From Patescibacteria group bacterium (GTDB lineage: Bacteria; Patescibacteriota; Patescibacteriia; UM-FILTER-42-10): a DNA stretch of 64,000 bases. A program made the translations under genes and the position numbers. The notes under the pieces were generated by a model. It saw only the letters and a list, made by a program, of their open reading frames with translations. It did not search any database and had not been told where the DNA came from. The stretch lies in contig JBAYKW010000001.1 of NCBI GenBank assembly GCA_041664365.1, forward strand, positions 7,168 to 71,167, given 5' to 3'. Of the stretch, positions 1-64,000 are shown piece by piece; within the stretch, counting starts at the first letter, position 1; each line of letters starts with the position of its first letter.

Positions 1-1
1 T

Positions 2-2614
2 TATGCACTGGAAGTTGGACTTGATTCCGGATTCAAACTGCTTTCAAGTATCGATCAATGGATGCTCCTAAAAAAGCATCTGGATGAATTTGAACTGAAA
101 TATTACAAACCGCTCGGCAACCCTACCAGATTTATTTATGCGCTGATCCAGCATTTCTCCCGCGTAAAAGACGAACATGTTTCGGCAAAAGAATATCTGG
201 CTTACGCACGGAAATTAAACAGCCGAAAAAACCTGAAACCGGATGAGAAGGAAGATGCGGAAAAGATATTGGAAGTGGCAAAAGCTTATCAGCAGTACCA
301 GTTGCTGTTGCAAAAAAACGGATATCTGGATTTTGGCGATCTAATCATACAAACTCTTGAGCTATTTAAAAAAAGAAAAAAAGTATTGGAGCAATTCAGG
401 AAGAAGTTCAAATACATATTGGTAGATGAATTCCAGGATACTAACTATGCTCAATATGAATTGATCAAGATATTGGCATCTCCTAAAAACAACATAACGG
501 TTGTGGGTGATGATGACCAGGCGATCTATCGTTTCCGCGGGGCATCCATGAGTAATATTTTGGAATTTAAAAAAGATTATCCGAAATCAAAAGAAGTTGT
601 ATTAATTAATAACTACCGTTCCCGGCAAAATATTTTGGACTTGTCTTATGAATTTATCCAGAAGAATAATCCGAACCGCCTGGAATATCAGCTGAAACAG
701 GATGCCGTGCAGAAGAAAAATCCGAAGATAAAAAAAGTGAGTAAAAAACTGGTTTCAAAAATTGATGGTGAAGGAATTATCAAACATATTGAATCAGATA
801 CTCAAGAAGATGAAGTGTTCAATATTTTGCGGGAAATTGAAAAGATTAAAAAAAGCGATCCGAAACTGACCTGGAATGATTTTGCAATACTAGTACGCGC
901 GAACAGCCAGGCGGATATTTTTGTAAATGTTTTTACCAACCAGGAAATTCCCTACCAATACGTAGCCGCCCGCGGTCTTTACCAGCAGCCCGAAATTCTG
1001 GATATCATCGCCTGGCTCAAGATGCTGGATAACTATCATGAAAGCCCGTCGCTATTCCGTGTTTTATCAATAGATCTGTTTAAAATAAAAACATCAGATT
1101 TGATCAATCTTTCCAATGAAGCAAAGAAGAAACGCATCTCGCTTTATGAAGTGATAGAAAGTCATCAGGAAGTCGGCGGGATTAGCCAGGATACCAGAAA
1201 ATCCTTAAACTATATTTTGGATCTGATAAAAAAACAGACAGCACTCGCCAAGGAAAAATCGGTCGGGCAAATCTGTTTTGAATTTCTTAAGGCAATCGGT
1301 TATTTGAATAAAATGAGCACTAAAGATGCTGAGGGGTATCACATTAAAATTCAGAATATCAGCAAGTTTTTTCGTAAAGTCCAGGACTTTGAGCGCAATA
1401 ACGAAGACAAGTCAGTGAAAAAATTCATGGAAGAACTGGAATTGGTTATTGATGTCGGTAACGATCCCGCGCCCGCGCAGATGGAAGAGGGGCCGGAAAG
1501 TATAAAGATAATGACAGTACACGGAGCGAAAGGTTTGGAGTTCTCTTATGTATTTATCGCCAATCTGGTGGATAAGCGTTTTCCCAGCATTGAGCGCCGT
1601 GAGCAGATTGAAGTTCCCGGTAAACTGATTAAGGAAATTATTCCGGAAGGGGATATTCACTTGCAGGAAGAGCGCCGGCTTTTTTATGTTGCCTGCACGC
1701 GGGCGCGGAAAGGCCTTTTCTTCAGTTCCGCCAAAGACGTGGGCGGAAAGACTGCCAAAAAACCATCACGGTTTTTATTTGAGATTGATATGGTAAAAGG
1801 GGAAAGATCGGAAAAATCTGAACAGCTGAATCTGGGATTTGATATTGTCAGGAAGAAAAATTTGAAAGTTGAAAAAATTAAATATCCGCTGCCAAAAACA
1901 TTCAGCTACTCTCAACTCAAGGCCTACGAAAAATGCCCGAAGCAGTATAAATATATGTTTATTTGGAAAGTTCCGGTTTTGACCGGGCGTCACACCTACA
2001 GCTTCGGTACCTCGGTGCATAATACATTAAAAGCGTTTTATGCTTTAGCACAGCAGGGGCATAAACCCACCAAAGCGCAGCTGATGAAGTTGTACGAGGA
2101 AAACTGGATTGATGACTGGTATGACTCCCGCCAGCATATGCAGGAAAGAAAAAAAGCAGGAAAGCTGATGCTGGAGGAATATTTCAAGACCAATAAAATA
2201 ATCAAGGCTCCTGTATTTCTGGAAAAGGGTTTCAATCTGAAAATCGGTGATTATTCATTCCGGGGGTTTATTGACCGGGTTGATTCTTTGGATAAGGAAT
2301 CCGTGGAGATTATCGATTATAAAACAGGCAAGAAGCCGGCGCGTAAAACGGAAATTGACCATGAACAGCTGATGATTTATCATATAGCTATGCAGGAGGT
2401 CTTTAAAATGAAGCCTGCAGAACTTAGTTTATATTTTTTGGACGGTAATGTTAAATATTCATTTACGGCATCGGTAAAAGACATTGAAGATCTGAAAGTA
2501 AAGATTATCGAATCGATCAAAGAAATTGAAAAAGGGGATTTTACTCCGGCACCGACCATTTATAAATGTGCGACTTGTGATTTCAGGGAAATCTGCGAGG
2601 ATCGTGCTGTATAA
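2..2614 (+). CDS. SF1 UvrD/PcrA-family DNA helicase (5'-partial, runs off window start) fused to a C-terminal PD-(D/E)xK Cas4/AddB-like nuclease domain
   Basis: ORF is open to position 2. Helicase motifs VDEFQDTNYAQYELI, VVGDDDQAIYRFRGA, TVHGAKGLEFSYVFI and RLFYVACTRAR. C-terminus has IIDYKTGK and a four-Cys cluster (CPKQ…CATCDFREIC) typical of Cas4/AddB nucleases. Walker A is missing, presumably upstream. Confidence 0.75.
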   Translation, partial: YALEVGLDSGFKLLSSIDQWMLLKKHLDEFELKYYKPLGNPTRFIYALIQHFSRVKDEHVSAKEYLAYARKLNSRKNLKPDEKEDAEKILEVAKAYQQYQLLLQKNGYLDFGDLIIQTLELFKKRKKVLEQFRKKFKYILVDEFQDTNYAQYELIKILASPKNNITVVGDDDQAIYRFRGASMSNILEFKKDYPKSKEVVLINNYRSRQNILDLSYEFIQKNNPNRLEYQLKQDAVQKKNPKIKKVSKKLVSKIDGEGIIKHIESDTQEDEVFNILREIEKIKKSDPKLTWNDFAILVRANSQADIFVNVFTNQEIPYQYVAARGLYQQPEILDIIAWLKMLDNYHESPSLFRVLSIDLFKIKTSDLINLSNEAKKKRISLYEVIESHQEVGGISQDTRKSLNYILDLIKKQTALAKEKSVGQICFEFLKAIGYLNKMSTKDAEGYHIKIQNISKFFRKVQDFERNNEDKSVKKFMEELELVIDVGNDPAPAQMEEGPESIKIMTVHGAKGLEFSYVFIANLVDKRFPSIERREQIEVPGKLIKEIIPEGDIHLQEERRLFYVACTRARKGLFFSSAKDVGGKTAKKPSRFLFEIDMVKGERSEKSEQLNLGFDIVRKKNLKVEKIKYPLPKTFSYSQLKAYEKCPKQYKYMFIWKVPVLTGRHTYSFGTSVHNTLKAFYALAQQGHKPTKAQLMKLYEENWIDDWYDSRQHMQERKKAGKLMLEEYFKTNKIIKAPVFLEKGFNLKIGDYSFRGFIDRVDSLDKESVEIIDYKTGKKPARKTEIDHEQLMIYHIAMQEVFKMKPAELSLYFLDGNVKYSFTASVKDIEDLKVKIIESIKEIEKGDFTPAPTIYKCATCDFREICEDRAV

Positions 2615-2619
2615 AATAT

Positions 2620-5175
2620 ATGATTACAATCAATCAGGAACAAATTGAAAAGATTTCGGGATTGTCAGCCGAAGCCGTGTTGGAGAAGCAGACAAAGTAC
2701 GGTTACAATGAGCTGAATTCCCAGAAGAAACATAATATATTTCAAATCCTTTTTGAAGTTATCAAAGAGCCGATGCTGGCTCTTTTGATTTCCATCAGTG
2801 TTATCTACCTCTTCTTAGGCGAGCAAAAAGACGCCTTTGTTTTAATGTTCGCGGTGGTGGGAGTAGTCGGCATCACACTGTTTCAAAAACGCAAAACAGA
2901 AAGAGCGCTAGACGCTTTAAAAAATTTATCCAGTCCTCGTGCATTGGTGATTCGTGAGGGAAAACAAATCAGGATTCCCGGCAGAGATGTGGTAAAAGAA
3001 GATATTATGGTTTTGGCCGAAGGAGACAGGGTGCCGGCGGATGCAGTAATTCTTTCCAGCGTTAATCTGCAGGTAGATGAATCATTATTAACCGGTGAAT
3101 CGCTTTCGGTAAAGAAAACGCAATATGAAGGGCAGGATCTGCCGAAAAGACCCGGTGGGGATAATCTGCCCTACGTTTATTCAGGCACGCTGGTTGTTCA
3201 AGGTAAAGCAACAGCCAGAGTTGAAGCAATCGGCGCGGATACGGAAATGGGGAAAATCGGCAAGGCGCTGGATTCCATAAAAGAAGAGGATACCCTACTG
3301 CAGAAAGAAACCGCCCGGCTGGTGCGTTATATCGGCAGTATCGGTTTGTTGCTTTGTGTTTTAATATTTCTGATCTACGGGCTGGCAAGAGGGGAATGGA
3401 TTGCCGGTTTACTGTCCGGTCTGACTTTAGCCATGGGAATACTGCCGGAAGAGTTTCCGATTGTTCTGTTAATATTTTTAGCCCTAGGAGCATGGCGGAT
3501 ATCAAAGAGAAATGTTTTGACCAGGCGCATGCCGGCGATTGAGACTTTGGGAGCCGCTACTGTTTTATGTGTCGACAAAACCGGAACAATCACACAGAAC
3601 AGAATGTCTTTAAATACTATTTATGTTGATGGTGAATACTATGACGTCGCTGAAAAAAAATCATTGCCGGAAAAATTCCACTCACTTTTAGAATATGCCA
3701 TGCTGGCCAGTCAGGAAGACCCATTTGATCCGATAGAACAGGAAATTAAAAAAGTAACTGTGGGTCTTCTTGAAAATACCGAGCATATCCATAAAGCATG
3801 GCAATTGAATAAGGAATACCCATTTACTAAAGAACTGCTTTCCATTGCGCACGTTTGGGAATCCAAAGATATGAAGGAATACACTGTCGCCGCCAAGGGC
3901 GCTCCGGAAACAATCGCTGATCTGTGTCATTTTACGACGGAAGAATTCAAAGAGCTTGAGGAAAAAATTAATGTTTTGGCCAATCGCGGTCTTCGGCTTC
4001 TCGGAGTGGCGAAGGCGACTTTTGAAAAAACAAATCTGCCTCAATCACAACATGATTTCAAATTTGAATTCGTGGGACTGCTCGGATTCTTAGATCCAAT
4101 CCGTACGCAGGTACCGGGCGCATTGCAGGAAGCATACAGCGCAGGTATTCGTGTAATTATGATTACCGGTGACTATCCGGGAACTGCCAGTTTTATTGCC
4201 CGGCAGATCGGGTTGAAAGATCCGGATAATTTTATCACCGGTCCACAGCTGGAAGCGATGAGCGCGGAAGAATTGAAAATTAAAATTGATTCGGTAAATG
4301 TTTTTAGCCGGGTTGTACCGGAACAGAAGCTGGCGATAGTCAATGCCTTGAAGGCACATGGTGAAATTGTGGCGATGACCGGCGACGGGGTAAATGATGC
4401 CCCTGCTCTGAAGTCGGCAAATGTCGGTATCGCTATGGGTAAAAGGGGAACAGATGTTGCACGTGAAGCCGCTTCACTTGTTTTACTGGATGATGATTTT
4501 ACTTCAATCATCCAGGCGGTAAAGCGGGGGAGGATTATTTTCAAAAATCTAAAAGAGGCCATATCGTATATCTTCGCGGTACATGTGCCGATCGCCGGAC
4601 TGGCATTTTTACCAGTTCTGTTTGGCATGCCGGTTATTCTCCTACCGATTCATATTACTTTCTTGGAATTGATTATTGATCCTGCCTGCACGATTGTTTT
4701 TGAAGCGGACCAGGCGGAAAAAGATGTTATGAAGCGCCACCCTCGGAATTTGAAAGAGCCATTATTTAATCGTAAGGCACTATTTTTTAGTCTAATTCAA
4801 GGGTTGAGTGTATTGATGATTACATTTGCGATTTATTTAATTACTTTAAACATTGGCAGAGGAGAACTTGAGGCTAGGACGCTGACATTTATCAGCCTGG
4901 TTGTAGGTAACTTGATTATGATTGCGGTAAATCTGTCCTGGTCGGAAAGTATCTTGAGTATTTTCAAATCTTCCAATCGCATAATGTGGTTGGTAATATC
5001 CGGCACGCTTGCTTCGTTAGTATTGATTTTTTCAGTTCCCTGGTTGACTGATCTGTTTCATATGTCCAGGATGAATTTGCAGAATGTGGTTTTGATTCTG
5101 ATATTTGGTATAGTTGTTGTATTCTGGTTTGAGCTCATGAAGAAGATTTTCAAGAGAAAGTATAAGGAGATTTAA
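2620..5175 (+). CDS. P-type (E1-E2) cation-transporting ATPase, P2/Ca2+-Mg2+-like
   Basis: Motifs TGES, CVDKTGTITQN (DKTGT phosphorylation site) and MTGDGVNDAPAL. Multiple transmembrane segments at both ends. 851 aa. Confidence 0.85.
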   Translation: MITINQEQIEKISGLSAEAVLEKQTKYGYNELNSQKKHNIFQILFEVIKEPMLALLISISVIYLFLGEQKDAFVLMFAVVGVVGITLFQKRKTERALDALKNLSSPRALVIREGKQIRIPGRDVVKEDIMVLAEGDRVPADAVILSSVNLQVDESLLTGESLSVKKTQYEGQDLPKRPGGDNLPYVYSGTLVVQGKATARVEAIGADTEMGKIGKALDSIKEEDTLLQKETARLVRYIGSIGLLLCVLIFLIYGLARGEWIAGLLSGLTLAMGILPEEFPIVLLIFLALGAWRISKRNVLTRRMPAIETLGAATVLCVDKTGTITQNRMSLNTIYVDGEYYDVAEKKSLPEKFHSLLEYAMLASQEDPFDPIEQEIKKVTVGLLENTEHIHKAWQLNKEYPFTKELLSIAHVWESKDMKEYTVAAKGAPETIADLCHFTTEEFKELEEKINVLANRGLRLLGVAKATFEKTNLPQSQHDFKFEFVGLLGFLDPIRTQVPGALQEAYSAGIRVIMITGDYPGTASFIARQIGLKDPDNFITGPQLEAMSAEELKIKIDSVNVFSRVVPEQKLAIVNALKAHGEIVAMTGDGVNDAPALKSANVGIAMGKRGTDVAREAASLVLLDDDFTSIIQAVKRGRIIFKNLKEAISYIFAVHVPIAGLAFLPVLFGMPVILLPIHITFLELIIDPACTIVFEADQAEKDVMKRHPRNLKEPLFNRKALFFSLIQGLSVLMITFAIYLITLNIGRGELEARTLTFISLVVGNLIMIAVNLSWSESILSIFKSSNRIMWLVISGTLASLVLIFSVPWLTDLFHMSRMNLQNVVLILIFGIVVVFWFELMKKIFKRKYKEI

Positions 5176-5259
5176 ATAATAATCATTAGGGTGCGAAAAG
5201 AAGTTAAGAAATTATAAATGCAATTCTACTCATAAAGGAAATTAACAATCATAAATATT

Positions 5260-6279
5260 ATGGATGTAATAGCTACAATCTGGAAGGTACCATATTATTA
5301 TGACCGTAATCAGCGGATGATAGATAGGGGTGTGGATTGTTTTAGGGTGAAATGCTCACACAACAGTGCTGATGAAATTATAAATTGCCTGCGGTCTGCC
5401 CGTAAACAGATTAATCAGAGCGGAAAACCAGTAAGACTATTAGCCGATCTTCCGGAAGCCAAAATTCGTTTGGGAGAATTCCCGCAAGAAAAAATTAATT
5501 TACCAGAAGATTATCAGTGTCTTTTCAAAAAAGCACAAAATTCTTCGGATCCTCTGGAATTTATTCCAATTAGAAATGAGAACGTAGGGAAATATTTGAT
5601 TGTGGGGGATGAATTTTATTTAGGGGACGGGCAATTATCATTTACGGTGATTAAAATTAATAGTACCAATGAATTTGTTGCAAGGACCAACAATTCCGGC
5701 AGGCTTATTTTTCGGTCTTCTATGACCATACCAAAGATGATGGATGAGATTAATCACATTACCCCATTTCTCGATGAAATAATCCCTCGGCTTCCCGAGG
5801 CTCAACCCGAAATGGTCGCTTTTTCTTTTGTTAGTTCCAAGGAAATGCTCCAGGAATTATTAACTAAATTGTCTAAATACACAACTCCTGATTGGCAGCC
5901 AAAAATAATCGCAAAAATTGAATCTCAAGCAGGAGTGGAAAATATTGATGAAATATTGGAATTGGCGGACGGGATTATGGTGGCAAGGGGAGATTTAGCA
6001 TTAACTATGCCCTATGCAAAATTGGGGATTACTCAAAAAATGTTAGTAAGCAAAGCACGCAGTGCCGGAAAGTACGTAATTGTTGCTACACAAGTCTTGC
6101 AGTCTTTACTTGATAATTATCTTCCGATGCGTTCTGACATATTGGATATCACTAATATGTGTTTAGATGGAGCATCTGCCGTAATGCTTTGCGCTGAAAC
6201 GTCACATAGTGATCATCCAGAGAGAGCGGTAGAGGTTGCCAAAGAAATAATAACCGCGGTGAATAATACTATAGTTTAA
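5260..6279 (+). CDS. pyruvate kinase-like protein (barrel domain only, lacks C-terminal regulatory domain)
   Basis: Signature KIIAKIESQAGVENIDEIL…MVARGDL and an N-terminal CFRVKCSHNS…GKPVRLLADLPEAKIRLG stretch resemble pyruvate kinase. At 339 aa it is about 130 aa shorter than typical pyruvate kinase. Confidence 0.55.
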   Translation: MDVIATIWKVPYYYDRNQRMIDRGVDCFRVKCSHNSADEIINCLRSARKQINQSGKPVRLLADLPEAKIRLGEFPQEKINLPEDYQCLFKKAQNSSDPLEFIPIRNENVGKYLIVGDEFYLGDGQLSFTVIKINSTNEFVARTNNSGRLIFRSSMTIPKMMDEINHITPFLDEIIPRLPEAQPEMVAFSFVSSKEMLQELLTKLSKYTTPDWQPKIIAKIESQAGVENIDEILELADGIMVARGDLALTMPYAKLGITQKMLVSKARSAGKYVIVATQVLQSLLDNYLPMRSDILDITNMCLDGASAVMLCAETSHSDHPERAVEVAKEIITAVNNTIV

Positions 6280-6398
6280 ACTAATAACATCGTTTAAGTA
6301 TTTATATGAAGTAATAGTGTCGGGTCTTGACACTTTTTTTATTTTTTGTAATATGTAGTCTCGCGCATAAATGGTTTCTGATCTGAAGGAGTCAGCTG

Positions 6399-6572
6399 AT
6401 GACTAAAGAGCAGGGCGACAGACTGCCCACACCCCCTTCACAAACCGACCATCATGGTCAAAAGCCTCTTGCGACGACCTCCGATTTCGAAAGGGTTCAA
6501 CAGTTCTCTGATGAGTTCCTGGAGACCTACGGCGGCCACGATCAGATCCCTCAAGGTCTCTTTCTCGGCTAG
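6399..6572 (+). CDS. small hypothetical protein (57 aa) in GC-rich island
   Basis: ATG sits 7 nt after a perfect AAGGAG. It is below the ORF-track cutoff. GC-rich like the neighbouring 648-aa gene. Overlapping alternative frames exist on both strands, so the call is weak. Confidence 0.3.
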   Translation: MTKEQGDRLPTPPSQTDHHGQKPLATTSDFERVQQFSDEFLETYGGHDQIPQGLFLG

Positions 6573-6751
6573 ATGCCTCATTGGCGGCCGTCTGTGCGGG
6601 CTTCCGGCCTTCATTGAGGTTTCGCACCCTCGGACCAATCTCTCCGGTCCGGAGCCCCCGACCTAATAAGCTGCGCGCGGATCGCTCGTTCTCGGGCCTT
6701 GCTGTTGTTTTTGACAGCGGGCCTTATTTTATTTGCATTGAAATTCGCCTT

Positions 6752-6817
6752 GGGGTCTTGACCCCGTTAGAGAAATTCTCTAACGGGGTTGACAAAATGA
6801 GTGTTTTGCTGTATGAT
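6752..6817 (+). promoter_or_regulatory. overlapping palindromes (ggggtcttgacccc; ccccgttagagaa/ttctctaacgggg) directly abutting a TTGACA-N17-TATGAT promoter
   Basis: TTGACA at 6789-6794, a 17-nt spacer, and TATGAT at 6812-6817. The 13-nt inverted-repeat arms are at 6762-6774 and 6776-6788. Confidence 0.45.
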
Positions 6818-6916
6818 GACACGTTTGCAGTATTGTCACAGTGACAGTACCTGTGAGCAGTCTACAGCGTTTCACTCCGAAGCGCGTAGACAGTACCTTA
6901 GCTAGGGGAGAGTGTC

Positions 6917-8863
6917 ATGCCGTATTTCCTTCAGGCACTGCTCGTAAGCGTCGTCTCCATCATGGTGCCGATCGCTTTCGGCGCTGTGCTGAAGTACCAC
7001 CGTCCCACAATCGCTTGGGCAGGTGGTTTCCTTGCCACTGTCCTGTACACTCTCATCGTGTTCTGGCTTTTCTGGAGCGGCGCTGTCGGCGTGTACGGAC
7101 CGACTCCGTTCGCTGATGCGCTCATCTTCGGGTTCGCCCTGTCGGGTGTCTTCATCGGCCTCGGGAGCGCCAAAGGGGGGTACAGAAACGAGTTCTCCGG
7201 CCGGAGTGTCATTGGCTTCGGCTCGGGCTGTGCTGCGATGCTGTGGGTGCTCGGCGTGAGCGTGTTCGGATCTTCGGACATGGTGCATGCCGAGAAGAAG
7301 GCAAGGGTGATCGGTACGGTCGCGGAAGTGACCGAGATCGCTGACGTCATCCAGCCCGCGGATCCGGCACACATCTGTCTTGTGTCCGAGTCGATCGCGC
7401 GCGTGAAGGCCAACCAGGCGCTGTCCGAGTTCAAGATGGACGGCGGTGTGGTGGCAGGATCGCGTTTCAAGATCGGTGACCCGACGAAGCAGTTCGTCTC
7501 CGGACAGCTGTGGTGGATCTTCCCGGTGGAGTTCCAGGGCTGGCTCAAGTGGCGTCAGTCCAAGGAAGTCCCCGGCTATATCCGCGTTTCGGCGGAAGAT
7601 CCGTACACGGAAGGTCAGGCTGTTCAGCAGGATAGCAACGGGCAGCCGATCGTCATCCGGTATCTGGAGAGCGCCTGCTGGGAGTTCCGGGCTGACCGCT
7701 ACCTGCGGGGACACGGGTATATGAGCGTGATCCTGAAGGATTTCACGTTCGAGGTAGACGACAACTGGCGTCCGTTCTATACGGTTTCAGTCATGAAAAG
7801 AACCGTCGGTTACGCCGGCGAAATCACGACCGGAGTCGTCACGCTTGATCTGCAGACCGGCGATGCCAATCCCTACGGTATCGCGAACCTCCCTTCGTGG
7901 ATCGACCGCGGTGTTCCGCTCGACGTGATCGACAAGAATCTCAAGCGCTGGGCGAAGTACCGGCTTGAGGGATGGTGGTACTGCCTCCTACACAACGACA
8001 AGTCGATGGAACCAACGGAAGGATGGTTCCTGATCACCGATCCCGACGGTACCAGTCAGTGGTTCACTGGGCTCACCTCAACCAACGCGGGCGACGAGGC
8101 ACTCACCGGCTACACGGTTTCGGACACACGCACAGGTCTCACGACATACGTGAAGGCCCAGGGTGTGACCGAGTCTGTCTCGGCTCAGGCTGCGAAGTCG
8201 CTCTGGAGCAACTTCGATGGGTACGAACCGACCGAGCTCGTTCCGTACAATCTCTATGGACGTCTGACGTATGTCATTCCGATGGCGTACAACGGACAGT
8301 TCAAGGGCGTCAGTCTCGTCTCGCTCTCCAACCAGGAGGTTGCGGCGAAGGGAGCGACGCTTGAAGAGGCGCTTCGTGAATACCGCAATGCGCTCGCGCG
8401 TTCGGGCAGTAATGCCCTTGCACCGAGCGGTGGAGACCTCGCGCAGCTGACAATCACCGGCGTGGTGGGGCGGGTCGGGCAGCCGATCAGCCAGCAGACT
8501 GGGCAGCCGGTCATTCCGTTCACGATTGATGGCGTGGCCAAGGTGTTCACGGCCATCTACACGTACGACAATCCTGCCGTACTCGTGATGCGATCCGGCG
8601 ACGCTGTGACAGTCGAGTACCTCCAGACTGGCGAACGCGTGATCGCTTGCGAATCGGTGATCCTGTCGGGCATCCCGATTTCCGACGAGAACCCGGTGCA
8701 GGCACGCGCGAATGAACATCGTGCAATCGCCGATCGTGAACGCGGTCGGATCGATACGCAGCAGGAGCGTAACCAACTTCTCGAGAGCAACCGGATGAAC
8801 AACGTTGATCCGGAAGCACTCAAGAAGTTCCTCGACAGCCAGTCCGACAGCACTGCTCATTAG
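6917..8863 (+). CDS. GC-rich polytopic membrane protein (4 N-terminal TM helices plus ~500-aa extracytoplasmic domain), function unknown
   Basis: 648-aa ORF in DNA visibly far more GC-rich than the flanks. GGGGAGAG lies before the ATG. Hydrophobic N-terminus. No family recognised. Antisense ORFs in this span are shadow ORFs. Confidence 0.7.
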   Translation: MPYFLQALLVSVVSIMVPIAFGAVLKYHRPTIAWAGGFLATVLYTLIVFWLFWSGAVGVYGPTPFADALIFGFALSGVFIGLGSAKGGYRNEFSGRSVIGFGSGCAAMLWVLGVSVFGSSDMVHAEKKARVIGTVAEVTEIADVIQPADPAHICLVSESIARVKANQALSEFKMDGGVVAGSRFKIGDPTKQFVSGQLWWIFPVEFQGWLKWRQSKEVPGYIRVSAEDPYTEGQAVQQDSNGQPIVIRYLESACWEFRADRYLRGHGYMSVILKDFTFEVDDNWRPFYTVSVMKRTVGYAGEITTGVVTLDLQTGDANPYGIANLPSWIDRGVPLDVIDKNLKRWAKYRLEGWWYCLLHNDKSMEPTEGWFLITDPDGTSQWFTGLTSTNAGDEALTGYTVSDTRTGLTTYVKAQGVTESVSAQAAKSLWSNFDGYEPTELVPYNLYGRLTYVIPMAYNGQFKGVSLVSLSNQEVAAKGATLEEALREYRNALARSGSNALAPSGGDLAQLTITGVVGRVGQPISQQTGQPVIPFTIDGVAKVFTAIYTYDNPAVLVMRSGDAVTVEYLQTGERVIACESVILSGIPISDENPVQARANEHRAIADRERGRIDTQQERNQLLESNRMNNVDPEALKKFLDSQSDSTAH

Positions 8864-8908
8864 TCCTTCGGGACCGCTACGAAGCCAGCGCTTGGCTTCC
8901 GCAAGACC

Positions 8909-8960
8909 CTATCATCCTCACCGATGATGCGATACCGGGGTCTTTTTCTTTTGTGTAATT
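8909..8960 (+). terminator. bipartite hairpin (gaccc/tatcatc…gatgatg/ggggtc) followed by tttttctttt
   Basis: Imperfect nested stem ending at ccggggtc, followed by a T-rich run, immediately 3' of the GC-rich gene. Confidence 0.35.
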
Positions 8961-8967
8961 TTCCTAT

Positions 8968-8996
8968 TTGACACAAAGTCAATCTTATGGTATGAT
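8968..8996 (+). promoter_or_regulatory. TTGACA-N17-TATGAT promoter upstream of M4 protease gene
   Basis: TTGACA at 8968-8973, exact 17-nt spacer, TATGAT at 8991-8996. Confidence 0.4.
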
Positions 8997-9110
8997 ATCA
9001 ATATTAATATGTGACTAAATAAATAAACATGTGGATTTATTATCCATTTCTGCAATCAACCCGACAATATGATTTGGTTGTTTTTGTTTATGTTGACTAA
9101 ATAGTACATC

Positions 9111-12100
9111 ATGAAAAAAATTATAACGTTTTTTCTGACATTAACGATATCAGTAATTTATTTAGTGGGTGTATTTCATAATGCTTATGCTGAATCAAAT
9201 CAAACTGAGGATTCTAATATTGCTCAATTACAAAATGAGGACGGGAAGGAAACATTAACTGATCTGCAAAACAAGTTGGGAGATAATCTGCAATACACTA
9301 TCGATCAGAATACTGGCAATTTATCTTTTATAAAAAGCCAGGGTAATGGAATACCGCTTACTGGTGCAAGTAGTAATGCAGTGGGTGGAACAAGTATGGC
9401 CGGGTTATTTTTGAAAGAATACGGCGCGTTGTTTGGGATTAATGATCCGGTGTCAGATTTATCCGTAATGAAAGAGACAACGGATGCATTGGGCATGAAA
9501 CACATCCGATATAATCAGCGCTATGCCGGCGTGCCGGTCTTTGGTGGAGAGGTGATTGTCCATTTGAATGGTAATCTGACGGTTGCTTCGGCCAACGGCA
9601 GGGCTATATCTAATACATCTTTAGATGTTACTCCTGTAATTTCCAGTGAAGTTGCTGTAACAAAAGCGAAAGAAATTTGGCAAAATCAATTCGATACAGA
9701 TAATCCGGAAGTGCTGAAAACAAACCTGTATGTTTTTAATAAATCGCTTTTTAACAAAAATAATGAAGATCAAAATTATTTAGTTTGGCAAATAGAATTA
9801 TATAAAAAAACTCCCAGTCTGCATGAATTTTATTTTATTGATACCCGAGACGGCAGTCTCGTTCACCAAATTACAGGTATCAAGAACGCCATTAGTCGCC
9901 GTATCTATGACTGTTCTTACGGAGATGGTTTTTGTTACTTAGATGCATATGATGCAGTCTCCGCTTATACATTAGGCCGTTCCGAAGGAAAGCCGATCCG
10001 CGGTACCAACCCCTGGTATGGTCTAACCGATGTGGATAATTTGTACAGTATAACAGGTTATGCTCATAATTATTTTTTAAATACATTTAGCCTTAACGGT
10101 GCAAATAATTTAGGCGGGCTGGGAGATGGAACTTATGTCCCATATACAAGGACTGAAGGCCTAGCTTATATAGACCCGGTGTATCCAGCATGTCCAAATG
10201 CTTTTTATGATGGTTACGCTATAAATTTCTGTACTGGCTGGGTAACTACCGATATTGTTGCTCATGAGTACGGTCATGGTGTTACTCAATTTTCTGTAGT
10301 AGATGGTTATGGAAATCCTGCCGGTTTGATTTATTCTGACGAATCGGGTGCTTTAAGTGAGTCTTATGCTGATGTTTTTGGTGAAGCTGTTGAGAATTAT
10401 AGTGATGGATCTGGTGATTGGTTGATTGGCGAGGATTTGACCGGTGGTGCCCTGCGCAGCATGAGTGATCCGATGAGTATGTCATATCCCGATCGTTTTA
10501 ACAGTCCTTATTTTTATTGTGGTGATTCTGACCAGGGGGGAGTTCATATCAATAACTCAGTACCGAATTACGCCGCATATTTAATGGCTATGGGTGGTAC
10601 TTTCAACAATTGTACGATTAATGGTATCGGGCGGGCTAAGGAAGAAGCAATATATTACCGCGCACTTACTCAATATCTCACCACCAGTTCCGGTTTTAAT
10701 GATGCATATAATGCTCTAGTCACTTCCTGCCAGGATCTTTATGGAGCTTTGAGCAGTGATTGCCGGCAAGTAGTTAAGGCTTTACGTGCGGTGGAAATGA
10801 ATCAGGGTGGATACTGCAGTGGACAGACAGCTGTTGACCCGGGTTGTGCTGTTATTGATGCGACGCCAAGTGTTACTCAAGTTTCATCTGATAAAGCTGA
10901 CGGTACTTATATTGCCGGTACCGTGATTGATATTGATGTTACTTTTTCTAAAGCGGTTACTTCAAGTGGTGAAATTACTGTAACTTTGGAAACGGGCGCT
11001 ACAGACAGAAGTTGTACTTTCTCAGTTAGCAACGCTGCTTTCGGCAGTTGTGACTATACCATTCAAGCCGGTGATAACAGTAACGATTTAAATGTTAAAA
11101 GCATTTCTGGCTCGATAACAGATGCTTACGGTAATACGGTAACTGACCTTACACCCGGAAGCGATTTGTCTAGTAATAAAAATATTAAAATCGGTGCTCC
11201 TACGCTTGGACTGTTACTTTCACAAGCATCTGATACTGAACCTTTCATCAAACGTGTTGGTCATCATGGCAACAAAATTAAATCATTCGCTGTACACAAA
11301 GGAAAAGGAGGGGTATTAAGTGTTGAAGCCGATATTAATGGTGACGGAATTAATGAAATTGTCGTTGCGCCAGAAGCCGGACTCGGAGGTAAGGTAAAGG
11401 CTTATACAAAAAACGGGGCAGCGCTTGCTTCTTTCAGTCCTTTTGGCAGTAAATTCAATGATGGAATCAGTCTTACTTCGGGCGATGTGAACAACGACGG
11501 GAAAAAAGAAATCATTGTTTCCCCGCTCACTAAGGGAACGCCAAAAATAAAAGTTTTCCGCTACGCAAATAAAAAATTTACACTGCTGAAAGAGATTAAA
11601 GTTTTTGGCAGTAGTGTCCCGGGCGGTCTGATTGTAAGTTCCGGTGATGTCAATGACGATAATATTGACGAAATTATTGTTTCGCCGTATCAGGATCAGG
11701 ATAAAAAAGATCGGGTGGTAAAAATCTATGCTTACCGTAACAACAAACTGGTTAAACTTGCTTCAAAACAGCTCTATAGTAAACGCACTGAATATCAGGG
11801 AATTAAAACTACCACTGCCGATCTGGACGGTGATGGCAGAGATGAAATTATTGCCACTCCTTCGCTAAATTTTGGCGATGACATCCAGGTCTACGGATAT
11901 GCAAACGGGGGGTTAACGCATCTGGATGATGTATGGGCATACTCCGCGTCTTTTAACGGGCTTACATCTCTTGCAACCGGCGACATTAATTCTGACGGCA
12001 GAAATGAAATTATGCTTACGATAAAAACCGGTGGATTACCTTATGTCTTTATCTATAAATTTAACAATGGAAAACTTGTTCTGCATGACAAATTCCGCGC

Positions 12101-12302
12101 ATATGATAAGGAATTTACCGGCGGTGTCAATCTTGCCGTGCTTGATATTGATGGAGATAATAAAGCGGAAGTGATCACTGCACCATATAGTGGTAAACAG
12201 AAAGTAAAAGTATGGGACGTCGAATCAACTAAACAAAAACTGCACTCTTCCTTTTGGGGGTTTGGCAAGGATTTTGAAGGTGGAATCAATTTTGCCCGGT
12301 AA
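9111..12302 (+). CDS. secreted M4 (thermolysin-like) zinc metallopeptidase with FTP/PepSY propeptide and C-terminal FG-GAP/VCBS β-propeller repeats
   Basis: Signal peptide. HEYGH zinc site within VAHEYGHGVTQF, plus GALSESYADVFGEAVE. At least six repeats of the form GDxNxDGxxEIIVxP. 1063 aa. Confidence 0.8.
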   Translation: MKKIITFFLTLTISVIYLVGVFHNAYAESNQTEDSNIAQLQNEDGKETLTDLQNKLGDNLQYTIDQNTGNLSFIKSQGNGIPLTGASSNAVGGTSMAGLFLKEYGALFGINDPVSDLSVMKETTDALGMKHIRYNQRYAGVPVFGGEVIVHLNGNLTVASANGRAISNTSLDVTPVISSEVAVTKAKEIWQNQFDTDNPEVLKTNLYVFNKSLFNKNNEDQNYLVWQIELYKKTPSLHEFYFIDTRDGSLVHQITGIKNAISRRIYDCSYGDGFCYLDAYDAVSAYTLGRSEGKPIRGTNPWYGLTDVDNLYSITGYAHNYFLNTFSLNGANNLGGLGDGTYVPYTRTEGLAYIDPVYPACPNAFYDGYAINFCTGWVTTDIVAHEYGHGVTQFSVVDGYGNPAGLIYSDESGALSESYADVFGEAVENYSDGSGDWLIGEDLTGGALRSMSDPMSMSYPDRFNSPYFYCGDSDQGGVHINNSVPNYAAYLMAMGGTFNNCTINGIGRAKEEAIYYRALTQYLTTSSGFNDAYNALVTSCQDLYGALSSDCRQVVKALRAVEMNQGGYCSGQTAVDPGCAVIDATPSVTQVSSDKADGTYIAGTVIDIDVTFSKAVTSSGEITVTLETGATDRSCTFSVSNAAFGSCDYTIQAGDNSNDLNVKSISGSITDAYGNTVTDLTPGSDLSSNKNIKIGAPTLGLLLSQASDTEPFIKRVGHHGNKIKSFAVHKGKGGVLSVEADINGDGINEIVVAPEAGLGGKVKAYTKNGAALASFSPFGSKFNDGISLTSGDVNNDGKKEIIVSPLTKGTPKIKVFRYANKKFTLLKEIKVFGSSVPGGLIVSSGDVNDDNIDEIIVSPYQDQDKKDRVVKIYAYRNNKLVKLASKQLYSKRTEYQGIKTTTADLDGDGRDEIIATPSLNFGDDIQVYGYANGGLTHLDDVWAYSASFNGLTSLATGDINSDGRNEIMLTIKTGGLPYVFIYKFNNGKLVLHDKFRAYDKEFTGGVNLAVLDIDGDNKAEVITAPYSGKQKVKVWDVESTKQKLHSSFWGFGKDFEGGINFAR

Positions 12303-12405
12303 TTTTGTGGACAATATATATTAATTCTTCATGAAAGCAACGTAACACTTTGATTGCTATATTTTGTGTATTTGAATAAATAATTTCGGTAAATAAGATA
12401 CCGCT

Positions 12406-12432
12406 TTGACATGCACTAATATGTATGATAAT
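12406..12432 (+). promoter_or_regulatory. TTGACA … (TATGAT/GATAAT) promoter-like element upstream of GC-rich lipoprotein gene
   Basis: TTGACA at 12406-12411. GATAAT follows after 15 nt, or TATGAT after 12 nt. AGGGAGGG RBS at 12466-12473. Confidence 0.35.
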
Positions 12433-12481
12433 TTAGTTTTTCCGCGCTCCAATTGTCTGTGTCGTTCCAGGGAGGGCAGAA

Positions 12482-13132
12482 ATGAAGTTGCTGGATGCCG
12501 GCGTCATGCTGGTGCTCGTGGTGCTGATGGCATGCTGCATGATCAACCGTGATGATGTGGCAACCAACAAGCCGGATATCAGTACGGCTCAGGCGGCGGT
12601 GGATACCGTCTCCTACGATCCACTCAATACTCCGCCGTCAGGGATATCGGCGGTCAACCGCTTCTACGCCATCGTGGCGGAATACTTCCGCACTGTCGAA
12701 GAAGAGAATTCCGCCTGGATGAGTAATGAGCAGCATTCCAAGACCCGGTTCGAGAAGGAAAATCTGACCAGCTTTTTCACCTGGTGCTGTTTGAGGGACT
12801 ATTACCAGGACAAGCTGACACCGGAAGACAAACGCTGGCTGTTTGCCAATCTGGACGGATCGCGCCCACTGCCAGTCGGCATCGCGTTCGACTACTGGGG
12901 TCCGATCACGGACGTCCTGGGATTTGAGCCGACGGGTAATCCGCGTGCAGATTTTGAGGACTTTCTCCTCAACTCCTTTCCGGATACGGATTACCAAACG
13001 GGGTTCGACGCCTTTCATGACGCAAAAGCCATGAAGGCAATTCACCAGACGGTCCGTGCGCGGATGAAATCGCTAGGGGTCGAATATCCCAATGATCTTT
13101 CGCAGGCCGAGAGTCTGCTCACGTCCGAATAG
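12482..13132 (+). CDS. GC-rich putative lipoprotein, unknown function
   Basis: Hydrophobic N-terminus with an L-M-A-C lipobox-like motif. GGAGG RBS. Codon usage far more GC-rich than the neighbours. Confidence 0.55.
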   Translation: MKLLDAGVMLVLVVLMACCMINRDDVATNKPDISTAQAAVDTVSYDPLNTPPSGISAVNRFYAIVAEYFRTVEEENSAWMSNEQHSKTRFEKENLTSFFTWCCLRDYYQDKLTPEDKRWLFANLDGSRPLPVGIAFDYWGPITDVLGFEPTGNPRADFEDFLLNSFPDTDYQTGFDAFHDAKAMKAIHQTVRARMKSLGVEYPNDLSQAESLLTSE

Positions 13133-13165
13133 AAGCAACCGCTTCTGTCCGGATTTTTTTATTTT
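13132..13165 (+). terminator. hairpin (gaagc aacc gcttc / tccgga) plus T7
   Basis: Short stems followed by TTTTTTTATTTT. Confidence 0.35.
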
Positions 13166-13166
13166 A

Positions 13167-13264
13167 CCCCCACACCAATATTATTAATAAAAATGGACGG
13201 ATATTTAATTGTAATTATGTTAGATTTATAAAATGTAAATTAAACTACCATATTGGTGTGGGGA
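13167..13264. repeat. 13-14 bp perfect inverted repeat (ccccacaccaata / tattggtgtgggg) bracketing a 70-bp AT-rich spacer
   Basis: Arms at 13168-13180 and 13251-13263. The arms are paralogous to the hairpin at 16347-16368. Confidence 0.55.
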
Positions 13265-13293
13265 TAAAAAAACGAAGACATGGTTAGTCTTCG
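13265..13293 (-). terminator. intrinsic terminator for the minus-strand GC-rich gene (stem cgaagac/gtcttcg, A-tract on + strand)
   Basis: On the - strand it reads cgaagac-taaccat-gtcttcg followed by TTTTTTT. The stop codon lies in the loop. Confidence 0.5.
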
Positions 13294-13769
13294 CAGGAAA
13301 GAGCGGTAGCGGGCGAGTGTTCGTCAGATTGTTCCGGAATCCTCCAGATGGCCAGCGAGCGACTTTTGGTCTTCCGGTATCCGATACCGTCGTCCGTGGC
13401 TATCAGATCGCGCATTGCGCGCAGGATCCGTGTTTCGCTGACGCCCCAGCCTTTGGCATTGAGGCGTTGCCGCACGTCGTTCGGTCGGATCTCCTTCAAT
13501 GGCTTTGCCATAGCCAGGATTCCGCGGATTTCCGCGAACAGGAGTTGGTCCGATTCCGCAGTGTCGGGGTAGTCGCGTGTTCGTACCTGTTCGGTACAGG
13601 GTACGATATGACGTAGCTTCGCCCTCTTGAGTGTCTCCTTTTCGCGCTTGCGATAATCCCTGATGACGGGGACGGCGAGCAGGGCGACCCAACCCAAGAC
13701 ACAGATGGCGATCAGCAGGTCCCCGTACTGACTGGCTCCCTGAGCGGTGGTCGTGACCGTGGTGTCCAT
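13284..13769 (-). CDS. GC-rich membrane-anchored protein with C-terminal winged-helix-like segment
   Basis: Internal start at MDTTVTT (AAAGG precedes it) is preferred over the track start at 13850. One TM helix. RILRAMRDLIATDDGIGYRK resembles a winged HTH. Confidence 0.45.
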   Translation of the reverse strand: MDTTVTTTAQGASQYGDLLIAICVLGWVALLAVPVIRDYRKREKETLKRAKLRHIVPCTEQVRTRDYPDTAESDQLLFAEIRGILAMAKPLKEIRPNDVRQRLNAKGWGVSETRILRAMRDLIATDDGIGYRKTKSRSLAIWRIPEQSDEHSPATALSCED

Positions 13770-13906
13770 AATAACCTTTCTTGTTCGGTTACTCTCCCGT
13801 CTGGCAAACATCGGTTCCACGGCGTTTGCAGTAATAAAACCTAGCACCACTAGTCTTGTTTGTCAACGAGTGATATAATTCTATAATAATAATTGATTGT
13901 AATAAT

Positions 13907-14155
13907 ATGCCTGAAAAACAAGAAAAAAAAGAAGAATTCGTAATTTCCGGCGATAAAGTTGTGGAAAAAGTGAAGGAATTGATCAAAGAGGGAAATGCCC
14001 GTCGGATTATTATTAATAATGAAAAAGGCGAATCAATTATTGAGATTCCCGTAACAGTAGGGGTAGTTGGTGCTTTGATTGCGCCAGTTTTAGCCGCTAT
14101 TGGTGCGGCAGCCGCTCTGCTGACAAAATGCACAATAGTCGTGATTAAAAAATAG
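13907..14155 (+). CDS. DUF4342-like small membrane-associated protein
   Basis: 82 aa. Pattern EEFVISGDKVVEKVKELIKEGNARRIIINNEKGESIIEIPVTVGVVGALIAPVLAAIGAAAAL fits the DUF4342 family. Confidence 0.5.
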   Translation: MPEKQEKKEEFVISGDKVVEKVKELIKEGNARRIIINNEKGESIIEIPVTVGVVGALIAPVLAAIGAAAALLTKCTIVVIKK

Positions 14156-14158
14156 TGT

Positions 14159-15058
14159 ATGCCAGAAGCAATTATCAGTGTTAAGAATTTTTCTAAATCC
14201 TTCGGAGACAATAAAGTTGTAACTGATCTTTCTTTTGATGTACAAAAAGGAGAAGTCTTCGCCTTGCTCGGTGCCAACGGATCGGGGAAAACAACAACTA
14301 TCCGCTGTCTTTTAAACATTCTACAACCGGATACCGGATCGCTTCTGATTGATGGAAAAAAATATGACCAGTCCATGTCCGGTCACGTCGGCTATTTGCC
14401 GGAGGAAAGGGGATTATATACTTCCGAAAGAGTAATTGATACCATGGTCTATTTCGGCGAACTGAAAGGAATGTCAGCTAGCGATGCCAAAAAATGGTCC
14501 TATGGATATCTGGAAAAAGTCGGATTGCATGATAAGGCAAGATTAAAAGTTAAAAAACTGTCATCCGGCCAGCAGCAAAAGATTCAGCTCGGGATTACGA
14601 TTATCAATCAGCCGGATTTATTGATACTGGACGAGCCGACCAAAGGGCTAGATCCGGTAAACAGGACTCTGCTCATGGATATGCTTTTGGATATGAAGGA
14701 AAAGGGAAGTACGATAATATTTATTACTCATCAGATGGAAGAGGTGGAAAAGATAGCCAACCGTCTCCTTATGATCCAGGACGGCAAACGGATTTTATAC
14801 GGAGCGGTGGATGAAGTAAAAGCGCAATTCGGCGAGGATCGGATACACGTTCAGTTCAGAGGTATATTGCCGAAAAACGACCAACTCTATTCCATCGCTA
14901 ATGACACGACTAATTCCGCCTCCTTGATTTTAAAAGAAGGAATCACCCCGAAAGACACGCTATCATATTTAGCTGGGACAGAACTGAAAATTACAAAATT
15001 TGAAGTGGCGGCACCTTCATTAGAAGAAATATTTGTAATGGTATCAAAACAACAATGA
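14159..15058 (+). CDS. ABC transporter ATP-binding protein
   Basis: Walker A GANGSGKTTT, ABC signature LSSGQQQK, Walker B LLILDEPT. Confidence 0.85.
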   Translation: MPEAIISVKNFSKSFGDNKVVTDLSFDVQKGEVFALLGANGSGKTTTIRCLLNILQPDTGSLLIDGKKYDQSMSGHVGYLPEERGLYTSERVIDTMVYFGELKGMSASDAKKWSYGYLEKVGLHDKARLKVKKLSSGQQQKIQLGITIINQPDLLILDEPTKGLDPVNRTLLMDMLLDMKEKGSTIIFITHQMEEVEKIANRLLMIQDGKRILYGAVDEVKAQFGEDRIHVQFRGILPKNDQLYSIANDTTNSASLILKEGITPKDTLSYLAGTELKITKFEVAAPSLEEIFVMVSKQQ

Positions 15059-16278
15059 ATACAATCCTGAAAGTTGCGAAAAAAGAATATTTGAAGATAG
15101 TTCAGAAACCATCTTTTTGGATTATGATTGTAATTGTTCCAATTCTCTATCTGGGCTTAGTCGCCATTTCGGGAACATCAGCAACTCAGGTTGAAAAAAA
15201 GATAGCGGAAGAAGTAAAAAATATCGATAATGTATTGATCATTGATCAGTCAGGGATTGTTAATAAAGATTCGATTGTTCCCCCATATTTTGTTGCTACG
15301 GATATTGACCAGGCTAAAGAGCAGGTTAGGGAAGGAAAAGCAGATGCGGCGTTTATCTATCCAGAGAATATACTGAATGATAAAGTGATTGAAATATATG
15401 CTATTGATACTAGCCTCATTTCACGTGACCGGTTTAATATTGTGGCAAAAGAAATACTGAAGCAGAATATTTTAATGGAAATCCAGGATCCGGCAAGAAT
15501 TGCATTATTCTCAAGTGAAATAAAACTGGAAAAAACTTTATACAAAGACGGGGTGGTGGTAGATCAGCGATTTGAAATATTCATTATTCCGATAATTTCC
15601 ATATTGGTTTACTTTGTGATGGTCATGTTCTCATCCGGATTTATGTTATCCAGTGTCTCAGAAGAAAAAGAGAATCGGATGATTGAAACAATACTGTCTA
15701 TTGTTAAACCGCGCCAGCTAATCTGGGGGAAACTGATCGGACTTACCGGTGTGTCTTTGACTTCACTGTTTGCCTTAGGAGCTCTGATGACCGGGATCGT
15801 AATTGTTTCGACAAATATTTTTCCGATCACGATTGACTGGTCGGCCGTCGATGTAACATTCGGACAGGTACTTTTATCCATATTTTATACGATCGGCGGA
15901 TATCTATTTCTGTCCAGTATCATGGTGGGAGTAGGTGCGGCAATGCCGAAATACCGTGATGCCCAGCAGTTTTCCTCTGTTTTTATTATCCTTTCAATAA
16001 TCCCGGTCTATTTCGCATCATTTTTGCTGGCGGAACCATCAGGAGTATTATCGAGGACGGTAAGTTTTACCCCATTTACTGCCCCGCTGATTTTGATTTT
16101 CCGCAGTTCAATCGGTGCGTTAACCACCTGGGAGTCAATAATGGGAGTCGTAGTTGTATCGTTATACGTTATGATTGGATTCTATTTTGCATTCAAATTG
16201 TTTGAGGTCGGATCGCTGGAAGTAAATAAGAAAATATCCTTTAAATTTCTCTTACAGAAGCAAAAGGAAAAGAAGTAA
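15055..16278 (+). CDS. ABC-2 family transporter permease
   Basis: Overlaps the ATPase stop. Polytopic membrane protein typical of an ABC-2 exporter partner. Confidence 0.7.
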   Translation: MNTILKVAKKEYLKIVQKPSFWIMIVIVPILYLGLVAISGTSATQVEKKIAEEVKNIDNVLIIDQSGIVNKDSIVPPYFVATDIDQAKEQVREGKADAAFIYPENILNDKVIEIYAIDTSLISRDRFNIVAKEILKQNILMEIQDPARIALFSSEIKLEKTLYKDGVVVDQRFEIFIIPIISILVYFVMVMFSSGFMLSSVSEEKENRMIETILSIVKPRQLIWGKLIGLTGVSLTSLFALGALMTGIVIVSTNIFPITIDWSAVDVTFGQVLLSIFYTIGGYLFLSSIMVGVGAAMPKYRDAQQFSSVFIILSIIPVYFASFLLAEPSGVLSRTVSFTPFTAPLILIFRSSIGALTTWESIMGVVVVSLYVMIGFYFAFKLFEVGSLEVNKKISFKFLLQKQKEKK

Positions 16279-16290
16279 ATTATATCGATA

Positions 16291-16326
16291 AAAGACCTGC
16301 CGAATCAGCCGGTCTTTTTTGTATTA
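16291..16326 (+). terminator. hairpin (agacc…ggtct) plus TTTTTT after ABC permease
   Basis: aaagacctgccgaatcagccggtctttttt. Confidence 0.45.
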
Positions 16327-16346
16327 CCCGCATGGCTTGACTTCTA

Positions 16347-16396
16347 CCCCTACACTTGAGTGTGGGGGTTGACAAAAAATTTTATTCTGGTAGTAT
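16347..16396 (+). promoter_or_regulatory. hairpin cccctacac-ttga-gtgtggggg fused to TTGACA-N16-TAGTAT promoter
   Basis: 9-bp stem ending in GGGG immediately followed by TTGACA (16369-16374); TAGTAT at 16391-16396. Confidence 0.4.
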
Positions 16397-16470
16397 TGGC
16401 AATTACTGTCGCAGGTGGACGAAAAGTTCGCCACATGGATGTGAACCAAAGCCTCTAAGGGGACTGGTAC

Positions 16471-16908
16471 ATGCGTAAGCAGGCAAGTGCTTCCGTCGAT
16501 CGCGTGGAAAAACTCCGCCTCTGGGTGGAACGCTGTGATGATCATGACACGGGGAGTCTCTTCATGTCGATCCGGCCGGGTGCTTCAACACATGAAGGCG
16601 GCGTATATATCAGCTGCCAGGAAGGTACGAGGTACCTCTTCGCTGGTGAAGCAATTAACCTCAAGTCGCTGAATGCTGCTCTCGCGAGTAATATTCGCGA
16701 CGAATTCGAGGTGATTGTGACTGGCGTTCTCTACCAAGTCATTCATGGCGCCTTCGAGGTAGTTACTCAGGCACATCTGGCCGACACCGAGGATGGTGAA
16801 GGCAAGGTTGTGGCACCGAACTGGTCAGAAAAAGAACTGGCACGCATGCGCCGGGACTTTGCTCCCATCCACTTCATTCAGGCGGAAACGCTTGTCGTAA
16901 ACCTGTAG
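16471..16908 (+). CDS. GC-rich hypothetical protein (145 aa)
   Basis: GC-rich ORF between a promoter module and a terminator module. No recognisable domain. Confidence 0.5.
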   Translation: MRKQASASVDRVEKLRLWVERCDDHDTGSLFMSIRPGASTHEGGVYISCQEGTRYLFAGEAINLKSLNAALASNIRDEFEVIVTGVLYQVIHGAFEVVTQAHLADTEDGEGKVVAPNWSEKELARMRRDFAPIHFIQAETLVVNL

Positions 16909-16938
16909 ACAGTCCGTTCTTTTGGTCTTAACCGGCCG

Positions 16939-16978
16939 CCCGTAAATCCCCATTGGAATTTGCGGGATTTTTTTATTT
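16939..16978 (+). terminator. terminator module cccgtaaat-ccccattgga-atttgcggg + ATTTTTTTATTT
   Basis: 9-bp stem with one G·U pair, then a T-tract. Near-identical in design to the element at 17520-17556. Confidence 0.5.
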
Positions 16979-16996
16979 ATGAATTGGGGTGCTTAA

Positions 16997-17053
16997 CCCC
17001 GTTAGAGAAAATTATCTAGCCAGATTGACGGAATATTATTTTCTGTTAAGATA
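16997..17053 (+). promoter_or_regulatory. degenerate copy of the ccccgttagagaa element followed by TTGACG-N16/17-TAAGAT promoter-like sequence
   Basis: ccccgttagagaaa at 16997-17010 shares a 13-nt arm with 6762-6774 but the second arm has decayed. TTGACG at 17025-17030. Confidence 0.3.
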
Positions 17054-17129
17054 CTTATTCACAGTCAGGTATATTTCGATATCTGAATTGTGACCAGGCA
17101 CATTCGAGGAGTGGAGAGAGGAGTGGAGA

Positions 17130-17504
17130 ATGGAACAACAGGGCAGACATCATTCAGCCAGCGTGGAGAAGATTTTCGTTGCAGTGATACTGCGTCCTGA
17201 AGCTCTGCCCCAGGGCATGAGTTTTCTGGGAGACACGAGGGTTAACTTTTCCATCGGAGAAGTTGCCTTTCCCGAACTGCTTCCTTCGGATTCCTATCAT
17301 GTCGACGGAGAGTTGGATCAACTCACGGACGCTGGTCGGGAGAAGGTCAGGCCCGTCTGGAATCGTGCTGTGGATCAAGCCAGGACCCGACTGCCGGAAT
17401 TGGCGACTGTCTTCCCCGATTGGGAGGTGCGCTCCATCTTCCTTTATCGGAACGTCAACAATACCATGGTTCGTGATGTGGATCGATTTGATCTTAAACT
17501 TTAG
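17130..17504 (+). CDS. GC-rich hypothetical protein (124 aa)
   Basis: GC-rich ORF preceded by the direct repeat ggagtggaga(x2), which contains a GGAG RBS. No recognisable domain. Confidence 0.5.
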   Translation: MEQQGRHHSASVEKIFVAVILRPEALPQGMSFLGDTRVNFSIGEVAFPELLPSDSYHVDGELDQLTDAGREKVRPVWNRAVDQARTRLPELATVFPDWEVRSIFLYRNVNNTMVRDVDRFDLKL

Positions 17505-17519
17505 TTGCCATAGGCAACT

Positions 17520-17556
17520 CCCGCAATATCCCACTTGGTATTCGCGGGATTTTTTA
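17520..17556 (+). terminator. terminator module cccgcaata-tcccacttgg-tattcgcggg + ATTTTTTATT
   Basis: Stem with a one-nucleotide bulge, then T6. A paralogue of the element at 16939-16978. Confidence 0.5.
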
Positions 17557-17606
17557 TTGTAATATATTCAATTTTTGCATCAGAATTATGGTTTGGAAGA
17601 CGGGGG

Positions 17607-17635
17607 TTGACAGAATATTAAATTAGGTATATCAT
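17607..17635 (+). promoter_or_regulatory. GGGGG-TTGACA-N17-TATCAT promoter upstream of pilB
   Basis: TTGACA at 17607-17612, TATCAT at 17630-17635. Confidence 0.35.
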
Positions 17636-17718
17636 TGCATGTTTTGCTATTAATAAACGGTTGAAACAGATATTATCAAATAAATGTTCTAATCTTAGCC
17701 AAATAATTTTGTAATAAG

Positions 17719-19386
17719 ATGATTGCGACAAAACAGGTTACCGATGCCCTGAGAAAAGAGGGTATCTTATCCAAAGAAACATCGCATAAACTCAAGGAGT
17801 ACGAAAAACTCCAGATGGGTAATGTTTTGGATTTTTGTATTGAGCAAGGCATGGTCCCGTCATCTAAGCTGATTTCATTACTGCAGGAATCTCATTCACT
17901 GCAGGTAGTTGATTTGAATCAGGTAAAAATATATCCGGAAGTGGTTAAAAAACTTCCTTCTTCAATTTGTCTGGAACATTTGGTACTGCCCTTCCAGGAA
18001 GATAAAGCATATATTTATGTGGCAATGGCCCGACCGGAAAATACGGAACTGATTACTTATGTAAAAAAGTCGCTGAAAAAGGATGTGGCGGTGTATCTGG
18101 CCAATCAGAGGGATATTAAACAATACCTGGAGGAAACATTTAATAATTCCGCGGAATCAAGTAAAAAAGCAATTGATGAACTGATTGTCAGGGCATGCCG
18201 GATAAATAACACGCCGGAAACAATGGGACAGGAAGCCCCGATCATTTCATTATTAAACCAGATGATAATCTTCGGTATAAAAAGCGAAGCAAGCGACATG
18301 CATATTGAGCCGCGCGAAGATTCAGTTGCTGTGCGTTTTCGCATGGACGGCATGCTGCACCAATTTTTCACCCTGCCGAAAGAACTGCTAGCTCCGATAA
18401 TTGCGCGTACTAAAATATTATCTCAGATCCGTATTGACGAACATATGCGTCCACAGGACGGGAGATTCAGTTTTGACGAATCGGGATATAAAGTGGCGGT
18501 CCGTCTTTCTATCATCCCGACTCTGCACGGCCAGAAAGCATCCTTAAGATTTTTAGATACGGATAACGAGAACCTTTCGCTCAATACTTTGGGCCTGGAA
18601 AAAAACAATCGGGAAAATTTGAAAAAAATTCTTGGGTTTACCAATGGAATGGTTCTAATTACCGGCCCGACCGGCTCGGGTAAAACAACAACTTTGTATT
18701 CATTGATTAAAGAGATTAATAATCAGCAGGTTAATATTTCAACAATTGAAGATCCGATAGAATACCATCTGACCGGAGCGAACCAGATTCAGGTAAATCC
18801 GCATGTAGATTTGAATTTTGCGAGCGGTCTGCGTTCAATTTTGCGCCAGGATCCGGATATTATTATGATCGGAGAAATTCGGGACAAAGAAACTGCGACC
18901 ATTGCCATTAATGCCGCGATGACCGGTCATTTAGTATTAACATCTTTACATACCAACAGCGCCGCCGCCGCAATCCCGAGACTTTTGGATATGGGTGTGG
19001 AGCCGTATTTAATAGCTTCCACCTTGAAAGCAATTATCGGCCAGCGTTTGGTGCGTAATATATGCGCATCCTGTAAAACGGAATTTGTTGTCGATTCAAT
19101 TCCTAAAGAACTGGTAGAAAAATACTCTGCCACAGAAAAACCAATCGCTGCAAAAGGACAAGGGTGCCCTGAGTGTTTAAATACCGGATATTCAGGCCGA
19201 ACCGGAATTTTCGAAGTTTTAAATGTCGATGAAGATATCCATGATCTGATTATTAATCGGGCACATTCTTCATCAATAGAAGCAGCTGCCATAGCAAAAA
19301 ATATGAAATCGATGTATGAAGATGGAATAATCAAAGTACTTAATAAACAAACTACCTTAGAAGAGGTAATAAGGGTTACTAAATAA
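17719..19386 (+). CDS. pilB: type IV pilus / type II secretion assembly ATPase (PilB/GspE family)
   Basis: GspE N-terminal domain. Walker A GPTGSGKTTT. Asp/His boxes. C-terminal tetracysteine CASCK…CPEC. Confidence 0.85.
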   Translation: MIATKQVTDALRKEGILSKETSHKLKEYEKLQMGNVLDFCIEQGMVPSSKLISLLQESHSLQVVDLNQVKIYPEVVKKLPSSICLEHLVLPFQEDKAYIYVAMARPENTELITYVKKSLKKDVAVYLANQRDIKQYLEETFNNSAESSKKAIDELIVRACRINNTPETMGQEAPIISLLNQMIIFGIKSEASDMHIEPREDSVAVRFRMDGMLHQFFTLPKELLAPIIARTKILSQIRIDEHMRPQDGRFSFDESGYKVAVRLSIIPTLHGQKASLRFLDTDNENLSLNTLGLEKNNRENLKKILGFTNGMVLITGPTGSGKTTTLYSLIKEINNQQVNISTIEDPIEYHLTGANQIQVNPHVDLNFASGLRSILRQDPDIIMIGEIRDKETATIAINAAMTGHLVLTSLHTNSAAAAIPRLLDMGVEPYLIASTLKAIIGQRLVRNICASCKTEFVVDSIPKELVEKYSATEKPIAAKGQGCPECLNTGYSGRTGIFEVLNVDEDIHDLIINRAHSSSIEAAAIAKNMKSMYEDGIIKVLNKQTTLEEVIRVTK

Positions 19387-19394
19387 TTACAAAC

Positions 19395-20603
19395 ATGAGC
19401 AATTTTGAATATACATTTATTGATCTGGAAAACACCATCCACCGTGGATTAGCACGGGGTTGGACCAAGAAAAGAGTCTCAAAACAACTGTCCAATGAAG
19501 GCAATTCAGTTGTTACTTTAGTAAAGATAAAAAATAGAAATGCAATTTTTCAGAGTATGTTCCGGTATATTTCCAGGATTGACCGTATTCTTTTCATGCG
19601 CAGTCTGATGACTATGATGAAAGCGGGACTTAATTTACCGGACGCGCTGGCATCATCCCGGGAACAGAACTCCAATCCGAACATGAAAATAATTATTGCG
19701 GATCTTGAAAAGGCTGTTAATTCGGGAAAAACACTTTCATCCGCACTGGAAAAATACAAAAATGTTTTTTCCCCAGTTTCAATTGCCATGATCAGAATCG
19801 GCGAACACGGAGGAAAACTAGTTGATGTTCTGCAATTTCTGACTACTCAGCAAGAGAGTGATTATAAATTACTCAGGAAGATCAGAAATTCTTTGGTATA
19901 TCCGGCTCTTATTTTTGTAACAATGATTGCAATCGTGGCTGTGATGATGGTGGTGGTAATCCCGAGGATTGCAGCAATCTATGATGATGTTTCTGCGGAA
20001 CTGCCATTATTCACCCGCGCATTGATTGCGATCAGTAACTTTATCGTAAGCTACGGTTTGCTTCTGGCAGTCGGAATTGCGTTATTGATAATTTCTTTTC
20101 GGCTTGGTATTACGTATTCCGAGAAATTCAAAAAATCAATCCATCGTATGACACTTCGTTTGCCGATGGTTGGAATGGTTGTTAGAAAATTAAATTTAGC
20201 AATGATTTCCAGATCTCTACATATGTTAACCAAGTCCGGCGTTTCAATTGATCAAAGCCTGATATTAGCCAGTAATGCCGCAAGCAATGTTGTCTATCGT
20301 GATGCTGTCCGGTCAGGTGAAGTTTTTGTCAGACGCGGTGTTTCACTTTCCGATATCTTTAAAGGCGAGCCGGATCTGTTTTTACCGTTATTTCAGAAGA
20401 TGGTTTCAACCGGTGAAAAGACCGGTTATCTGGATGATATGCTTCAGCATTCGGCAAAATATTATGATGATGATATTCAGAATTGGAGCGATAATCTTTC
20501 AACGTTAATTGAACCGGTAATGCTCTTAATCACCGGCGTGCTGGTCGGCGGACTGGCCTTGGCAGTAATGTATCCGCTCTGGAACTTTGCAAACATATTA
20601 TGA
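19395..20603 (+). CDS. pilC: type IV pilus platform protein (PilC/GspF family)
   Basis: 402-aa polytopic protein with duplicated GspF-type domains, directly after pilB. Confidence 0.8.
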   Translation: MSNFEYTFIDLENTIHRGLARGWTKKRVSKQLSNEGNSVVTLVKIKNRNAIFQSMFRYISRIDRILFMRSLMTMMKAGLNLPDALASSREQNSNPNMKIIIADLEKAVNSGKTLSSALEKYKNVFSPVSIAMIRIGEHGGKLVDVLQFLTTQQESDYKLLRKIRNSLVYPALIFVTMIAIVAVMMVVVIPRIAAIYDDVSAELPLFTRALIAISNFIVSYGLLLAVGIALLIISFRLGITYSEKFKKSIHRMTLRLPMVGMVVRKLNLAMISRSLHMLTKSGVSIDQSLILASNAASNVVYRDAVRSGEVFVRRGVSLSDIFKGEPDLFLPLFQKMVSTGEKTGYLDDMLQHSAKYYDDDIQNWSDNLSTLIEPVMLLITGVLVGGLALAVMYPLWNFANIL

Positions 20604-21040
20604 ACAAACTAAAAAAACAACCCGGGTTTACTGTAATTGAAGTATTGATTGTTATTATCGCGATCAGCCTGATTGCCGGTGTGGCTGTAATTTCATTATC
20701 AAAGGGAAAAACAGGAGCGCAGGCTGTAACGGAAGCGGAAAAAGTCGCCCAGATTATCCGAGATGCTCAAGCGCGATCACAGTCGGCGGAAACAGGTCGC
20801 GCATGGGCGGTTCGATGTAACGGCAACTCAGTTGATTTAATGGCAATTAATCCGGAATCAATATCTGAAACATACAGCTTCCCGGAAAGATTTACGTGTT
20901 CTGCAAGCGATGACATTATTTTTGATAAACTAACCGGTATCCCGAGTCAGGATTTGGATTTATTCATCCGTCTTGATGGTGCTAATAGTTCGCGCATTGA
21001 AGTCAGAGTGCCAGGAACTGTTAAAATATCATCTTTATGA
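20600..21040 (+). CDS. prepilin-type (class III signal) pilin/pseudopilin
   Basis: N-terminus KKQPG|FTVIEVLIVIIAI has Gly at -1, Glu at +5 and a hydrophobic helix. Confidence 0.7.
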   Translation: MNKLKKQPGFTVIEVLIVIIAISLIAGVAVISLSKGKTGAQAVTEAEKVAQIIRDAQARSQSAETGRAWAVRCNGNSVDLMAINPESISETYSFPERFTCSASDDIIFDKLTGIPSQDLDLFIRLDGANSSRIEVRVPGTVKISSL

Positions 21041-21528
21041 ACTGGAAAGACCAAAAAGGAAGTTTGTTGATTGAAGTGCTGCTGAGCATCAGCCTGGCAG
21101 CGGTTTTTTCTTTGGCGATCGGTAATCTAATCGGAGTTAATCACCAGTTAGTTATCGCATCAAAGCAGGAGGTGGAAGCAACAGCCTATGCAAAAGAATC
21201 AATGGAGCAAATATTTGCCATAAAACAGTCCGATTGGAATAAAATCAGCGGTTTTTCTGAGGGGTTTTATCATATTGAAGAGGTCGGTAGTGAATTTCAA
21301 ATAGTCGTGCCAAGCGATCCGACACACCCTGAACAGGAACTTGACGGCAAGTATTACCGGACAGTCCATATCGGCAATGCTTATCGGGACATTTCAGGTA
21401 ATTTGAGTGATATGGGAACCGAAGATGCTCAAGCGAGAAGACTTGATGTAAAAGTGTCCTGGCAGGAAAGAGATAGCACAAGAAATATTGAATTTACCAG
21501 TTATGTTACTAACTGGAGGGGGCAATAA
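21037..21528 (+). CDS. minor pilin-like protein
   Basis: N-terminus QKG|SLLIEVLLSISLAAVF with Glu at +5. Confidence 0.55.
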   Translation: MNWKDQKGSLLIEVLLSISLAAVFSLAIGNLIGVNHQLVIASKQEVEATAYAKESMEQIFAIKQSDWNKISGFSEGFYHIEEVGSEFQIVVPSDPTHPEQELDGKYYRTVHIGNAYRDISGNLSDMGTEDAQARRLDVKVSWQERDSTRNIEFTSYVTNWRGQ

Positions 21529-22040
21529 TGAAGAATAAATTATTTAAATTAAATCAAAACGGTACAACATTAATGGAGTTGATGGTGTATTTAGGTATAT
21601 CCAGCGTGGTTACTCTGATGCTGACGATGTTTCTGGTGAACAGTACCGAGCAGCGAGTTATGACTAATGATCAGCAGATGGCTCAACATAATGCCAGACA
21701 GGTGATTGAAAAGATGACTTACTCTTTGCGCAACGCTTATAGTGTTGATGTTCAAGCAAGCGGGACAAAAGCGGTGATTTATTCCTATTACTATACAAAT
21801 CCGGGTATTCCAGACAATGTAATTACGGTATATGAGCTGAATGGCGGAAAAATGTATTATGGGCAGGATATTAACACGATTCCTGATCCTTCCGGTATGA
21901 AACTTTTGACCGATGAAGATGTGAATGTATCACTAGTTTCTTTTAAAAAAGTTTCTTCTTCACTTCGAATTAATCTGAATGTAGAAAAAGGAGAAGGGAA
22001 GTCGGATATTAATTCTACTGTGTCTTTCAGACAGCAATAA
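21528..22040 (+). CDS. minor pilin-like protein
   Basis: N-terminus NG|TTLMELMVYLGISSVV with Glu at +5. Confidence 0.55.
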   Translation: MKNKLFKLNQNGTTLMELMVYLGISSVVTLMLTMFLVNSTEQRVMTNDQQMAQHNARQVIEKMTYSLRNAYSVDVQASGTKAVIYSYYYTNPGIPDNVITVYELNGGKMYYGQDINTIPDPSGMKLLTDEDVNVSLVSFKKVSSSLRINLNVEKGEGKSDINSTVSFRQQ

Positions 22041-22041
22041 C

Positions 22042-23085
22042 ATGAAAAATAATGTTGTAAAGAATCAGCAAGGAAGCATAACCATTTTAATGGTCTTCTT
22101 TACAATGATAGTAATGTTTCTTTTTGTCTTTTCTAATAATGTTACCGCTACCAGGGAAAAAGTCATTACCCGTAATGCGATTGCGACAGAAAAAGCATTT
22201 TACTCGGCACAAACCTGCATTGAAGAAGGATATCTGCAATTACGCACAGATGAAAATTATGCCGGTACAACAATTAATATTAATGGAGTAGAATGCGAAG
22301 TAATTCCCCAGCATAATGCCGGTGTAGCTTCGGGCAAACTGGTTGGTACCGGAACATTTTCTGAAAGTGTCAGAACGGTTGCCAGTTATTATGCCGACGC
22401 TGGCGCATCAACTGTACGAAACGATACAACGATCTATCATATCATAGACCGCTCAGGCAGTATGGACGATGACGGCAACGGATGCACAGTCGCGGGTTTA
22501 TATAATCCGACAGACTGTACGAATAACGGCGGTGTGTGGGGTCCTCAGCCGATGATATTTGCCAGAGAAGCGGCAAAGTCTTTTATCAATGAAATGGATC
22601 CCGCTTACGACAAAATCGGCGTAGTGCATTATGACGATGTTGCCGGATGTGATTTTATCGCTTCTGCTGATTTATCAGCTGCTCGAGTTGCTGTAGATAC
22701 GGTTCCGGACCCGGACGGCGGTTATACTAATATCGGTGATGCGATTGCTCTGGCAACAAGTAATATTGTCACATATGCACCAGGTACAGATATAAAGGTG
22801 GAAATTATGCTGACAGACGGGGTTACTAACCGACCAAATAATGAGACATACGCCGAACAGTTTGCATTGGATCAGGCAAATATTGCCGACAGCAACGGTA
22901 TACTAATATTTGCCATTGGACTGGGTAGTAGTGTCAATGAAGATTTTTTAAGAAATGATATAGCTACAGACCCTACTATGTATTTCTACGCGCCTTCGCC
23001 GGAAGATTTAGAAGGTATTTATAACCAAATTGCCAACATCATTCTTTCCTACAACATCAGCCAAGACGGCTGGATAGAGGAATAG
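22042..23085 (+). CDS. pilus-associated von Willebrand factor A protein (TadG-like, N-terminal pseudopilin-like TM helix)
   Basis: N-terminal hydrophobic helix. vWA MIDAS motif DRSGSMDDDG, TNIGDAIALA and ILTDGVTN. Confidence 0.65.
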   Translation: MKNNVVKNQQGSITILMVFFTMIVMFLFVFSNNVTATREKVITRNAIATEKAFYSAQTCIEEGYLQLRTDENYAGTTININGVECEVIPQHNAGVASGKLVGTGTFSESVRTVASYYADAGASTVRNDTTIYHIIDRSGSMDDDGNGCTVAGLYNPTDCTNNGGVWGPQPMIFAREAAKSFINEMDPAYDKIGVVHYDDVAGCDFIASADLSAARVAVDTVPDPDGGYTNIGDAIALATSNIVTYAPGTDIKVEIMLTDGVTNRPNNETYAEQFALDQANIADSNGILIFAIGLGSSVNEDFLRNDIATDPTMYFYAPSPEDLEGIYNQIANIILSYNISQDGWIEE

Positions 23086-23104
23086 TTTAATATTTTTTGA
23101 GTGT

Positions 23105-23140
23105 GCAGGCGCGACATCGATGTCGCGCCTGCTTTGATTA
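23105..23140 (+). terminator. 12-bp perfect GC-rich hairpin (gcaggcgcgaca-tcga-tgtcgcgcctgc) + TTTGATT
   Basis: Follows the stop of the vWA gene. Confidence 0.55.
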
Positions 23141-23148
23141 GGTATTGA

Positions 23149-23206
23149 CCCCATTAGAAACATTGTTTCTAATGGGGTTGACAATCCTTCTCTGATATGA
23201 TACCAT
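23149..23206 (+). promoter_or_regulatory. palindrome ccccattagaaaca/tgtttctaatgggg fused to TTGACA … TATGATA promoter-like element
   Basis: TTGACA at 23178-23183. TATGAT at 23196-23201 gives a 12-nt spacer; alternatively TACCAT at N17. Same hairpin-GGGG-TTGACA architecture as 6762 and 16347. Confidence 0.4.
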
Positions 23207-23293
23207 CCTCGGTCACGCGTGGATCAGGTTTTCACTGAAATGCCCTTGCGCGTGAGGGTGTTTCGCACACGGAAGTGTAAAGGTGGGAGAAGT

Positions 23294-23743
23294 ATGAAGA
23301 CGGCCATAATCATCGTCCTTGGTCTCGCTATCCTCGCAACCGTGATCGGCGTCAGCGTCTACAGGACGAACCAGGTGTTCGCTCTGCGGGCGATGACCAG
23401 CATCCCCGTGCTGGCGCTGACCGACCTCGCCGAAGGAGTGGATTACCGGCTGGAATCGTTCCAGCCTTTCATCCTGCGCAAGGACACGCACTTGAACGAA
23501 GCGTACATGGTAATCGTCAGATCCGACAAACTGCCGGTTTCGAGTTACAATCACTTGGCCGCCCTCGTGGTAGCCAAGCAGCTGGTGGAGATCTGCCCCG
23601 CAGACTCAACCCAGTCGGCTTCGGCGACGGTGACCACCGTGATCAGCGAAGGCGAAGGAGGCATGACTCGTATTCTGCACCTCCGCCCCCAGTACCTCTG
23701 CACGGAGCCCGAACCCAGGTCCATCCCCGCCGGCATTTATTAG
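23294..23743 (+). CDS. GC-rich membrane-anchored hypothetical protein
   Basis: Start chosen at MKTAIIIV, which has AAGGTGGGAG 6 nt upstream; the track start at 23219 has no RBS. One N-terminal TM helix. Confidence 0.5.
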   Translation: MKTAIIIVLGLAILATVIGVSVYRTNQVFALRAMTSIPVLALTDLAEGVDYRLESFQPFILRKDTHLNEAYMVIVRSDKLPVSSYNHLAALVVAKQLVEICPADSTQSASATVTTVISEGEGGMTRILHLRPQYLCTEPEPRSIPAGIY

Positions 23744-23931
23744 CAGCTCTTTCCTTTGCCTCGTTCCCCGAAAGGTTCCCATTCATATCTTGGATGTTCG
23801 GAGCCTTTTTTCTTTGGAAAAATGTGGTTTTTTGCCTCTAAATAATGTTTGCTGAAACTGGTAAAATCTGTTACAATCTAAGTGGAAATCTCTTCAAAAA
23901 ACTACGATGAGATAAGATTCTTTAGTGTCAT

Positions 23932-24336
23932 ATGCCTCTAAGAAGATACCTGTTAATTATGGGATTCGGGACCCTCATTTCGTGGGGGGCTTTTGTATTG
24001 GTTATTCTGAATATTGACCCGTTCAGCTCCGGATTTGTCGGCCTTTTTTCCTTTTATATCATGCTTTTTTTGGCGTTAATGGGTACATTTGCCTTATTTG
24101 GTTTCATTGTACGGGCCGTATTTGTTAAAAGATCAGTATTATTCAGGCATATCGGGGTTTCATTGCGACAGTCAGTATTATTCTCTTCCCTGATTATGGT
24201 TTCCTTAATGCTCCAAGCCAACAATCTTTTTACCTGGTGGAACGCGATCTTGCTGATTTTGGGGTTAGGGCTGCTGGAATTCTTCTTTTTAGGCAGGGAA
24301 AATCCATTAACTCAACATGAACAGCATCAAGAATAA
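23932..24336 (+). CDS. small integral membrane protein
   Basis: 134 aa, 4 predicted TM helices, AT-rich like the host. Confidence 0.45.
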   Translation: MPLRRYLLIMGFGTLISWGAFVLVILNIDPFSSGFVGLFSFYIMLFLALMGTFALFGFIVRAVFVKRSVLFRHIGVSLRQSVLFSSLIMVSLMLQANNLFTWWNAILLILGLGLLEFFFLGRENPLTQHEQHQE

Positions 24337-24342
24337 TATTTT

Positions 24343-25383
24343 ATGAAAAAAACACTGGAACAACTGAAACAAAAAGCGCTGGAAGAAATCCAGAAAATTA
24401 ACGACTCCGAAGGATTAAAAAATCTGGAGATCGAATATTTGGGCAGAAAAGGAAAAATTACTAAGGTACTGAGGGAAATAAAAGATATTTCGGACGAAAT
24501 GAAACCGGTAATCGGCAAACTGGCCAATGAAATCAAAAATGAATTAGCTGACGCGCTGAAAACAGCGGAAACAAAATTTTCCGTAAATTCGGAAAAAGAT
24601 ACGGATTTTTTCGATCCCACTTTGCCTGGCGTCAGGATGCAGGAAGGACATCTTCATCCGATCACCCAGATGCTGGAAAAAATATGGGACGTTTTCCGTT
24701 CCATGAATTTTGATATTGTCGAAGGGCCGGAAATAGAAAATGATTATTACAATTTCCAGGCTTTGAATGTACCGGCGGACCATCCGGCACGTGATATGCA
24801 GGATACTTTTTATATAAAGCATGAAAAAAAAGCGCCTCTCGATAAATATGGCGAATTGCTGTTAAGAACCCATACTTCTTCCGCATCGCAGGTCAGAACG
24901 ATGGAAAAAAACAAACCACCACTACGTGTGATTGTCACCGGCAAATGCTATCGCCGTGATGAAGATATTTCCCACACACCGATGTTCCACCAATTCGACG
25001 GTGTTGCAGTCGATACCGATATTACTTTTTCCGATCTGAAAGGAACGCTCCATTATGCCATGAGGGAGATTTTGGAAAAAGATATTAAGGTCCGTTTCAG
25101 AATTTCTTATTTTCCGTTTGTTGAACCGGGGGCGGAATTTGATATCTCCTGCACCATCTGTGACGGCAAAGGATGTCCGACCTGTAAAAATACCGGCTGG
25201 CTCGAGATGGGCGGTTGCGGGATGATCCATCCGAATGTTTTGAAAGCAGCTAATTACGATCCGAAAAAGTACCAGGGGTTTGCATTCGGCTTTGGCATTG
25301 AAAGACCTTTGATGATTAAACACAAAATTGCTGACATCCGCGCTTTGTTTGAAAATGATATCAGATTTTTAAAACAATTTTGA
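24343..25383 (+). CDS. pheS: phenylalanine--tRNA ligase alpha subunit
   Basis: Class II aaRS motifs (FRISYFPFVEPG, GFAFGFGIERP). 346 aa. Confidence 0.9.
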   Translation: MKKTLEQLKQKALEEIQKINDSEGLKNLEIEYLGRKGKITKVLREIKDISDEMKPVIGKLANEIKNELADALKTAETKFSVNSEKDTDFFDPTLPGVRMQEGHLHPITQMLEKIWDVFRSMNFDIVEGPEIENDYYNFQALNVPADHPARDMQDTFYIKHEKKAPLDKYGELLLRTHTSSASQVRTMEKNKPPLRVIVTGKCYRRDEDISHTPMFHQFDGVAVDTDITFSDLKGTLHYAMREILEKDIKVRFRISYFPFVEPGAEFDISCTICDGKGCPTCKNTGWLEMGGCGMIHPNVLKAANYDPKKYQGFAFGFGIERPLMIKHKIADIRALFENDIRFLKQF

Positions 25384-25386
25384 TAT

Positions 25387-25440
25387 TGGTAGGTAGTAAG
25401 TAGTATGTGGTGGGTCGAGAGTCGGTGGGGGGTAGGTAGC
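25387..25440. repeat. G-rich low-complexity block containing GGTAGGTAG (x2)
   Basis: Sequence ggtaggtagtaagtag…ggtggggggtaggtagc. Inverted copies (cctacctac, ctacctact) lie at 25849-25893. Confidence 0.4.
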
Positions 25441-25465
25441 TATTAAAACTATTATAATATAGATT

Positions 25466-25825
25466 ATGGCGAAAAATTATGAAAACTTAGATGTCTGGAA
25501 AAGTAGTATTGTACTTAACAAGGATATTTATTTGATAACTCAAGATTTTCCTAAGGAAGAATTGTATGGTCTAACTTCTCAGATTAGAAGAGCGTCAGTT
25601 TCGGTTGCTTCTAATATTGCGGAAGGTGCGGGTAGAGCTTCTAAGCCGGATTTTAGCAGATTTATTAATATTTCTTTAGGTTCGCTCAATGAGGTCGAGA
25701 GCCTGTTATTTATTGCGCGTGAATTGAAGTATTTGAATTCAAATAAATTTAATGAGCTTAAAGGTTCTATAGAAAAACTAGGTGCAGGACTGGGAGCTTT
25801 CAAAAAGTATTTATCTAAAGAATGA
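25466..25825 (+). CDS. four-helix-bundle protein (formerly 23S rRNA intervening-sequence protein family)
   Basis: 119 aa. Pattern DVWKSSIVLNKDIYLITQDFPKEELYGLTSQIRRASVSVASNIAEG is typical of this family. Wedged between pheS and pheT. Confidence 0.75.
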   Translation: MAKNYENLDVWKSSIVLNKDIYLITQDFPKEELYGLTSQIRRASVSVASNIAEGAGRASKPDFSRFINISLGSLNEVESLLFIARELKYLNSNKFNELKGSIEKLGAGLGAFKKYLSKE

Positions 25826-25848
25826 AATAACCTTCAATTGTTAAAATC

Positions 25849-25893
25849 CTACCTACAAAACTTATCCAATAACCACCAACAACGTTCAACATT
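25849..25893. repeat. inverted copies of the GTAGGTAG motif (cctacctac / ctacctact)
   Basis: Reverse complement of the left-flank motif; together they bracket the four-helix-bundle gene. Confidence 0.4.
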
Positions 25894-25908
25894 CTACCTA
25901 CTAATAAT

Positions 25909-30398
<4,490 letters not shown>

Positions 30399-30427
30399 CG
30401 CAATTTCACAAATTTTAAGCGAAGCAC

Positions 30428-30456
30428 TTGCAAATTATTTCGATTTCGGGTATGAT
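30428..30456 (+). promoter_or_regulatory. TTGCAA-N17-TATGAT promoter; a 5-bp hairpin + T5 (30477-30495) follows in the secE leader
   Basis: Exact 17-nt spacing. A leader hairpin agccc-gacaa-gggct-ttttt follows. Confidence 0.45.
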
Positions 30457-30506
30457 TTAAATACAGAAAAATCAGAGCCCGACAAGGGCTTTTTAAAGAC
30501 CAAAAA

Positions 30507-30701
30507 ATGCCTATAACCAACAACAAAATATTTCGATATTTCAAAGAATCGAAAGACGAACTTAGGAAAGTAACCTGGCCCAGCCGCAAGGAGGCGATTA
30601 AGCACACTTTGATCGTAATTGGTGTCAGTGTGTCAGTAGCCTTGTTTTTAGGACTGGCCGATTTTCTTATGAATATGGGTCTTGAGCAATTAATAAAATA
30701 A
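30507..30701 (+). CDS. secE: preprotein translocase subunit SecE
   Basis: 64 aa with a single C-terminal TM helix (KVTWPSRKEAIKHTLIVIGVSV…), directly upstream of nusG. Confidence 0.8.
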   Translation: MPITNNKIFRYFKESKDELRKVTWPSRKEAIKHTLIVIGVSVSVALFLGLADFLMNMGLEQLIK

Positions 30702-30704
30702 GCA

Positions 30705-31250
30705 ATGCCAAAACAAACCGCTAAACATGGAAAACGTTGGTATGTATTACATACTTATTCGGGATATGAAGAAAATGTTTCCCGAAATCTTCGACAGAGA
30801 ATTGAATCAATGGATATGGAGGATAAGATTTTCAACGTTTTGATTCCTACCGAAAAGAAGATCAAGATAAAAAATGGTAAACGTAAAATTGTAACGGAAA
30901 AAATATTCCCCGGTTATGTGCTGGTGGAAATGATCGTTACTGATGAATCATGGTACGTGGTGAGAAATACACCGAATGTTACCGGATTTGTGGGTACCGG
31001 CACTACGCCAACACCTATATCTGAAGATGAAGTGAAGAATCTACAGAAAAGAATGGGAATTGAAGAGCCGAAATATAAGATTGACGTGTCAGTCGGCGAT
31101 CCGGTACGGATTGTGGACGGACCTTTTAAAGAAATGGAAGGAAAAGTTTCTGAAGTTGATGATGCCCGTGGAAAAGTTAAAGTACTGGTATCGATGTTCG
31201 GCCGGGAAACGCCTACCGAACTGGATTCACTTCAGATTAAGAAACTGTAA
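30705..31250 (+). CDS. nusG: transcription termination/antitermination factor NusG
   Basis: NGN domain (RWYVLHTYSGYEENV) and KOW motif (VGDPVRIVDGPFKEMEGKV). Confidence 0.9.
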   Translation: MPKQTAKHGKRWYVLHTYSGYEENVSRNLRQRIESMDMEDKIFNVLIPTEKKIKIKNGKRKIVTEKIFPGYVLVEMIVTDESWYVVRNTPNVTGFVGTGTTPTPISEDEVKNLQKRMGIEEPKYKIDVSVGDPVRIVDGPFKEMEGKVSEVDDARGKVKVLVSMFGRETPTELDSLQIKKL

Positions 31251-31261
31251 AGAATATTAAC

Positions 31262-31594
31262 GTGAAGGATGTAGAATACAACAAACTGGTACGTGACCGT
31301 ATCCCAGAAGTGATCGAAGCTTCCGGTGACGAGTGTCAGTATGAACAAATGGAAGAAGATGAATATCGGACAATGCTCAGAGAAAAGTTTGTTGAAGAGG
31401 CAAAGGAACTAATAGCTGCTGACGGTAAAGATGAGATTATCAACGAACTCGCTGATTTACTGGAACTGGTTGAAGCGGTTCAAGATCTGGAACAGATATC
31501 TCCCGATGATGTCGCAGATAAGAAAAATATGAAAAAGGAAGAGCGGGGAGGATTTGAAAACAGGATAAAATTAATCAGTATTAAAGAGTCTTAA
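31262..31594 (+). CDS. MazG/PRA-PH-like all-alpha NTP pyrophosphohydrolase family protein (GTG start)
   Basis: Pattern KLVRDRIPEVIE…EEAKEL…ELADLLELVEAV. The in-frame start is GTG with no obvious SD. Inserted between nusG and rplK. Confidence 0.45.
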   Translation: MKDVEYNKLVRDRIPEVIEASGDECQYEQMEEDEYRTMLREKFVEEAKELIAADGKDEIINELADLLELVEAVQDLEQISPDDVADKKNMKKEERGGFENRIKLISIKES

Positions 31595-31699
31595 AAAGCT
31601 TTAAGGTTGAACTCCGTGGTCAGTACATTGCTTCTAGATGTATTTAACTCCGGAAACTTAAATCTTCAATCGAAAATCTCATAACTTAAATCTATCAAA

Positions 31700-32125
31700 A
31701 TGGCAAAGAAAATAAAGACAGTCATCAAACTACAAATTCAGGCGGGAAAAGCAAATCCAGCGCCTCCGGTCGGGCCGGCATTAGGCCAGCACGGCTTAAA
31801 TATCCAGGAATTCTGTACTAAATTCAATAACGAAACAAAGGATCTCGGCGGAGATATTATTCCGGTTGAAATCACTGTATTTGAAGACAGGACTTATTCC
31901 TTTATCCTTAAGACACCACCGGCAGCAGAACTACTCAAAAAAGCGGCTGGTATTCAAAAGGGCTCCAGTAATTCATTGATCACCAAAGTGGGCAAAGTAA
32001 CCAAAGCGCAAATCAAGGAAATAGCCGAAAAGAAAATGCCGGATCTGAATGCCAATGACATCGAAGGTGCGATGAAAATTATTGAAGGTACTGCCCGTCA
32101 AATGGGGCTTACAGTCGAAAAATAA
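31700..32125 (+). CDS. rplK: 50S ribosomal protein L11
   Basis: 141 aa; [24 protein letters not shown]. Confidence 0.9.
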
Positions 32126-32144
32126 TTATTAATCGACAAATTCA

Positions 32145-33029
32145 ATGGATGAACAACAACCAAGTAAGCAAAAAAAAGGGAATCTAATCAGACACATATA
32201 TTTTTATATTGCGTCATTTATTACTCTGGCACTGGTTGTCGGTTCTTTGATTGCATTAATCAACCTGGGTTTGAAAACATGGGTATTTTCTGATGCCAAT
32301 AATGATCCGTATCGTGTCGGACCACCACCCGTACTCTATTTCAATTCGGATGTAGATCCGAAAGCGATTGAGGATGCTGATGGCATAGACTGCGCAGAGG
32401 AATGCCAGATTACAGATGATAATAAGACCATCATTAGTTCCTGGGAAGATAGCTATGCGATCTGGAAGGAAACAGCCGAGAATCCTAATTATCAGAATTC
32501 ACGTTCCGCAGTTGCCGCGCTGTCATTCCTGATTATCGCGCTACCGATATTTATTATCCATTTCCGATCCGTGCAGAAAGATGCCAAGAAAGAGGGCAAT
32601 TCAACTGTTATGCGCCCAATTTATTTCTACTTAGTGTCTTTGGGAGCACTGTTAATGTTTGTGATTGCTGGTGGTATAATGATCAACCTAGTTTTGAAAA
32701 CCTGGATTTTCCCGGCCGCATCAGAAGCTGACAGATTGAACCAGAAAGTATACAGTCAGGAGAATTCCATGGTTATGGAAAAAGGCACTGTACAAAGCAT
32801 TATTGACTGCGCGGAAAAGTGCCAGCTTGAAGAAGCGACTGTTACGAACGCTAAAGGATGGCTGGTTGATTACGAAACTTGGCAGAATTTATCCCAAACT
32901 TCATTTGATAATACTCAAACTGAAGCCGCACGCAATCTACCGTTTATCCTTTTAGGTATCCCGTTGTTCTGGTACCATTGGCGGACTGTGCGCAGGGAAC
33001 AGGAATCTCATAAAAAATTAGAAGAATAA
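32145..33029 (+). CDS. membrane protein with internal tandem duplication (2 x [TM-TM-CAEEC/CAEKC-TM])
   Basis: Two homologous halves: IRHIYFYIASFITL…DCAEECQ… and MRPIYFYLVSLGAL…DCAEKCQ…. Inserted between rplK and rplA. Confidence 0.55.
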   Translation: MDEQQPSKQKKGNLIRHIYFYIASFITLALVVGSLIALINLGLKTWVFSDANNDPYRVGPPPVLYFNSDVDPKAIEDADGIDCAEECQITDDNKTIISSWEDSYAIWKETAENPNYQNSRSAVAALSFLIIALPIFIIHFRSVQKDAKKEGNSTVMRPIYFYLVSLGALLMFVIAGGIMINLVLKTWIFPAASEADRLNQKVYSQENSMVMEKGTVQSIIDCAEKCQLEEATVTNAKGWLVDYETWQNLSQTSFDNTQTEAARNLPFILLGIPLFWYHWRTVRREQESHKKLEE

Positions 33030-33090
33030 ATAATAATTAACTTGTGGGACCTCGGCAAAACCGGGGGTTTGCACCACGAAGGGAAATACA

Positions 33091-33774
33091 ATGACCAAAA
33101 AAAGTAAGCGTTATATCGAAGCAAGCAAGAAAATCGACAAAACTAAGGTCTATCCGATAGCGGAAGCGATTAATATTATCAGAGAAACATCTACCACCAA
33201 GTTTGATTCTTCGGTGGAGGTGCACATCAGTCTGGGAATCGATACCAAGAAAGCGGATCAAATGATCAGAGGAACCTTTTTGATCCCTCATGGTTTGGGT
33301 AAAAAACTACGGATTGCAGCTTTTGTATCTCCGGAAAAAGAAAAAGAAGCGAAAGAGGCAGGTGCGGATATTATCGGCGATGAATCAGTGATTAAAGAGA
33401 TAAAATCCACCAAAAAATGCGATTTTGACATTGCTATTGCTGAACCGCAGATTATGAAAAATTTGGGCAGTATTGCCAAAATTCTGGGTCAGAAAGGCTT
33501 AATGCCAAACCCTAAAACCGATACCATTACCAAAGATGTGAAGAAAACTATTTCCGAATTAGTATCCGGCAAAGCTATGTACCGTTCCGATGATTCCGGT
33601 AATGTACACCAGATGATCGGCAAGGTATCTTTTGATGATCAGAAACTGAAAGAGAATTTTGAAGTACTGATGGATGCGATTAAAAAAGCCAGACCGGAGT
33701 CACTGAAAGGTTCATACATTAAGCAGGTCCATATGGCGAGTTCCATGGGACCAAGCGTAAAAGTAGCTTTTTAA
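33091..33774 (+). CDS. rplA: 50S ribosomal protein L1
   Basis: 227 aa, L1 family. Confidence 0.9.
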   Translation: MTKKSKRYIEASKKIDKTKVYPIAEAINIIRETSTTKFDSSVEVHISLGIDTKKADQMIRGTFLIPHGLGKKLRIAAFVSPEKEKEAKEAGADIIGDESVIKEIKSTKKCDFDIAIAEPQIMKNLGSIAKILGQKGLMPNPKTDTITKDVKKTISELVSGKAMYRSDDSGNVHQMIGKVSFDDQKLKENFEVLMDAIKKARPESLKGSYIKQVHMASSMGPSVKVAF

Positions 33775-33797
33775 CCATAAACTTTAGGGAGAGGAAT

Positions 33798-34340
33798 ATG
33801 GAAAAAGAAACCAAAAAACATGTTCGCCCGTCGTGGGATGATTATTTCATGGCGATTGCAAAAATTATCGGAACACGCAGTACTTGTGACCGCCTTTATC
33901 AAGGCGCTGTTTTGGTTAAAGACCGGAGAATTATTTCCACCGGCTATAACGGTTCGCCTCCCGGTCTGCCGCACTGTGATGATATAGGGCATCTAATGGA
34001 AGAGGGGCACTGCGTCAGAACCATTCACGGAGAACACAATGCTATTCTTCAGGCTGCCACAATTTCGGGAACAAATACTCAAGGGTCGATATTGTATATG
34101 AAATACAGCCCCTGCATACATTGCACAAAATATATTATTGCCGCTGGCATTAAAAAAGTTGTGATGGGAAAAGTATACCGCAATTCGAAAGTAGTGGATT
34201 TCCTTAAAGAAGCGGGGATTGAAGTGGAGGTCTATCAGGAAAATAAAGAATGGCAGGAACAATTGCAGGAAATATTTGCGGAAGAGATAGAAGTAATGAA
34301 ACCGGATGAGGGTGATGTGGAAATGAAAACCAAAAAATAA
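33798..34340 (+). CDS. dCMP deaminase (ComEB/cytidine-deoxycytidylate deaminase family)
   Basis: Zinc motifs HAEHNAILQAA and PCIHCTKYII. Confidence 0.8.
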   Translation: MEKETKKHVRPSWDDYFMAIAKIIGTRSTCDRLYQGAVLVKDRRIISTGYNGSPPGLPHCDDIGHLMEEGHCVRTIHGEHNAILQAATISGTNTQGSILYMKYSPCIHCTKYIIAAGIKKVVMGKVYRNSKVVDFLKEAGIEVEVYQENKEWQEQLQEIFAEEIEVMKPDEGDVEMKTKK

Positions 34341-34352
34341 TAGATTATCTAC

Positions 34353-34895
34353 ATGGACAGACAAGTTCTTGGATTCACAGGACTGATCGCAAGCGGAAAA
34401 GGTACCGCTTGCAAATATCTGAGCGAAAAATACGGAGCCGAAAGTTTCCGTTTTTCGACTATTCTGCGGGATGTGGCGGACCGGGTGTATTTACCGCAGA
34501 CCAGGGAAAACCTGCAGAATATTTCTCAAGTGCTGAGAGAAAACTTTTCCCAGGATATTTTATCGAAAGCAATCGCTGAGGATGTGAAAAAAGCCAAAGT
34601 AGATGTGATAGTAATTGACGGTGTCCGGCGTTGGACGGATATTGAACATCTGAAAGCGATCCCGGGATTCAAACTGGTCAGCCTGCAGGTAGATGCGAAA
34701 ACCCGTTATGAACGGCTCGTAAAAAGGGCGGAAAATCCTGGTGATGAATTAAAAACTTGGGAGGAATTTCAGAAAGACAGCGCAGCGGAAGCGGAAGTAC
34801 ATATTCAAGAAATGATTGAAAAAGCAGATGTGATTATTGATAATAACGGAACGATGGAAGATTTTAATAAACAATTAGATAATCTGCTCGGATGA
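34353..34895 (+). CDS. P-loop nucleotide/nucleoside kinase family protein (adenylate/cytidylate/dNMP kinase-like)
   Basis: P-loop GLIASGKGT. 180 aa. Sits inside the thymidylate-metabolism gene block. Confidence 0.45.
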   Translation: MDRQVLGFTGLIASGKGTACKYLSEKYGAESFRFSTILRDVADRVYLPQTRENLQNISQVLRENFSQDILSKAIAEDVKKAKVDVIVIDGVRRWTDIEHLKAIPGFKLVSLQVDAKTRYERLVKRAENPGDELKTWEEFQKDSAAEAEVHIQEMIEKADVIIDNNGTMEDFNKQLDNLLG

Positions 34896-35314
34896 AGATA
34901 AAAATAAAGCGACTACATCCGGATTTGCAGATCCCAAAGTACGCACACCCGGGCGATGCTGGAATGGATATTTATTCCTTGGAAGAGATAACATTAAAGC
35001 CGGGTAAAAGACATCATTTTAAAACCGGGTTTGCCCTGGAATTACCGGAAGGATACGTGGCATTGGTCTGGGATAAAAGCGGGCTGGCTTCAAAATACGG
35101 AATCACTAGTTTTGGCGGGGTGATTGAATATACTTATCGTGGTGAATACGGAGTAGTTTTATATAATGCCGGCGAGGAGGATTTTGTCATTAACAAGGGG
35201 GATAAAATCGCACAACTTTTAATTCAAAAAATTGAAACAGCGGAAATTGAGGAAGTGGATGAACTCTCTGAATCACCCAGGGGTGAAGGCGGATTTGGAA
35301 GTACGGGCAAGTAG
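34892..35314 (+). CDS. dut: dUTP diphosphatase (dUTPase)
   Basis: Motifs AHPGDAGMD, GVIEYTYRGE and C-terminal RGEGGFGSTG. Confidence 0.8.
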   Translation: MKIKIKRLHPDLQIPKYAHPGDAGMDIYSLEEITLKPGKRHHFKTGFALELPEGYVALVWDKSGLASKYGITSFGGVIEYTYRGEYGVVLYNAGEEDFVINKGDKIAQLLIQKIETAEIEEVDELSESPRGEGGFGSTGK

Positions 35315-35315
35315 A

Positions 35316-35360
35316 TTAGGGTTTAGGGATTAGGGAGTAGGTGGCGAGCTTGCTCGCCTT
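35316..35360. repeat. telomere-like G-rich repeat TTAGGG-TTTAGGG-ATTAGGG-AGTAGG followed by 7-bp palindrome ggcgagc-tt-gctcgcc
   Basis: Four G-runs in 30 nt (G-quadruplex-capable on the + strand) in the dut-thyA spacer. Confidence 0.4.
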
Positions 35361-35396
35361 ATAAATAAGAAGCATCAAGTTGAATTTTAGATAGTA

Positions 35397-36296
35397 ATGA
35401 AACAATATCTCGATTTATTACAAACGATTGTTGACAAGGGTGTCGATAAATCCGACCGCACCGGAACGGGAACGCGCAGTCATTTTGGCTATCAAATGCG
35501 GGTGAATCTACAGGACGGGTTCCCGCTTTTAACCACCAAAAAAATGTTTGTGAAAGGAATAATTCACGAACTGCTTTGGTTTCTAACCGGTGATACGAAT
35601 ATCAAATATCTGGTGGACCGAGGAGTAAAAATATGGAATGAATGGCCGTACGAAACATATAAGGCAAGTTCGGAATATCAGAATGAATCGCTGGACGAAT
35701 TTGTGGAAAAAATAAAATCAGAAACAAGTTTTGCGGAAAAATGGGGAGACTTAGGTCCGGTTTACGGCAAGCAGTGGATCCGCTGGGAAGCGCCGGACGG
35801 AACAAAAATCAACCAGATTCAGAACGCGGTGGATATGATTAAATCTAATCCGGATTCCAGAAGGATTCTGGTCAGCGGGTGGAACGTAGCGGATATCCAA
35901 AGTTTAGTTCAAGGTAAGAAATCTGCTCCGCCACTCTGCCATACCGTGTTTCAGTTTTACGTAGTAAACGGCAGATTATCCTGCCAGCTTTATCAGCGCA
36001 GTGCCGATGTATTTTTAGGCGTGCCTTTTAATATTGCCTCATATTCGCTACTCACGATGATGATGGCGCAGGTGACCGGACTTGAGTCGGGAGATTTCAT
36101 CCATACGTTCGGGGATGTACACATTTATAATAATCACATGGATCAGGTAAAACTCCAGCTTTCCCGCTCCCCGAAGAAACTTCCGGTGATGAAAATAAAT
36201 CCGGATGTTAAGGATATATTTCAATTTAAGTTTGAAGATTTTTCTCTAGAGGATTATGACCCGCATCCGAGGATTGTCGCCCAAATAGCTGTTTAG
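35397..36296 (+). CDS. thyA: thymidylate synthase (ThyA)
   Basis: Core motifs [38 protein letters not shown]. 299 aa. Confidence 0.9.
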
Positions 36297-36297
36297 G

Positions 36298-36825
36298 ATG
36301 ACGGGAAGAAAAAAATATCTGAATCTTGATATAAAAATTATGTCCAAGTCTCATATCAATATCATCTGCGCTTTATCCGAAAACCACGCCATCGGTCGGA
36401 ACGGCAAACTGTTATGGAGTATTCCGGAAGATCTAGCAAGGTTTAAAGAGATTACAACAGGACATCCGATAATTATGGGACGAAAAACCCATGAATCGAT
36501 CGGGAGACCATTGCCGAACCGTACAAATATCATCATATCGCGCAACCTGAAAGCGACTAAAGGCGGGTTCGTATCTTCATCTCTGGAAAATGCAATAGAA
36601 TTTGCATCGAAGCAGGAAGGCGGGGACGAAATATTTATAATCGGTGGTGGGGAGATTTACAAACAGGCACTGCCACTCGCGGATAAACTGTATCTGACTG
36701 TCGTTAAAGGCGATTATGATGGGGACACTTTTTTTCCTGATTATTCCGCATTTGAAAAAGTTACGGTGAAAGGTAACGGAAGGCACGAAAATTTTCAATT
36801 TACATTTTTAGAACTGGAAAAATAA
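36298..36825 (+). CDS. folA: dihydrofolate reductase (alternative start 36343 MSKSHINIICA…)
   Basis: Motifs INIICALSENHAIGRNGKLLW and PIIMGRKTHESIG. Confidence 0.8.
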   Translation: MTGRKKYLNLDIKIMSKSHINIICALSENHAIGRNGKLLWSIPEDLARFKEITTGHPIIMGRKTHESIGRPLPNRTNIIISRNLKATKGGFVSSSLENAIEFASKQEGGDEIFIIGGGEIYKQALPLADKLYLTVVKGDYDGDTFFPDYSAFEKVTVKGNGRHENFQFTFLELEK

Positions 36826-37502
36826 TGTTAAAAGGCAAGCTGATTGTTTTAGACGGAACGGACGGGTCCGGTAAAAAGACCCAGACGGATTTATTGTTGG
36901 CGCGTTTAGAACAGGAGGGAATCGGCAAAGAATACGCGGATTTTCCGAGATACGGAAAGCGTTCCGCCGCGATGGTGGAGGATTATTTGAACGGAGAGTT
37001 CGGCAAAGCGGACGAAGTTAATCCTCACACGGCCTCGCTTTTTTACGCTTTGGACCGTTATGCTGCCAGTAAGGATTTATACAGAAGTCTAATTGATGGA
37101 AAGATTGTTATCGCCAACCGGTATGTATCATCCAATATGGGGCATCAGGGCGGAAAAATCAAAGATGATAAGGACAGAGAAAAGTATTTTGATTGGCTTG
37201 ATAACATGGAATATAACATGCTTGGAATTCCGAGGCCAAATGCTACAATTCTGCTTTATGTCCCGGCCAGAATCGCGCAAGGACTGGTTGCGAAAAAAGA
37301 AGCGAGGGAATATTTGAAAGGCAAAACGCATGATATTCATGAAGAGGATTTGAATCACCTAGAAAACGCGGAAAAAACCTATCTGGAAGCGGCAAAGAAA
37401 TACGGTTTTCAGATTGTGGAATGCGTGGAAAATGGCGAACTGCTTTCCCGCGATGCAATTCATGAAAAGGTGTGGGAAATAGTATCAGGATTGATCAAAT
37501 AG
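36825..37502 (+). CDS. tmk: thymidylate kinase
   Basis: P-loop LIVLDGTDGSGKKTQ. Confidence 0.85.
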   Translation: MLKGKLIVLDGTDGSGKKTQTDLLLARLEQEGIGKEYADFPRYGKRSAAMVEDYLNGEFGKADEVNPHTASLFYALDRYAASKDLYRSLIDGKIVIANRYVSSNMGHQGGKIKDDKDREKYFDWLDNMEYNMLGIPRPNATILLYVPARIAQGLVAKKEAREYLKGKTHDIHEEDLNHLENAEKTYLEAAKKYGFQIVECVENGELLSRDAIHEKVWEIVSGLIK

Positions 37503-37520
37503 CCCCGGCGTGGGAGCGAC

Positions 37521-37556
37521 TTGACAGATATTTCTAATATGCGCTAGTGTATAATT
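37521..37556 (+). promoter_or_regulatory. TTGACA plus TGTATAAT (extended -10-like) element at left edge of GC-rich island
   Basis: TTGACA at 37521-37526; TATAAT at 37550-37555 is preceded by TG. The 23-nt spacer is non-canonical. Confidence 0.25.
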
Positions 37557-37697
37557 ACATAGTAAGAAAATATTGGGCGGCCTAAAGGTCGTTTATTTTA
37601 TTTAGAGGAGGGTTTTCTAGATCACTAGCTGAGATTGTTTTGGCTGGTGATTTGGGGAATAGCCCTTTGACAATTGGCTCTGACGAAAGGGGAGATT

Positions 37698-38240
37698 ATG
37701 TACCGACTTGCGAGGATTTGCATGCTTGGTTGTGTGCTACTTTTACTGGTGACTGTCGATGCAAGCGCACAGTATGTGCTTGCCCGGTCAGTTGTCGGTG
37801 CAGGGCACGGACCTAGCACAAGCGGTCAATGGACGCTTCAAGCGTCACTTGGCCAGAGTGTTTCCAGTCGGGCAGGCGGGATGGTTTTTCTGGTCCACTT
37901 CGGTTACTGGAATGAGATCAGTGTCGTTTCCGGTGTTGATATCCCTCTGGTGCCGATGTCGACTTCACTTGACCAGAACTATCCCAATCCCTTCAACCCA
38001 GCTACGGTGATTCCATTCTCCATCGGAGGCAGCGAACCTGAGCAGGTTTCACTTCGCATCTACAACCTGCGCGGCGCTCTAGTGCGGGAACTGACCACGG
38101 GCTCTTGCCTCCCCGGATTCTACAAAATCCAGTGGGATGGTACTGATACCCAAGGGTTACAGGTTGCGACGGGCGTTTACTTCGTCCGGCTCGTGACAAA
38201 CCACGAAACCTTCAGCAGGAAACTCCTGCTGGTCAAGTAA
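37698..38240 (+). CDS. GC-rich secreted protein with type IX secretion system (Por) C-terminal sorting domain
   Basis: AAGGGGAG RBS and a signal peptide. CTD motifs LDQNYPNPFNPATVIPFSI, VSLRIYNLRGALVREL, IQWDGTDTQG and GVYFVRLVTNHETFSRKLLLVK at the extreme C-terminus. Confidence 0.65.
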   Translation: MYRLARICMLGCVLLLLVTVDASAQYVLARSVVGAGHGPSTSGQWTLQASLGQSVSSRAGGMVFLVHFGYWNEISVVSGVDIPLVPMSTSLDQNYPNPFNPATVIPFSIGGSEPEQVSLRIYNLRGALVRELTTGSCLPGFYKIQWDGTDTQGLQVATGVYFVRLVTNHETFSRKLLLVK

Positions 38241-38252
38241 GGGAGAAACGGA

Positions 38253-40499
38253 ATGAAGACATTCGGCATTCTTATGGTGGCACTGCTTGTGGCAGTCGCG
38301 GCACTTGCTGCCGTACCCGCGCAGGTGTCATACCAGGGACAGCTCACGAACGCCGGTGCTCCGGCTTCCGGCGAGCTCGTCTTTGCTTTCCGCATCTTTG
38401 ACCAGAACACTGCCGGATCACTCCTCTGGAGCGACACCGACACGCTGACCGTCACGAACGGTTTGTTCGATGCATACCTCGGCTCCAACACGCCTCTGCC
38501 GAAGGAAATTTTCACCGGAGCCGCGCTCTGGCTGGAGATCGACGTGGCGGGTGAAACTCTAGAGCCGCGCCAGCAGATCGTGACGGTTCCTTACGCCTTC
38601 CGTTCAGCCATGTCTGATACTGCGATCGTCGCGCTCAACGCGAGCGGTGGCGAGTCTCTGTGGGAGACGAACGGCACGGACGTGTACCGGCCGACGGGGA
38701 ATGTTGGGATTGGGACTAATAATCCCACAAGTAATCTGGATATTCGTGGGATTGTCCAAGTTGTTGATGAAGCATCTCCTGACACGAAGGACTATGCCAG
38801 TCTTGGTGTTACGAGGGCGAATGTCGCAACCAACAACAGCTACATTGGACTTACTAAGCAGTCAATTGTTCCCTGGGGCATTGGCATCAGCAGTACAGAA
38901 AAGTTCATTGTTGGCGTTGCATCAAGTAACCCGGCAAGGACGATTCCGGCTCCGCTTTTGACCATTGAACCTTTCACTGGTAACGTCGGCATCGGAACAA
39001 CAAGTCCGATACAAGAACTGGATGTGGCTGGAACGATTTATTCCAGCAAGGTGAAGTCCAATACTCCTCTGGATGATGAATTCTCCGGGAGTAACGGATA
39101 TTGGGGGCTGAGAACCGACACTTCCAACAGGTTCAACCTGGATGTCTATAATGGTGGTAGCCCCAAAGCGGCAATCACAGTTACAAACACTGGAGATGTC
39201 GGCATTGGGACGACGGTACCAGGAAGAAAATTAGATGTAAATGGACAAATCTACAGCTCTGTTGCGGCATCGGATATTATCAATTCCGGTGGTAACTTCT
39301 TGGGAAGCGGGGGATACTGGAGTTTTAGAACTGGAGTTGATAATCGAATGGGGTTAGATGTCTACAACGGAGGATCATCACTTGAAGCTCTAACTGTCTT
39401 ACAGAATGGCAAGGTCGGCATCGGGACCACTTCGCCGGCCTACACACTGGACGTCAACGGCACGATTCACGCCACGAACATCATCGCCGACAGCTTCGAC
39501 GACGGTGATTGGACGATCGGGAGTGGGGTGCTCTGGACGAACGACAAGGTCGGGATCAATCTGTCTTCACCGAGTTACCCGCTTCATGTTCAGGAGAGCA
39601 GTTCAGCAGACAACAAGCGAGCTGTTTACGGTAAAGAAACTGCGACTTCTGGTAACGTGTTCGGCGTTTACGGGGAGACTCTATCAAACGCAAGGAGTAC
39701 AACCGACACTCCGGAACGTTCGAGTGGCAGTGCAGCTGGGGTCTATGGACTCTCAAGCAGAACGGGTGCGGTCGGCGATGTGTTCGGAGTGCTTGGAGAA
39801 ATCCGGGGAGAAGGAGGGGATGGACCTACTCCGGACTTTGCTGCAGGAGTCTACGGCGTCAGCTATGCAACAACTGGCAAGTCAGCTGGTGTCATCGGTG
39901 ATTCCAAATCTGCAAGCAACTACGGTGCTGGCGTGTTCGGTGTCAACAGCTCCACCAGTGGAGCTACGCGGGGAGTGTGGGGCGAGGTACACTCACACGA
40001 TGGTGCTGGTGTTTATGGTCGCAATGTAGATGAAGATACGCACGTACTCTACACGGCAGGGTATTTCGAAGGAAACCTTGAAGTGCTCGGCACATCCACT
40101 ATGGCGGCCACACTCTATGTTCCGGACATCGCTCAGTACGCTGACACCAAGGACGGCATGGTGCAGTCCTACGGCATGACGTCGGCGTCGCCCATGGTTT
40201 CCGACCAGGGTTTCGCCGAACTGCGGAACGGCACTGTCCGGGTAACGCTGGATGACACGTTCTTTGAACTCATCTCCGAGACCGAGGAGCCGCATGTGCA
40301 GGTGACGCCTTACGGTCCGACCGGGCAATTGTGGGTGGAAACGCACACTGACGGTTTCACCATCCACGATCCCATCGGATCCTCCGCGAAGGTGGCGTAC
40401 ACCGTGACGGCGGTAAGACGCGGCAAGGAGGGAGTCCGTCTCGAACAAGTTGACCCGCAGACCTCGGAGCGTCTGAGGGAATTGGAATCCGCTCGGTAA
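38253..40499 (+). CDS. GC-rich tail-fibre-like / cell-surface repeat protein
   Basis: Signal peptide. At least four repeats of G(N/D/K)VGIGT(T/N)xP…LDVxG(T/Q)I. The N-terminal VSYQGQL…FRIFD…LWSDT…VTNGLF module is seen in Bacteroidota tail-fibre-domain proteins. 748 aa. Confidence 0.6.
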   Translation: MKTFGILMVALLVAVAALAAVPAQVSYQGQLTNAGAPASGELVFAFRIFDQNTAGSLLWSDTDTLTVTNGLFDAYLGSNTPLPKEIFTGAALWLEIDVAGETLEPRQQIVTVPYAFRSAMSDTAIVALNASGGESLWETNGTDVYRPTGNVGIGTNNPTSNLDIRGIVQVVDEASPDTKDYASLGVTRANVATNNSYIGLTKQSIVPWGIGISSTEKFIVGVASSNPARTIPAPLLTIEPFTGNVGIGTTSPIQELDVAGTIYSSKVKSNTPLDDEFSGSNGYWGLRTDTSNRFNLDVYNGGSPKAAITVTNTGDVGIGTTVPGRKLDVNGQIYSSVAASDIINSGGNFLGSGGYWSFRTGVDNRMGLDVYNGGSSLEALTVLQNGKVGIGTTSPAYTLDVNGTIHATNIIADSFDDGDWTIGSGVLWTNDKVGINLSSPSYPLHVQESSSADNKRAVYGKETATSGNVFGVYGETLSNARSTTDTPERSSGSAAGVYGLSSRTGAVGDVFGVLGEIRGEGGDGPTPDFAAGVYGVSYATTGKSAGVIGDSKSASNYGAGVFGVNSSTSGATRGVWGEVHSHDGAGVYGRNVDEDTHVLYTAGYFEGNLEVLGTSTMAATLYVPDIAQYADTKDGMVQSYGMTSASPMVSDQGFAELRNGTVRVTLDDTFFELISETEEPHVQVTPYGPTGQLWVETHTDGFTIHDPIGSSAKVAYTVTAVRRGKEGVRLEQVDPQTSERLRELESAR

Positions 40500-40527
40500 C
40501 ACGAGTGTGAGAATTGAACATAAGTGA

Positions 40528-40580
40528 CATGCGTTTTCTGTACAACATGCATATGTTGGCCGGGGAGCGCATTTTTTTAT
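40528..40580 (+). terminator. terminator-like region (atgcg…cgcat outer stem, caacat-gcat-atgttg inner hairpin) + ATTTTTTTATT
   Basis: GC-rich stems and then a T7 tract after the tail-fibre-like gene. Confidence 0.3.
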
Positions 40581-40605
40581 TGAACAAAGTGTAATTAGTG
40601 TCATG

Positions 40606-40654
40606 CTGAATTTATTTCAATATCTATTAATGAGAGATTCTGAAATAAATTCAG
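40606..40654. repeat. 14-bp perfect inverted repeat ctgaatttatttca / tgaaataaattcag (21-nt spacer) upstream of gatB
   Basis: Arms at 40606-40619 and 40641-40654. TATATGATA follows at 40695-40703, 13 nt before the gatB ATG, with no SD (short-leader or leaderless transcript?). Confidence 0.5.
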
Positions 40655-40715
40655 AATGACGATTAGAAAATTGGTATTATTGAGCTTATTGGTGTGTATA
40701 TGATACAATTACCCC

Positions 40716-42212
40716 ATGAAACTGGAAACAATCATCGGTCTGGAAATACATGTACAGCTCAATACCAAGAGCAAGATGTTTTGCGCATGTTCCAATGACA
40801 GCGATCAAGCCAAGCCGAATACCAATGTCTGCTCAATCTGCATGGGACATCCCGGGACACTGCCGGTAACCAACCAGCAGGCGGCTGACCATGCCTTGCT
40901 CACTGCACTGGCGCTACACTGCAAGATAAATGAGTATTCCAAATTTGACCGGAAAAACTATTTTTACCCTGACTTGCCGAAAGGCTATCAGATTTCTCAG
41001 CTTGACCAGCCGGTCGGTGAGGACGGGCGCTTGATTATTACCATCGGTGAAGAGCGGAAACGCATCGGGATAACCCGCCTGCATATGGAGGAGGACGCGG
41101 CAAAGTTGATGCACCCCAACGATGCGGATTATAGTCTGGTGGATTTTAACCGCGCTGGTTCGCCACTTATTGAAATAGTCACAGAACCGGATATTAGGAC
41201 GCCGGCGGAAGCCAGAATATTTTTAGCTGACTTGAAACTGCTTTTAGAATACTTGGACATATCCGACGCTGACATGGAAAAGGGCAATTTGCGCTGTGAC
41301 GCGAATATTTCTCTCCGGCCGGAAGGTGACAGGAAATTTTATGCAAAGACGGAAATAAAAAACATGAACTCTTTCCGTGGTGTGGAAAGAGCGCTTATCT
41401 TTGAAATAGAAAGACAGTCCAAATTATGGGAAGCGGGTACTCCACCTGATAAGCTGATAACCAGGCGCTGGCTGGACGACCAGGGGATTACCAAAGAAGA
41501 GCGCAGTAAAGAGGAAGAACATGACTACCGGTATTTCCCCGAGCCGGATTTGGCGCCACTTCATTTTACTGAGGAATATGTCAGAAGTATTGAAACAAAA
41601 TTGCCGGAACTGCCGGATGAAAAAAGAAAAAGGTTCCATTTGGAATTGGGCACGACCTATTCTCAGGCGGTTACTCTGACTTATTCCCGGACAGTTGCTG
41701 ACTTTTTTGAAAACACAATTACTGAACTTAAAGCATGGGTAGCGAGCCAGGAAGACAAATCTGAATTGGATGAGGAGACGAAAAAGAAACTGGTGAAGAT
41801 GACAGTTAACTGGATCACTACAGAACTTTTCATGCTGATTAAAGAAAGCCAAATTGAACCTGAAAAAATCAAAGTAACACCGGAGAATATGGCCGAACTG
41901 GTTAAGATGGTTTATATGGAAGAAATAAACAGCAGTGCCGCGCAACAAGTTCTGAGGATAATGTTTGAAAAAGGTTCCGATCCTTCTCAGGTTGTTGAAG
42001 AAAAGAATTTGAAGCAGATGAATGATTCATCAGAGATTGAGCTGATTGTGAAAAAAATTGTTGAAACAAATGAAAAAGCTGTTATTGATTTTAAATCAGG
42101 AAATGATAAGGTACTGCAGTTTTTAGTAGGATTAGTAATGAAGGAAACTAAAGGGAAGGTCAATCCGAAAGTAGCCACCGAAATGCTGAAAAAGATTATG
42201 GGTCAGTTTTGA
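40716..42212 (+). CDS. gatB: Asp-tRNA(Asn)/Glu-tRNA(Gln) amidotransferase subunit B
   Basis: N-terminus MKLETIIGLEIHVQLNTKSKMFC and a C-terminal GatB/YqeY domain. 498 aa. Confidence 0.9.
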   Translation: MKLETIIGLEIHVQLNTKSKMFCACSNDSDQAKPNTNVCSICMGHPGTLPVTNQQAADHALLTALALHCKINEYSKFDRKNYFYPDLPKGYQISQLDQPVGEDGRLIITIGEERKRIGITRLHMEEDAAKLMHPNDADYSLVDFNRAGSPLIEIVTEPDIRTPAEARIFLADLKLLLEYLDISDADMEKGNLRCDANISLRPEGDRKFYAKTEIKNMNSFRGVERALIFEIERQSKLWEAGTPPDKLITRRWLDDQGITKEERSKEEEHDYRYFPEPDLAPLHFTEEYVRSIETKLPELPDEKRKRFHLELGTTYSQAVTLTYSRTVADFFENTITELKAWVASQEDKSELDEETKKKLVKMTVNWITTELFMLIKESQIEPEKIKVTPENMAELVKMVYMEEINSSAAQQVLRIMFEKGSDPSQVVEEKNLKQMNDSSEIELIVKKIVETNEKAVIDFKSGNDKVLQFLVGLVMKETKGKVNPKVATEMLKKIMGQF

Positions 42213-42345
42213 ATAGAAAAAAACTGTGGAAAACTCGGTATTAGATGGGGGTTTACAGGCGGTTTGATAACTGATACACTGCGATTGAAATGATTAACAA
42301 CCACACCGACAATTTGTTCCGAAAATATATTGCGCGGTGATTTAT

Positions 42346-42368
42346 TCCCTGAAAAAGGGATTTTTTTT
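42346..42368 (+). terminator. hairpin tccct-gaaaa-aggga + T8 located 17 nt upstream of pyrB start (attenuator-like)
   Basis: Stem at 42346-42360, T-tract at 42361-42368. AAGGA RBS and pyrB ATG follow. Confidence 0.45.
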
Positions 42369-42384
42369 ATCCTAAGGAAACAAT

Positions 42385-43305
42385 ATGAACAAAATCAACT
42401 TCAAAAACAGGGACGTTATCTCAATCAGGGATTTTTCCAAGCAGGAAATCCTCCATGTACTGAAAAAAGCCAAAGAATTTAAAAGCTCACCAAAGACCGA
42501 CCTGCTCAAAGGAAAAATCATGGCCAGTTTGTTTTTTGAGCCGTCTACCAGAACCCGCTTCTCGTTTGAATCCGCGATGCAGCGGCTGGGGGGTTCCGTC
42601 ATAACTCTGGCTGACGCGAAAACCAGTTCTTCCGCGAAGGGCGAGTCGCTATCTGACTCTATCCGGATCGTGGAAAAGTACTGCGACGTTATCGTCATGC
42701 GCCATTCACTGGAAGGCGCGGCACGTCTGGCAGCGGATGTTTCGAATAATCCGATTTTAAACGGCGGTGACGGTGCCAATCAGCATCCGACCCAGACTTT
42801 CCTGGATCTGTTTTCCATACTGGAAACGCAAAAAAAACTGAATGGCTTAAATGTGGCGATGGTCGGAGATCTGAAATACGGACGCACAGTTCACTCTCTG
42901 GCGTATGCGCTGTCGCTGTTCAACTGCCGGCTGTACTTTATCTCACCGGAATCCCTAAAAATGCCAAAGCATGTATTAAATGAGATTAAAGAGAATAAAA
43001 CTAAATACTCCGAACATACCCGGCCGGAGGGGCTGATGCCGAAAATGGATATTTTCTACGCGACTCGTATCCAGAAAGAAAGATTTGCGGACGCGATGGA
43101 ATACGAAGAAGTGAAGGATGTTTACATCATCAATAATGAACTGCTGAAAAAGGTAAAAAAGAATTTCCGGATCCTGCACCCGCTGCCGAGAGTGAATGAG
43201 ATTAATTATGAAGTGGATGATACTCCTTACGCTTACTACTTTCAGCAAGCTTCCAACGGCCTTTGGGTACGCGAAGCACTTTTAGCCTTAACCTTAGGAA
43301 AATAA
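42385..43305 (+). CDS. pyrB: aspartate carbamoyltransferase catalytic subunit
   Basis: Motifs STRTRFSFESA, HPTQ and HPLPR. Confidence 0.9.
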   Translation: MNKINFKNRDVISIRDFSKQEILHVLKKAKEFKSSPKTDLLKGKIMASLFFEPSTRTRFSFESAMQRLGGSVITLADAKTSSSAKGESLSDSIRIVEKYCDVIVMRHSLEGAARLAADVSNNPILNGGDGANQHPTQTFLDLFSILETQKKLNGLNVAMVGDLKYGRTVHSLAYALSLFNCRLYFISPESLKMPKHVLNEIKENKTKYSEHTRPEGLMPKMDIFYATRIQKERFADAMEYEEVKDVYIINNELLKKVKKNFRILHPLPRVNEINYEVDDTPYAYYFQQASNGLWVREALLALTLGK

Positions 43306-43308
43306 ACT

Positions 43309-43758
43309 ATGCGCGCCTATAAAGTTTACGCAATCAAAGACGGTACAGCAATTGACCACATCCCTTCGGGAAAGGGTATGGATGTGATTAATCTGCTGGG
43401 AGTTGCTAATGACCAGGACATTGTTACCCTGGGTATGCATTTCAACAGCAAAAGGAACAAGAAAAAGGATGTGGTGAAAATTGAAAACAGAGAACTCACA
43501 CCGGAGGAAGTTAGCAGATTGGCAATCGTTGCGCCAAATGCTACGATTAATATCATCCGGAATTTTGAAGTTGCAAAAAAGATTCCAATCAAAATCCCGG
43601 AACAAATAAACGGGATAATAAAATGCGGTAATCCGAATTGTGTCACCAACCACGAACCGGTGGTAACAAAATTCACGCTAGTCAAGGAAAAGCCGATTGA
43701 ATTGTACTGTTTCTTTTGCGAGCGGACGTTTGGGATAGATGAAATAACACTTGCCTGA
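43309..43758 (+). CDS. pyrI: aspartate carbamoyltransferase regulatory subunit
   Basis: 149 aa. C-terminal zinc domain CGNPNC…CFFCE. Confidence 0.85.
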   Translation: MRAYKVYAIKDGTAIDHIPSGKGMDVINLLGVANDQDIVTLGMHFNSKRNKKKDVVKIENRELTPEEVSRLAIVAPNATINIIRNFEVAKKIPIKIPEQINGIIKCGNPNCVTNHEPVVTKFTLVKEKPIELYCFFCERTFGIDEITLA

Positions 43759-43761
43759 TTT

Positions 43762-44679
43762 ATGCCTGATATTTCCATCAATTTAGCGGGAATTAAATTT
43801 AGTAATCCGACAATTCTAGCGTCGGGGATTCTTGGTGTTACCCGGGATTCGTTAAAGTACGTTTTTCAGAACGGCGCGGGCGGTTGTGTGATCAAGTCCA
43901 TCAGCCGGGAAGAGCGCAAAGGGCACGATGCACCGAACATGCACGCGATTGAAGGCGGATTTATGAACGCGGTAGGATATTCCAATCCGGGACTGGAAAA
44001 GGCAAAAGAAGAATTTGTTAAGCTTAAAGATTTAGAAGTGCCGGTTATTGCTAGTATCATTGGCAAAGACGCGGATGAGTTTGCTTACATGGCGGAGAAT
44101 TTTCTGACTGACGAATTTTCGGCGGTAGAAGCGGTTTTATCTTGTCCCCACACTCCGGGTTACGGAACAATGGCCGGGCAGGGAACACCGAAAGCAACCG
44201 AAGAGATTACACGCAGAATCAGGGAAAAAACCAAGCTCCCTTTATTTATTAAAGTTTCACCGGAAAGTCAGCCAATCGGAGAAGTAGCAAAGGCGGCGGA
44301 AGCGGGCGGTGCGGACGCAATCTCCGCAGTCAATTCTATGGGTCCCGGGATTCACCTGGATATCTATGCCAAAAAACCTATCTTACATTTCGGCATGGGT
44401 GGTGTCACCGGTCCGGCACTGAGGCCGATTGCGGCGCGGTGCGTTTCTGATATTTATCAGTCTGTAAAAATTCCGGTGATCGGTATTGGTGGAGTCACAA
44501 CAGGAAGAGATGCGATTGAAATGATGATGCTGGGTGCATCCGCAGTACAAATTGGAACGGCGGTGTACTATCGCGGAGCGGAAGTATTCAAACTGATTTG
44601 TGATGAGATTATGGAATATATGCAAGCGGAGGGTTTTGAATCAATTAATGAAATAATCGGGCTGGCACATAAGAAGTAA
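43762..44679 (+). CDS. pyrD: dihydroorotate dehydrogenase (class 1B catalytic subunit)
   Basis: FMN-binding TIM-barrel motifs; followed by pyrK. Confidence 0.85.
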   Translation: MPDISINLAGIKFSNPTILASGILGVTRDSLKYVFQNGAGGCVIKSISREERKGHDAPNMHAIEGGFMNAVGYSNPGLEKAKEEFVKLKDLEVPVIASIIGKDADEFAYMAENFLTDEFSAVEAVLSCPHTPGYGTMAGQGTPKATEEITRRIREKTKLPLFIKVSPESQPIGEVAKAAEAGGADAISAVNSMGPGIHLDIYAKKPILHFGMGGVTGPALRPIAARCVSDIYQSVKIPVIGIGGVTTGRDAIEMMMLGASAVQIGTAVYYRGAEVFKLICDEIMEYMQAEGFESINEIIGLAHKK

Positions 44680-44732
44680 TTCGTAATCGGTAAGTGGTAA
44701 TTCGTAATTTGTAATTAGTAATTGGTAATATA
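44680..44732. repeat. GTAAT-word low-complexity spacer (inverted relative to 49190-49250)
   Basis: ttcgtaatcggtaagtggtaattcgtaatttgtaattagtaattggtaat. Confidence 0.35.
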
Positions 44733-45548
44733 ATGAATCATTGGATCAATAAGCTGGATAAACCGTTAATGATGCCGATTGTCAGGCGCGAAAAAGAAAA
44801 CGAGAATGTAGACACATTTTATTTTAAACATGCTTTGAATTCGCAGGCTGGCCAGTTTGTTATGCTTTGGATTCCGGGACTGGATGAGAAGCCTTTCAGC
44901 ATTGCGTACGACACCGGTGATGAACTGGGTCTGGCAATTGCAAAGGTTGGTCCGTTTACTGAAGAGCTTTTTAAACTGAAAGTCGGGGACCGTGTTGGAA
45001 TCCGCGGGCCATATGGTCATGGTTTCTGGAAAGAGGCCGGGGCCAAAAAAGTAGTAATGGTTGGCGGTGGATACGGCGTAGCACCATTATTAAACATGGC
45101 GGAAGAACTGGTTAAAGACGGCGTTGAAATCCATTTTATCAACGGCGCCAGGTCAAAAGACCTGCTGTTGTTTCAGGATCGCATTAACAGTTTAAAGGCA
45201 AAAATTTATACAACAACCAATGACGGATCATTTGGTATTGAAGGTATGGTTACAGTTCCCTTGCAGGAAATTATAGCCAAGGAGAAAATCGATCTGGTTT
45301 ATACCTGCGGACCGGAATTGATGGAGAAGGCGGTGTTCGATTTTTGTGAAATATCCAATATTAATTGTCAGATCAGCATTGAACGCTATATGAAATGCGG
45401 TATGGGTGTTTGTGGTGCCTGCTCTGTGGACGGTACTGGTGAGCCGATGTGTGTAAAAGGTCCGGTGGTTGATTCGGAAAGAGCGAGGTTGATTTCAGAG
45501 TTTGGAAAATTTCACCGGAATGGATCCGGAGTGAAAAAGGATTTTTAG
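44733..45548 (+). CDS. pyrK: dihydroorotate dehydrogenase electron-transfer subunit
   Basis: FAD/NAD-binding fold plus C-terminal [2Fe-2S] Cys cluster CGMGVCGACSV. Confidence 0.8.
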   Translation: MNHWINKLDKPLMMPIVRREKENENVDTFYFKHALNSQAGQFVMLWIPGLDEKPFSIAYDTGDELGLAIAKVGPFTEELFKLKVGDRVGIRGPYGHGFWKEAGAKKVVMVGGGYGVAPLLNMAEELVKDGVEIHFINGARSKDLLLFQDRINSLKAKIYTTTNDGSFGIEGMVTVPLQEIIAKEKIDLVYTCGPELMEKAVFDFCEISNINCQISIERYMKCGMGVCGACSVDGTGEPMCVKGPVVDSERARLISEFGKFHRNGSGVKKDF

Positions 45549-45549
45549 T

Positions 45550-46836
45550 ATGAATATTACGCTGAAGAATTGCATTTTGGAATCGGCAGAGACGGATGTT
45601 CATATCTCAGATGGCATTATAAGTAAAATTGGCAAAGGTGCGGAAGGGGAAATAATCGACTGTTCCGGTCTTGTTTTACTTCCCGGTTTGATTGACGGTC
45701 ATGTACATTTTCGTGAACCGGGTGCAGAACATAAAGAAGACTGGCTCACCGGATCGCGCGCGGCGGTCAAAGGGGGCGTCACTACAGTTCTGGATATGCC
45801 GAACAACAACCCGCCGATTATTGACGAAGCGTCTTTACGATTAAAAAGAGCAAAAGCAGAAAAAAGCGTGATTAATTACGGTTTTCATATTGGAGCCACA
45901 ACCGGCAATCTGGATTTTATTAATTCCGCTGAAAATATTGCCGCAGTAAAAATATATTTCGGCTCATCTACCGGTGATCTCTTGGTGGACAAAATGGCCG
46001 ATGTGGAAAAAATATTTGAAGGAAGCAAAAGACTGTTTCTCGTCCACGCTGAAGATGAAGCTTTTATTCAGGAAAAGAACAAAGAATACAGCGGGACGGA
46101 TGACCCGATGATCCATACCAAGGTTAGGGCGCCGGAAGCTGCAATACTAGCAGTCAAAAATATCTTAGCCATTGTTGAACGGACCAAAGCGCGCGTGCAT
46201 TTTTGCCACGTCAGTACGGCGGGCGAATTGAAACTGATCAAATCAGCCAAAGCCAAAGGCCTGCCCGTCACCTGCGAAGTCGCACCACACCATTTATTCT
46301 TGAACAGCAGTGAATACGGCAAACAAGGTAACTGGGTGAAAATGAACCCGCCGCTCAGACCGGAGTCGGATCGATTGGCACTGTGGCGCGGGCTTTTCGA
46401 CGGCACAGTTGATACCATCGCTACCGATCACGCGCCACATACTAGAGAAGAAAAAGAACAGCCCTATTGGCAGGCGCCGGCCGGTGTTCCGGGGGTGGAA
46501 ACTATGTTACCATTACTACTGAACGAGGTGAGTAAAGGCAGAATTGATTTAAAAAAAGTAATTCAATTAACCTGCGAAAATCCCGCTCGAATATTTAAAA
46601 TTAAGCATAAAGGAAAAATTGAAGAAGGGTATGATGCGGATTTGGTTTTAGTAGATATGCAGATGGAAAAAGAAGTGATCAATGAAGAAATGGAGTCCAA
46701 ATGCGCCTGGACCCCGTTTGCCGGGAAGATCCTGACCGGCTGGCCGGTCGCGACGATGGTCGGTGGAAATATCGTTTACAATTCTTTGGAAATTAACGAA
46801 CAATTTAAAGGTAAGGAGATAAATTATGAGTTATAA
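45550..46836 (+). CDS. pyrC: dihydroorotase
   Basis: Amidohydrolase motif DGHVHFREPG. Confidence 0.85.
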   Translation: MNITLKNCILESAETDVHISDGIISKIGKGAEGEIIDCSGLVLLPGLIDGHVHFREPGAEHKEDWLTGSRAAVKGGVTTVLDMPNNNPPIIDEASLRLKRAKAEKSVINYGFHIGATTGNLDFINSAENIAAVKIYFGSSTGDLLVDKMADVEKIFEGSKRLFLVHAEDEAFIQEKNKEYSGTDDPMIHTKVRAPEAAILAVKNILAIVERTKARVHFCHVSTAGELKLIKSAKAKGLPVTCEVAPHHLFLNSSEYGKQGNWVKMNPPLRPESDRLALWRGLFDGTVDTIATDHAPHTREEKEQPYWQAPAGVPGVETMLPLLLNEVSKGRIDLKKVIQLTCENPARIFKIKHKGKIEEGYDADLVLVDMQMEKEVINEEMESKCAWTPFAGKILTGWPVATMVGGNIVYNSLEINEQFKGKEINYEL

Positions 46837-47500
46837 GAAAGATTTTATAGAATTTCTAGTGCGATCAGAAGCTTTGAAGTTTGGCGAATTTACCTTAAAA
46901 AGCGGACGAATTTCACCGTATTTTTTCACTACCGGCAATTTTAATACCGGATCGTCTATTTATAAACTGGGATATTTCTATGCTGCGCTGATCCGTGAGG
47001 AAGTGGTGGATTTTGACGTGATCTTCGGACCAGCCTACAAAGGAATCCCGCTGGCAGTCGCCACGTCCATGGCGCTGGCTAAAGATTTCGGCATGGATAA
47101 AGGATACCTTTTTGATCGGAAAGAGGTAAAAGATTACGGCGATAAAAGTGCGTTTGTCGGTTATGAACCTACACCTGGGCAAAAGATTATTTTGATTGAT
47201 GATGTAATGACAACCGGAAAGACCAAGGAAGATGCTGTAAATATAATCAAAGAAAAATTTGAAAATGTCAGTTTCGCGGGACTGGTTATTGCATTCAACC
47301 GCCAGGAAAAAGACAATGACGGCAATGATGCGCTTTTGGAATTTGAAAAATCATTCGATATTCCGGTAAAAGCAATTGTGACAGTCAGAGAGGTAATTGA
47401 CGTTCTACACAACCAGAAAATTGACGGGCAAATTTACCTGGATGACGCAACTAAAGATAGAATGGAAGAATACCTTGCCAGGTATGGTGTTTCTCAGTAA
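46826..47500 (+). CDS. pyrE: orotate phosphoribosyltransferase
   Basis: PRPP-binding motif ILIDDVMTTGKT. Confidence 0.85.
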   Translation: MSYKKDFIEFLVRSEALKFGEFTLKSGRISPYFFTTGNFNTGSSIYKLGYFYAALIREEVVDFDVIFGPAYKGIPLAVATSMALAKDFGMDKGYLFDRKEVKDYGDKSAFVGYEPTPGQKIILIDDVMTTGKTKEDAVNIIKEKFENVSFAGLVIAFNRQEKDNDGNDALLEFEKSFDIPVKAIVTVREVIDVLHNQKIDGQIYLDDATKDRMEEYLARYGVSQ

Positions 47501-47527
47501 AATAGCGGTAATAATTTATCAAAAAAT

Positions 47528-48316
47528 ATGAACAGCGAACCATCATTTCCGAATGATCAAGATCGCGAGCAGTCAGCGGAGATGCCGAGGGAAATAGAAA
47601 CAAAAATTGTAAATTTAGGTGATCCGGAAGAATTTAAAAAACGCCTATTGGATCTGGGCGCTGTACTTGTTGATGGCAGGCGTCTTTTACAGGACCGCAG
47701 TTTTAAGCGGGAAAAAGATAAACAAGTGGATAGTACCGACCTTCCTTTTAATACCGCCGAGGTTAAAGACCCGACCGATTTACAGAATGTTCTGGAGCTG
47801 TTGGGAGTAGATATTGTCTCTGAGCCGGATGAGAGTGGAGTTATGATGATTCGTACACGTGCAGGCGCTCCTGTCCGTATGGTGCGTTTAAGAAAAGAAA
47901 ATGATACGACAGTCCTGACAATCAAGGAAAAAAGAAATAAAGCACAGACAGTGGATAATCGGATGGAAACCGAGGTGGAATTGATTGATGAAAATTCGCT
48001 GAATCAATTATTGGCATCAATGAGGTATTCGCATTTGGCTGATAAGGAAAAATACCGGACAACATACGGATTAGACGGATGTAAGGTTGAATTAAACGAG
48101 GGTCCGATTGGAGCGCCTTGGGCGGAGATTGAAGCGGGAAGTGAAGAACAGGTTATAGCGCTTGCCAATGCGCTGGGTTATCAGCCGGAAGATTTGGCCG
48201 GTATGTCGGATGCGGATTATTATGCACTTAAAGTTCCTGATCTTACACCAGAGGAACTTAATAACATGACTTTTGCCAAAATGAAAGACAGGGCACCAAA
48301 AGACCAACCGGAATAA
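47528..48316 (+). CDS. CYTH-domain (triphosphate tunnel metalloenzyme) protein
   Basis: N-terminal EIETKI (ExExK signature). 262 aa. Embedded between pyrE and pyrF. Confidence 0.5.
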   Translation: MNSEPSFPNDQDREQSAEMPREIETKIVNLGDPEEFKKRLLDLGAVLVDGRRLLQDRSFKREKDKQVDSTDLPFNTAEVKDPTDLQNVLELLGVDIVSEPDESGVMMIRTRAGAPVRMVRLRKENDTTVLTIKEKRNKAQTVDNRMETEVELIDENSLNQLLASMRYSHLADKEKYRTTYGLDGCKVELNEGPIGAPWAEIEAGSEEQVIALANALGYQPEDLAGMSDADYYALKVPDLTPEELNNMTFAKMKDRAPKDQPE

Positions 48317-48329
48317 TTAATATCACACT

Positions 48330-49139
48330 ATGAATAAACAAAATCAAACATACCTTCAAAGGGCAGAAAAAGCGAAAAACCCGGTGGCTGTAAAATTACT
48401 CCAGCTCATGGGGCAGAAACAAACCAACCTCGCGCTGGCGGTGGATGAGCCGGAGGCCGATTTGGTTTTAAAACTGGCGGACACTATCGGACCGGAGCTT
48501 TGCCTGTTAAAAACGCATATAGACATCATTGAGGGTTTTAACGAGGGATTTATCACAGAATTATCAAACCTCGCTAAAAAGCACAATTTTTTAATCTTTG
48601 AGGACCGGAAATTCGCTGATATCGGCAATACAGTCAAAATGCAGTATGGCGGGGGGATGTATAAAATAGTGGAATGGTCTGATATGGTAAATGCGCATAT
48701 TGTCCCGGGTCCCGGAATTATTGAAGGGCTAAAGGAAGTGGCTGAGGCAAGCGGAAAGGAGCGGGCATTAATCCTGCTGGCACAGATGAGTTCCAAAGGA
48801 AATCTGGCGACGGACGAATATACCGAAAAGGCGGTAAGGATGGCGCGCGAGTACGCTGATTTTGTGATCGGATTTATCGGGAACGGGGGAGATGTGAAAG
48901 AACTGAGCAAACTGACTGGACTAAACAGTGAAGAGTTTATTATAATGACTCCGGGTGTTAAACTGGGTGGCGGGGATGATGCGCTGAAACAGCAATACAC
49001 CACACCATCCGATGTAATAACCGCCGGTTCTGATATCATCATTGTCGGACGGGGGATTTACGGCGCGGACGATCCGGTTGCGGAAGCCAAGGAGTACAGA
49101 CAAGTCGCGTGGGACGCATATTTGAAAAGAATTGGATAG
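48330..49139 (+). CDS. pyrF: orotidine 5'-phosphate decarboxylase
   Basis: TIM-barrel OMP decarboxylase, type 2. 269 aa. Confidence 0.8.
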   Translation: MNKQNQTYLQRAEKAKNPVAVKLLQLMGQKQTNLALAVDEPEADLVLKLADTIGPELCLLKTHIDIIEGFNEGFITELSNLAKKHNFLIFEDRKFADIGNTVKMQYGGGMYKIVEWSDMVNAHIVPGPGIIEGLKEVAEASGKERALILLAQMSSKGNLATDEYTEKAVRMAREYADFVIGFIGNGGDVKELSKLTGLNSEEFIIMTPGVKLGGGDDALKQQYTTPSDVITAGSDIIIVGRGIYGADDPVAEAKEYRQVAWDAYLKRIG

Positions 49140-49189
49140 AAACTAGTCCGATGCATTTACGGAGTAAATGCCCGGGCGCAATGGTTACA

Positions 49190-49250
49190 TATAAATACCA
49201 CTTACGAATTACAAATTACCAATTACTAACTTACTAATTACCAAACCCAA
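49190..49250. repeat. GTAAT-word low-complexity spacer, inverted copy (reads attac… on + strand)
   Basis: Its reverse complement gggtttggtaattagtaagttagtaattggtaatttgtaattcgtaagtgg shares words with 44680-44732. Confidence 0.35.
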
Positions 49251-50186
49251 ATGAGACACTGTCTTACTCTAAAAGACTATTCCAAAGAGGATATCCTGGA
49301 AATAATCCGCAAGGCGCAGGAGATCAAAGCCAATCCGGAAAGATACGGGGATGTTTTGAAAAACAAAACACTAATCATGCTGTTCCAGAAGACATCCACC
49401 CGCACACGTCTATCCTTTGAAGCCGGCATGACTCAGCTGGGCGGACATGCGATATTTTTGGACAGCCGGACATCTCAGTTCGCATTAACCGATTATAAAG
49501 ACGAGATCCAGGCGGTGATGCGTTTTGGTGATGTGCTGATGTTCCGGGCAAAATCCTTTAATGACGTAAATATTGCCGCATCCCTCAACAAAATTCCGGT
49601 CATCGATGCCTGTTCCGAGAAATACCATCCTTGCCAGTCACTGGGAGATCTCTTGACCATGGTGGAACACAGCGGGGGAATTGAAAATATCAAAAAAGTA
49701 ACTTGGCTCGGCATTGAAAACAATGTCAGCAACACACTGAAACTGGTCTGCGCCAAACTGGGGATCGATATCTATCTGGCGGCACCAAAGGTACACGAAA
49801 TCAGCGTTGATGAAGAGCTAAACCAAATGGCAGAAGCAACCGGGAAGGTACACAAAACTGTGGATATGGAAGAAGCAATGAAAGATACGGATTACGTTCA
49901 CACCGACACCTGGATGGATATGGAATTTTTTGAAGACGGCAAAGTGAAGCCGGAATTTCAAGCGGAATATGAGAAGAGAATAGAAGAATTCAAGCCGTTC
50001 CAGCTCAATGCCGGAATCGTGGATAAATACAGCCCCAAGGTCGGAATTATGCACTGTATGCCGTGCCATGTCGGCTATGAGATATCACGTGACGCTATTG
50101 ATCATCCCAACTCCATAATTTTTGATCAGGCGGAAAACAGGATGCATATTCAAAAAGCCATCATTTTGTGGCTCATGGGGAAATAG
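49251..50186 (+). CDS. ornithine carbamoyltransferase-like protein (OTC/ArgF family)
   Basis: Motifs STRTRLSFE, HPCQ and HCMP, closer to OTC than to ATCase (pyrB is separate at 42385). Confidence 0.7.
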   Translation: MRHCLTLKDYSKEDILEIIRKAQEIKANPERYGDVLKNKTLIMLFQKTSTRTRLSFEAGMTQLGGHAIFLDSRTSQFALTDYKDEIQAVMRFGDVLMFRAKSFNDVNIAASLNKIPVIDACSEKYHPCQSLGDLLTMVEHSGGIENIKKVTWLGIENNVSNTLKLVCAKLGIDIYLAAPKVHEISVDEELNQMAEATGKVHKTVDMEEAMKDTDYVHTDTWMDMEFFEDGKVKPEFQAEYEKRIEEFKPFQLNAGIVDKYSPKVGIMHCMPCHVGYEISRDAIDHPNSIIFDQAENRMHIQKAIILWLMGK

Positions 50187-50203
50187 ATAAAAACCTTATT
50201 TCA

Positions 50204-50240
50204 CAAAACAGGCTCTGAATATTTCAGGGCTTGTTTTTTG
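50204..50240 (+). terminator. intrinsic terminator (caggctctgaa-tat-ttcagggcttg + T6)
   Basis: Stem with G·U pairs that forms only on the + strand, then TTTTTT. Confidence 0.55.
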
Positions 50241-50577
50241 TTTAAGTGTGTAATTCGGAGACCCACAAAAAGTAATGGATTCTCGGATCGCCTCCGATGT
50301 CGGTGTCCAAAAAACCTCCCCCGGAAATTATTTCTCAATCTAAGAACCCGACACGTCCTTCCCCTCCTTATCAAGGAGGGGAGCAGATTATTGTTACTAT
50401 TTTAAAATCATGTTCCGGAGGGGTGGTAAACCCAAGGGTAATTTACGGCAATCCCGTTCCTATGTTATTGCCATTCTGAACTTGTTTCAGAATCCATTAT
50501 TGCTATGGAACCGGAGATGCTGAAACTAGTTCAGCATGGCAGAATAATAACGGAATTCCTTTCAATGGGTACTGTTT

Positions 50578-50904
50578 TTATGTTAATAGACGATATAGCT
50601 CCAGCAAGCAATCTGAGTTGCGATTGAGATAAAGTGTCTTTGATCCCTTGGTAACATTTGGAAATCTTATTGATGATAATCTGTCGAACTCTTCATCACT
50701 AAGCTCGGTGTCGGTTATCTCCAGACCATTTTCCTCTGCCAGTTGTTTGATCGCTTCGGCCTGCTCGATAGATAGACCGACCAACAGGATTTTGCCGTTA
50801 ATCGATGCGGTTTGTGATTTGATAAAATCCAGAGAGGGGATAGTATCATGAGTATCGGTTGACTCACTAATATCAAGACTCGGGTTCATGTCCAGTGTTT
50901 TCAT
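50578..50904 (-). CDS. acidic hypothetical protein (108 aa)
   Basis: AT-rich ORF on the - strand inside the duplication-flanked insert. No domain recognised. Confidence 0.45.
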   Translation of the reverse strand: MKTLDMNPSLDISESTDTHDTIPSLDFIKSQTASINGKILLVGLSIEQAEAIKQLAEENGLEITDTELSDEEFDRLSSIRFPNVTKGSKTLYLNRNSDCLLELYRLLT

Positions 50905-51020
50905 AGAAGATTGTTATGAATTATTGTATTAGATAGTTATTTAATTTCAGCAATTATTTGCACAACATTATCTTAACATTACGATTCAGGTAAAGCAATC
51001 TGAATGTGGCCAAAATGCAG

Positions 51021-51047
51021 TTGACACATTTTAGTCGGTATTATAAT
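51021..51047 (+). promoter_or_regulatory. TTGACA-N15-TATAAT promoter for RidA gene
   Basis: TTGACA at 51021-51026, TATAAT at 51042-51047. GGGAGG RBS at 51099-51104. Confidence 0.45.
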
Positions 51048-51110
51048 ATTGCTAACCGTTCGCGCCTGTATTTGCAGGCATTTGCTGTGTCCGCAATCCG
51101 GGAGGTTACA

Positions 51111-51506
51111 ATGCCCAAGAAACAGAAGCCCGCGGGGATCCTCGCGATGGAGAGTGTCGGTCAGCCGTTTTCGACCTGCGTGCAGATCGGCAACCACTTC
51201 CACTTCTCCGGCACGGTCGGCCGGGTCGTCGACGGCAGGGTCGTCGGTGATCTCGAAGAGCAGATCGAGGAGATCTTCACCAAGATGGATAGCATGCTGG
51301 GCGTCTGCGAACTGTACCCCGACGATGTCTTCAGCGCCACGATCCTGCTGGCCGGCGACATGTCGGGCTACGGTCTCGTCAACACGAGCTGGAATCTGTT
51401 CTTCCGGTCCGCGGAGATCATGCCCCGTCGCAAGGCCTACGCCGTGAGCGCGCTGCCCTTCGACGCGCTGATCGAGATCGAGTTCGACGCGGTCAAGCAG
51501 GACTGA
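51111..51506 (+). CDS. RidA/YjgF/L-PSP family protein (GC-rich)
   Basis: Start at the ATG following GGGAGGTTACA. C-terminal AYAVSALPFDALIEIE resembles the RidA signature. The track's overlapping ORFs (51006, 51049) are alternative frames in GC-rich DNA. Confidence 0.7.
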   Translation: MPKKQKPAGILAMESVGQPFSTCVQIGNHFHFSGTVGRVVDGRVVGDLEEQIEEIFTKMDSMLGVCELYPDDVFSATILLAGDMSGYGLVNTSWNLFFRSAEIMPRRKAYAVSALPFDALIEIEFDAVKQD

Positions 51507-51534
51507 ACGCCCAAGCGGAACAAGCTGTACACAA

Positions 51535-51566
51535 GAGGATTCCATCCGGGGTCCTCATTTTTTATT
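51535..51566 (+). terminator. hairpin gaggattcc-atcc-ggggtcctc + ATTTTTTATT
   Basis: 9-bp stem with 2 G·U pairs, then a T6 tract. Confidence 0.5.
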
Positions 51567-51568
51567 AT

Positions 51569-51657
51569 AAAAAGCCATCATTTTGTGGCTCATGGGGAAA
51601 TAGGATAATAATCTTTACAACAAAACAGGCTCTGAATGTTTCAGGGCTTGTTTTAGA
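51569..51657 (+). repeat. direct duplicate of 50152-50240 (last 11 codons of the OTC-like gene plus its terminator)
   Basis: aaaagccatcattttgtggctcatggggaaatag is identical in both copies. The terminators acaaaacaggctctgaat(a/g)tttcagggcttgtttt are near-identical. The 16-nt spacer between has diverged. Confidence 0.7.
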
Positions 51658-51676
51658 TTTTTAGGTTTATTAGAAA

Positions 51677-52993
51677 TCAGCAACCATTGCGAGTACTACG
51701 AATGTAGGACGATGCAATCCTGATACTTTTTGACTTAAGTGCATTATCCCTAGGATCTTTTTTTGTCTCACCTTTTTTATTAATATTCTTATAATTTGTA
51801 AGACTTTCTGTAAATGTCGGCATTCCAATTTTAACTAGGGTATCTTTAGTTACATCACCATTAGTAGGCTTAAGTCCATATTTTTTTAATACTTTCTTTA
51901 TTACCGATTGAAGGCTATCGTCTAAAACAGAGTAATGTGATTTTTCATAATTAGTATAATAGTATGTTGCTCCCCAATTATCAACTCGAGTTTTCAGATA
52001 GTTGAGTGTTTTAAATAGACCATTTCTGTTTACTATTTTTATATCTTTAATAATTTTCTTAAATGCATTTGGCACAGGATATATTTTACTGCCTCGGAAT
52101 TTGATTCCAAGAAATTCAAAATCACTTCTCTCTATAGTGCAATACTTGTTATTATCCTTTGGTTTACTTATTGATAATGGATGTAATTTAAGTCGTAGTT
52201 TGTTCTCAATAATTTCTTTAGCAACTTTATGCATTTTTACTGCCTCTTCTTTTGTCTTGCACATAATAATAAAATCGTCTGCATAACGTACCATTTTATA
52301 ATTATGTTTTATCATTATCTCATCTAGTGGGTATAAATAAATGTTTGCAAATAATGGTGAAAGTATCCCTCCTTGAGGTATTCCGCCCTCTTTTGTCACG
52401 AAATTATCATATTCTCCAATTAAAATAAGATCATTCTTGTTACCTATCTCATTAATCAATGCACCTTCAATCAACTTATTTATTGATTTATCAGGTAAAC
52501 AAGGAAAAACATAATTATTTAGTAGATTAGAGACATCTATAGTATCAAAAAATTTTCTAATATCTGCATTATACACCCATTCATAACCGTGTTTTTTATA
52601 AAGTACAATTCTATCAACAGCATCTTTAACACGCTTTTTTTTAATGTATGCAAAACTTACAGGATTATCAATGTTATATCTTACTTTGATATAGTCAAAA
52701 ATTACAAGTTCAATTGCTTTTTGAACAACTCTGTCACGAACTGCGGGTATTTTGATAGCTCTAGTTTTCGATCCTTTCTTTAAAGGATAGCCTCTTAATG
52801 CTAAAAATTTGTATTTATTGTTAAGTAGATCTTTTCTAATAAAATTAAGCTGATTTTTTAAGTCATTTTCGAAATCCTCTATTGTCTGATTATCAATGCC
52901 TTTAGATTTATCTCTATGCTTTATTGAATCCCAAGAAAGTCGCAAATTATTTTGAGTTGCGACTTTTTTAAGTAGATTATTCGTTTTTTTCAT
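51677..52993 (-). CDS. group II intron-type reverse transcriptase/maturase (no endonuclease domain)
   Basis: RT motifs TRAIKIPAVRDRVVQKA, GIPQGGILSPLFANIYL and RYADDFIIMC (YADD). Maturase X-like NWGATYYYTN. 438 aa. Confidence 0.75.
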   Translation of the reverse strand: MKKTNNLLKKVATQNNLRLSWDSIKHRDKSKGIDNQTIEDFENDLKNQLNFIRKDLLNNKYKFLALRGYPLKKGSKTRAIKIPAVRDRVVQKAIELVIFDYIKVRYNIDNPVSFAYIKKKRVKDAVDRIVLYKKHGYEWVYNADIRKFFDTIDVSNLLNNYVFPCLPDKSINKLIEGALINEIGNKNDLILIGEYDNFVTKEGGIPQGGILSPLFANIYLYPLDEIMIKHNYKMVRYADDFIIMCKTKEEAVKMHKVAKEIIENKLRLKLHPLSISKPKDNNKYCTIERSDFEFLGIKFRGSKIYPVPNAFKKIIKDIKIVNRNGLFKTLNYLKTRVDNWGATYYYTNYEKSHYSVLDDSLQSVIKKVLKKYGLKPTNGDVTKDTLVKIGMPTFTESLTNYKNINKKGETKKDPRDNALKSKSIRIASSYIRSTRNGC

Positions 52994-53052
52994 AATTAGT
53001 ACCCCTAAGCTCTCCGGCTGGTCTGCACCAGTGTAACCTGCTTTTAAGGATA

Positions 53053-53215
53053 TAGTGCAGTCTTAGAGTTGGTAACATTCAGGCTGATGGTTATAACCAT
53101 TAACATTATTGTCAGCATTCTGAGACTTAAGCTACTTAGTACCTTGTAGATTGAATTATACCGATTCATCGTGAATTGGCAAATATTGTCTATTTTGGTG
53201 TTTAAATAAGCAGCT
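53053..53215. repeat. tandem direct repeat copy A (~158 bp)
   Basis: Differs from copy B at only 3 positions (tta/atg and a/g). Confidence 0.7.
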
Positions 53216-53372
53216 AAATTTACTCGGCCGCCGATATCCGCCAAAATGCTATCGGCTTCCGGCGCTATTTTTCGCCATTCCATGTTCTTTGCTGTTAATA
53301 ATAATTCTTGTTCCGCCAATCCGGAGGCTTGGGCGCTACAATTAGCGGTTCCAGAATAAAGCAAGTTACATG

Positions 53373-53535
53373 CAGTCTTAGAGTTGGTAACATTCAGGCT
53401 GATGGTTATAACCATTAACATTATTGTCAGCATTCTGAGACTTAAGCTACTTAGTACCTTGTAGATTGAAATGTACCGATTCGTCGTGAATTGGCAAATA
53501 TTGTCTATTTTGGTGTTTAATAGCATATACAAAAT
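53373..53535. repeat. tandem direct repeat copy B (~158 bp)
   Basis: Near-identical to 53053-53215. A 157-bp more GC-rich spacer separates the copies. Confidence 0.7.
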
Positions 53536-53656
53536 AACATAGAATATAGTTTTGTCAACTCCATTAGTATACTAATCGATATCAATCCGTGATCATAGAA
53601 TCGAGAATAACCAAAACAACGCATTTAGAAATTATTGATAATAACTATTTTTCGTT

Positions 53657-54091
53657 CTAGCAATCCTTCTTCTCATCTTTTTCCGACTGCGCCAGTAAAT
53701 ACTCCAAGACCTTGTATTCCGAAAGTTCTTCTACATTCGACTTTTTAATTAATCTATCGAAGTATAAAACTAAAAACAAAACAATGAAGAGTGATATAGT
53801 AACATACCAATTCATAGAATGAATGACTTCATTCAAAGCATTTAATAGTAAACTACCAGTTATACCTAGAGCGAATCCAAATGTAACTGATACCAACGTT
53901 TGTCTATCTTGTTTGATATTATTCAAAGCATTTTGCAATCCGATATTTTCTATATCAAAAGCTGCTATGTATTTTTCAACTACAGCATTTTGTTGATTAG
54001 CCGAAAGTTTCTGCCACAACTTCTTATTGGAGCGCTTTAGTCTTTTAGTAATTTCTTTCCTAAGGTCATTTTCCCTCTTTTGTAAATTCAT
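53657..54091 (-). CDS. small membrane protein (2 TM), last gene of defence-like operon
   Basis: 144 aa with a charged N-terminal half and two hydrophobic helices. Confidence 0.45.
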   Translation of the reverse strand: MNLQKRENDLRKEITKRLKRSNKKLWQKLSANQQNAVVEKYIAAFDIENIGLQNALNNIKQDRQTLVSVTFGFALGITGSLLLNALNEVIHSMNWYVTISLFIVLFLVLYFDRLIKKSNVEELSEYKVLEYLLAQSEKDEKKDC

Positions 54092-54100
54092 AATGATAAT

Positions 54101-54646
54101 CTAATTTTTAATTTTCTTCGCGATCCATGCTCCGCCCCCAATAAGTATTCCTAAGCCTACAGCCCAATCCGTGAATGATCCTGAATTGTTTGACGAATTA
54201 GTGCTTGCAGAATTTGTCGGGGTAATCTGATTTGCTAAAGTCGCTGCACCTTTTACTTCGCCTTGATCATCAGTTTGTACAGAAGCCTCATCAAGTTCTC
54301 TTTGTAAATTTTCTTTTTCTTCTTCCAGTCTTTTGATTTCCGTTTGCTGATTTTCGTACTCAGTTTTGGCATTTGAATAATCAGCGTAAGAATAATATGT
54401 CCTACCATTAAATTCATAGGTTATTGGTGTTGGGGCGGTGTATGTTTCTGCCTCTTCTTCTGTTCCATTACATTCTGGATAATATGGCGCACATGTAGCG
54501 GATAATGGCGTGCCATCACAACAACCACAACCACATACCCCATCATGATGTGAACAGCATCCACTTCTTGCATCTGCATTATATTGTGGCAATAACAAAA
54601 ACAACCCAAATATGAAGATACTTAGGATATAATGCACTTTTTTCAT
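54101..54646 (-). CDS. secreted Cys-rich, coiled-coil protein with C-terminal membrane anchor
   Basis: Signal peptide; CCSHHDGVCGCGCCDG…C…C; EIKRLEEEKENLQRELDEA coiled coil; C-terminal hydrophobic GLGILIGGGAWIAKKI. Confidence 0.45.
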   Translation of the reverse strand: MKKVHYILSIFIFGLFLLLPQYNADARSGCCSHHDGVCGCGCCDGTPLSATCAPYYPECNGTEEEAETYTAPTPITYEFNGRTYYSYADYSNAKTEYENQQTEIKRLEEEKENLQRELDEASVQTDDQGEVKGAATLANQITPTNSASTNSSNNSGSFTDWAVGLGILIGGGAWIAKKIKN

Positions 54647-54789
54647 TGTGATTTGCCCAATAGTTAGCTATATTTCAACACTACTCCAACTTATCCTAGA
54701 AATCAAGAAAACCGCTTTTGGAGGATGCTTAATTAACCTCTGTACAGACACAATATTTCTGTTTAGGAACCATCATGTAGTAATCTGTG

Positions 54790-55761
54790 TCAAATCAATC
54801 TACTAACAGAAAAACCGTCTACTTTTTTCGTGCTCTTGTTTATTTTAATACTTATATTTTTAACTACACTTGGAAGTATTTCATCAACAGATTTATCAAG
54901 ATTTATTGAATCACCTGAACAGGTAATACTAATTGCAATGCTACAATTCACATACACGTAATAGTACTTTTCATCAGCTTTATATATATAATAATTCCAT
55001 ATAAATACATCATTGTATTCATGATCAACAATATTTTCAAGTTGTATATTTCTGTCTATATTAACTGCGAAGAATAATTCTTCAGGGTATACAAGATTAT
55101 TTATATCATTTAATCCTATCTCCTCAATCATCAGCGATAAGTATTGCTCATTAATAAATTCTATCTTTTCAGCATAATCTGTTAAAAATTTATCTAATAA
55201 ATTATAAAAATAAACATCAGATTCTTTTCTTAATTCTTCATGTAACTCATCTGAATCACCAAAAGCATTTCTATCATTTGAGATAAAACATAAATCATTA
55301 CATTTATTGCGAGCAAATTTAACTTCCTCCCATATTATGAAATCTCGAAATCCAATGTCACTATACTTTTTAGTAGAGTGGAAAGGAGGTTTATTATTTA
55401 ATGATCTACTTATAATTTGTGGGACTAGTACAGGACAGCTTAAATTATCAATAATCTCTATATTCTTATTTTCTACTATCTTTAGCAACCTTTTTTTGTA
55501 TCCAGTTACTTCATTATTTTTAAGCGTAATTTCGCTTGATGTAGATATTTTCAATTTCTTTTTGAATTCTTTCAATGACTTTTCTATATCTTTACAGTCA
55601 TCAATTTCTTTACTGAAGTTTTTTATTGTTTCAGATATCACAATGTCAGGAATAAATAGTTTCGATTTAGTTTTTTTTAAATACGCAAATAATGCTTGGA
55701 ATCTTGGAGTATCAAGATAGTAATTATCTTTTAATTCAGTTGAATCAAGAATTATATTCAT
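54790..55761 (-). CDS. PIN-like (DUF4935-type) domain protein
   Basis: Conserved acidic positions in MNIILDSTEL, IPDIVISETIKNF, IGFRDFIIWEEV and CFISNDRN fit a PIN-like nuclease fold. 323 aa. Confidence 0.4.
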   Translation of the reverse strand: MNIILDSTELKDNYYLDTPRFQALFAYLKKTKSKLFIPDIVISETIKNFSKEIDDCKDIEKSLKEFKKKLKISTSSEITLKNNEVTGYKKRLLKIVENKNIEIIDNLSCPVLVPQIISRSLNNKPPFHSTKKYSDIGFRDFIIWEEVKFARNKCNDLCFISNDRNAFGDSDELHEELRKESDVYFYNLLDKFLTDYAEKIEFINEQYLSLMIEEIGLNDINNLVYPEELFFAVNIDRNIQLENIVDHEYNDVFIWNYYIYKADEKYYYVYVNCSIAISITCSGDSINLDKSVDEILPSVVKNISIKINKSTKKVDGFSVSRLI

Positions 55762-55781
55762 TAAAATATTATTAAATTATA

Positions 55782-56888
55782 CTAAATTTGGGAGAATCCC
55801 AAATCCTTTCCAATTGGCTTGAGCACCCCATCATTTACAGTTGCAATACCAAGATCTAGCGAATTAATAAACTGTATGTATTTATCATCACGCGGTTCAC
55901 GAGAAGGTGTAAGTATTTTGTATTGATCACTGAATTTAAGATTTTTTTCTTTTTTAAATTTGTTAATCTCAAAATAGTCATATTCATATAATTGAACAAT
56001 TGCTTTCCTTGCCTGTGATCTAAAATTTCTATTTTCAGTACTTTTTACTTCAAATAAGAATGAGCGTTTTTCATCATGTGCAAATAAATCAACAAATTCA
56101 TTTGATAAGGTTGCATATCCTTTTTTTCTAAAAATATCGATTAGATTTTGCAAAACTGAATAGTGGGATGATTCTGCCCTCGCAAGAATCTCATTATCTC
56201 TTGTTATTATAGAATGTGGCTTAGTGATAATTCTTTCATTAATTTCATTTATAAACCTTAATGACGCTGCGTGACGCAGTGTCTCAGTCGCATTATGTAC
56301 TTCATAAAAATCAGATGGCTTATCCTGTATAATATTTCCTCTTGTTGAGTGTCCAGAATATAAATATAATGATCTCTGTCTGAATAATATTTGTTTCGCA
56401 ACCTCTGGTGAAACTTTTGAGAAACTACCCATTCGTGGGAAGCCTTCTATTTCCGATACTGGTATTGAGTTTTCAACCAGTTTATCAATTAAATGAGCTG
56501 TCTGTTCATTATTATTTGGATTAGGGGATTCCCAAGTTGCTGGATCGGGTATTTCACCAAATAAATATATTTCTGTTAGTGGAACTAATAATGGCCATCT
56601 ATTTTCATTATGTTTAACTTCGTAATGCCATAAATAATTATCTTTAATTGAAAAATGAAACCCAACGACCCCTATTCCTATAATCCCGGATTTTGCATTT
56701 CGAAATGCAGAGTTATTTGAGCCAGTACTATGGATAAAAAAGATATCACCAGTCTGTATTTTCCCCCATCTTTCCTTTAAATGTGATTCCAATCCCCATG
56801 TCATGTACTTAAAAGCAGTCAGCCAATGCTCAGGTGGACCTGTAAATCTAAATAATTGTTTTGTGCTTATAGCTGAACTTAAATTCAT
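55782..56888 (-). CDS. PUA-like (EVE/ASCH-type) domain fused to PD-(D/E)xK nuclease - candidate modification-dependent restriction enzyme
   Basis: Start taken at MNLSSAIS (overlaps the MazG stop as TAAtATG). N-terminus FRFTGPPEHWLTAFKYMTWGLES…GDIFFIHSTG…IIGIGVV is PUA-like. C-terminus FVDLFAHDEKRSFLFEVKST…QLYEY carries a D…EVK nuclease motif. Confidence 0.45.
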   Translation of the reverse strand: MNLSSAISTKQLFRFTGPPEHWLTAFKYMTWGLESHLKERWGKIQTGDIFFIHSTGSNNSAFRNAKSGIIGIGVVGFHFSIKDNYLWHYEVKHNENRWPLLVPLTEIYLFGEIPDPATWESPNPNNNEQTAHLIDKLVENSIPVSEIEGFPRMGSFSKVSPEVAKQILFRQRSLYLYSGHSTRGNIIQDKPSDFYEVHNATETLRHAASLRFINEINERIITKPHSIITRDNEILARAESSHYSVLQNLIDIFRKKGYATLSNEFVDLFAHDEKRSFLFEVKSTENRNFRSQARKAIVQLYEYDYFEINKFKKEKNLKFSDQYKILTPSREPRDDKYIQFINSLDLGIATVNDGVLKPIGKDLGFSQI

Positions 56889-56889
56889 A

Positions 56890-57237
56890 TTACAAATTTG
56901 TATATTTTGTGTGTTTACCCTTTGCTTTGTCAATTGGATACTTTTCTTCATTCTTTTTAATCTTTTTCTCAAGCGCTTCTTCAATATCAATATTCAAATC
57001 ATTACTCATTAATAGCACCCAGTATAAAACATCCGCCAACTCTTCTCCAATATCCGATTTGTTTGTATCAATATATTTTTTTATCTCTTCATCATTCTTC
57101 CATTGGAAATGTTCCATAACTTCTCCTGCCTCAAGCATAAGCGATAATGCGACGTCTTTTGGATTGTGAAATTGTTTCCAATCTCGGGCATCCCTGAAAG
57201 CAATTACTTGTTTTATTAATTCTTCAATATTTTTCAT
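56890..57237 (-). CDS. MazG-like nucleotide pyrophosphohydrolase
   Basis: Motifs RDARDWKQFH…LMLEAGEVMEHF…EELADVLYWVLLMSNDLNID. Confidence 0.65.
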   Translation of the reverse strand: MKNIEELIKQVIAFRDARDWKQFHNPKDVALSLMLEAGEVMEHFQWKNDEEIKKYIDTNKSDIGEELADVLYWVLLMSNDLNIDIEEALEKKIKKNEEKYPIDKAKGKHTKYTNL

Positions 57238-57394
57238 ATAGTTTAAATAATGCTTATATATATAACAATCCTACGCCCATATTAGCCAATTATCAAGCTC
57301 TTTTTTGTTGAGGAAATAATAGCAAAATAACCATAAAACCTGGGGGCCGGGGCCACATGAAGGATGATAGAGAGAATCAGGATAAGACCCCCGG

Positions 57395-57475
57395 AATTAA
57401 TTCACTTATTTCAAAGAGTAACGGGATTGCTTCATCCTACATTCGTAGGACTCGCAATGGTTACTGCTATCTGTA
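57395..57475 (+). mobile_element. remnant of a second group II intron RT 3' end, inverted relative to the intact copy
   Basis: gggattgcttcatcctacattcgtaggactcgcaatggttactg matches the reverse complement of 51677-51722 (RT C-terminus …IASSYIR.TRNG). It abuts the miaA stop. Confidence 0.5.
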
Positions 57476-57489
57476 TTGGTGTGAGGGGA

Positions 57490-58368
57490 TTATCCCAGAA
57501 AATCAGCAACTAGTGCTTCCGCCTCTTGGGTGCTTTTAACCCATTTTATCCGACCGTCGCGCTTGAACCATGTCATTTGCCGTTTGGCGTAATGATGGGA
57601 GTCGTTCTTAATACTGGCTATCGCATCATCAAGTGACAGCTCATGCTTAAAATAGGCGGAAAGCTGTTTGTAGCCGATCGCGGACATTGCAGGGATCTCC
57701 CAGCCGTATTGCTCGCCCAGTGCTTTCACCTCATCTACCAAGCCCTCTTGAATCATCTCATCCACTCGGCGGTCGATGCGGTCATACATTTCTTCCCGGG
57801 ATAATTTGATGCCGATTTGCAGGGCATCTAAGTTCGGTGATTTTTTCCCCTTTAGTTCCGAATACTTCTCGCCGGATATTTTGAAAACTTCTATTGCCCG
57901 GATCAGCCGGCGTTTATTATTAATATCTATTTCCTGTGCCGATTTATAGTCCAGCTGAATCAGCATCTTGAACAGCTCTTCGGCGGTCTTTTCTTCCAAT
58001 TTGTTACGTAAAACTTTATCGACTCCTCCTTTGGGGATGTCCAGATTATCCACGATGGACTGGATGTAGAGGCCGGTACCGCCGACCAGGAAGGGTAGTT
58101 TTTCTTTTTCTTCGTTGATGATGGCGAAGACTGTTTTCTGAAACTGCGCCAGACTGAATTCCTGATCCGGGTCCATAATGTCAATCATCCGGTGAGTAAT
58201 GCCCTGCCATTTGTCTTTGGTTAATTTTCCGGTGCCGATATCCATACCGCGGTAAACCTGGCGGGAGTCGGCAGAGATTATATATCCGTTAAATTTCTTC
58301 GCCAAGGCTAAAGACATGCCGGTTTTACCGGCGGCGGTTGGTCCTAGGATGACGACGATTTTTTTCAT
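57490..58368 (-). CDS. miaA: tRNA dimethylallyltransferase
   Basis: P-loop ILGPTAAGKT and the MiaA fold. 292 aa. Confidence 0.9.
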   Translation of the reverse strand: MKKIVVILGPTAAGKTGMSLALAKKFNGYIISADSRQVYRGMDIGTGKLTKDKWQGITHRMIDIMDPDQEFSLAQFQKTVFAIINEEKEKLPFLVGGTGLYIQSIVDNLDIPKGGVDKVLRNKLEEKTAEELFKMLIQLDYKSAQEIDINNKRRLIRAIEVFKISGEKYSELKGKKSPNLDALQIGIKLSREEMYDRIDRRVDEMIQEGLVDEVKALGEQYGWEIPAMSAIGYKQLSAYFKHELSLDDAIASIKNDSHHYAKRQMTWFKRDGRIKWVKSTQEAEALVADFLG

Positions 58369-58445
58369 TGACCTCTAAATAAGTTTATGTTAAATTATGA
58401 TACTTCGACCGTGCCTTTGGATTCACTCTGACAGGAGGTCATTGC

Positions 58446-58964
58446 ATGGTTTTCTTGCTGGACGAGCTATTCTTCGTCTGGTCAGCCATCTGGCAGGAAG
58501 AGGTAACGGCCTTCGCCGTCTTTCTAGCCGGGTATGGCTTCTGGAGGGGGTTCTTCACACTGCTCATCGGCTCGAGCATCGGCATGTCGCTGATGTTCTA
58601 CTTCCCCGAGATGCTCCTGTGGCTGGGCGAGCAGATAATCGTGCTTACCAAGCGCGTCCTCCGGCAGAACGGCGCCAATGGCCGTTCACAACAGATGGAG
58701 CTACGACTTGTCGCAATCAACGCTGGTCTGCAGAGATTTCGCGACATGCTGACTGGTTACATTGTGAACAGCCGGTACCCCAGCGTCGTGATCTTCATCC
58801 TGGTCGCCATCCCGCTCCTGCCGTACGCAGTCACGGTCTCCATCATCACTGCGCGGCTTCTGAAACTGCCGCGCGCGTTCCTGCTCATTTTCACAGGGAA
58901 CATGGTCGGTGTTCTGACCACAGCTCTCATGTCTTACCACCTGTTCTCACTTTTCAATCGTTAA
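58446..58964 (+). CDS. GC-rich small polytopic membrane protein (DedA/VTT-like?)
   Basis: AGGAGG RBS and about 5 TM helices. Flanked by AT-rich DNA with a TATGATACT -10-like at 58410-58418 and a terminator hairpin + TTATTTTTTT at 58965-58996. The 58397 frame is a shadow ORF. Confidence 0.5.
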   Translation: MVFLLDELFFVWSAIWQEEVTAFAVFLAGYGFWRGFFTLLIGSSIGMSLMFYFPEMLLWLGEQIIVLTKRVLRQNGANGRSQQMELRLVAINAGLQRFRDMLTGYIVNSRYPSVVIFILVAIPLLPYAVTVSIITARLLKLPRAFLLIFTGNMVGVLTTALMSYHLFSLFNR

Positions 58965-58988
58965 GCTTTGCTCCCGGCTGGACAAGGC

Positions 58989-60275
58989 TTATTTTTTTAA
59001 ACTGCCTTCCAGACTCCAGGGATTAACTTTCGTTACTTTAACTTCTGTAAACTTTCCGATCAGATCTTTTGTGCCGTTTTTTATCTGGATTGGTTTGTTG
59101 GTGTCCGTTTTTCCGAACAACAAACCTTTTCTAATATTCTCCGGCAAAACCATTACAGTTTTATTCAGTAATTTCTGATTATTCAAAAGTGCATATTTTT
59201 TTACATACTCGTTCAGCTTCACTTCCCGTCGCTTTTTAACATTTTGCGGAATATTATCTTTAAAAAGTTTTGTCGCCTGCGTACCCGGTCGTTTGGAATA
59301 CTGCGCCAGATAGGCCATATCAAATTTTACTTTTTCATATAGATCCAGTGTGTCTTGGAAATTTTCTTCTGTTTCATCGCAGAACCCGACGATGATATCC
59401 GTAGTGATTGCAACGTCGGGCATTTTAGTTCTGATCCTTTTGATAAGATCCAGGTATTCTTCGCGGGTATATTTCCGGAGCATTTTTTTCAGCATGTTGT
59501 TACTGCCGGCCTGAACGGGGATGTGCATGTGCGGACAGATTTTTTTGTCGCGAGCTATTACATCGATCAGTTCATCGGAAAAATCAGTTGGGTAAGGGGA
59601 TATGAAGCGGATCCAGAAATCGCCTTTAATCTGCCCAAGTTCTGTAAGCAGATCAGCAAATGACTTTACTGTTCCTTTTTCCGGGTTGATATACGAATTG
59701 ACGGTCTGTCCGAGCAGGGTTACTTCTTTGTAACCGCTGTTAACTAAATCACGCACCTCGGTAATGATTTGGCTTGCGGGACGTGAAACTTCCCGGCCTC
59801 TGGTATAGGGGACGGCACAGTAACGGCAGAATTTGTTACATCCGTTCTGGATGGTGACAAAAGCCTGGAAATGGGATTTGTGTTTGGTCGGCAGTTTGAA
59901 ATAGTCGCTTGCCGGATTTATATCCTCAATATCCTGCATGCGTTTTTTGAGAACCTGCGGGAGTGTGTGCATTTGCGACATGTCCAGAAGAATATCAAAC
60001 TGCTTGCCGAGTCCTTTTTTATCCTTCGGTAAGACACATCCAGTTAGGAGGGTAGTGAGCGGTTTTTCTTTCCGCAGTTTATTCCAAGTTTTTAATTTAC
60101 CGTCAATCCTGTTTATTGCTGATTGTCTTACAGAGCACGCCAAAACATTAATCAAATCTGCTTCTGATTCATTGTCCGTCGGCGTAAATCCCATCTGCTC
60201 AAGCAGAGCGTCCATTTTCTCCGCGTCCAGCTTGTTCATCTGGCAGCCCAGGATGTGGTTGTAATATTTCGGCAT
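58989..60275 (-). CDS. miaB: MiaB-like radical-SAM tRNA methylthiotransferase
   Basis: MTTase N-terminal domain, radical SAM CNKFCRYC, C-terminal TRAM domain. Confidence 0.8.
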   Translation of the reverse strand: MPKYYNHILGCQMNKLDAEKMDALLEQMGFTPTDNESEADLINVLACSVRQSAINRIDGKLKTWNKLRKEKPLTTLLTGCVLPKDKKGLGKQFDILLDMSQMHTLPQVLKKRMQDIEDINPASDYFKLPTKHKSHFQAFVTIQNGCNKFCRYCAVPYTRGREVSRPASQIITEVRDLVNSGYKEVTLLGQTVNSYINPEKGTVKSFADLLTELGQIKGDFWIRFISPYPTDFSDELIDVIARDKKICPHMHIPVQAGSNNMLKKMLRKYTREEYLDLIKRIRTKMPDVAITTDIIVGFCDETEENFQDTLDLYEKVKFDMAYLAQYSKRPGTQATKLFKDNIPQNVKKRREVKLNEYVKKYALLNNQKLLNKTVMVLPENIRKGLLFGKTDTNKPIQIKNGTKDLIGKFTEVKVTKVNPWSLEGSLKK

Positions 60276-60281
60276 GCAGGA

Positions 60282-62081
60282 CTATTTCCGTTCTTTAATT
60301 TCTTTTTGAATCTTTTCCACAAATTCTTCCTGGGTCATTTTCTTTGTATCTTTAGAACCCCTGGTCCGGACAGTCAGATCTTTATCCTTTACTTCCTTGT
60401 CGCCGATGACCAGCATGTAGGATACTTTCAGTTTTTCCGCTTTGCGGATTTTGTAGCCGACAGTTTCCCGGTTCAAATCAACTTCCGTGCGGATGCCCTG
60501 CGCTTTCAGCGATTTGGCTAGATCCCCTGCAAACTTGAAATGATCTTTGCCGACCGGAATTACATATACTTGAGTAGGGGACAGCCAAGTCGGGAAAGCT
60601 CCGCCGAAATGCTCAATCATAATTCCGACGAATCGTTCCATGGAACCGAACGGCGCGCGGTGGATCATCACCGGCCGGTGGTCTTTGTCATCCGCACCTT
60701 TATATTCCAGTTTGAATCTTTCCGGGAGATTGTAGTCCACCTGGATCGTTCCCAGTTGCCATTCTCTGTTGATCACATCTCTGACCACAAAATCAAGTTT
60801 CGGTCCGTAGAAAGCTGCTTCGCCCTCCTGTTTGATATATTTAACTTTCTTTGATTTAACCACTTCCTCGATTTCCTTTTCCGCCCGCTCCCACAGCTCA
60901 TCAGAGCCGACGTATTTGCTGGATTTCGGATCCCGAAGGCCGATGCGTGCTTCAAAGTCTTTAAACTTCAGGGTGGAAAAGACCGTTTTAATCAGTTCAA
61001 TCACATTGGAAAATTCTTCCTTAATTTGGTCCGTTCGGCAGAAAATATGAGCATCATCAATCGTAAATCCGCGCGCCCGGACCAGTCCGGTCAGCTCGCC
61101 GGATTGTTCGTAGCGGTAAACAGTACCGAATTCTGACAGGCGAATCGGTAAGTCACGATAACTGCGCATCTGAGACGAATAGATGTGAATGTGGTGGGGG
61201 CAGTTCATCGGTTTCAGCACAAACTCTTCGCCGTCGATATTCATCGGCGCATAGATATTTTCACGGTAATTCTGCCAGTGGCCGGATGTTTTATACAGAT
61301 CAATCTTGCCGATATGCGGGGTAATTACCTGGTCATAACCGTCCTTTTCCTGCAGTTCGGTCAGGAATTTCTCCAGTTCTCTGCGGATCGTCGTACCTTT
61401 CGGGGTCCAGAGTGGCAAGCCCGCTCCGACTTCGGCTGCGATATGGAAGAGTCCTAGTTCTTTGCCGATTTTCCGGTGGTCTCTTTCCTTGGCCAGTTCC
61501 AGATTGTGCTTGTACTCTGAAAGCTCTTTCTTACTGTTGAAAGCCAAGCCGTAAATTCTGGTCAGCTGTTTGTTCTTTTCGTCCCCGCGCCAATAAGCGC
61601 CGGCGATGCGGTCCAGGGAAAAGGCACAGTTTTGCAGTTGCTCCGTGGTTTCAACGTGTGGCCCACGACAAAGGTCGGTAAAATCACCGGTCTTGTAGAT
61701 CGTCACTTTGTCTTTCTTCTGCGGGTCCAGATCCTGCGCCTCATCTTTTGAAATTCTGGTAGTACCCTTTGTCTGCAGGTCATTTAAAAGTTCCACCTTA
61801 TAGTCCTGTTTCTGCTCCGAAAAAAATTCTACCGCTTTTTTAATCGGAAATTCTTCCAGGATAAAAGCCTGTTTCTGGTTAATCAGCCGGATCATTTCCT
61901 TTTCTATTTTTTTCAGATCATCCGGAACCAGCTGAGCAGGCAGGTCAATATCATAATAAAAACCGTTTTCAATAACCGGTCCCACTCCAAATTTGGCTCC
62001 CGGATAAAGATTGGCGACCGCCGCTGCCATAACATGGGCCAGAGAATGTCGTTTTAGTTCGATTGGTATTTCTTTCTTCAT
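60282..62081 (-). CDS. thrS: threonine--tRNA ligase (lacks N-terminal TGS domain)
   Basis: Editing-domain HSLAHVMAAA; class II core; anticodon-binding domain. 599 aa. Confidence 0.9.
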   Translation of the reverse strand: MKKEIPIELKRHSLAHVMAAAVANLYPGAKFGVGPVIENGFYYDIDLPAQLVPDDLKKIEKEMIRLINQKQAFILEEFPIKKAVEFFSEQKQDYKVELLNDLQTKGTTRISKDEAQDLDPQKKDKVTIYKTGDFTDLCRGPHVETTEQLQNCAFSLDRIAGAYWRGDEKNKQLTRIYGLAFNSKKELSEYKHNLELAKERDHRKIGKELGLFHIAAEVGAGLPLWTPKGTTIRRELEKFLTELQEKDGYDQVITPHIGKIDLYKTSGHWQNYRENIYAPMNIDGEEFVLKPMNCPHHIHIYSSQMRSYRDLPIRLSEFGTVYRYEQSGELTGLVRARGFTIDDAHIFCRTDQIKEEFSNVIELIKTVFSTLKFKDFEARIGLRDPKSSKYVGSDELWERAEKEIEEVVKSKKVKYIKQEGEAAFYGPKLDFVVRDVINREWQLGTIQVDYNLPERFKLEYKGADDKDHRPVMIHRAPFGSMERFVGIMIEHFGGAFPTWLSPTQVYVIPVGKDHFKFAGDLAKSLKAQGIRTEVDLNRETVGYKIRKAEKLKVSYMLVIGDKEVKDKDLTVRTRGSKDTKKMTQEEFVEKIQKEIKERK

Positions 62082-62086
62082 ATTTT

Positions 62087-62575
62087 TTAGGTTAATGGTG
62101 TAATAATTATTTTTTTTAAATTATATTTATCATCATATTCAATTTTTACGAATTGGAATGTATTTGGATTTGCAAACATTTTTGGTAACCAATTATTCAG
62201 ATCAGGAACAAGTTGATAATCAAGTAAATTATTCTTTGGTATCCACTCCAGTGTCCCTTCATCCACTTCTTGTATAGTTATATTTTTCTTGTAGATATTG
62301 CCATAAAAAATATATATTTGCCAAAATCCAAATTTATCTTTTACAGATAGATTTGCTCTGTAATGCAAATTTTCCATTGAGGTTACTCCTGCCTCTTCTT
62401 TTGCTTCTCTTTGGATTGCTTGTAGTGGAGTTTCACCATTATCAATCTTACCTCCCAAACCATTATATAAATTTGGCAAAATCTTTTTCTTTTTACTGCG
62501 TTTCAACATTAAAACTTCCTCAAATTCATTTTCGAGAAAAACGTCAGTTACGCAGAAATGTGATGATTCTTTCAT
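62087..62575 (-). CDS. NUDIX hydrolase
   Basis: Nudix box GGKIDNGETPLQAIQREAKEEAGV. Confidence 0.75.
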   Translation of the reverse strand: MKESSHFCVTDVFLENEFEEVLMLKRSKKKKILPNLYNGLGGKIDNGETPLQAIQREAKEEAGVTSMENLHYRANLSVKDKFGFWQIYIFYGNIYKKNITIQEVDEGTLEWIPKNNLLDYQLVPDLNNWLPKMFANPNTFQFVKIEYDDKYNLKKIIITPLT

Positions 62576-62822
62576 ATTAATTTGAAAATTAAAAAACCAA
62601 ACAACTAACAGTGTTTGGGGTCCCAGAGTCGTGGGACGGTTCCACCCATATTCCTAAGTGTAATAATACAAGGATTAGGCGCTTTTTTTGAATTGGCTGA
62701 TAAACTTAGCGGTTTTGGCCATACCCTTTTACTAGGGTAAGAAAGTTGGTAGCTTTCTCAATCGTTTAAAAGTAGTTTAAAGATATTCCAAAACAGACTG
62801 TTTGTCAAATTCAGCAGTTTAG

Positions 62823-63980
62823 TTATTTCGAGATTACGATTTCGATATGATCCTTTAATGAAGGGGAGCGGAACACCCAAAACGGAGAGAATTTCACGTC
62901 CACATTTTGAATTTCCGGGAAGTCCAGAAAATATGTCTTGATCTCCTGTTTATCACGGTTCAAAAGATTGTCACGGTCAAAAATCGGACTGGCTAATTTT
63001 ACTTTGGTTGTGCCGTCCAGTTTAACGCTTAAAACAGCCGTTTGGTTTTCCAGGTCAAATGATTTTATAGCATATTGCAGGAGGTTTATTTCCGTACCGG
63101 CCAGTTCTTTGTTGCTGGAGACTTTTTCTGACAATAAATTTTTCGCGTAATTGAACAATTCAGTTTCGTCAAAGACAGCAGCTATTACATTTATCTTGCT
63201 GGTTATTTCAAAAGAATTAACCTCGGCATCGGGTTTAACACTCGCTTCTTCATTCAGTATCTGATAGACAACTGCCTGTGGCAGGATTTTTTCTGCTGAA
63301 TTTTCTATTGCAATCTCTCGGGACAATTCTTCCGCCGCTTTTTCCTTTAATTCAACGGCAAACTCTTCTTTGGAATCGTTGATGTCTTTCAATGTGGCGA
63401 CAGTTACATCACGGAGTCCATTATTCATTGCTTCTGAACTCTCGGCGTAAATTTTATCCTGCAAACCTTTCCAGAGGGCGACAATTGTAAAACGGGAAGG
63501 TCCGATATTTCCCGTCTCGCCTGACTGGTCGGCTTCCACTTCGACTTCCACTTGTCCGCCGGCCGGGACGGTTACTGTTTCTTTGGTCCGGAACAGAACA
63601 TCGTCTTCAGAAAGCAGGCGTGTAGACGCGACCAAAGGTTGATTGCTAGTATATTTATTATAAATTGTAACCGTTCCTTCCGCCTTACCCTGAACTTTGC
63701 TCTGACTGGTTACATTGGTAAATGTTTTAGTTTCCTCGATCTGTTTTTCCACCAACCGACCCGGTAGAGAATTAGTCTGATTTTCAAGTTGATTTATTTC
63801 GGCAGTCAAAGGCAAATCAAAAGAAATACTGACCGCTTCGGGGCTTGGGGTGATTGTAATCACCGTTTTGGCCAGTGATACATATACAATGGCGACTACC
63901 GCAACCAAAGCCACACCAAGAAACAGTACAGCCATTTTTGAATAGCGCTTTCCAATTTTTGTTTTTTTGATTGTCGGCAT
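62823..63980 (-). CDS. membrane-anchored extracytoplasmic hypothetical protein
   Basis: N-terminal TM helix (MAVLFLGVALVAVVAIVYV) then a ~350-aa Thr/Ser/Glu-rich domain. Complete within the window. Confidence 0.5.
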   Translation of the reverse strand: MPTIKKTKIGKRYSKMAVLFLGVALVAVVAIVYVSLAKTVITITPSPEAVSISFDLPLTAEINQLENQTNSLPGRLVEKQIEETKTFTNVTSQSKVQGKAEGTVTIYNKYTSNQPLVASTRLLSEDDVLFRTKETVTVPAGGQVEVEVEADQSGETGNIGPSRFTIVALWKGLQDKIYAESSEAMNNGLRDVTVATLKDINDSKEEFAVELKEKAAEELSREIAIENSAEKILPQAVVYQILNEEASVKPDAEVNSFEITSKINVIAAVFDETELFNYAKNLLSEKVSSNKELAGTEINLLQYAIKSFDLENQTAVLSVKLDGTTKVKLASPIFDRDNLLNRDKQEIKTYFLDFPEIQNVDVKFSPFWVFRSPSLKDHIEIVISK

Positions 63981-64000
63981 TTAACTTAAAAAGAATGGTT

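Follow-up and report, generated by a model that had tools for sequence, protein, structure and literature searches.

A candidate surface-fibre operon with a T9SS sorting domain, probably acquired horizontally by a Patescibacterium

The mosaic adhesive trimer (MAT) family was defined by Caulton et al. (2024; PMC10769870), and its fibres show that cellular bacteria use the tail-fibre fold on their own surface. In the non-S74 subgroup of the predator Bdellovibrio bacteriovorus (8OND, 8OML, 8OL4, 8ONC), these proteins run from a signal peptide, with a conserved beta-rich N-domain of ~130 aa directly after it, through a repeat stalk to a tip of the non-S74 type; the alternative tip of the family is an S74 chaperone-protease. 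Also close to the locus described here are the tail fibres and tailspikes of phages (PHROG 9942, 18345 and 6616, Thermus phage phiFa), the type A C-terminal sorting domains (CTDs) of the type IX secretion system (T9SS), solved in PorU, PorZ and mirolase, and the acquired islets of CPR genomes, which are marked by atypical composition and codon usage, patchy distribution and insertion between housekeeping operons. The lifestyle ascribed to Patescibacteria is one of attachment to other cells; they are generally held to have neither an outer membrane nor a T9SS, and few of the molecules by which they attach are known.

Here we describe two genes, ORF1 and ORF2, from a 64-kb stretch of DNA (the window) that carries the source label Patescibacteria at NCBI; PilB, PilC, a DUF5671 protein and a gene of a Patescibacteria-only family (at 6917) are further evidence of host identity. 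The original prediction of a host with type IV pili and without T9SS genes in the window is borne out, as PilB and PilC are present and no T9SS component was found among the annotated ORFs. The genes are adjacent and co-oriented, as had been proposed, with a gap of 12 nt, and are flanked by tmk on one side and gatB on the other (Table 1). The best supported start of ORF1 is the ATG at 37698, which has a GGGGAG ribosome-binding site ahead of it, and in the eight codons from there to the next ATG the differences from a sister genome are almost only synonymous. The unit had been placed at 37503-40580, and conservation in the sister genome sets its real limits slightly inside, from ~37606 to ~40500.

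Table 1. Features of the two-gene island and its spacers, in window coordinates and residues of the encoded proteins.
Feature	Nucleotides	Residues	Strand	Basis or remark
Terminator-like hairpin, then T-run	37574..37595		+	Consensus scan; downstream of tmk
Conserved structured leader of the operon	37606..37697		+	Fold and covariation
ORF1	37698..38240	180 aa	+	Also callable from 37674 (188 aa, 37674..38240)
ORF1 signal peptide		1-25	+	Sec-type, ...VDASA/Q
ORF1 N-module		26-75 (~45 aa conserved)	+	SVxxGGG...GQ...GFW
ORF1 variable linker		between N-module and CTD	+	Family alignments
ORF1 T9SS type A CTD / FlgD-Ig beta-sandwich	37959-38237	~88-180	+	HMMs
ORF2	38253..40499	748 aa	+	
ORF2 signal peptide		1-23	+	Inspection of sequence
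ORF2 beta-rich N-domain	38322-38612	24-120	+	AF2
ORF2 GNVGIGT-repeat stalk modules	38685-39602	~145-450	+	Repeats, PDB/Foldseek matches
ORF2 Gly-rich GVxG beta region	39630-40052	~460-600	+	
ORF2 non-S74 C-terminal tip	40134-40457	~628-735	+	AF2, Pfam
AT-rich 26-nt inverted repeat (hairpin)	40600..40660		+	ORF2-gatB spacer, 88% complementary

That ORF1 ends in a T9SS sorting domain, as first suspected from its motifs (NYPNPFNP...GVYF...K-LLLVK, shared with the type A CTDs), is supported by profile searches above the curated cutoffs. TIGR04183 gives 35.8 bits (cutoff 23) over aa 103-185 of the 188-aa call, FlgD_ig (PF13860) 40 bits (cutoff 27), and Por_Secre_tail (PF18962) a marginal 27.5 bits (cutoff 27). 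The domain forms the very C-terminal end of a protein that starts with a predicted Sec signal peptide, read by eye from the sequence (MYRLARICMLGCVLLLLVTVDASA/Q), and it retains all invariant residues of a 30-sequence CTD alignment. In the AF2 model the CTD (aa 100-180) has pLDDT >90, and a Foldseek search of the PDB places its Ig-like beta-sandwich nearest to PorU (E = 8e-5) and PorZ, which take ranks 1-3, with FlgD Ig domains next. The N-module is modelled at pLDDT <50 and is probably ordered only in complex. Compared with known T9SS CTD proteins, ORF1 differs in its patescibacterial host, in that FlgD_ig outscores Por_Secre_tail, and in that a fibre gene invariably accompanies it; what would be its cargo is not an enzyme or adhesin domain but the ~45-aa module plus linker, for which Pfam, NCBIfam and PHROG hold no match.

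ORF2 was expected to be a signal-peptide protein with tail-fibre-like repeats, and this holds. GNVGIGT-type units occur at 38694, 38976, 39189 and 39405, the last three being spaced by 213-216 nt, and the layout of the protein from signal peptide to tip is that of the MAT fibres. The stalk matches their solved beta-helix regions in both sequence and fold: phmmer against the PDB finds 8OND (Bd2133) at E = 6e-6 and, more weakly, 8OL4 and 8OML, and all of the Foldseek ranks 1-8 are MAT fibres (Bd2133, Bd3182, Bd1334). AF2 models the beta-rich N-domain (aa 21-110) at pLDDT 79-93 and the tip at 81-92; pLDDT of the stalk is low in this monomer model, as expected for an obligate trimer, and the fibre is presumably trimeric. 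Because the Pfam search of ORF2 returned no match at all, PF13884 (S74) included, we regard the protein as lacking the S74 domain. Relatives of ORF2 are mosaic like the MAT family, with the N-domain and repeats in common and the distal parts differing. There are also differences from MAT fibres, since the N-domain reaches 26 bits (E = 6.5e-6, covering positions 3-78 of the 162 of the profile) against a cutoff of 60 for Bdello_MAT_N (NF053851), the protein is shorter (MAT fibres have about 1,000 aa), its organism is a putative epibiont rather than a predator, and no partner like ORF1 was found in descriptions of MAT genes.

A fibre of this kind could also be what is left of a virus. ORF2 matches tail fibre families of PHROG (65.7 bits) through its stalk repeats, and possibly through its tip, where a tail-protein family (phrog_6616) aligns with aa 632-745; further matches are the distal tail fibre of Thermus phage phiFa and 169 viral tail-fibre-like structures in BFVD. 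A degraded prophage remnant, with ORF2 as a virion tail fibre and ORF1 as an accessory gene, would agree with these matches, with a weak Baseplate_J-like gene 22 kb away (62823-63980) and with one homologous pair (L012) that adjoins genes for a large serine recombinase, a RuvC-like protein and an HTH protein. However, the island has tmk and gatB as its neighbours and no virion or baseplate context, no other phage gene accompanies it, and no integrase, transposase, att site or flanking direct repeat was found at its edges. The lack of a PHROG match to ORF1 points the same way, and of the 80 viral contigs with CTD proteins that were examined, none carries the pair, the N-module of ORF1 or the end-domains of the fibre. 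The Sec signal peptides seen by inspection on both proteins suit the cell surface rather than a virion, the S74 chaperone of phage fibres is missing, and the same fold is displayed by MAT fibres on cellular bacterial surfaces (PMC10769870). A prophage origin is thus an unlikely reading of the locus.

The pair had been described as far richer in GC than its flanks, and the computed composition is indeed non-uniform. GC in segments of 200 nt rises from 0.41-0.42 (37301-37600) to 0.53-0.62 and drops to 0.33 at 40501; by gene it is 0.54 for ORF1 and 0.55 for ORF2 versus 0.44 for both tmk and gatB. GC3 is 0.59 and 0.58, respectively, versus 0.47 for tmk, 0.48 for gatB and a mean of 0.43 for 23 host core genes, the tetranucleotide distance has z = 2.6 for 38001-40000, and the RSCU values of the island correlate with those of host core genes at only 0.15. 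Given these figures, the shift is real and not merely an amino-acid effect. The window holds other GC3-rich ORFs (at 6917, 12482 and 23219, GC3 0.69-0.76) and its segment 7001-9000 has a tetranucleotide z of 4.0, above that of the island. By itself, high GC says little about foreign origin here, because the most GC-rich gene of the window, that at 6917, belongs to a family restricted to Patescibacteria; the codon usage of this gene also resembles that of the island (r = 0.70), and the immediate donor could therefore be another, GC-richer Patescibacterium. Like acquired CPR islets, the island combines atypical composition and codons with a patchy distribution, here centred on other lineages, and with a position between housekeeping operons. 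Unlike them it shows no signature of mobility, neither integrase nor direct repeat nor tRNA target (a search of the window for RNA genes gave none), and diverged lineages have kept it under purifying selection, with a GC that has not relaxed and is still above host level both in the window and in the sister lineage.

The spacers around the pair carry structure of their own. The hairpin downstream of tmk marks where the thymidylate operon of the host ends, and nothing in the sister genome corresponds to the segment 37503-37605: blastn homology with contig L002 (GCA_018827645.1, from another project) ends at 37507 and starts again at 37606. The leader that begins at this point folds into a long hairpin at 37612-37660, with 23 pairs by manual count, 9 of them G.U, and a small one at 37672-37697 that overlaps the ribosome-binding site. 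Its MFE is -39 kcal/mol (z = -6.0), which none of 200 shuffles equals, versus only -14.1 on the opposite strand. The long hairpin keeps 19 of its pairs in L002, L003 and L004, where all four one-sided changes preserve pairing, and the small hairpin shows two compensatory changes. The structure was not found in a third lineage (L014), and the leader has no match in Rfam. In the spacer before gatB, the AT-rich hairpin (fold z = -3.1) may be a terminator of the operon or a leader element of gatB.

A sharp change of composition at both ends of an island also invites the explanation that the GC-rich DNA of another organism was artificially joined to the contig, and the original prediction had named an assembly chimera or an implanted cassette among its options; binning contamination would be a further variant. 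In keeping with an artefact, the exact flank proteins are not on record in the contig index, and the sister copies found so far all lie on short contigs of 0.9-4.5 kb, from which it follows that this locus is prone to breaks in assembly. Against it stands a Logan contig made by a different assembler (L001), which is 100% identical to window positions 37307-40664. At its left end this contig covers 196 nt of tmk, whose reading frame is unbroken across the point where L001 starts, and on the right it takes in most of the spacer ahead of gatB, ending just after the AT-rich hairpin. Moreover, L002 has folA, tmk, one extra gene, ORF1 and ORF2 on a single contig, at amino acid identities to the window of 87% (folA), 81% (tmk), 74% (ORF1) and 75% (N-terminus of ORF2), and it repeats the switch from an AT-rich flank (GC 0.32-0.39) to a GC-rich island (0.51-0.55). 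The sister ORF1 is present in four MAGs binned as Patescibacteria at NCBI and in JGI and ENA assemblies, and the leader RNA is common to both patescibacterial lineages. An artificial junction is close to refuted by these results and can hardly be credited any longer.

The same two lineages bear on the claims that the acquisition was recent and that its secretion signal cannot work in this host. The two island copies are 24% diverged in nucleotides, with gene order kept and ORFs intact in both, which does not agree with a recent event. Purifying selection acts on both genes: dN/dS between the window and its sister is 0.14 for ORF1, lowest in the CTD (0.11), and 0.27 for the N-terminus of ORF2, of which ~96 codons are available in the sister. 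Insofar as the claim of a useless signal implied decay, it is contradicted by these values and by the intact set of invariant CTD residues. A dead acquisition on its way to loss would fit the distance of composition and codons from the host core, the lack of T9SS genes in the window, and a synonymous divergence of the island that is below that of its flanks; the selection on both genes and the pairing-preserving changes in the leader nevertheless make it very improbable. The second assembler, the synteny of the sister genome and the dN/dS values together thus argue that the island is neither chimera nor implant nor recent junk.

Seven independent lineages (the window, L002-L004, L014/L015, L007, L008-L011, L012 and L013) have an ORF1-like small protein next to an ORF2-like fibre. 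In four of the seven, L007-L012 among them, the pair lies on contigs of 61-66% GC and matches the local composition, and two of these (L007 and L008/L010) carry further enzymes with a CTD (sulfatase, C1 peptidase); the third lineage, L014, has ~51% GC. Named homologues of both proteins belong mostly to Zixibacteria, KSB1, Cloacimonadota and Eisenbacteria, and this clade is the only one of Patescibacteria among them. An ultimate origin outside Patescibacteria, as originally proposed, is the best reading of this distribution.

How the island reached its present place is a separate question. Four-fold degenerate sites are identical between window and sister at 59% in the island versus 35% in the flanks (p = 2.5e-4), and simple co-inheritance of island and flanks therefore fits poorly. 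Synonymous-site constraint could also lower dS in the island. The difference in identity would be explained if the immediate source were a GC-richer Patescibacterium and the island had been spreading at this locus, with a much older transfer from outside the phylum. The gene at 6917 and the leader hairpin common to both lineages are in line with such a route, as is the spacer between tmk and the island, which differs between the two and in the sister includes the extra gene, a transglutaminase; but no GC-rich patescibacterial genome with the pair was found. We hold this route to be possible though not probable, and it is compatible with the explanation we prefer, of which it would change the path of transfer only.

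We give a probability of roughly 0.6 to the reading that the locus is a real chromosomal two-gene operon for a surface fibre, captured horizontally as a complete module by a Patescibacterium. ORF2 would be a Sec-exported, phage-tail-fibre-like adhesin, and ORF1 its dedicated partner. In GC-rich bacteria that encode other CTD cargo, the CTD presumably has this partner delivered to the cell surface by the T9SS, and the fibre would be docked or anchored there by it. The pair would have been acquired downstream of tmk before the split of two lineages now 77% identical, or have spread later between them, and the patescibacterial lineage seems to have added the structured leader while keeping both genes under selection. 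If an outer membrane and a T9SS are absent here, Sec alone would place both proteins outside the cell, and the CTD would most likely have the role of an Ig-like domain for structure or anchoring instead of directing secretion; the fibre would then most likely let the cell adhere to a surface or to a host cell.

One could instead suppose that the CTD is kept because it is recognised by the T9SS of the host and not by one of the symbiont itself. The epibiont would secrete ORF1 by Sec, the PorV/PorU sortase of the host would recognise and cleave the CTD, and the N-module with its bound fibre would become covalently linked to lipopolysaccharide on the host surface, tethering the symbiont. In a milder version, the N-module/CTD protein would be a new adaptor that carries or anchors CTD-less MAT-like fibres by way of the T9SS of diderm bacteria, and Patescibacteria would have borrowed the adaptor-fibre pair as an attachment device. 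Both versions are compatible with our results, since selection within the operon is strictest on the CTD, all its invariant residues are kept, and the pairing is constant in seven lineages, but we consider them speculative and quite improbable.

The preferred reading, capture of a complete fibre module, places known parts in an unexpected host. As the window contains several GC-rich genes, one of them Patescibacteria-only, composition alone would mislead a search for foreign DNA here. The locus raises the question of what a T9SS sorting domain does in a cell presumed to have no T9SS, given that no other part of the operon is as constrained, and also how MAT-like fibres that carry no sorting domain reach and stay on the surface of diderm bacteria; for the latter, the small partner that is always present hints at an adaptor. 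For Patescibacteria, the operon is a concrete and conserved candidate for an attachment device, composed of a phage-like, putatively adhesive fibre and a dedicated partner, both probably taken from bacteria with an outer membrane.

The pair of co-oriented genes between tmk and gatB, ORF1 (a small protein) and ORF2 (a fibre), was predicted from sequence to form a GC-rich island, and windowed GC, GC3 and the ORF list bear this out. In 200-nt windows the GC fraction moves from 0.41-0.42 at 37301-37600 to 0.53-0.62 inside the island and then to 0.33 at 40501. GC3 is 0.59 in ORF1 and 0.58 in ORF2, against 0.47 in tmk, 0.48 in gatB and 0.43 in 23 core genes, and the relative synonymous codon usage (RSCU) of the island correlates with that of the core genes at only r = 0.15; because GC3 is raised and this correlation is low, the shift is not merely an effect of Gly/Ala-rich proteins. 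It is one of several compositional islands in the window, since the strongest tetranucleotide outlier lies at 7001-9000 (z = 4.0, versus 2.6 at 38001-40000) and three other ORFs, beginning at 6917, 12482 and 23219, have GC3 values of 0.69-0.76 (see the table). In BLASTP the island proteins showed no significant similarity to these three ORFs, nor did the two shorter ones to each other; the latter are candidate ORFs without Pfam match. The RSCU of the island resembles that of its GC-rich homologues and of the ORF at 6917, a likeness that is largely GC3-driven and was therefore not used to name a donor.

Coordinates of the features discussed, in the window and in two other contigs
Sequence	Feature	Position	Strand	Remark
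Window	Hydrophobic N-terminal third, 648 aa	6917-8863	+	GC 0.60, GC3 0.75
Window	M4 protease with FG-GAP repeats	9111-12302	+	
Window	Short candidate ORF	12482-13132	+	GC3 0.69
Window	Short candidate ORF	23219-23743	+	GC3 0.76
Window	tmk	36825-37502		
Window	Leader hairpins	37612-37697	+	Fold and pairing comparison with sister
Window	ORF1 as called	37674-38240	+	ORF list
Window	ORF1 from its most likely start	37698-38240	+	
Window	ORF2, fibre	38253-40499	+	ORF list
Window	AT-rich inverted repeat	40600-40660		Spacer before gatB
Window	gatB	40716-42212		
Window	AT-rich block (about 51.7-57 kb)	51677-56990	-	GC3 about 0.2
Window	RVT_1 reverse transcriptase	51677-52993		In AT-rich block
Window	PIN_12 protein	54790-55761		In AT-rich block
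Window	Baseplate_J-like protein, 385 aa	62823-63980	-	
L002 (sister)	Transglutaminase-core gene	1247-2236	-	AT-rich
L002 (sister)	Leader hairpins	2520-2640		Fold and pairing comparison
L012	Pair with flanking genes	1-14076		

The original prediction offered a recent foreign acquisition, an assembly chimera or an implanted cassette as explanations of the island. A 3,358-bp Logan contig (L001, run SRR6484324), made with another assembler, matches window positions 37307-40664 at 100% identity and spans the last 196 nt of tmk, the entire island and the larger part of the AT-rich spacer that precedes gatB; as the tmk frame is unbroken across its start, it is not a foreign piece pasted in. More telling still, a sister genome carries the same arrangement in a different MAG (contig L002, JAHJXJ010000209.1 of GCA_018827645.1), in the order folA, tmk, a transglutaminase-like gene on the opposite strand, the ORF1 homologue and the start of the ORF2 homologue, with amino acid identities to the window of 87% for folA, 81% for tmk, 74% for ORF1 and 75% for the start of ORF2. 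At the nucleotide level, window and sister are 76.9% identical over the flank and 76.4% over the island, and the GC contrast is repeated (flank 0.32-0.39, island 0.51-0.55). The sister ORF1 also occurs in four NCBI MAGs, all labelled Patescibacteria, as well as in JGI and ENA assemblies. Given the identical contig across the junction, the synteny in the sister and these Patescibacteria MAGs, chimera, contamination and implant are effectively excluded, and because the two island copies are 24% diverged, the acquisition was not recent.

The extra transglutaminase-core gene of the sister has no counterpart within the window, which marks the spacer between tmk and the island as a variable spot. 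Scanning of the island edges for att sites, direct repeats and terminal inverted repeats gave nothing convincing, and no mobility genes were found there. The spacer before gatB holds a 26-nt inverted repeat (88% complementary, fold z = -3.1); L001 ends 4 nt beyond it, and this palindrome may be the cause of assembly breaks at the locus.

Both island genes are under purifying selection. Between window and sister, dN/dS is 0.14 for ORF1 (0.18 over signal peptide and N-module, the segment of residues 26-75, and 0.11 over the C-terminal sorting domain, or CTD); for ORF2, over its first 96 codons, it is 0.27. The synonymous sites are unequally diverged: in the comparison of window 36298-38540 with L002 74-3464, in which the sister sequence is short, pS is 0.77 for folA and 0.76 for tmk, both saturated, versus 0.57 and 0.39 in the island, and four-fold sites are identical at 43/122 (35%) in the flanks versus 67/113 (59%) in the island (Fisher's p = 2.5e-4), where chance would give about 25% in either. 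The island copies may share a later ancestor than the flanks, if the island has moved between related lineages or has been captured more than once at this site; the same excess of identity may also reflect constraint on the synonymous sites of the island.

The C-terminus of ORF1 had been read as a sorting domain of the type IX secretion system (T9SS), and the profile search proposed for it, TIGR04183, succeeded with 35.8 bits (cutoff 23), while Por_Secre_tail of Pfam just passes (27.5, cutoff 27) and the related FlgD_ig scores 40. In an AlphaFold model based on 30 homologues, confidence is confined to residues ~100-180, a beta-sandwich that among solved structures most resembles PorU and PorZ of Porphyromonas gingivalis, which each terminate in a type A CTD, and next to these FlgD Ig domains. 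The homologues align in an invariant order of signal peptide, ~45-aa N-module (SVxxGGG...GQ...GFW), variable linker and CTD; the N-module has no match in Pfam, NCBIfam or PHROG, and its pLDDT is below 50. The true start is most likely the ATG at 37698, as the eight codons from there to the next ATG show four synonymous differences and a single replacement between window and sister, upstream lies a GGGGAG ribosome-binding site, and the resulting 180-aa form is also found in two ENA gene calls. On this evidence the PGAP call of 119 aa is too short: the public annotation MFA6391163.1 begins well inside the gene and leaves out the signal peptide as well as the greater part of the N-module, and other pipelines give 172 or 180 aa. 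We also considered ORF1 as a lipoprotein, given its MLGC stretch, and rejected this, as Cys 12 is Phe in the sister genome and the Cys precedes the hydrophobic core.

ORF2, described from its repeats as tail-fibre-like, indeed matches PHROG tail-fibre families, a Thermus phage distal tail fibre and 169 viral structures (E <= 1e-3), and its repeat region also finds the stalks of the mosaic adhesive trimer (MAT) fibres of Bdellovibrio bacteriovorus among PDB sequences (8OND, Bd2133, E = 6e-6; 8OL4 and 8OML weaker). Kinship with phage fibres is common to ORF2 and the MAT proteins, and the top eight Foldseek matches of the ORF2 model in the PDB were all MAT fibres. Members of the MAT family consist of a signal peptide, a conserved ~130-aa beta-rich domain and a trimeric fibre with an S74 or non-S74 tip (PMC10769870). 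In its predicted layout ORF2 follows this order, with signal peptide, beta-rich N-domain, stalk and C-terminal domain; AlphaFold models the N-domain (residues 21-110, pLDDT 79-93) and the C-terminal domain (~650-730) confidently and the stalk with low confidence, as for a trimer modelled as a monomer. There is no Pfam match in ORF2, and therefore no S74 chaperone domain. Since the NCBIfam model of the Bdellovibrio N-domain reaches 26 bits against a cutoff of 60, we term ORF2 MAT-like by predicted architecture and stalk homology, not a proven MAT member.

A small ORF1-like protein directly adjoins an ORF2-like fibre in all lineages inspected, namely the window, the sister group (L002-L004), a third lineage (L014/L015) and contigs L007, L008-L011, L012 and L013. 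In the third lineage ORF1 is 51% and the ORF2 N-terminus 64% identical, with ~51% GC throughout. The contigs L007-L012 have 61-66% GC, and the composition of the pair matches its contig; L007 and L008/L010 additionally encode other enzymes that carry a CTD, namely a sulfatase and a C1 peptidase. The pair is reversed in L013, where the partner starts with a duplicated N-module, and in L012, where it stands between a set of HTH, RuvC-like and IS1595 zinc-ribbon genes and a large serine recombinase, which suggests that in GC-rich bacteria the fibre-partner module can be carried by a mobile element. The fibres are mosaic, as the N-domain and GNVGIGT motifs are common to them and the distal parts differ. 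Scans with ORF2 added a single distant and uninformative locus each from genome contigs (L005, a Saprospiraceae MAG) and metagenome contigs (L006), and among 80 CTD-bearing loci found in viral contigs with the ORF1 alignment, none had the ORF1-ORF2 pair.

Named homologues of both proteins come mostly from Zixibacteria, KSB1, Cloacimonadota and Eisenbacteria, plus one entry each from Armatimonadota and Acidobacteriota; Patescibacteria are represented by this clade only. This distribution, together with composition, suggests that the module was probably captured as a whole from a GC-rich lineage that uses the T9SS. The immediate donor might be a GC-richer Patescibacterium. High GC alone is no sign of an origin outside the phylum, because the most GC-rich gene of the window, at 6917 (tetranucleotide z = 4.0), belongs to a family of ~640-aa proteins of which all named members come from Patescibacteria. 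Its product has no Pfam, NCBIfam or PHROG match and 72 same-length homologues (38-54% identity), and every named one is from Patescibacteria (Komeilibacteria, Paceibacterota, Magasanikbacteria and Falkowbacteria), so that by its homologues it appears as a phylum-restricted conserved family in a compositional island.

Upstream of ORF1, homology with the sister genome restarts at 37606, 92 nt before the gene, in a leader predicted to fold with -39 kcal/mol (z = -6.0; none of 200 shuffles as stable). It contains a long hairpin at 37612-37660 with 23 pairs, 9 of them G.U by our own count, and a small hairpin that covers the ribosome-binding site. The opposite strand folds far less stably, with -14.1 kcal/mol, which argues for RNA-level structure on the coding strand. 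The sister lineage retains 19 pairs of the long hairpin, all four substitutions in these pairs leave pairing intact, and two compensatory double changes are seen in the small hairpin; with two distinct lineages compared, this is suggestive, not proof. The long hairpin is absent in the third lineage (L014), and Rfam has no match for the leader or anywhere in the window. Transcript stabilisation and translational control are the obvious candidate roles. Ahead of ORF1 a sigma-70 promoter scan came up empty; TGTATAAT, at about 37548-37555, might be an extended -10 as judged by eye only, and is not relied on.

Patescibacteria are not known to have an outer membrane or a T9SS, and both are presumed to be lacking in this organism. 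As was anticipated, no T9SS component is among the annotated genes of the 64-kb window, which encodes PilB, PilC and a pilin-like protein along with PheS/PheT, GyrB, NusG, L1, the pyrimidine pathway, thymidylate genes and DUF5671. Of 708 six-frame ORFs in the window, ORF1 and ORF2 alone are matched by local HMMs of the CTD, the N-module and the two end-domains of the fibre. Elsewhere in the window, the large secreted-type protein at 9111, with a thermolysin (M4) protease, an FTP propeptide and several FG-GAP repeats, is a candidate for another surface or host-interaction factor. The protein at 62823, weakly matching Baseplate_J (24.9 bits, cutoff 21.1) and the phrog_6 baseplate wedge (37 bits), adjoins ThrRS and NUDIX genes 22 kb away from the fibre operon, and could be a phage-tail-like or contractile-system remnant. 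The AT-rich block (tetranucleotide z up to 2.9), which holds unannotated ORFs besides its reverse transcriptase and PIN_12 protein, looks like a retroelement or defence islet.

By inspection both island proteins carry Sec-type signal peptides, and their genes, 12 nt apart, have the conserved leader in common. In a donor-type cell, ORF1 would reach the surface via the T9SS, directed by its CTD, and its N-module would there dock or anchor the fibre, a protein that itself lacks a sorting domain; the low model confidence of the N-module fits a segment that is disordered until it enters a complex. With Sec alone, the Patescibacterium would bring both proteins outside the cell; the CTD, as the most constrained part, would serve as a structural or anchoring Ig-like domain, and the fibre would attach the cell to a host cell or a surface, as the analogy with MAT fibres suggests: these stand on the predator surface, and adhesive-type domains make up their tips (PMC10769870).

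The type A CTD and the MAT-like or phage-like fibres are parts that are known or closely resemble known kinds. A literature search on T9SS in Patescibacteria found nothing relevant, and as far as the literature was searched, three things are new: the small N-module/CTD protein that constantly accompanies such fibres, the conserved leader hairpin of the island operon, and a T9SS sorting domain that is present and selectively maintained in Patescibacteria. A bold and improbable reading is that the CTD persists through contact with the attachment machinery of a T9SS in the host cell, which would be remarkable if true.

Follow-up and report, generated by a model that had tools for sequence, protein, structure and literature searches.

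The locus analysed here lies in a 64-kb stretch of a Patescibacteria chromosome, hereafter called the window, at the place where a carbamoyltransferase-like gene (CT) and miaA converge. The features found from CT to miaA are given below in window coordinates, with 'elem' as our working name for a repeated element.

49251-50186, plus strand: CT, ornithine-carbamoyltransferase-like gene of 311 aa with Pfam domains OTCace_N and OTCace
50152-50237, plus strand: copy 1 of a direct repeat, the functional gene end (11 codons and stop) with a 23-nt spacer and terminator 1
50205-50237, plus strand: terminator 1, 33 nt, a 15-bp hairpin and then a T run
50255-50455, no strand assigned: ncR, a conserved non-coding block that follows the CT terminator in the relative L008 too
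50469-50554, no strand assigned: double-hairpin intergenic element, downstream of the 108-aa ORF
50578-50904, minus strand: acidic ORF of 108 aa without a family match
51021-51568, plus strand: RidA cassette, with promoter-like site, RidA-family gene and terminator
51564-51573, plus strand: novel joint from the RidA terminator tail to CT position -34, ATTAT joined to AAAAAGCC
51569-51654, plus strand: copy 2 of the direct repeat, an orphan gene end without a start codon, including terminator 2
51622-51654, plus strand: terminator 2, within copy 2
51663-51775, plus strand: 'elem' in plus orientation, placed behind the terminator just as L096 has it natively
51677-52993, minus strand: group-II-intron-like reverse transcriptase (RT) of 438 aa, first gene of a low-GC island
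57341-57484, minus strand: 'elem' in minus orientation, directly 3′ of miaA, which is its native position (compare L007)
57490-58368, minus strand: miaA, conserved and convergent with CT, at the far end of the variable slot

The CT gene falls just under the cut-off of the NCBIfam OTC models (290.6 vs 306). Both gene strand and GC skew switch where CT faces miaA, and this junction is probably the replication terminus.

A direct duplication of about 90 bp, comprising the 3′ end of the OTC-like gene and its terminator and repeated 1.4 kb downstream, had been described in an earlier note on this DNA, which proposed a self-comparison of the region. The duplication is real: a repeat search of the window returned a single family, the 86-nt pair 50152-50237 and 51569-51654, with a start-to-start spacing of 1417, and the copies are significantly similar (86% identity ungapped, 90.8% with one gap). 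Their first 35 nt, AAAAAGCCATCATTTTGTGGCTCATGGGGAAATAG, are identical and encode the last 11 codons of CT (KAIILWLMGK) and the stop. This 35-mer and the 27-nt core of the hairpin each occur exactly twice in the window with up to three mismatches tolerated, where 100 shuffles gave an expectation of zero, and under the same tolerance the window holds no third copy; the only other exact repeat of at least 25 nt, the pair at 53056 and 53371, is unrelated. Each copy folds as a 15-bp hairpin with a U run behind it. Similarity is unevenly distributed along the repeat, with 35/35 matches in the gene end, 5/23 in the 23-nt spacer that follows, and 34/35 in the last 35 positions, where the lone mismatch sits in the hairpin loop, and thus the pattern is that of a mosaic. 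Twelve of the 86 positions differ between the copies, and their flanks differ as well.

The spacers and the sequences beyond them distinguish the two copies further. The spacer of copy 1, the end of the functional gene, resembles that of no relative. The spacer of copy 2 is of the type seen in L007, L008 and L096. For about 215 nt, through copy 2 and on into 'elem', the window runs colinear with the native gene end of L096, which indicates that copy 2 is the earlier gene end and that the island behind it is its own. The 11 codons of copy 2 are still in frame and end in the stop.

The DNA between the copies had been described as an AT-rich acidic ORF on the minus strand, a GC-rich RidA gene with its own promoter and hairpin terminator, and a hairpin-rich non-coding stretch, and apart from the AT-richness these contents were found as described. 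The alignment of the non-coding block ncR with L008 covers about 200 nt and shows 15 mismatches and 2 indels. This block has a weak preference for folding on the minus strand (z -2.3) and belongs to no Rfam family; an Rfam scan of 49900-58000 yielded just two sub-threshold matches at chance level, leaving 'elem' unclassified. The double-hairpin element recurs in L096, inverted and located between pyrF and CT, with 88.5% identity over 87 nt. The 108-aa ORF is indeed acidic (19 D+E vs 10 K+R) and on the minus strand, but at 42% GC, against 43% for the genome, it is not AT-rich. Its only homolog, in the L095 genome, is an ortholog adjoining miaA with 61% amino acid identity, a dS of 1.35 and a dN/dS of 0.22, values which mark it as a real gene about as old as the split of the two genomes. 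It was also asked whether 50905-51025 preserves a piece of the miaA 3′ end, as a mirror-image displacement on the miaA side would leave; the idea was rejected, as local alignments were no better than those of shuffled sequences.

The RidA cassette begins with the promoter-like site TTGACA-N17-TAATAT, continues with the RidA-family gene (51111-51506, 62% GC; Pfam Ribonuc_L-PSP, E=7e-16), and closes with a terminator (51535-51566) of a hairpin and then a T run. The GC-rich gene is real, though one pipeline called an ORF antisense to it. From promoter to terminator the cassette is 87% identical over about 555 nt to L095 (18434-18991), and the dS of RidA between the two genomes is only 0.16, far below the 0.7-1.6 of seven neighbouring genes, indicating that the cassette moved between these lineages after their split. 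The idea that RidA newly arrived from a GC-rich donor was rejected, since its L095 counterpart and a Parcubacteria homolog are just as GC-rich; RidA has circulated within the phylum. The dN/dS of RidA is 0.8. At the joint with copy 2 the window/L095 alignment reaches 51572, and the equivalent place in L095 reads ATTAAAAAATCC; taking L095 as a stand-in for the parent sequence, a short A5 microhomology at the joint is possible. Inverted repeats at the insert ends (50238 and 51568) were not found by the repeat search. Searches with Pfam, NCBIfam, PADLOC and PHROGs detected no recombinase domain in 50238-51568 or in the 51.7-57.5 kb island, and domain searches found no transposase in the insert or the adjacent island. 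The window holds no dif-like site within three mismatches of the general dif consensus, which may not be the phylum's own.

Comparison with relatives places these parts in a wider context. The CT protein is 93-98% identical among the close relatives L007, L008, L095 and L096, whereas the DNA after the CT terminator is unrelated between these genomes. In more distant relatives (L018, L011 and L054) CT and miaA lie 40-600 bp apart. The cargo in the interval differs from genome to genome: L007 carries a restriction-modification island there and L008 a patatin-like gene, L095 has Fic together with HpaII restriction-modification, L096 a DpnII-type island, and the window RT/PIN/MazG, so that among the genomes compared the CT-miaA interval is a hypervariable slot. 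In L095 this slot likewise holds the 108-aa ORF and, between the same promoter and terminator, RidA, in the order RidA(+)/96aa(-)/108aa(-) instead of 108aa(-)/RidA(+) as in the window. The picture of a foreign, self-contained insert therefore does not hold, given that ncR follows the same terminator in L008 and that the 108-aa ORF and RidA reside in the slot of L095. The comparison with syntenic relatives proposed in the earlier note thus located related parts in the slot but no parental form: no genome was found with CT, terminator, ncR, 108-aa ORF and RidA that lacks copy 2, or with CT, terminator, 'elem' and the RT island that lacks the insert, and a metagenome scan with a degenerate 33-mer of the gene end returned L007 and L008 again only, with no parental haplotype.

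The CT gene itself carries a trace of exchange. Against L008 it is 91% identical as a whole, and the differences are concentrated in its 5′ part, with 51 in nt 1-403 (12.7% divergence), 5 in the last 186 nt and none in the last 66 nt (maximum chi-square, permutation p ~0.001); against L095 the trend of divergence runs in the opposite direction. Judged from these alignments, CT is a mosaic with an L008-like 3′ part, which argues for a homologous crossover inside CT, and the crossover signal lies about 200-500 nt upstream of the repeat. An L008-like genome (L105) occurs in the same sample.

Beyond copy 2, the two 'elem' copies are inverted partners (84% over 75 nt). The first, at 51663-51775, extends over the final codons of the RT, which is encoded on the opposite strand, and the second, at 57341-57484, marks the right border of an island of 31.6% GC. 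The RT does not start just beyond copy 2, as had been supposed: it is encoded on the minus strand and its 3′ end lies 20 nt past copy 2, so that what follows its stop is the terminator and copy 2, with the copy 2 terminator on the plus strand and the two orientations opposed. Its naming as a group II intron-type RT is borne out as sequence resemblance, but not as an intron, given 196 bits against TIGR04416 (cut-off 300), the absence of a Pfam maturase domain, and no Rfam match to group II intron RNA domains at E <=1 in 49900-58000. A 150-nt repeat upstream of the RT raised the candidate of a diversity-generating retroelement; it was rejected, its three mismatches (T/C, T/C and A/T) not being adenine-specific and the RT having a QGxxxSP motif.

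Duplicated gene ends are not confined to the window, where the left boundary of the duplication is CT position -34. In L095 an extra CT end starting at about -68 (119 nt aligned, 95% identical) brackets the Fic gene, and in L012 the extra end begins at -75 (93%), the DNA enclosed being a promoter, a 241-aa ORF and a terminator. L017 possesses two extra CT ends, with left boundaries at -66 and possibly about -81, which bracket two cassettes and bring the number of ends to three in all, and its duplications lie outside the CT-miaA context. In L007 it is the 3′ end of miaA that is duplicated (51 nt, 88%), bracketing a 96-aa ORF. The orphan ends of L012 (...IMLYLLEKI*) and L017 (...LQLLGK* and ...LHLLGT*) keep the frame and a stop at the homologous position, and are thus taken as displaced genuine gene ends. 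A self-BLAST of 82 related loci (0.94 Mb) returned the CT-end cases and the miaA-end case of L007 as gene-end duplications, together with a 151-nt repeat in L085 that begins 27 nt past the CT stop; the remaining direct repeats were paralogs or intergenic elements. Searches of the inserts of L095, L012, L017 and L085 with Pfam, NCBIfam, PADLOC and PHROGs revealed no integrase or transposase, and the duplication loci of L095, L012 and L017 contain no RT. Recurrence at the same gene end in lineages just 72-76% identical could indicate a targeted process.

We consider it fairly probable that the locus arose by additive recombination between two versions of the same locus from related Patescibacteria, with a homologous crossover on one side and an illegitimate joint on the other. 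In this scenario the DNA of a relative would have entered the cell and undergone a homologous crossover inside CT, bringing in the 3′ part of CT with its stop, spacer and terminator, followed by ncR, the 108-aa ORF and the RidA cassette. The other end would have joined illegitimately, just after the RidA terminator, to the resident CT at position -34, possibly via the A5 microhomology. CT would thereby be rebuilt with the incoming end, which is copy 1, and the old end with its terminator, 'elem' and the RT/PIN/MazG island would be pushed 1.4 kb downstream, leaving copy 2 as an untranslated orphan. Insertion of the Campbell type, starting from a circularised fragment, would lead to an identical product, and no dedicated recombinase would be needed in this process. 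We infer the direction of transfer, that is, which half came from the donor, as well as natural transformation as the route of DNA entry. The fine-scale mosaic would need more than one event, because spacer 1, which follows an L008-like end, is unlike that of L008, and spacer 2 is L008-like. Also weighing against the scenario are the missing parental forms, the different order of RidA and the 108-aa ORF in L095, the shortness of the A5, and the recurrence of duplications at this gene end. The earlier reading of a scar of recombination at the terminator is accordingly kept as regards a scar of added DNA, but the crossovers would lie not at the terminator but in the coding 3′ end and farther upstream in CT.

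Several other explanations can be weighed against this one, starting with a chimeric join or a falsely duplicated segment in the assembly. The window is part of a MEGAHIT metagenome contig (k141_744634), the close relative L105 shares its sample, and the left junction, comprising the gene, copy 1 and ncR, is present in the window contig alone, with no independent contig, though its arrangement is that of the relative L008. The copies nevertheless differ at 12 of 86 positions with distinct flanks, the repeat (86 nt, 35 of them exact) is shorter than the final k of 141, and the co-occurring L105 has neither RidA nor RT at this locus. The right junction is no artefact, since two independent assemblies run across it: L002, a JGI contig obtained from a different sample, matches window 51093-52815, with RidA, copy 2 and RT, at 99.88% identity, and in a third data set two Logan contigs, L004 (50509-51598) and L006 (51585-53085), are both 100% identical and end inside copy 2, as expected of k=31 assemblies, which should stop at a 35-nt repeat. 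An artefact is hence very improbable. Still harder to credit is an insertion mediated by the RT, either as a class C group II intron homed by the terminator or as cDNA of a terminated transcript. The RT gene does lie 20 nt from copy 2 and is closest to group II intron RTs, and the insert stops exactly at the U run of the RidA terminator, as a cassette in L017 likewise stops at a U run; but the strand of the RT is opposite to that of the terminator, its score of 196 falls below the family cut-off of 300, Rfam intron domains are missing at E <=1, and L095, L012 and L017 share the same kind of duplication without an RT in the locus. The RT is a neighbour of the duplication and is not implicated in its cause.

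A site-specific integrative element, or a family of small mobilisable cassettes, targeting the CT 3′ end by means of a mimic of it and an integrase or Xer-type recombinase encoded elsewhere, would make the two copies attL and attR. Xer-dependent elements accumulate at terminus-like sites, and the slot lies at a terminus-like skew switch; moreover, exact 35-nt core direct repeats bracket the segment with the gene restored, and duplicates of this one gene end occur in at least four lineages, twice in tandem in L017 and there outside the CT-miaA context. We nonetheless regard this as unlikely, given that neither integrase nor transposase was found in any cassette or adjacent island, that the left boundaries vary (-34, about -68, -66, -75 and possibly about -81), that the ncR beside copy 1 is ordinary chromosomal DNA behind the same terminator in L008, that the CT crossover lies well upstream of the repeat, that the cassettes are mutually unrelated, and that no dif-like site matches the general consensus, which may not be that of this phylum. 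Somewhat less likely again is a local tandem duplication from CT position -34, by unequal crossing-over or template switching at the terminus, after which the units would have diverged and the RT island would have taken the place of the second one. Direct repeats near a terminus-like switch would agree with it, as would the fact that RidA and the island stand in a circularly permuted order when compared with L095, which fits duplication and then deletion; yet the mismatches form a mosaic (35/35, 5/23, 34/35) instead of uniform decay, the copy 2 spacer matches other species and not copy 1, several further replacements would be required, and the L008-like 3′ part of CT stays unexplained. Similarly doubtful is an extension of the recombination scenario in which small promoter-gene-terminator cassettes lacking a recombinase spread between Patescibacteria species, using a short copy of the most conserved 3′ end of a housekeeping gene (CT or miaA) as homology arm, through a deletion circle, its uptake, and additive RecA-dependent reinsertion at that gene end in another genome; if true, integron-like arrays of cassettes and orphan gene ends would build up at the replication terminus.

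Additive recombination between two versions of the locus thus remains our preferred reading, and the sequence comparisons together indicate an ordinary recombination scar at a hypervariable spot of a Patescibacteria chromosome and not a self-mobile element. The convergent CT/miaA junction is a slot in which defence-type and unknown genes are added or swapped among co-occurring relatives of these small-genome uncultivated bacteria, and the exchange appears to involve no integrases and to depend on homologous recombination for which conserved gene ends serve as anchors. Gene ends left as orphans are possible markers for such slots and for the order of acquisition, the newest cargo being that which adjoins the gene. 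For annotation, copy 2 should not be taken as a functionally significant gene fragment.

Among known systems, the locus differs most plainly from those with dedicated enzymes. A transposon or IS would leave a target duplication of 2-15 bp, not an 86-nt repeat, and terminal inverted repeats and a transposase are lacking here. Unlike an integron cassette array, the locus has no detected integrase, its repeats are gene end plus terminator, and the cassettes carry their own promoters; unlike a class C group II intron, it has no D1-D6 domains, and its RT is below threshold and oriented opposite to the terminator. Islands integrated by tyrosine recombinases into tRNA, tmRNA or protein gene 3′ ends, flanked by attL and attR, share the bracketing direct repeats, the restored 3′ end and the tandem accumulation. 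Of their traits, however, only the att-like repeats are present, since no integrase or other recombinase was found, the boundaries vary where a fixed crossover position would be expected, and the added DNA is not foreign cargo but is homologous to chromosomal DNA of relatives at the same locus. Campbell single-crossover integration of a circle sharing a short stretch of homology with the chromosome would give just such a product, the remainder of the circle lying between two hybrid copies of that stretch, and it is reversible by deletion between them; the 35-nt exact core is close to the shortest homology usually cited for RecA-dependent exchange. The circle is hypothetical here, however, and the CT crossover signal fits a longer linear anchor better.

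Closer parallels are offered by homology-facilitated illegitimate recombination. As described for natural transformation (de Vries and Wackernagel, 2002; Prudhomme et al., 2002; Meier and Wackernagel, 2003, all as cited in PMC5361080), it combines a one-sided homologous anchor with a sharp illegitimate joint having at most a few bases of microhomology, much as proposed for our locus. The experimental events were mostly insertion-deletions, whereas the joint here lies 34 nt upstream of the end of homology, resulting in a duplication and not a deletion. The same topology is known from T6SS effector-immunity arrays and Rhs loci, in which it has been attributed to this kind of recombination (Kirchberger et al., 2017, PMC5361080), and C-terminal (3′-end) displacement in Rhs, CDI and T6SS effector-immunity loci has the same attribution (Jackson et al., 2009, as cited in that paper; Kirchberger et al., 2017). 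The displaced tip in our case is merely 11-25 codons of a housekeeping enzyme with nearly the same residues and confers no new protein function; what changes is the downstream cargo of defence-type and unknown genes, and the repeat includes an intrinsic terminator. In other respects the correspondence with Rhs, CDI and T6SS displacement is close: no integrase takes part, the conserved upstream part of the gene serves as the homologous anchor for an incoming end with new downstream genes, the old end and the genes behind it become shifted orphans, and repeated events build up arrays such as the three CT ends of L017.

The carbamoyltransferase gene under study (CT) is the second OTCase-type carbamoyltransferase of its genome and ends a pyr operon in which pyrB and pyrI are also present; its score against the NCBIfam ornithine carbamoyltransferase models falls just under the cut-offs (290.6, with 306 required), which leaves its substrate uncertain. 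The host is a Patescibacteria bacterium close to Kerfeldbacteria and Magasanikbacteria. A repeat search returned one direct repeat family, whose two 86-nt copies (50152-50237 and 51569-51654, spacing 1417) lie where the earlier note had placed them and are 86% identical ungapped, or 90.8% by BLAST with one gap. Their similarity is a mosaic, in which 35 identical bases are followed by a stretch matching at only 5 of 23 positions and then by one matching at 34 of 35, the sole mismatch falling in the hairpin loop. The identical bases, AAAAAGCCATCATTTTGTGGCTCATGGGGAAATAG, are the final 11 codons and stop of CT, and each copy is predicted to form a 15-bp hairpin with a run of U's behind it. Even at three mismatches, the 64-kb window has exactly two occurrences of the 35-mer and exactly two of the hairpin core, and none are expected from shuffles.

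Features of the window around the repeat
42385-43758, pyrB and pyrI
49251-50186, + strand, CT, whose functional 3′ end and terminator form copy 1
50255-50455, ncR, 200 nt of non-coding DNA rich in hairpins, immediately following the CT terminator
50469-50554, double-hairpin element (~87 nt), past the 3′ end of the 108-aa ORF
50578-50904, - strand, between the copies, acidic 108-aa ORF
51111-51506, RidA-family gene (Pfam E=7e-16; 62% GC, GC3 89%) flanked by a promoter-like TTGACA site and a terminator of its own
51677-52993, - strand, free-standing group-II-intron-like reverse transcriptase (RT) of 438 aa (TIGR04416 196 bits, cut-off 300; PADLOC RT_UG17 136 bits)

The convergent partner of CT is miaA (57490-58368), and the DNA between them is a variable slot. 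In distant relatives (loci L018, L011, and L054) the two genes are 40-600 bp apart, and the slots of close relatives are filled with unrelated DNA. All genes are on the + strand up to 50186 and on the - strand from 51677 on, and GC skew turns from positive to negative at 50-52 kb; from these two switches at ~50000-52000 the slot probably sits at the replication terminus, around which no dif-like sequence was recognised. The island at 51.7-57.2 kb has 31.6% GC against 43% for the genome and encodes the RT, a PIN_12 protein, a MazG-like protein, and unknowns. Elsewhere in the window, a 262-aa ORF between pyrE and pyrF (47528-48316) is kept in L007, L011, and L095, with a weak CYTH match in a relative, and a 385-aa Baseplate_J-domain protein (62823-63980, - strand) lies amid housekeeping genes (NUDIX, ThrRS), in the same place as in L102.

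Slot contents of close relatives, from the CT terminator onward unless stated (CT amino acid identity in brackets; "elem" is an intergenic element)
L007 (98%): restriction-modification island, elem, 96-aa ORF, miaA
L008 (96%): ncR, 96-aa ORF, patatin-like gene, miaA
L096 (93%): elem (+), another island
L095 (97%; 1.18-Mb contig), from the Fic gene: Fic, second CT end, HpaII restriction-modification island, elem, RidA cassette, 96-aa ORF, 108-aa ORF, miaA

Copy 2 has the spacer that is common to L007, L008, and L096, and together with its adjoining elem it aligns colinearly with ~215 nt at the native end of CT in L096; the spacer of copy 1 is unique. The DNA following copy 1 is also lineage DNA, with ncR found in L008 and the 108-aa ORF and RidA cassette in L095. 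The window therefore carries two alternative slot versions in tandem, the second starting 34 nt before the CT gene end. The element itself, of ~140 nt and without an Rfam match, stands in inverted copies at both island borders (51663-51775, +; 57341-57484, -; 84% over 75 nt), as well as after CT in L096 and after miaA in L007; its hairpin, CATTGCGAG...GCAATCC, has compensatory changes in L007, and the hairpin part is dispersed at intergenic sites of relatives.

The sign of homologous exchange lies further upstream, inside CT. Compared with L008, CT has 51 differences in nt 1-403 (12.7%), five over the final 186 nt and none over the final 66, a breakpoint with p ~0.001 (maximum chi-square, permutation over variable sites); compared with L095, it is closest at the 5′ end (6%) and diverged over the last 186 nt (13%). 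A genome resembling L008 (L105) occurs in the same sample.

Within the interval, ncR differs from its L008 counterpart, which follows the same terminator, by 15 mismatches and two indels over ~200 nt. It is much better conserved than synonymous sites of the neighbouring gene (dS 0.5), matches no Rfam family, and represents a structured RNA or else DNA exchanged recently. The double-hairpin element, which looks like a portable bidirectional terminator, recurs inverted between pyrF and CT in L096 (1014-1100, 88.5%). The 108-aa ORF has an ortholog adjoining miaA in L095 (dS 1.35, dN/dS 0.22). From the -35 box through the terminator tail, the RidA cassette shares 87% identity with its L095 counterpart, and since its dS is 0.16, against 0.7-1.6 for CT, pyrB, pyrC, pyrE, pyrF, miaA, and the 108-aa ORF, it moved between lineages after their divergence. 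The RidA gene (elsewhere, L095 18526-18921 and L093 3930-4385) has 61-62% GC (GC3 83-89%) in three different Patescibacteria genomes of 40-44% GC, and its dN/dS between window and L095 is 0.82, against 0.03-0.2 for neighbouring genes; promoter, gene and terminator together resemble a 550-bp cassette that was exchanged recently and is under unusual selection. In place of RidA, one gene-calling pipeline annotates an antisense 188-aa ORF (50979-51545).

Assembly support is as follows. The window belongs to a 392-kb MEGAHIT contig (ENA ERZ27249449), and L002, a JGI contig that comes from a different sample, matches 51093-52815 at 99.88% identity, spanning RidA, copy 2, and RT. Two Logan contigs from SRR6484324, L004 (50509-51598) and L006 (51585-53085), match at 100% and end within copy 2, as expected of a k=31 assembly. 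Twelve positions distinguish the two copies, whose length is below that of the final k-mer. The left junction is covered by the window's contig only, and its arrangement equals that of L008.

For recurrence, 82 related loci were scanned for a second copy of their own CT end, and all loci (0.94 Mb) were compared with themselves by BLAST.

Repeats bracketing inserts in related loci
L095: second CT end from about -68 relative to the gene end through the terminator (95% over 119 aligned nt), bracketing a partial elem and a Fic gene
L012: copy of -75 to -3 relative to the CT gene end (93%), bracketing terminator, TTGACA promoter, 241-aa ORF, and terminator
L017: two extra copies (85% and 92%), bracketing two cassettes; the downstream gene is smc, not miaA
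L007: last ~50 nt of miaA including the stop, at 12183-12233 and 12704-12754, bracketing a 96-aa ORF cassette
L085: 151-nt repeat from 27 nt past the CT stop, bracketing a 356-aa ORF

The orphan ends of L012 and L017 stay in frame and stop at the homologous position, and so are displaced genuine gene ends. In L007, where the distal miaA end is followed by miaA's native elem, the duplication is a scar of the same type, at the second conserved gene bounding the slot. Inside the L095 insert (12190-12330), four TTATTGCTGCATTTTA-like motifs upstream of the HTH-Fic gene look like operator sites.

The simplest account is one homologous exchange in a conserved gene plus one illegitimate joint. Incoming DNA would recombine within CT and be joined illegitimately at its far end, giving an additive insertion in which the gene is rebuilt and the old end is shifted downstream with its island. 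The window joint reads ...CATTTTTTATTAT followed by AAAAAGCC, where L095 has ATTAAAAAATCC; from this comparison, microhomology of up to five A's is possible. Either half could be that of the donor or of the recipient, and a single event does not account for the unique spacer of copy 1 or for the arrangement of the 108-aa ORF and RidA, which differs from that in L095. Insertion of a circularised fragment by the Campbell route would yield the same product and could also have operated. The earlier note, which had proposed insertion by recombination at the terminator, was correct about the repeat and right in kind about its origin as a scar of insertion, but mistaken about the site, the nature of the insert, and the role and orientation of the RT.

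The main alternative is a site-specific recombinase acting in trans, for which the repeated use of one gene end across several lineages would speak. However, left boundaries vary from event to event, the added DNA is chromosomal in nature, the crossover lies upstream inside CT, and no integrase or transposase is encoded in any insert or island (Pfam, NCBIfam, PADLOC, PHROGs). Local tandem duplication explains neither the mismatch mosaic nor the spacer affinities. An origin through the RT, which the earlier note had described as starting just beyond the second copy, is very unlikely: the gene occupies the opposite strand, with its end 20 nt from copy 2, its TIGR04416 score is under the group II threshold, Rfam detects no intron RNA, and relatives carry the same scar without an RT. 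Behind the RT on the - strand come unknowns of 144 aa and 181 aa, the PIN_12 protein, a 402-aa unknown, and the MazG-like protein; this cluster could be a defence island. A 150-nt direct repeat (53056-53205 and 53371-53520), whose three mismatches are not adenine-specific, lies in 660 nt of non-coding DNA upstream of the RT gene. Its unit folds moderately well on the - strand (z -1.9), and the repeat may represent a non-coding RNA, duplicated, that belongs to an RT-based system.

The duplication, read as homologous exchange plus illegitimate joint, is a fresh instance of an already known kind of recombination event, of modest added interest in that the scar recurs at a variable slot, probably at the terminus, in a poorly known phylum. 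Sequential displacement has been described in Vibrio T6SS arrays, for which homology-facilitated illegitimate recombination was proposed (PMC5361080), and these arrays, like C-terminal displacement at Rhs loci, have the same topology as the product in the window (PMC5361080).

What the first reader, a model, noticed from the sequence alone, without database searches (positions are those of the whole stretch)
51657..53650. Group II intron-type RT/maturase with unusual surroundings: no visible domain V, adjacent 158-bp tandem repeat
The 438-aa RT has the group II RT0-7 and X-domain signatures but no En domain. I could not find a GUGYG 5' end or a 34-nt AGC/GNRA domain V in the flanks. Immediately 5' of the ORF (- strand sense) a 158-bp segment is tandemly duplicated with only 3 mismatches. 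A small hydrophobic ORF (MEWRKIAPEADSILADIGG…, 53283 downwards) runs from the inter-copy spacer into copy A. This could be a degenerate or novel-class intron, or an RT domesticated into another system.
Basis: partly seen in the sequence, partly recalled or inferred. Interest (0 to 1): 0.55.

Follow-up and report, generated by a model that had tools for sequence, protein, structure and literature searches.

The report
Intron-less reverse transcriptase with repeat-flanked membrane-protein gene
A reverse transcriptase of the group II intron type, without any intron RNA, sits behind a small membrane-protein gene whose first ~155 bases are repeated almost exactly just before the enzyme gene; the layout recurs in distantly related bacteria and appears undescribed, so it may be a new RNA-to-DNA copying system.

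Summary
The RT (51677-52993, - strand, 438 aa, YADD) is a full group II intron-type RT by sequence and predicted structure. It has no En domain, and no intron ribozyme was detected, although control loci scored positive. The "158-bp tandem repeat" is really two copies of 155/157 nt (53371-53525 and 53056-53212) separated by a 158-nt spacer.

The layout recurs in 11 independent loci whose RTs are only 31-54% identical (Patescibacteria, Bacteroidota, other MAGs). The repeat sequence differs between loci but is 97-100% identical within each. Concerted evolution is directly visible: sister loci differ by substitutions and an in-frame indel that both copies carry.

- Copy 1 starts 5-17 nt after a promoter-like site.
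- Copy 2 ends 51-95 nt before the RT start.
- A sense ORF (basic stretch, hydrophobic helix, hydrophilic spacer) is stop-free over a whole repeat+spacer unit in 8/11 loci.
- Unit length is a multiple of 3 in 9/11.

Best reading (about 0.35): a domesticated RT that copies this terminally redundant mRNA and transfers between the repeats, making multimeric or circular cDNA that extends the ORF (Neo-like). Rivals are an antisense or gene-conversion cDNA, or a 2-TM gene unrelated to the RT. It is not an ordinary intron, DGR, retron, DRT2 or DRT10.

The parts
53531..53558 (-). Promoter-like site P1 (TTGACA-16-TATTTT, TG before the -10). The -10 ends 5 nt before copy 1 and before the in-frame ATG at 53526.
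   Evidence: (10/12 match). Equivalent sites end 5-17 nt before copy 1 in L001, L084, L086, L005 and L007; -10-only boxes occur in L085, L087, L208 and L210. No transcript data, so the start site is inferred.
53371..53525 (-). It begins at the predicted transcript and ORF start and encodes a polar stretch plus the hydrophobic segment LSLRMLTIMLMVITISL.
53213..53370 (-). Spacer, 158 nt, GC 0.46 against 0.35 in the repeats. It encodes the hydrophilic middle of the ORF and contains the internal ATG at 53283.
53056..53212 (-). It differs from copy 1 by 3 substitutions and two 1-nt indels and ends 62 nt before the RT ATG.
53044..53526 (-). Sense ORF of 160 aa from the ATG at 53526 (162 aa from the TTG at 53532). 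It runs through copy 1, the spacer and copy 2 in one frame, and its stop lies 9 nt after copy 2. Predicted product: hydrophobic helix, hydrophilic linker, hydrophobic helix.
   Evidence: Only 8 of 2000 shuffles of the unit have any open frame. The only database match is itself (P0121).
53155..53182 (-). Promoter-like site inside copy 2 (TTGCCA-16-TATAAT, 11/12). The same place in copy 1 reads TACATT (9/12), so two of the three copy-specific substitutions make a perfect -10. This is a candidate promoter for the RT.
   Evidence: L084 shows an analogous copy-2-specific CAGAAT>CATAAT change.
52994..53055 (-). 62-nt leader between copy 2 and the RT start. It folds into an inner hairpin (CUGGU-GCAG-ACCAG), with the pyrimidine stretch AUAUCCUUAA pairing with the G-rich UUAGGGGUA that is presumed to be the ribosome-binding site. 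Possible RT-binding or priming site, or a translational control element.
   Evidence: Similar nested folds occur in L001, L205, L084 and L085, but z-scores are weak and no consensus structure came from the alignment.
51677..52993 (-). Reverse transcriptase, 438 aa: group II intron-type fingers, palm, thumb (X) and C-terminal helices. YADD is intact and there is no En domain.
51622..51654 (.). Terminator-like palindromic hairpin 23 nt after the RT stop codon; probable 3' end of the unit.

Best explanation

Proposed organisation:
- A promoter fires at the 5' edge of repeat copy 1.
- The transcript is both an mRNA and the RT's template. As an mRNA it encodes a small membrane protein: a basic stretch and hydrophobic helix from the repeat, and a hydrophilic linker from the spacer.
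- Copy 2 repeats the first ~155 nt of that RNA and ends ~60 nt before the RT start codon.

Proposed mechanism:
1. The RT starts cDNA synthesis in or near the structured leader 3' of copy 2.
2. It copies copy 2, the spacer and copy 1, and runs off at the RNA 5' end.
3. The cDNA 3' end, complementary to copy 1, re-anneals to copy 2 of the same or another RNA, as in retroviral R-region strand transfer.
4. Repeated rounds give longer-than-unit, concatemeric or circularisable cDNA.
5. Because the repeat+spacer unit is a multiple of 3 and stop-free, such DNA carries an extended or endless ORF of alternating hydrophobic and hydrophilic modules. This would be a toxic membrane effector, analogous to DRT2 Neo, probably for abortive infection or element competition.
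6. The same cDNA, recombining with the chromosome, keeps the two copies identical.

Shown computationally: RT class and intactness; absence of a ribozyme; conservation of the architecture; concerted evolution; the coding nature and in-frame unit of the ORF; positions of promoter-like sites.

Inferred: the transcript ends, that the RT uses this RNA, the strand transfer, the multimeric cDNA, toxicity, and a defence role.
For: 1. RT class. The RT is of the group II intron type and catalytically intact, and no intron RNA was found (3, 11, 52).

2. Conserved architecture. A near-identical direct-repeat pair lies immediately upstream of the RT in 11 independent loci. Their RTs are 31-54% identical to one another. 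No such pair next to the RT start was seen in the ~75 other group II-type RT loci fetched by the same scan.

3. Concerted evolution.
- L087 and L206 (RTs 95% identical) differ by one repeat substitution, and it is present in both copies of each locus.
- P0123 carries many substitutions and a 3-codon insertion relative to L087, in both copies.
- L084 and L085 share a homologous ORF at about 40% aa identity, with RTs 53% identical. Within each locus the two copies are still 97% identical.

4. Position of the repeat edges. Copy 1 begins 5-17 nt after promoter-like sites in at least 10 loci, so the repeat's 5' edge is about the RNA 5' end. Copy 2 ends 51-95 nt before the RT start.

5. Coding unit.
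- A sense frame is open over a full unit in 8/11 loci, against 0/11 for antisense frames. Per locus, 0-0.65% of shuffles have any open frame.
- Unit length is a multiple of 3 in 9/11 loci (P=0.0014).
- The indels between L087 and P0123 are in frame.
- These are the same criteria used to infer neo in DRT2.

6. Copy 2 can be disabled. It carries nonsense or frameshift changes in L084, L085 and L001 while copy 1 plus spacer stay open. That is expected if copy 2 is a landing pad and not essential coding sequence.

7. Template switching. The closest structural relatives include the GsI-IIC RT template-switching complex 7k9y.

8. Genomic context. The locus sits in a low-GC island with a PIN-domain gene in the window. 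Other members sit next to R-M genes, in a conjugative element, or in a phage-like contig.
Against: - There are no transcript or cDNA data. Promoters and start codons are consensus matches only.
- Three of 11 loci break the endless-ORF rule: L005 has a unit of 335 nt and stops, L051 has two stops in the spacer, and L205 has a unit of 359 nt and a stop before copy 2.
- The ORF is on the sense strand and is already translatable from the chromosome. cDNA synthesis would therefore not gate expression as it does in DRT2, where neo is antisense to the ncRNA.
- P1 lies outside the unit. An internal promoter is plausible only in some loci, namely WIN, L087 and L205.
- No conserved RNA structure could be demonstrated for a priming site.
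- Codon-position analysis of L084 against L085 was inconclusive.
- RecA-mediated gene conversion could also homogenise the repeats.
- Loci with a single repeat or none exist (L210, L006, L004).
Confidence: 0.35

Rival explanations
1. RT plus small membrane effector, with a short trans-acting cDNA. The RT starts at the leader 3' of copy 2 on an RNA that begins at copy 2 and runs off at its 5' end. The product is a single-stranded DNA of repeat length, antisense to the repeat. This DNA pairs with copy 1, that is, with the 5' end and start region of the effector mRNA. It would then silence or unmask translation (antitoxin-like, compare the type VI retron hyRNA), or serve as the donor that converts copy 1.
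For: - It explains both sharp repeat edges: the cDNA start site, and the RNA 5' end.
- It explains the need for nucleotide identity.
- It explains tolerance of stops, frameshifts or out-of-frame placement in copy 2 (L084, L085, L001, L005, L205).
- Promoter-like sites lie just before or inside copy 2 in L087, WIN, L084 and L205.
- Precedent exists for an RNA that is both RT template and toxin mRNA.
- RT plus transmembrane effector is a common defence design.
Against: - It gives no reason for the unit to be a multiple of 3 in 9/11 loci, or for the ORF to stay open through the whole spacer into copy 2 in 8/11.
- A cDNA made from copy 2 would pair with copy 2 itself, so a second copy is not obviously needed.
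- There are no cDNA data.
Confidence: 0.25
2. The RT is functionally unrelated to the repeats. The ORF is an ordinary two-helix membrane protein gene with an internal duplication, kept homogeneous by host RecA gene conversion. The RT is a general-purpose G2L enzyme (for example DNA repair, like G2L4), or it acts with the membrane protein without using its RNA.
For: - G2L4 RT is the top structural match.
- In 5 loci the ORF reads through both copies to a stop just after copy 2, giving a helix-linker-helix protein.
- Gene conversion between short repeats is known in bacteria (general knowledge).
Against: - The repeat pair co-occurs with this RT clade across phyla at a fixed position relative to the RT start, while all other neighbours vary.
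- Protein function does not require nucleotide identity.
- The C-terminal copy is truncated or out of frame in 6/11 loci.
- Direct repeats 160-300 nt apart should be lost rapidly by deletion unless selected; L210 is such a deletion.
- G2L4's diagnostic YIDD is YADD here.
Confidence: 0.15
3. Non-mutagenic or weakly mutagenic DGR-like retrohoming. Copy 2 acts as a template repeat next to the RT. Its cDNA overwrites copy 1, which acts as a variable repeat in the target ORF.
For: - The layout of repeat, spacer, repeat, short structured region and RT resembles VR-TR-Sp-RT (layout; the DGR organisation from general knowledge).
- Sequence information demonstrably moves between the copies.
- DGR RTs are structural relatives (8ub7, E 1e-12).
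Against: - The 25 differences between copies are not adenine-specific in either direction or on either strand.
- Several loci are 100% identical.
- Copy 1 is at the 5' end of the ORF, not the 3' end.
- No Avd-like gene is present.
- The RT is much closer to group II and G2L RTs (22-24% id, E 1e-20) than to the DGR RT (17% id).
- Copying without diversification has no obvious benefit.
Confidence: 0.1
4. A degenerate or new-class group II intron. The repeats would be duplicated exon or intron-end sequence.
For: The RT is of the group II intron type with a thumb/X region.
Against: - There is no domain V or D1-D4 signal even at E<=10 in the window.
- There is none at gathering score in 10 related loci, while control introns were found.
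- The RT ORF is not embedded in any conserved non-coding RNA. Only 23 nt separate its stop from a terminator-like hairpin.
- The upstream region is protein-coding.
- The neighbourhood is similar in three Patescibacteria-type loci, near pyrF and pheST, which suggests long residence and not mobility.
Confidence: 0.03

Closest known systems
Free-standing group II intron-like RTs (G2L3-G2L5; G2L4 of Pseudomonas aeruginosa is the characterised one)
   Same: - Group II intron-type RT with fingers, palm and thumb, and no associated ribozyme.
- G2L4 RT is the best structural match (9d4s, E 1.2e-20, TM 0.68-0.72).
   Different: - G2L4 has YIDD and works in double-strand break repair without a dedicated cis-encoded template (abstracts). 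This RT has YADD and an obligatory upstream repeat-bearing ORF.
- By sequence it is nearer to intron RTs (4e-25) than to G2L4 (6e-19).
- Assignment to G2L3 or G2L5 could not be tested because no reference sequences were available.
DRT2 (UG2 RT plus ncRNA; rolling-circle reverse transcription making the neo gene)
   Same: - The RT has a cis-encoded template immediately upstream.
- The unit length is divisible by 3 and one frame is stop-free across the unit.
- Sequence repeated at both ends of the template could guide template jumping.
   Different: - The RT family differs: Drt2 model 58 bits against a cut-off of 390; DRT2 structure ranks 46th at 15% id.
- The homology is 92-234 nt instead of a 3-nt ACA motif.
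- The unit is 282-474 nt against ~120 nt.
- The ORF is sense to the RNA and already present in the chromosome.
- The product is hydrophobic.
- No cDNA evidence exists here.
Diversity-generating retroelements (TR/VR plus RT)
   Same: - Two near-identical ~100-200-nt repeats, one directly upstream of the RT and one inside an ORF.
- Sequence is transferred between them.
   Different: - No adenine-specific differences.
- The ORF copy is at the 5' end.
- No Avd gene.
- The RT is not of the DGR clade.
Type VI retron hybrid RNA (hyRNA)
   Same: One transcript would serve both as the RT template and as the mRNA of a small toxic protein.
   Different: - The RT is not of the retron clade (retron model 61 bits against a cut-off of 235).
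- No flanking inverted-repeat pair of the msr/msd type was found.
- The repeats here are direct.
DRT10 / UG17 (ncRNA plus SLATT plus RT; telomerase-like 7-nt repeat synthesis)
   Same: - The PADLOC UG17 model matches partially (4e-40).
- An RT is paired with a transmembrane protein.
- The window has a 2-TM protein just upstream (53657-54091).
   Different: - The UG17 match is weaker than the group II model and covers only the RT core.
- The 144-aa protein has no SLATT hit and is not conserved in other loci.
- The gene order and the ncRNA position differ.
Retroviral and pararetroviral terminal redundancy (R regions, strong-stop strand transfer)
   Same: A direct repeat begins at the RNA 5' end and recurs downstream, which is the geometry that lets a run-off cDNA re-anneal and continue (the retroviral mechanism is general knowledge).
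   Different: - The repeats flank only a 160-300-nt spacer, not the RT gene.
- There is no integrase, LTR or primer-binding site.
- This is an analogy only.

Membership tests
Mobile group II intron | RT/maturase with RT0-7 and a thumb/X domain | tested here: met
   - TIGR04416 matches 2-351 of 353 model positions (196 bits, below the 300-bit equivalog cut-off).
- PDB phmmer puts group II intron RTs on top.
- Foldseek TM is ~0.7 to GsI-IIC RT.
Mobile group II intron | Ribozyme RNA (domains I-VI, catalytic domain V) surrounding the ORF | tested here: not met
   - No Rfam hit at gathering score in the window.
- No group II family hit at E<=10 in 50500-54800.
- Controls L008 and L010 gave Intron_gpII and D1-D4 hits.
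Mobile group II intron | Exon junction with IBS/EBS pairing; splicing | not testable with these tools
   This needs RNA-seq or RT-PCR, and no ribozyme is present to define the boundaries.
G2L (free-standing group II intron-like RT) | Group II-type RT without an associated intron RNA | tested here: met
   definition taken from PMC2602772.
G2L4 subclass | YIDD instead of YADD at the active site | tested here: not met
   The sequence reads VRYADDF. G2L4 chains score 6e-19 against 4e-25 for intron RTs.
CRISPR-associated RT (G2L1/G2L2) | Fusion to or adjacency with Cas1, and a CRISPR array | tested here: not met
   - The RT is 438 aa with RVT_1 as its only domain.
- The five neighbouring ORFs submitted to PADLOC gave no hits, so no cas-type gene was found among them.
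- No short-period array was found in 50000-55500.
- The Cas1_IIIb HMM matches only through its RT part.
DGR | TR/VR pair whose differences fall at adenines of the TR | tested here: not met
   There are 25 differences in 10 loci with no adenine specificity in either direction. Two loci are 100% identical.
DGR | DGR-clade RT and an Avd accessory protein | tested here: not met
   DGR RT 8ub7 ranks 32nd (17% id, E 1e-12) behind the group II and G2L RTs. No conserved accessory gene is present in the loci.
DRT2 (Neo) | UG2-family RT | tested here: not met
   NF041746 Drt2 scores 58 bits against a cut-off of 390, over the palm region only. DRT2 structure 9c0i ranks 46th.
DRT2 (Neo) | Template unit divisible by 3 with one stop-free frame across the junction | tested here: inconclusive
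   The unit is divisible by 3 in 9/11 loci and a frame is open in 8/11. The frame is on the strand sense to the RNA, whereas neo is antisense, and three loci fail.
DRT2 (Neo) | Concatemeric cDNA made by template jumping, with a promoter formed at the junction | not testable with these tools
   This needs cDNA or long-read sequencing. Promoter-like sites near the spacer-to-repeat junction are seen only in some loci.
Retron | Retron-clade RT with msr/msd flanked by inverted repeats | tested here: not met
   The retron St85 model scores 61 bits against a cut-off of 235. No flanking inverted-repeat pair of that kind appeared in 51000-54500. Retron RTs rank 44th or lower.
DRT10 / UG17 | UG17 RT tightly coupled to a SLATT protein, with an upstream ~137-nt ncRNA | tested here: not met
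   - The UG17 HMM gives a partial match of 136 bits.
- The 144-aa upstream 2-TM protein has no Pfam or PADLOC hit.
- That protein has no counterpart in L001.
- The DRT10 architecture is described.

The most novel reading that the evidence does not exclude
A second, independent invention of gene synthesis by reverse transcription. A group II intron-derived RT would use a terminally redundant mRNA, with a 92-234-nt R-like repeat at the RNA 5' end and again before the RT gene. From it the RT would build multimeric or circular cDNA whose in-frame units encode an open-ended chain of transmembrane modules. The same cDNA would continually rewrite the chromosomal repeats. If so, Neo-type de novo gene assembly is not confined to UG2/DRT2. 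It would also exist in the intron-RT lineage, including in ultra-small Patescibacteria.
Probability: 0.3. Interest if true: 0.9.

Novelty: new variant of a known kind. Interest (0 to 1): 0.75.

Why it matters
- **An open question becomes testable.** Free-standing group II intron-like RTs have been catalogued since 2008, and most still have no known function. Here one deep clade (RTs only 31-54% identical, from Patescibacteria to Bacteroidota) gets a conserved, testable partner: a repeat-bearing small membrane-protein gene under concerted evolution.

- **If the RT copies this RNA**, the system would join DGRs, retrons, DRT2, DRT9 and DRT10 as another way bacteria use templated DNA synthesis. 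It could be a second case of RT-built repetitive genes, or a new cDNA-controlled toxin.

- **Possible tool.** It would offer a compact, intron-type (processive, template-switching) RT with a natural homology-guided strand-transfer substrate.

- **Even the most conservative reading is unusual.** An RT-linked gene whose two ends are kept identical at the nucleotide level is uncommon and is not described in the literature I could search.

- **A cultured host exists** (Mucilaginibacter galii CCM 8711, L005), so experiments are feasible.

Tried and rejected
- **Group II intron.** Rejected: no ribozyme hits, with positive controls.
- **Tandem repeat.** Rejected: TRF finds no array, and the copies are 313-315 nt apart.
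- **DGR.** Rejected as a member: the differences between copies are not adenine-specific.
- **CRISPR-like 'repeat-spacer-repeat' from a recent spacer insertion.** Rejected. Spacers are inherited (L087/L206 99% identical; L084/L085 homologous) while both repeat copies change together. The spacer is also coding and in frame.
- **Assembly artefact.** Rejected: the pair appears in 11 independent assemblies from different sources, some with copy-specific differences.
- **144-aa upstream 2-TM protein as a SLATT partner (DRT10-like).** Not supported.
- **Conserved RNA structure in the copy-2-to-RT leader.** The alignment gave no consensus structure, and single folds have weak z-scores.
- **Codon-position test, L084 against L085.** Inconclusive at 77/54/73.
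- **5' bias of copy differences.** 13/6/6 by thirds, not significant.
- **Homologues of the ORF proteins.** The window ORF has none. The L087 ORF has two relatives, which proved useful. Pfam finds nothing meaningful.
- **Searches for more members that failed.**
  - The viral-contig scan gave only RTs at or below 32% identity.
  - A clade-specific degenerate DNA pattern in metagenome contigs returned 37 chance hits and no RT.
  - The plasmid and phage collections hold only true introns or nothing.
- **Literature.** Searches found no description of this architecture. Subscription journals are not covered.
Full report
**The observation**

The - strand ORF at 51677-52993 encodes a 438-aa protein.
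- It matches Pfam RVT_1 (1.5e-28).
- It aligns end to end with the NCBIfam group II intron RT/maturase model (positions 2-351 of 353). The score of 196 bits is below the 300-bit equivalog cut-off.
- The catalytic motif is RYADDF. No endonuclease domain is detected.

Against solved structures, the best sequence matches are group II intron RTs (5hhl, 7uim and 6ar1, ~1e-25 to 1e-22). Next come Cas6-RT-Cas1 and then G2L4 RT.

An AlphaFold2 model built on 30 homologues (pLDDT 88.5) was compared with the PDB.
- It superposes best on G2L4 RT and the GsI-IIC intron RT (E ~1e-20, TM ~0.7, 22-24% identity).
- DRT9 (9e-14), the DGR RT (1e-12), retron RTs (~5e-10) and DRT2 (2e-9) lie well behind.

Rfam finds nothing at gathering score in the whole window. 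It finds no group II family even at E<=10 in 50500-54800. The same tool found domain V and D1-D4 in two control loci with true introns, L008 and L010.

**The repeat**

The repeat is not tandem. Tandem Repeats Finder reports no such array.
- Two copies lie at 53371-53525 (155 nt) and 53056-53212 (157 nt).
- A 158-nt, GC-richer spacer separates them.
- They differ by three substitutions and two 1-nt indels near the 5' end.
- A 50-nt core occurs exactly twice in the 64-kb window, and in none of 100 shuffles.

A sense ORF runs through copy 1, the spacer and copy 2 in one frame (53044-53526 from an ATG, or -53532 from a TTG).

**The architecture is conserved**

The RT has a family of 33-50%-identical homologues that carry RVT_1 only; the window's own protein is annotated as coming from a Patescibacteria MAG. 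I fetched their loci and ran self-comparisons. Eleven independent loci show a near-identical direct-repeat pair just upstream of the RT.

| Locus | Repeat length (nt) | Unit, start to start (nt) |
|---|---|---|
| WIN (this window) | 155/157 | 315 |
| L001 | 163 | 354 |
| L005 (Mucilaginibacter galii) | 92 | 335 |
| L007 | 234 | 474 |
| L051 | 112 | 363 |
| L084 | 158 | 384 |
| L085 | 164 | 381 |
| L086 | 112 | 345 |
| L087 (= L206) | 100 | 282 |
| L208 | 109 | 360 |
| L205 | at least 55, cut by the contig end | 359 |

- These RTs are only 31-54% identical to one another.
- The repeats of distant loci are unrelated in sequence.
- Within each locus the copies are 97-100% identical.
- Copy 2 always ends 51-95 nt before the RT start, mostly 59-66 nt.
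- None of the ~75 other group II-type RT loci from the same genome scan has such a pair next to the RT start.
- The repeat-bearing loci have no intron RNA.
- All other neighbours differ between loci, so the minimal module is promoter, repeat, spacer, repeat, RT.

**Concerted evolution is directly visible**

- L087 and L206 have RTs 95% identical. They differ by a single substitution in the repeat (CCAATGAT against CCAGTGAT), and each locus carries its variant in both copies.
- P0123 is a 69%-identical relative of the L087 ORF. It carries many substitutions and a 3-codon insertion relative to L087, again in both copies. It also has a 6-codon in-frame indel in the spacer.
- L084 and L085 have RTs 53% identical. 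Their ORF proteins are homologous but only about 40% identical, yet within each locus the two copies are 97% identical.

This rules out a recent duplication in each lineage. It also rules out a CRISPR-like repeat duplication at spacer insertion.

L210, a 75%-identical relative of L087, has a single copy and no spacer. That is what recombination between the two copies would leave behind. L006 looks similar: a 54-aa basic and hydrophobic ORF ends 35 nt before the RT.

**The unit is coding**

- One sense frame is free of stops over a complete repeat+spacer unit in 8 of 11 loci. No antisense frame is open in any locus.
- Per locus, only 0-0.65% of shuffles have any open frame.
- Unit length over the bulk of the repeat is a multiple of 3 in 9 of 11 loci (P=0.0014). 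The two exceptions are both 2 mod 3.
- Gene callers independently predicted these ORFs in L001, L084-L087 and L206.
- In every locus except the truncated L205, the repeat encodes a hydrophobic 17-mer, usually preceded by basic residues. The Kyte-Doolittle 17-residue mean is 1.3 in L005 and above 1.7 in the other nine. The spacer is hydrophilic.
- The ORF evolves about as fast as the RT (69% against 75% identity for the L087 and L210-type lineages) and only by in-frame indels.
- It has no Pfam domain. The window's version has no detectable homologue.

**Edges of the repeat**

Promoter-like sites end just before copy 1.

| Loci | Site | Distance to copy 1 |
|---|---|---|
| WIN, L001 (perfect TTGACA-17-TATAAT), L084, L086 | sigma-70-like | 5-13 nt |
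| L005, L007 | Bacteroidota-type TAnnTTTG box | 13-17 nt |
| L085, L087, L208, and the solo locus L210 | -10-only box | |

In the window the -10 ends at 53531 and an in-frame ATG sits at 53526, which would give a leaderless or nearly leaderless mRNA. L001 has a GTG at the edge that reads GCG in copy 2. P0124 starts at an ATG four codons before the repeat. So the repeat's 5' edge is roughly both the transcript start and the ORF start. This is inferred; there are no transcript data.

Some copy-2-specific changes look functional.
- In the window, two of the three substitutions turn TACATT into a perfect TATAAT preceded by TTGCCA-16 (53155-53182).
- In L084, a copy-2 change turns CAGAAT into CATAAT.
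- In L084, L085 and L001, copy 2 carries a nonsense codon or a frameshift while copy 1 and the spacer remain open.

A terminator-like hairpin follows the RT stop codon.

**How it most likely works**

Five facts need explaining together:
1. nucleotide-level identity of two copies, maintained over long times beside an RT;
2. a repeat that starts at the RNA 5' end and recurs ~60 nt before the RT gene;
3. an in-frame, stop-free unit;
4. tolerance of disabling changes in copy 2 only;
5. an RT of the class best known for template switching.

*Preferred model (about 0.35).* The transcript is both the mRNA and the RT's template, and the repeats act like retroviral R regions. A cDNA that runs off at the RNA 5' end re-anneals to copy 2 and is extended again. 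This gives multimeric or circularisable DNA whose units keep the reading frame. The result would be a Neo-like, open-ended chain of membrane-helix modules, acting as a toxic effector. The same cDNA would homogenise the chromosomal copies.

Divisibility by three and a stop-free frame across the unit are the same criteria used to recognise neo in DRT2.

Weaknesses:
- Three loci break the rule (L005, L051, L205).
- The ORF is sense and already translatable from the chromosome, so cDNA synthesis would change dosage or length, not gate expression.
- P1 lies outside the unit.
- No priming structure could be shown.
- Nothing has been measured.

*Rivals.*
- **Trans-acting cDNA (about 0.25).** A repeat-length antisense cDNA made from copy 2 would act on the 5' end of the effector mRNA or gene. 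This resembles the type VI retron hyRNA. It explains the edges and the dispensability of copy 2 for coding, but not the in-frame unit.
- **RT-independent 2-TM gene homogenised by RecA (about 0.15).** This does not explain the fixed linkage to the RT or the need for identity.
- **DGR-like retrohoming without mutagenesis (about 0.1).** This fails the adenine test.
- **Intron (about 0.03).**

**Comparison with known systems**

By sequence and fold the RT belongs with group II intron and G2L RTs. As an intron-less, free-standing enzyme it fits the G2L definition. It is not G2L4 (YADD, not YIDD).

It is not a member of the following:
- DGR: RT clade, adenine rule, Avd and VR position all fail.
- DRT2: the UG2 model scores 58 against 390 bits.
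- Retrons: 61 against 235 bits, and no flanking inverted-repeat pair of the msr/msd type was found.
- DRT10/UG17: partial HMM match, and no conserved SLATT partner.

What it may work like is DRT2 or the type VI retron hyRNA. That is analogy, not membership.

I found no paper describing this arrangement. The searchable library lacks most subscription journals.

**Context**

In the window the module lies in a ~7-kb low-GC island (26-38% GC against ~45% in the flanks). The island sits between the pyrimidine operon (pyrD-pyrK-pyrC-pyrE-?-pyrF-pyrB, 43762-50186) and miaA, miaB and thrS. It also holds a PIN_12 protein and several unknown ORFs.

Other members lie in these contexts:
- next to restriction-modification genes (L087, L206, L210);
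- in a conjugative element (L086);
- in a phage-like contig (L003);
- beside insertion sequences (L208).

Three Patescibacteria-type loci (WIN, L001, L205) lie near pyrF and/or pheST. This mix is compatible with a defence or conflict role, but nothing more can be said.

**Verdict**

The intron reading is rejected. The domestication reading is supported and can be made more specific: a conserved RT plus repeat-flanked membrane-ORF module under concerted evolution. The mechanism is inferred. The module appears undescribed and is readily testable.

Noticed in passing
window 51006-51506 (+), overlapping 50979-51545 (-): A 58%-GC segment sits inside the 26-38%-GC island. It encodes a RidA/YjgF-like protein (Ribonuc_L-PSP, 1.5e-15) and lies between the RT terminator and the pyr operon. 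The composition is foreign to the rest of the window, which suggests horizontal transfer or an assembly chimera.
   Followed up: no
window 53657-54091 (-): A 144-aa protein directly upstream of promoter P1 has a charged N-terminal half and two hydrophobic segments (residues ~64-83 and ~88-115). The topology is SLATT-like, but there is no Pfam, PADLOC or NCBIfam hit and no counterpart in L001.
   Followed up: partly
window 54101-56990 (-): The rest of the island holds three ORFs. One is a 181-aa Cys-rich protein (CCSHHDGVCGCGCCDG) with a signal-like N terminus, a coiled coil and a C-terminal anchor. One is a 323-aa PIN_12 domain protein (2.9e-21). One is a 402-aa protein with no family hit. They may be toxin-antitoxin or defence genes.
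   Followed up: no
L210 2840-3001 (JGI 3300037311): This locus has a single repeat. A TGCTATAAT promoter is followed by one copy homologous to the L087 repeat, then the conserved leader, then the RT. There is no spacer. P0123 shows that two-copy relatives of this same repeat variant exist, so L210 is a deletion derivative.
   Followed up: yes
L006 3802-3966 (Pedobacter sp. Hv1); L004: These two sister RTs (35-36% identical) have no repeat pair. L006 has a 54-aa basic and hydrophobic ORF ending 35 nt before the RT, like a solo copy. L004 has no obvious equivalent.
   Followed up: partly
L084 3393-3934 and L085 3390-3934: Both loci keep the same difference between copy 1 and copy 2 (TTTAAGC against TTTACGC, Lys against Thr), although everything else in the repeats has diverged between the loci and been homogenised within them. 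Each copy 2 also has its own nonsense codon. This suggests selection on specific copy-2 differences.
   Followed up: partly
L001, L084, L085, L087: 12-28 nt upstream of copy 2: A shared motif AAATATGG(A/T) contains an in-frame ATG. It is preceded by a purine-rich Shine-Dalgarno-like stretch in L084 (GAGGAG) and L087 (GGGGGA). It could be an internal start codon present once per unit.
   Followed up: partly
L087 5324-5830 and L210 4290-4841: A 168/183-aa protein of unknown function directly downstream of the RT is conserved between these two loci (34% identity, 1e-23). It is replaced by a serine recombinase in L206. It may be an accessory gene in that subclade, or just local synteny.
   Followed up: partly
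L205, L209, L207, L003, L002: Many contigs carrying clade RTs stop inside or just after the repeat, 90-180 nt upstream of the RT. This is expected if assemblers break at the repeat loop. Copy number therefore cannot be read from short-read assemblies.
   Followed up: no
window 43762-50186; L001 1-3486; L205 2551-4731: The three Patescibacteria-type members lie near pyrF (OMP decarboxylase) and/or pheS-pheT, in different orientations. This suggests long residence in one chromosomal neighbourhood.
   Followed up: no
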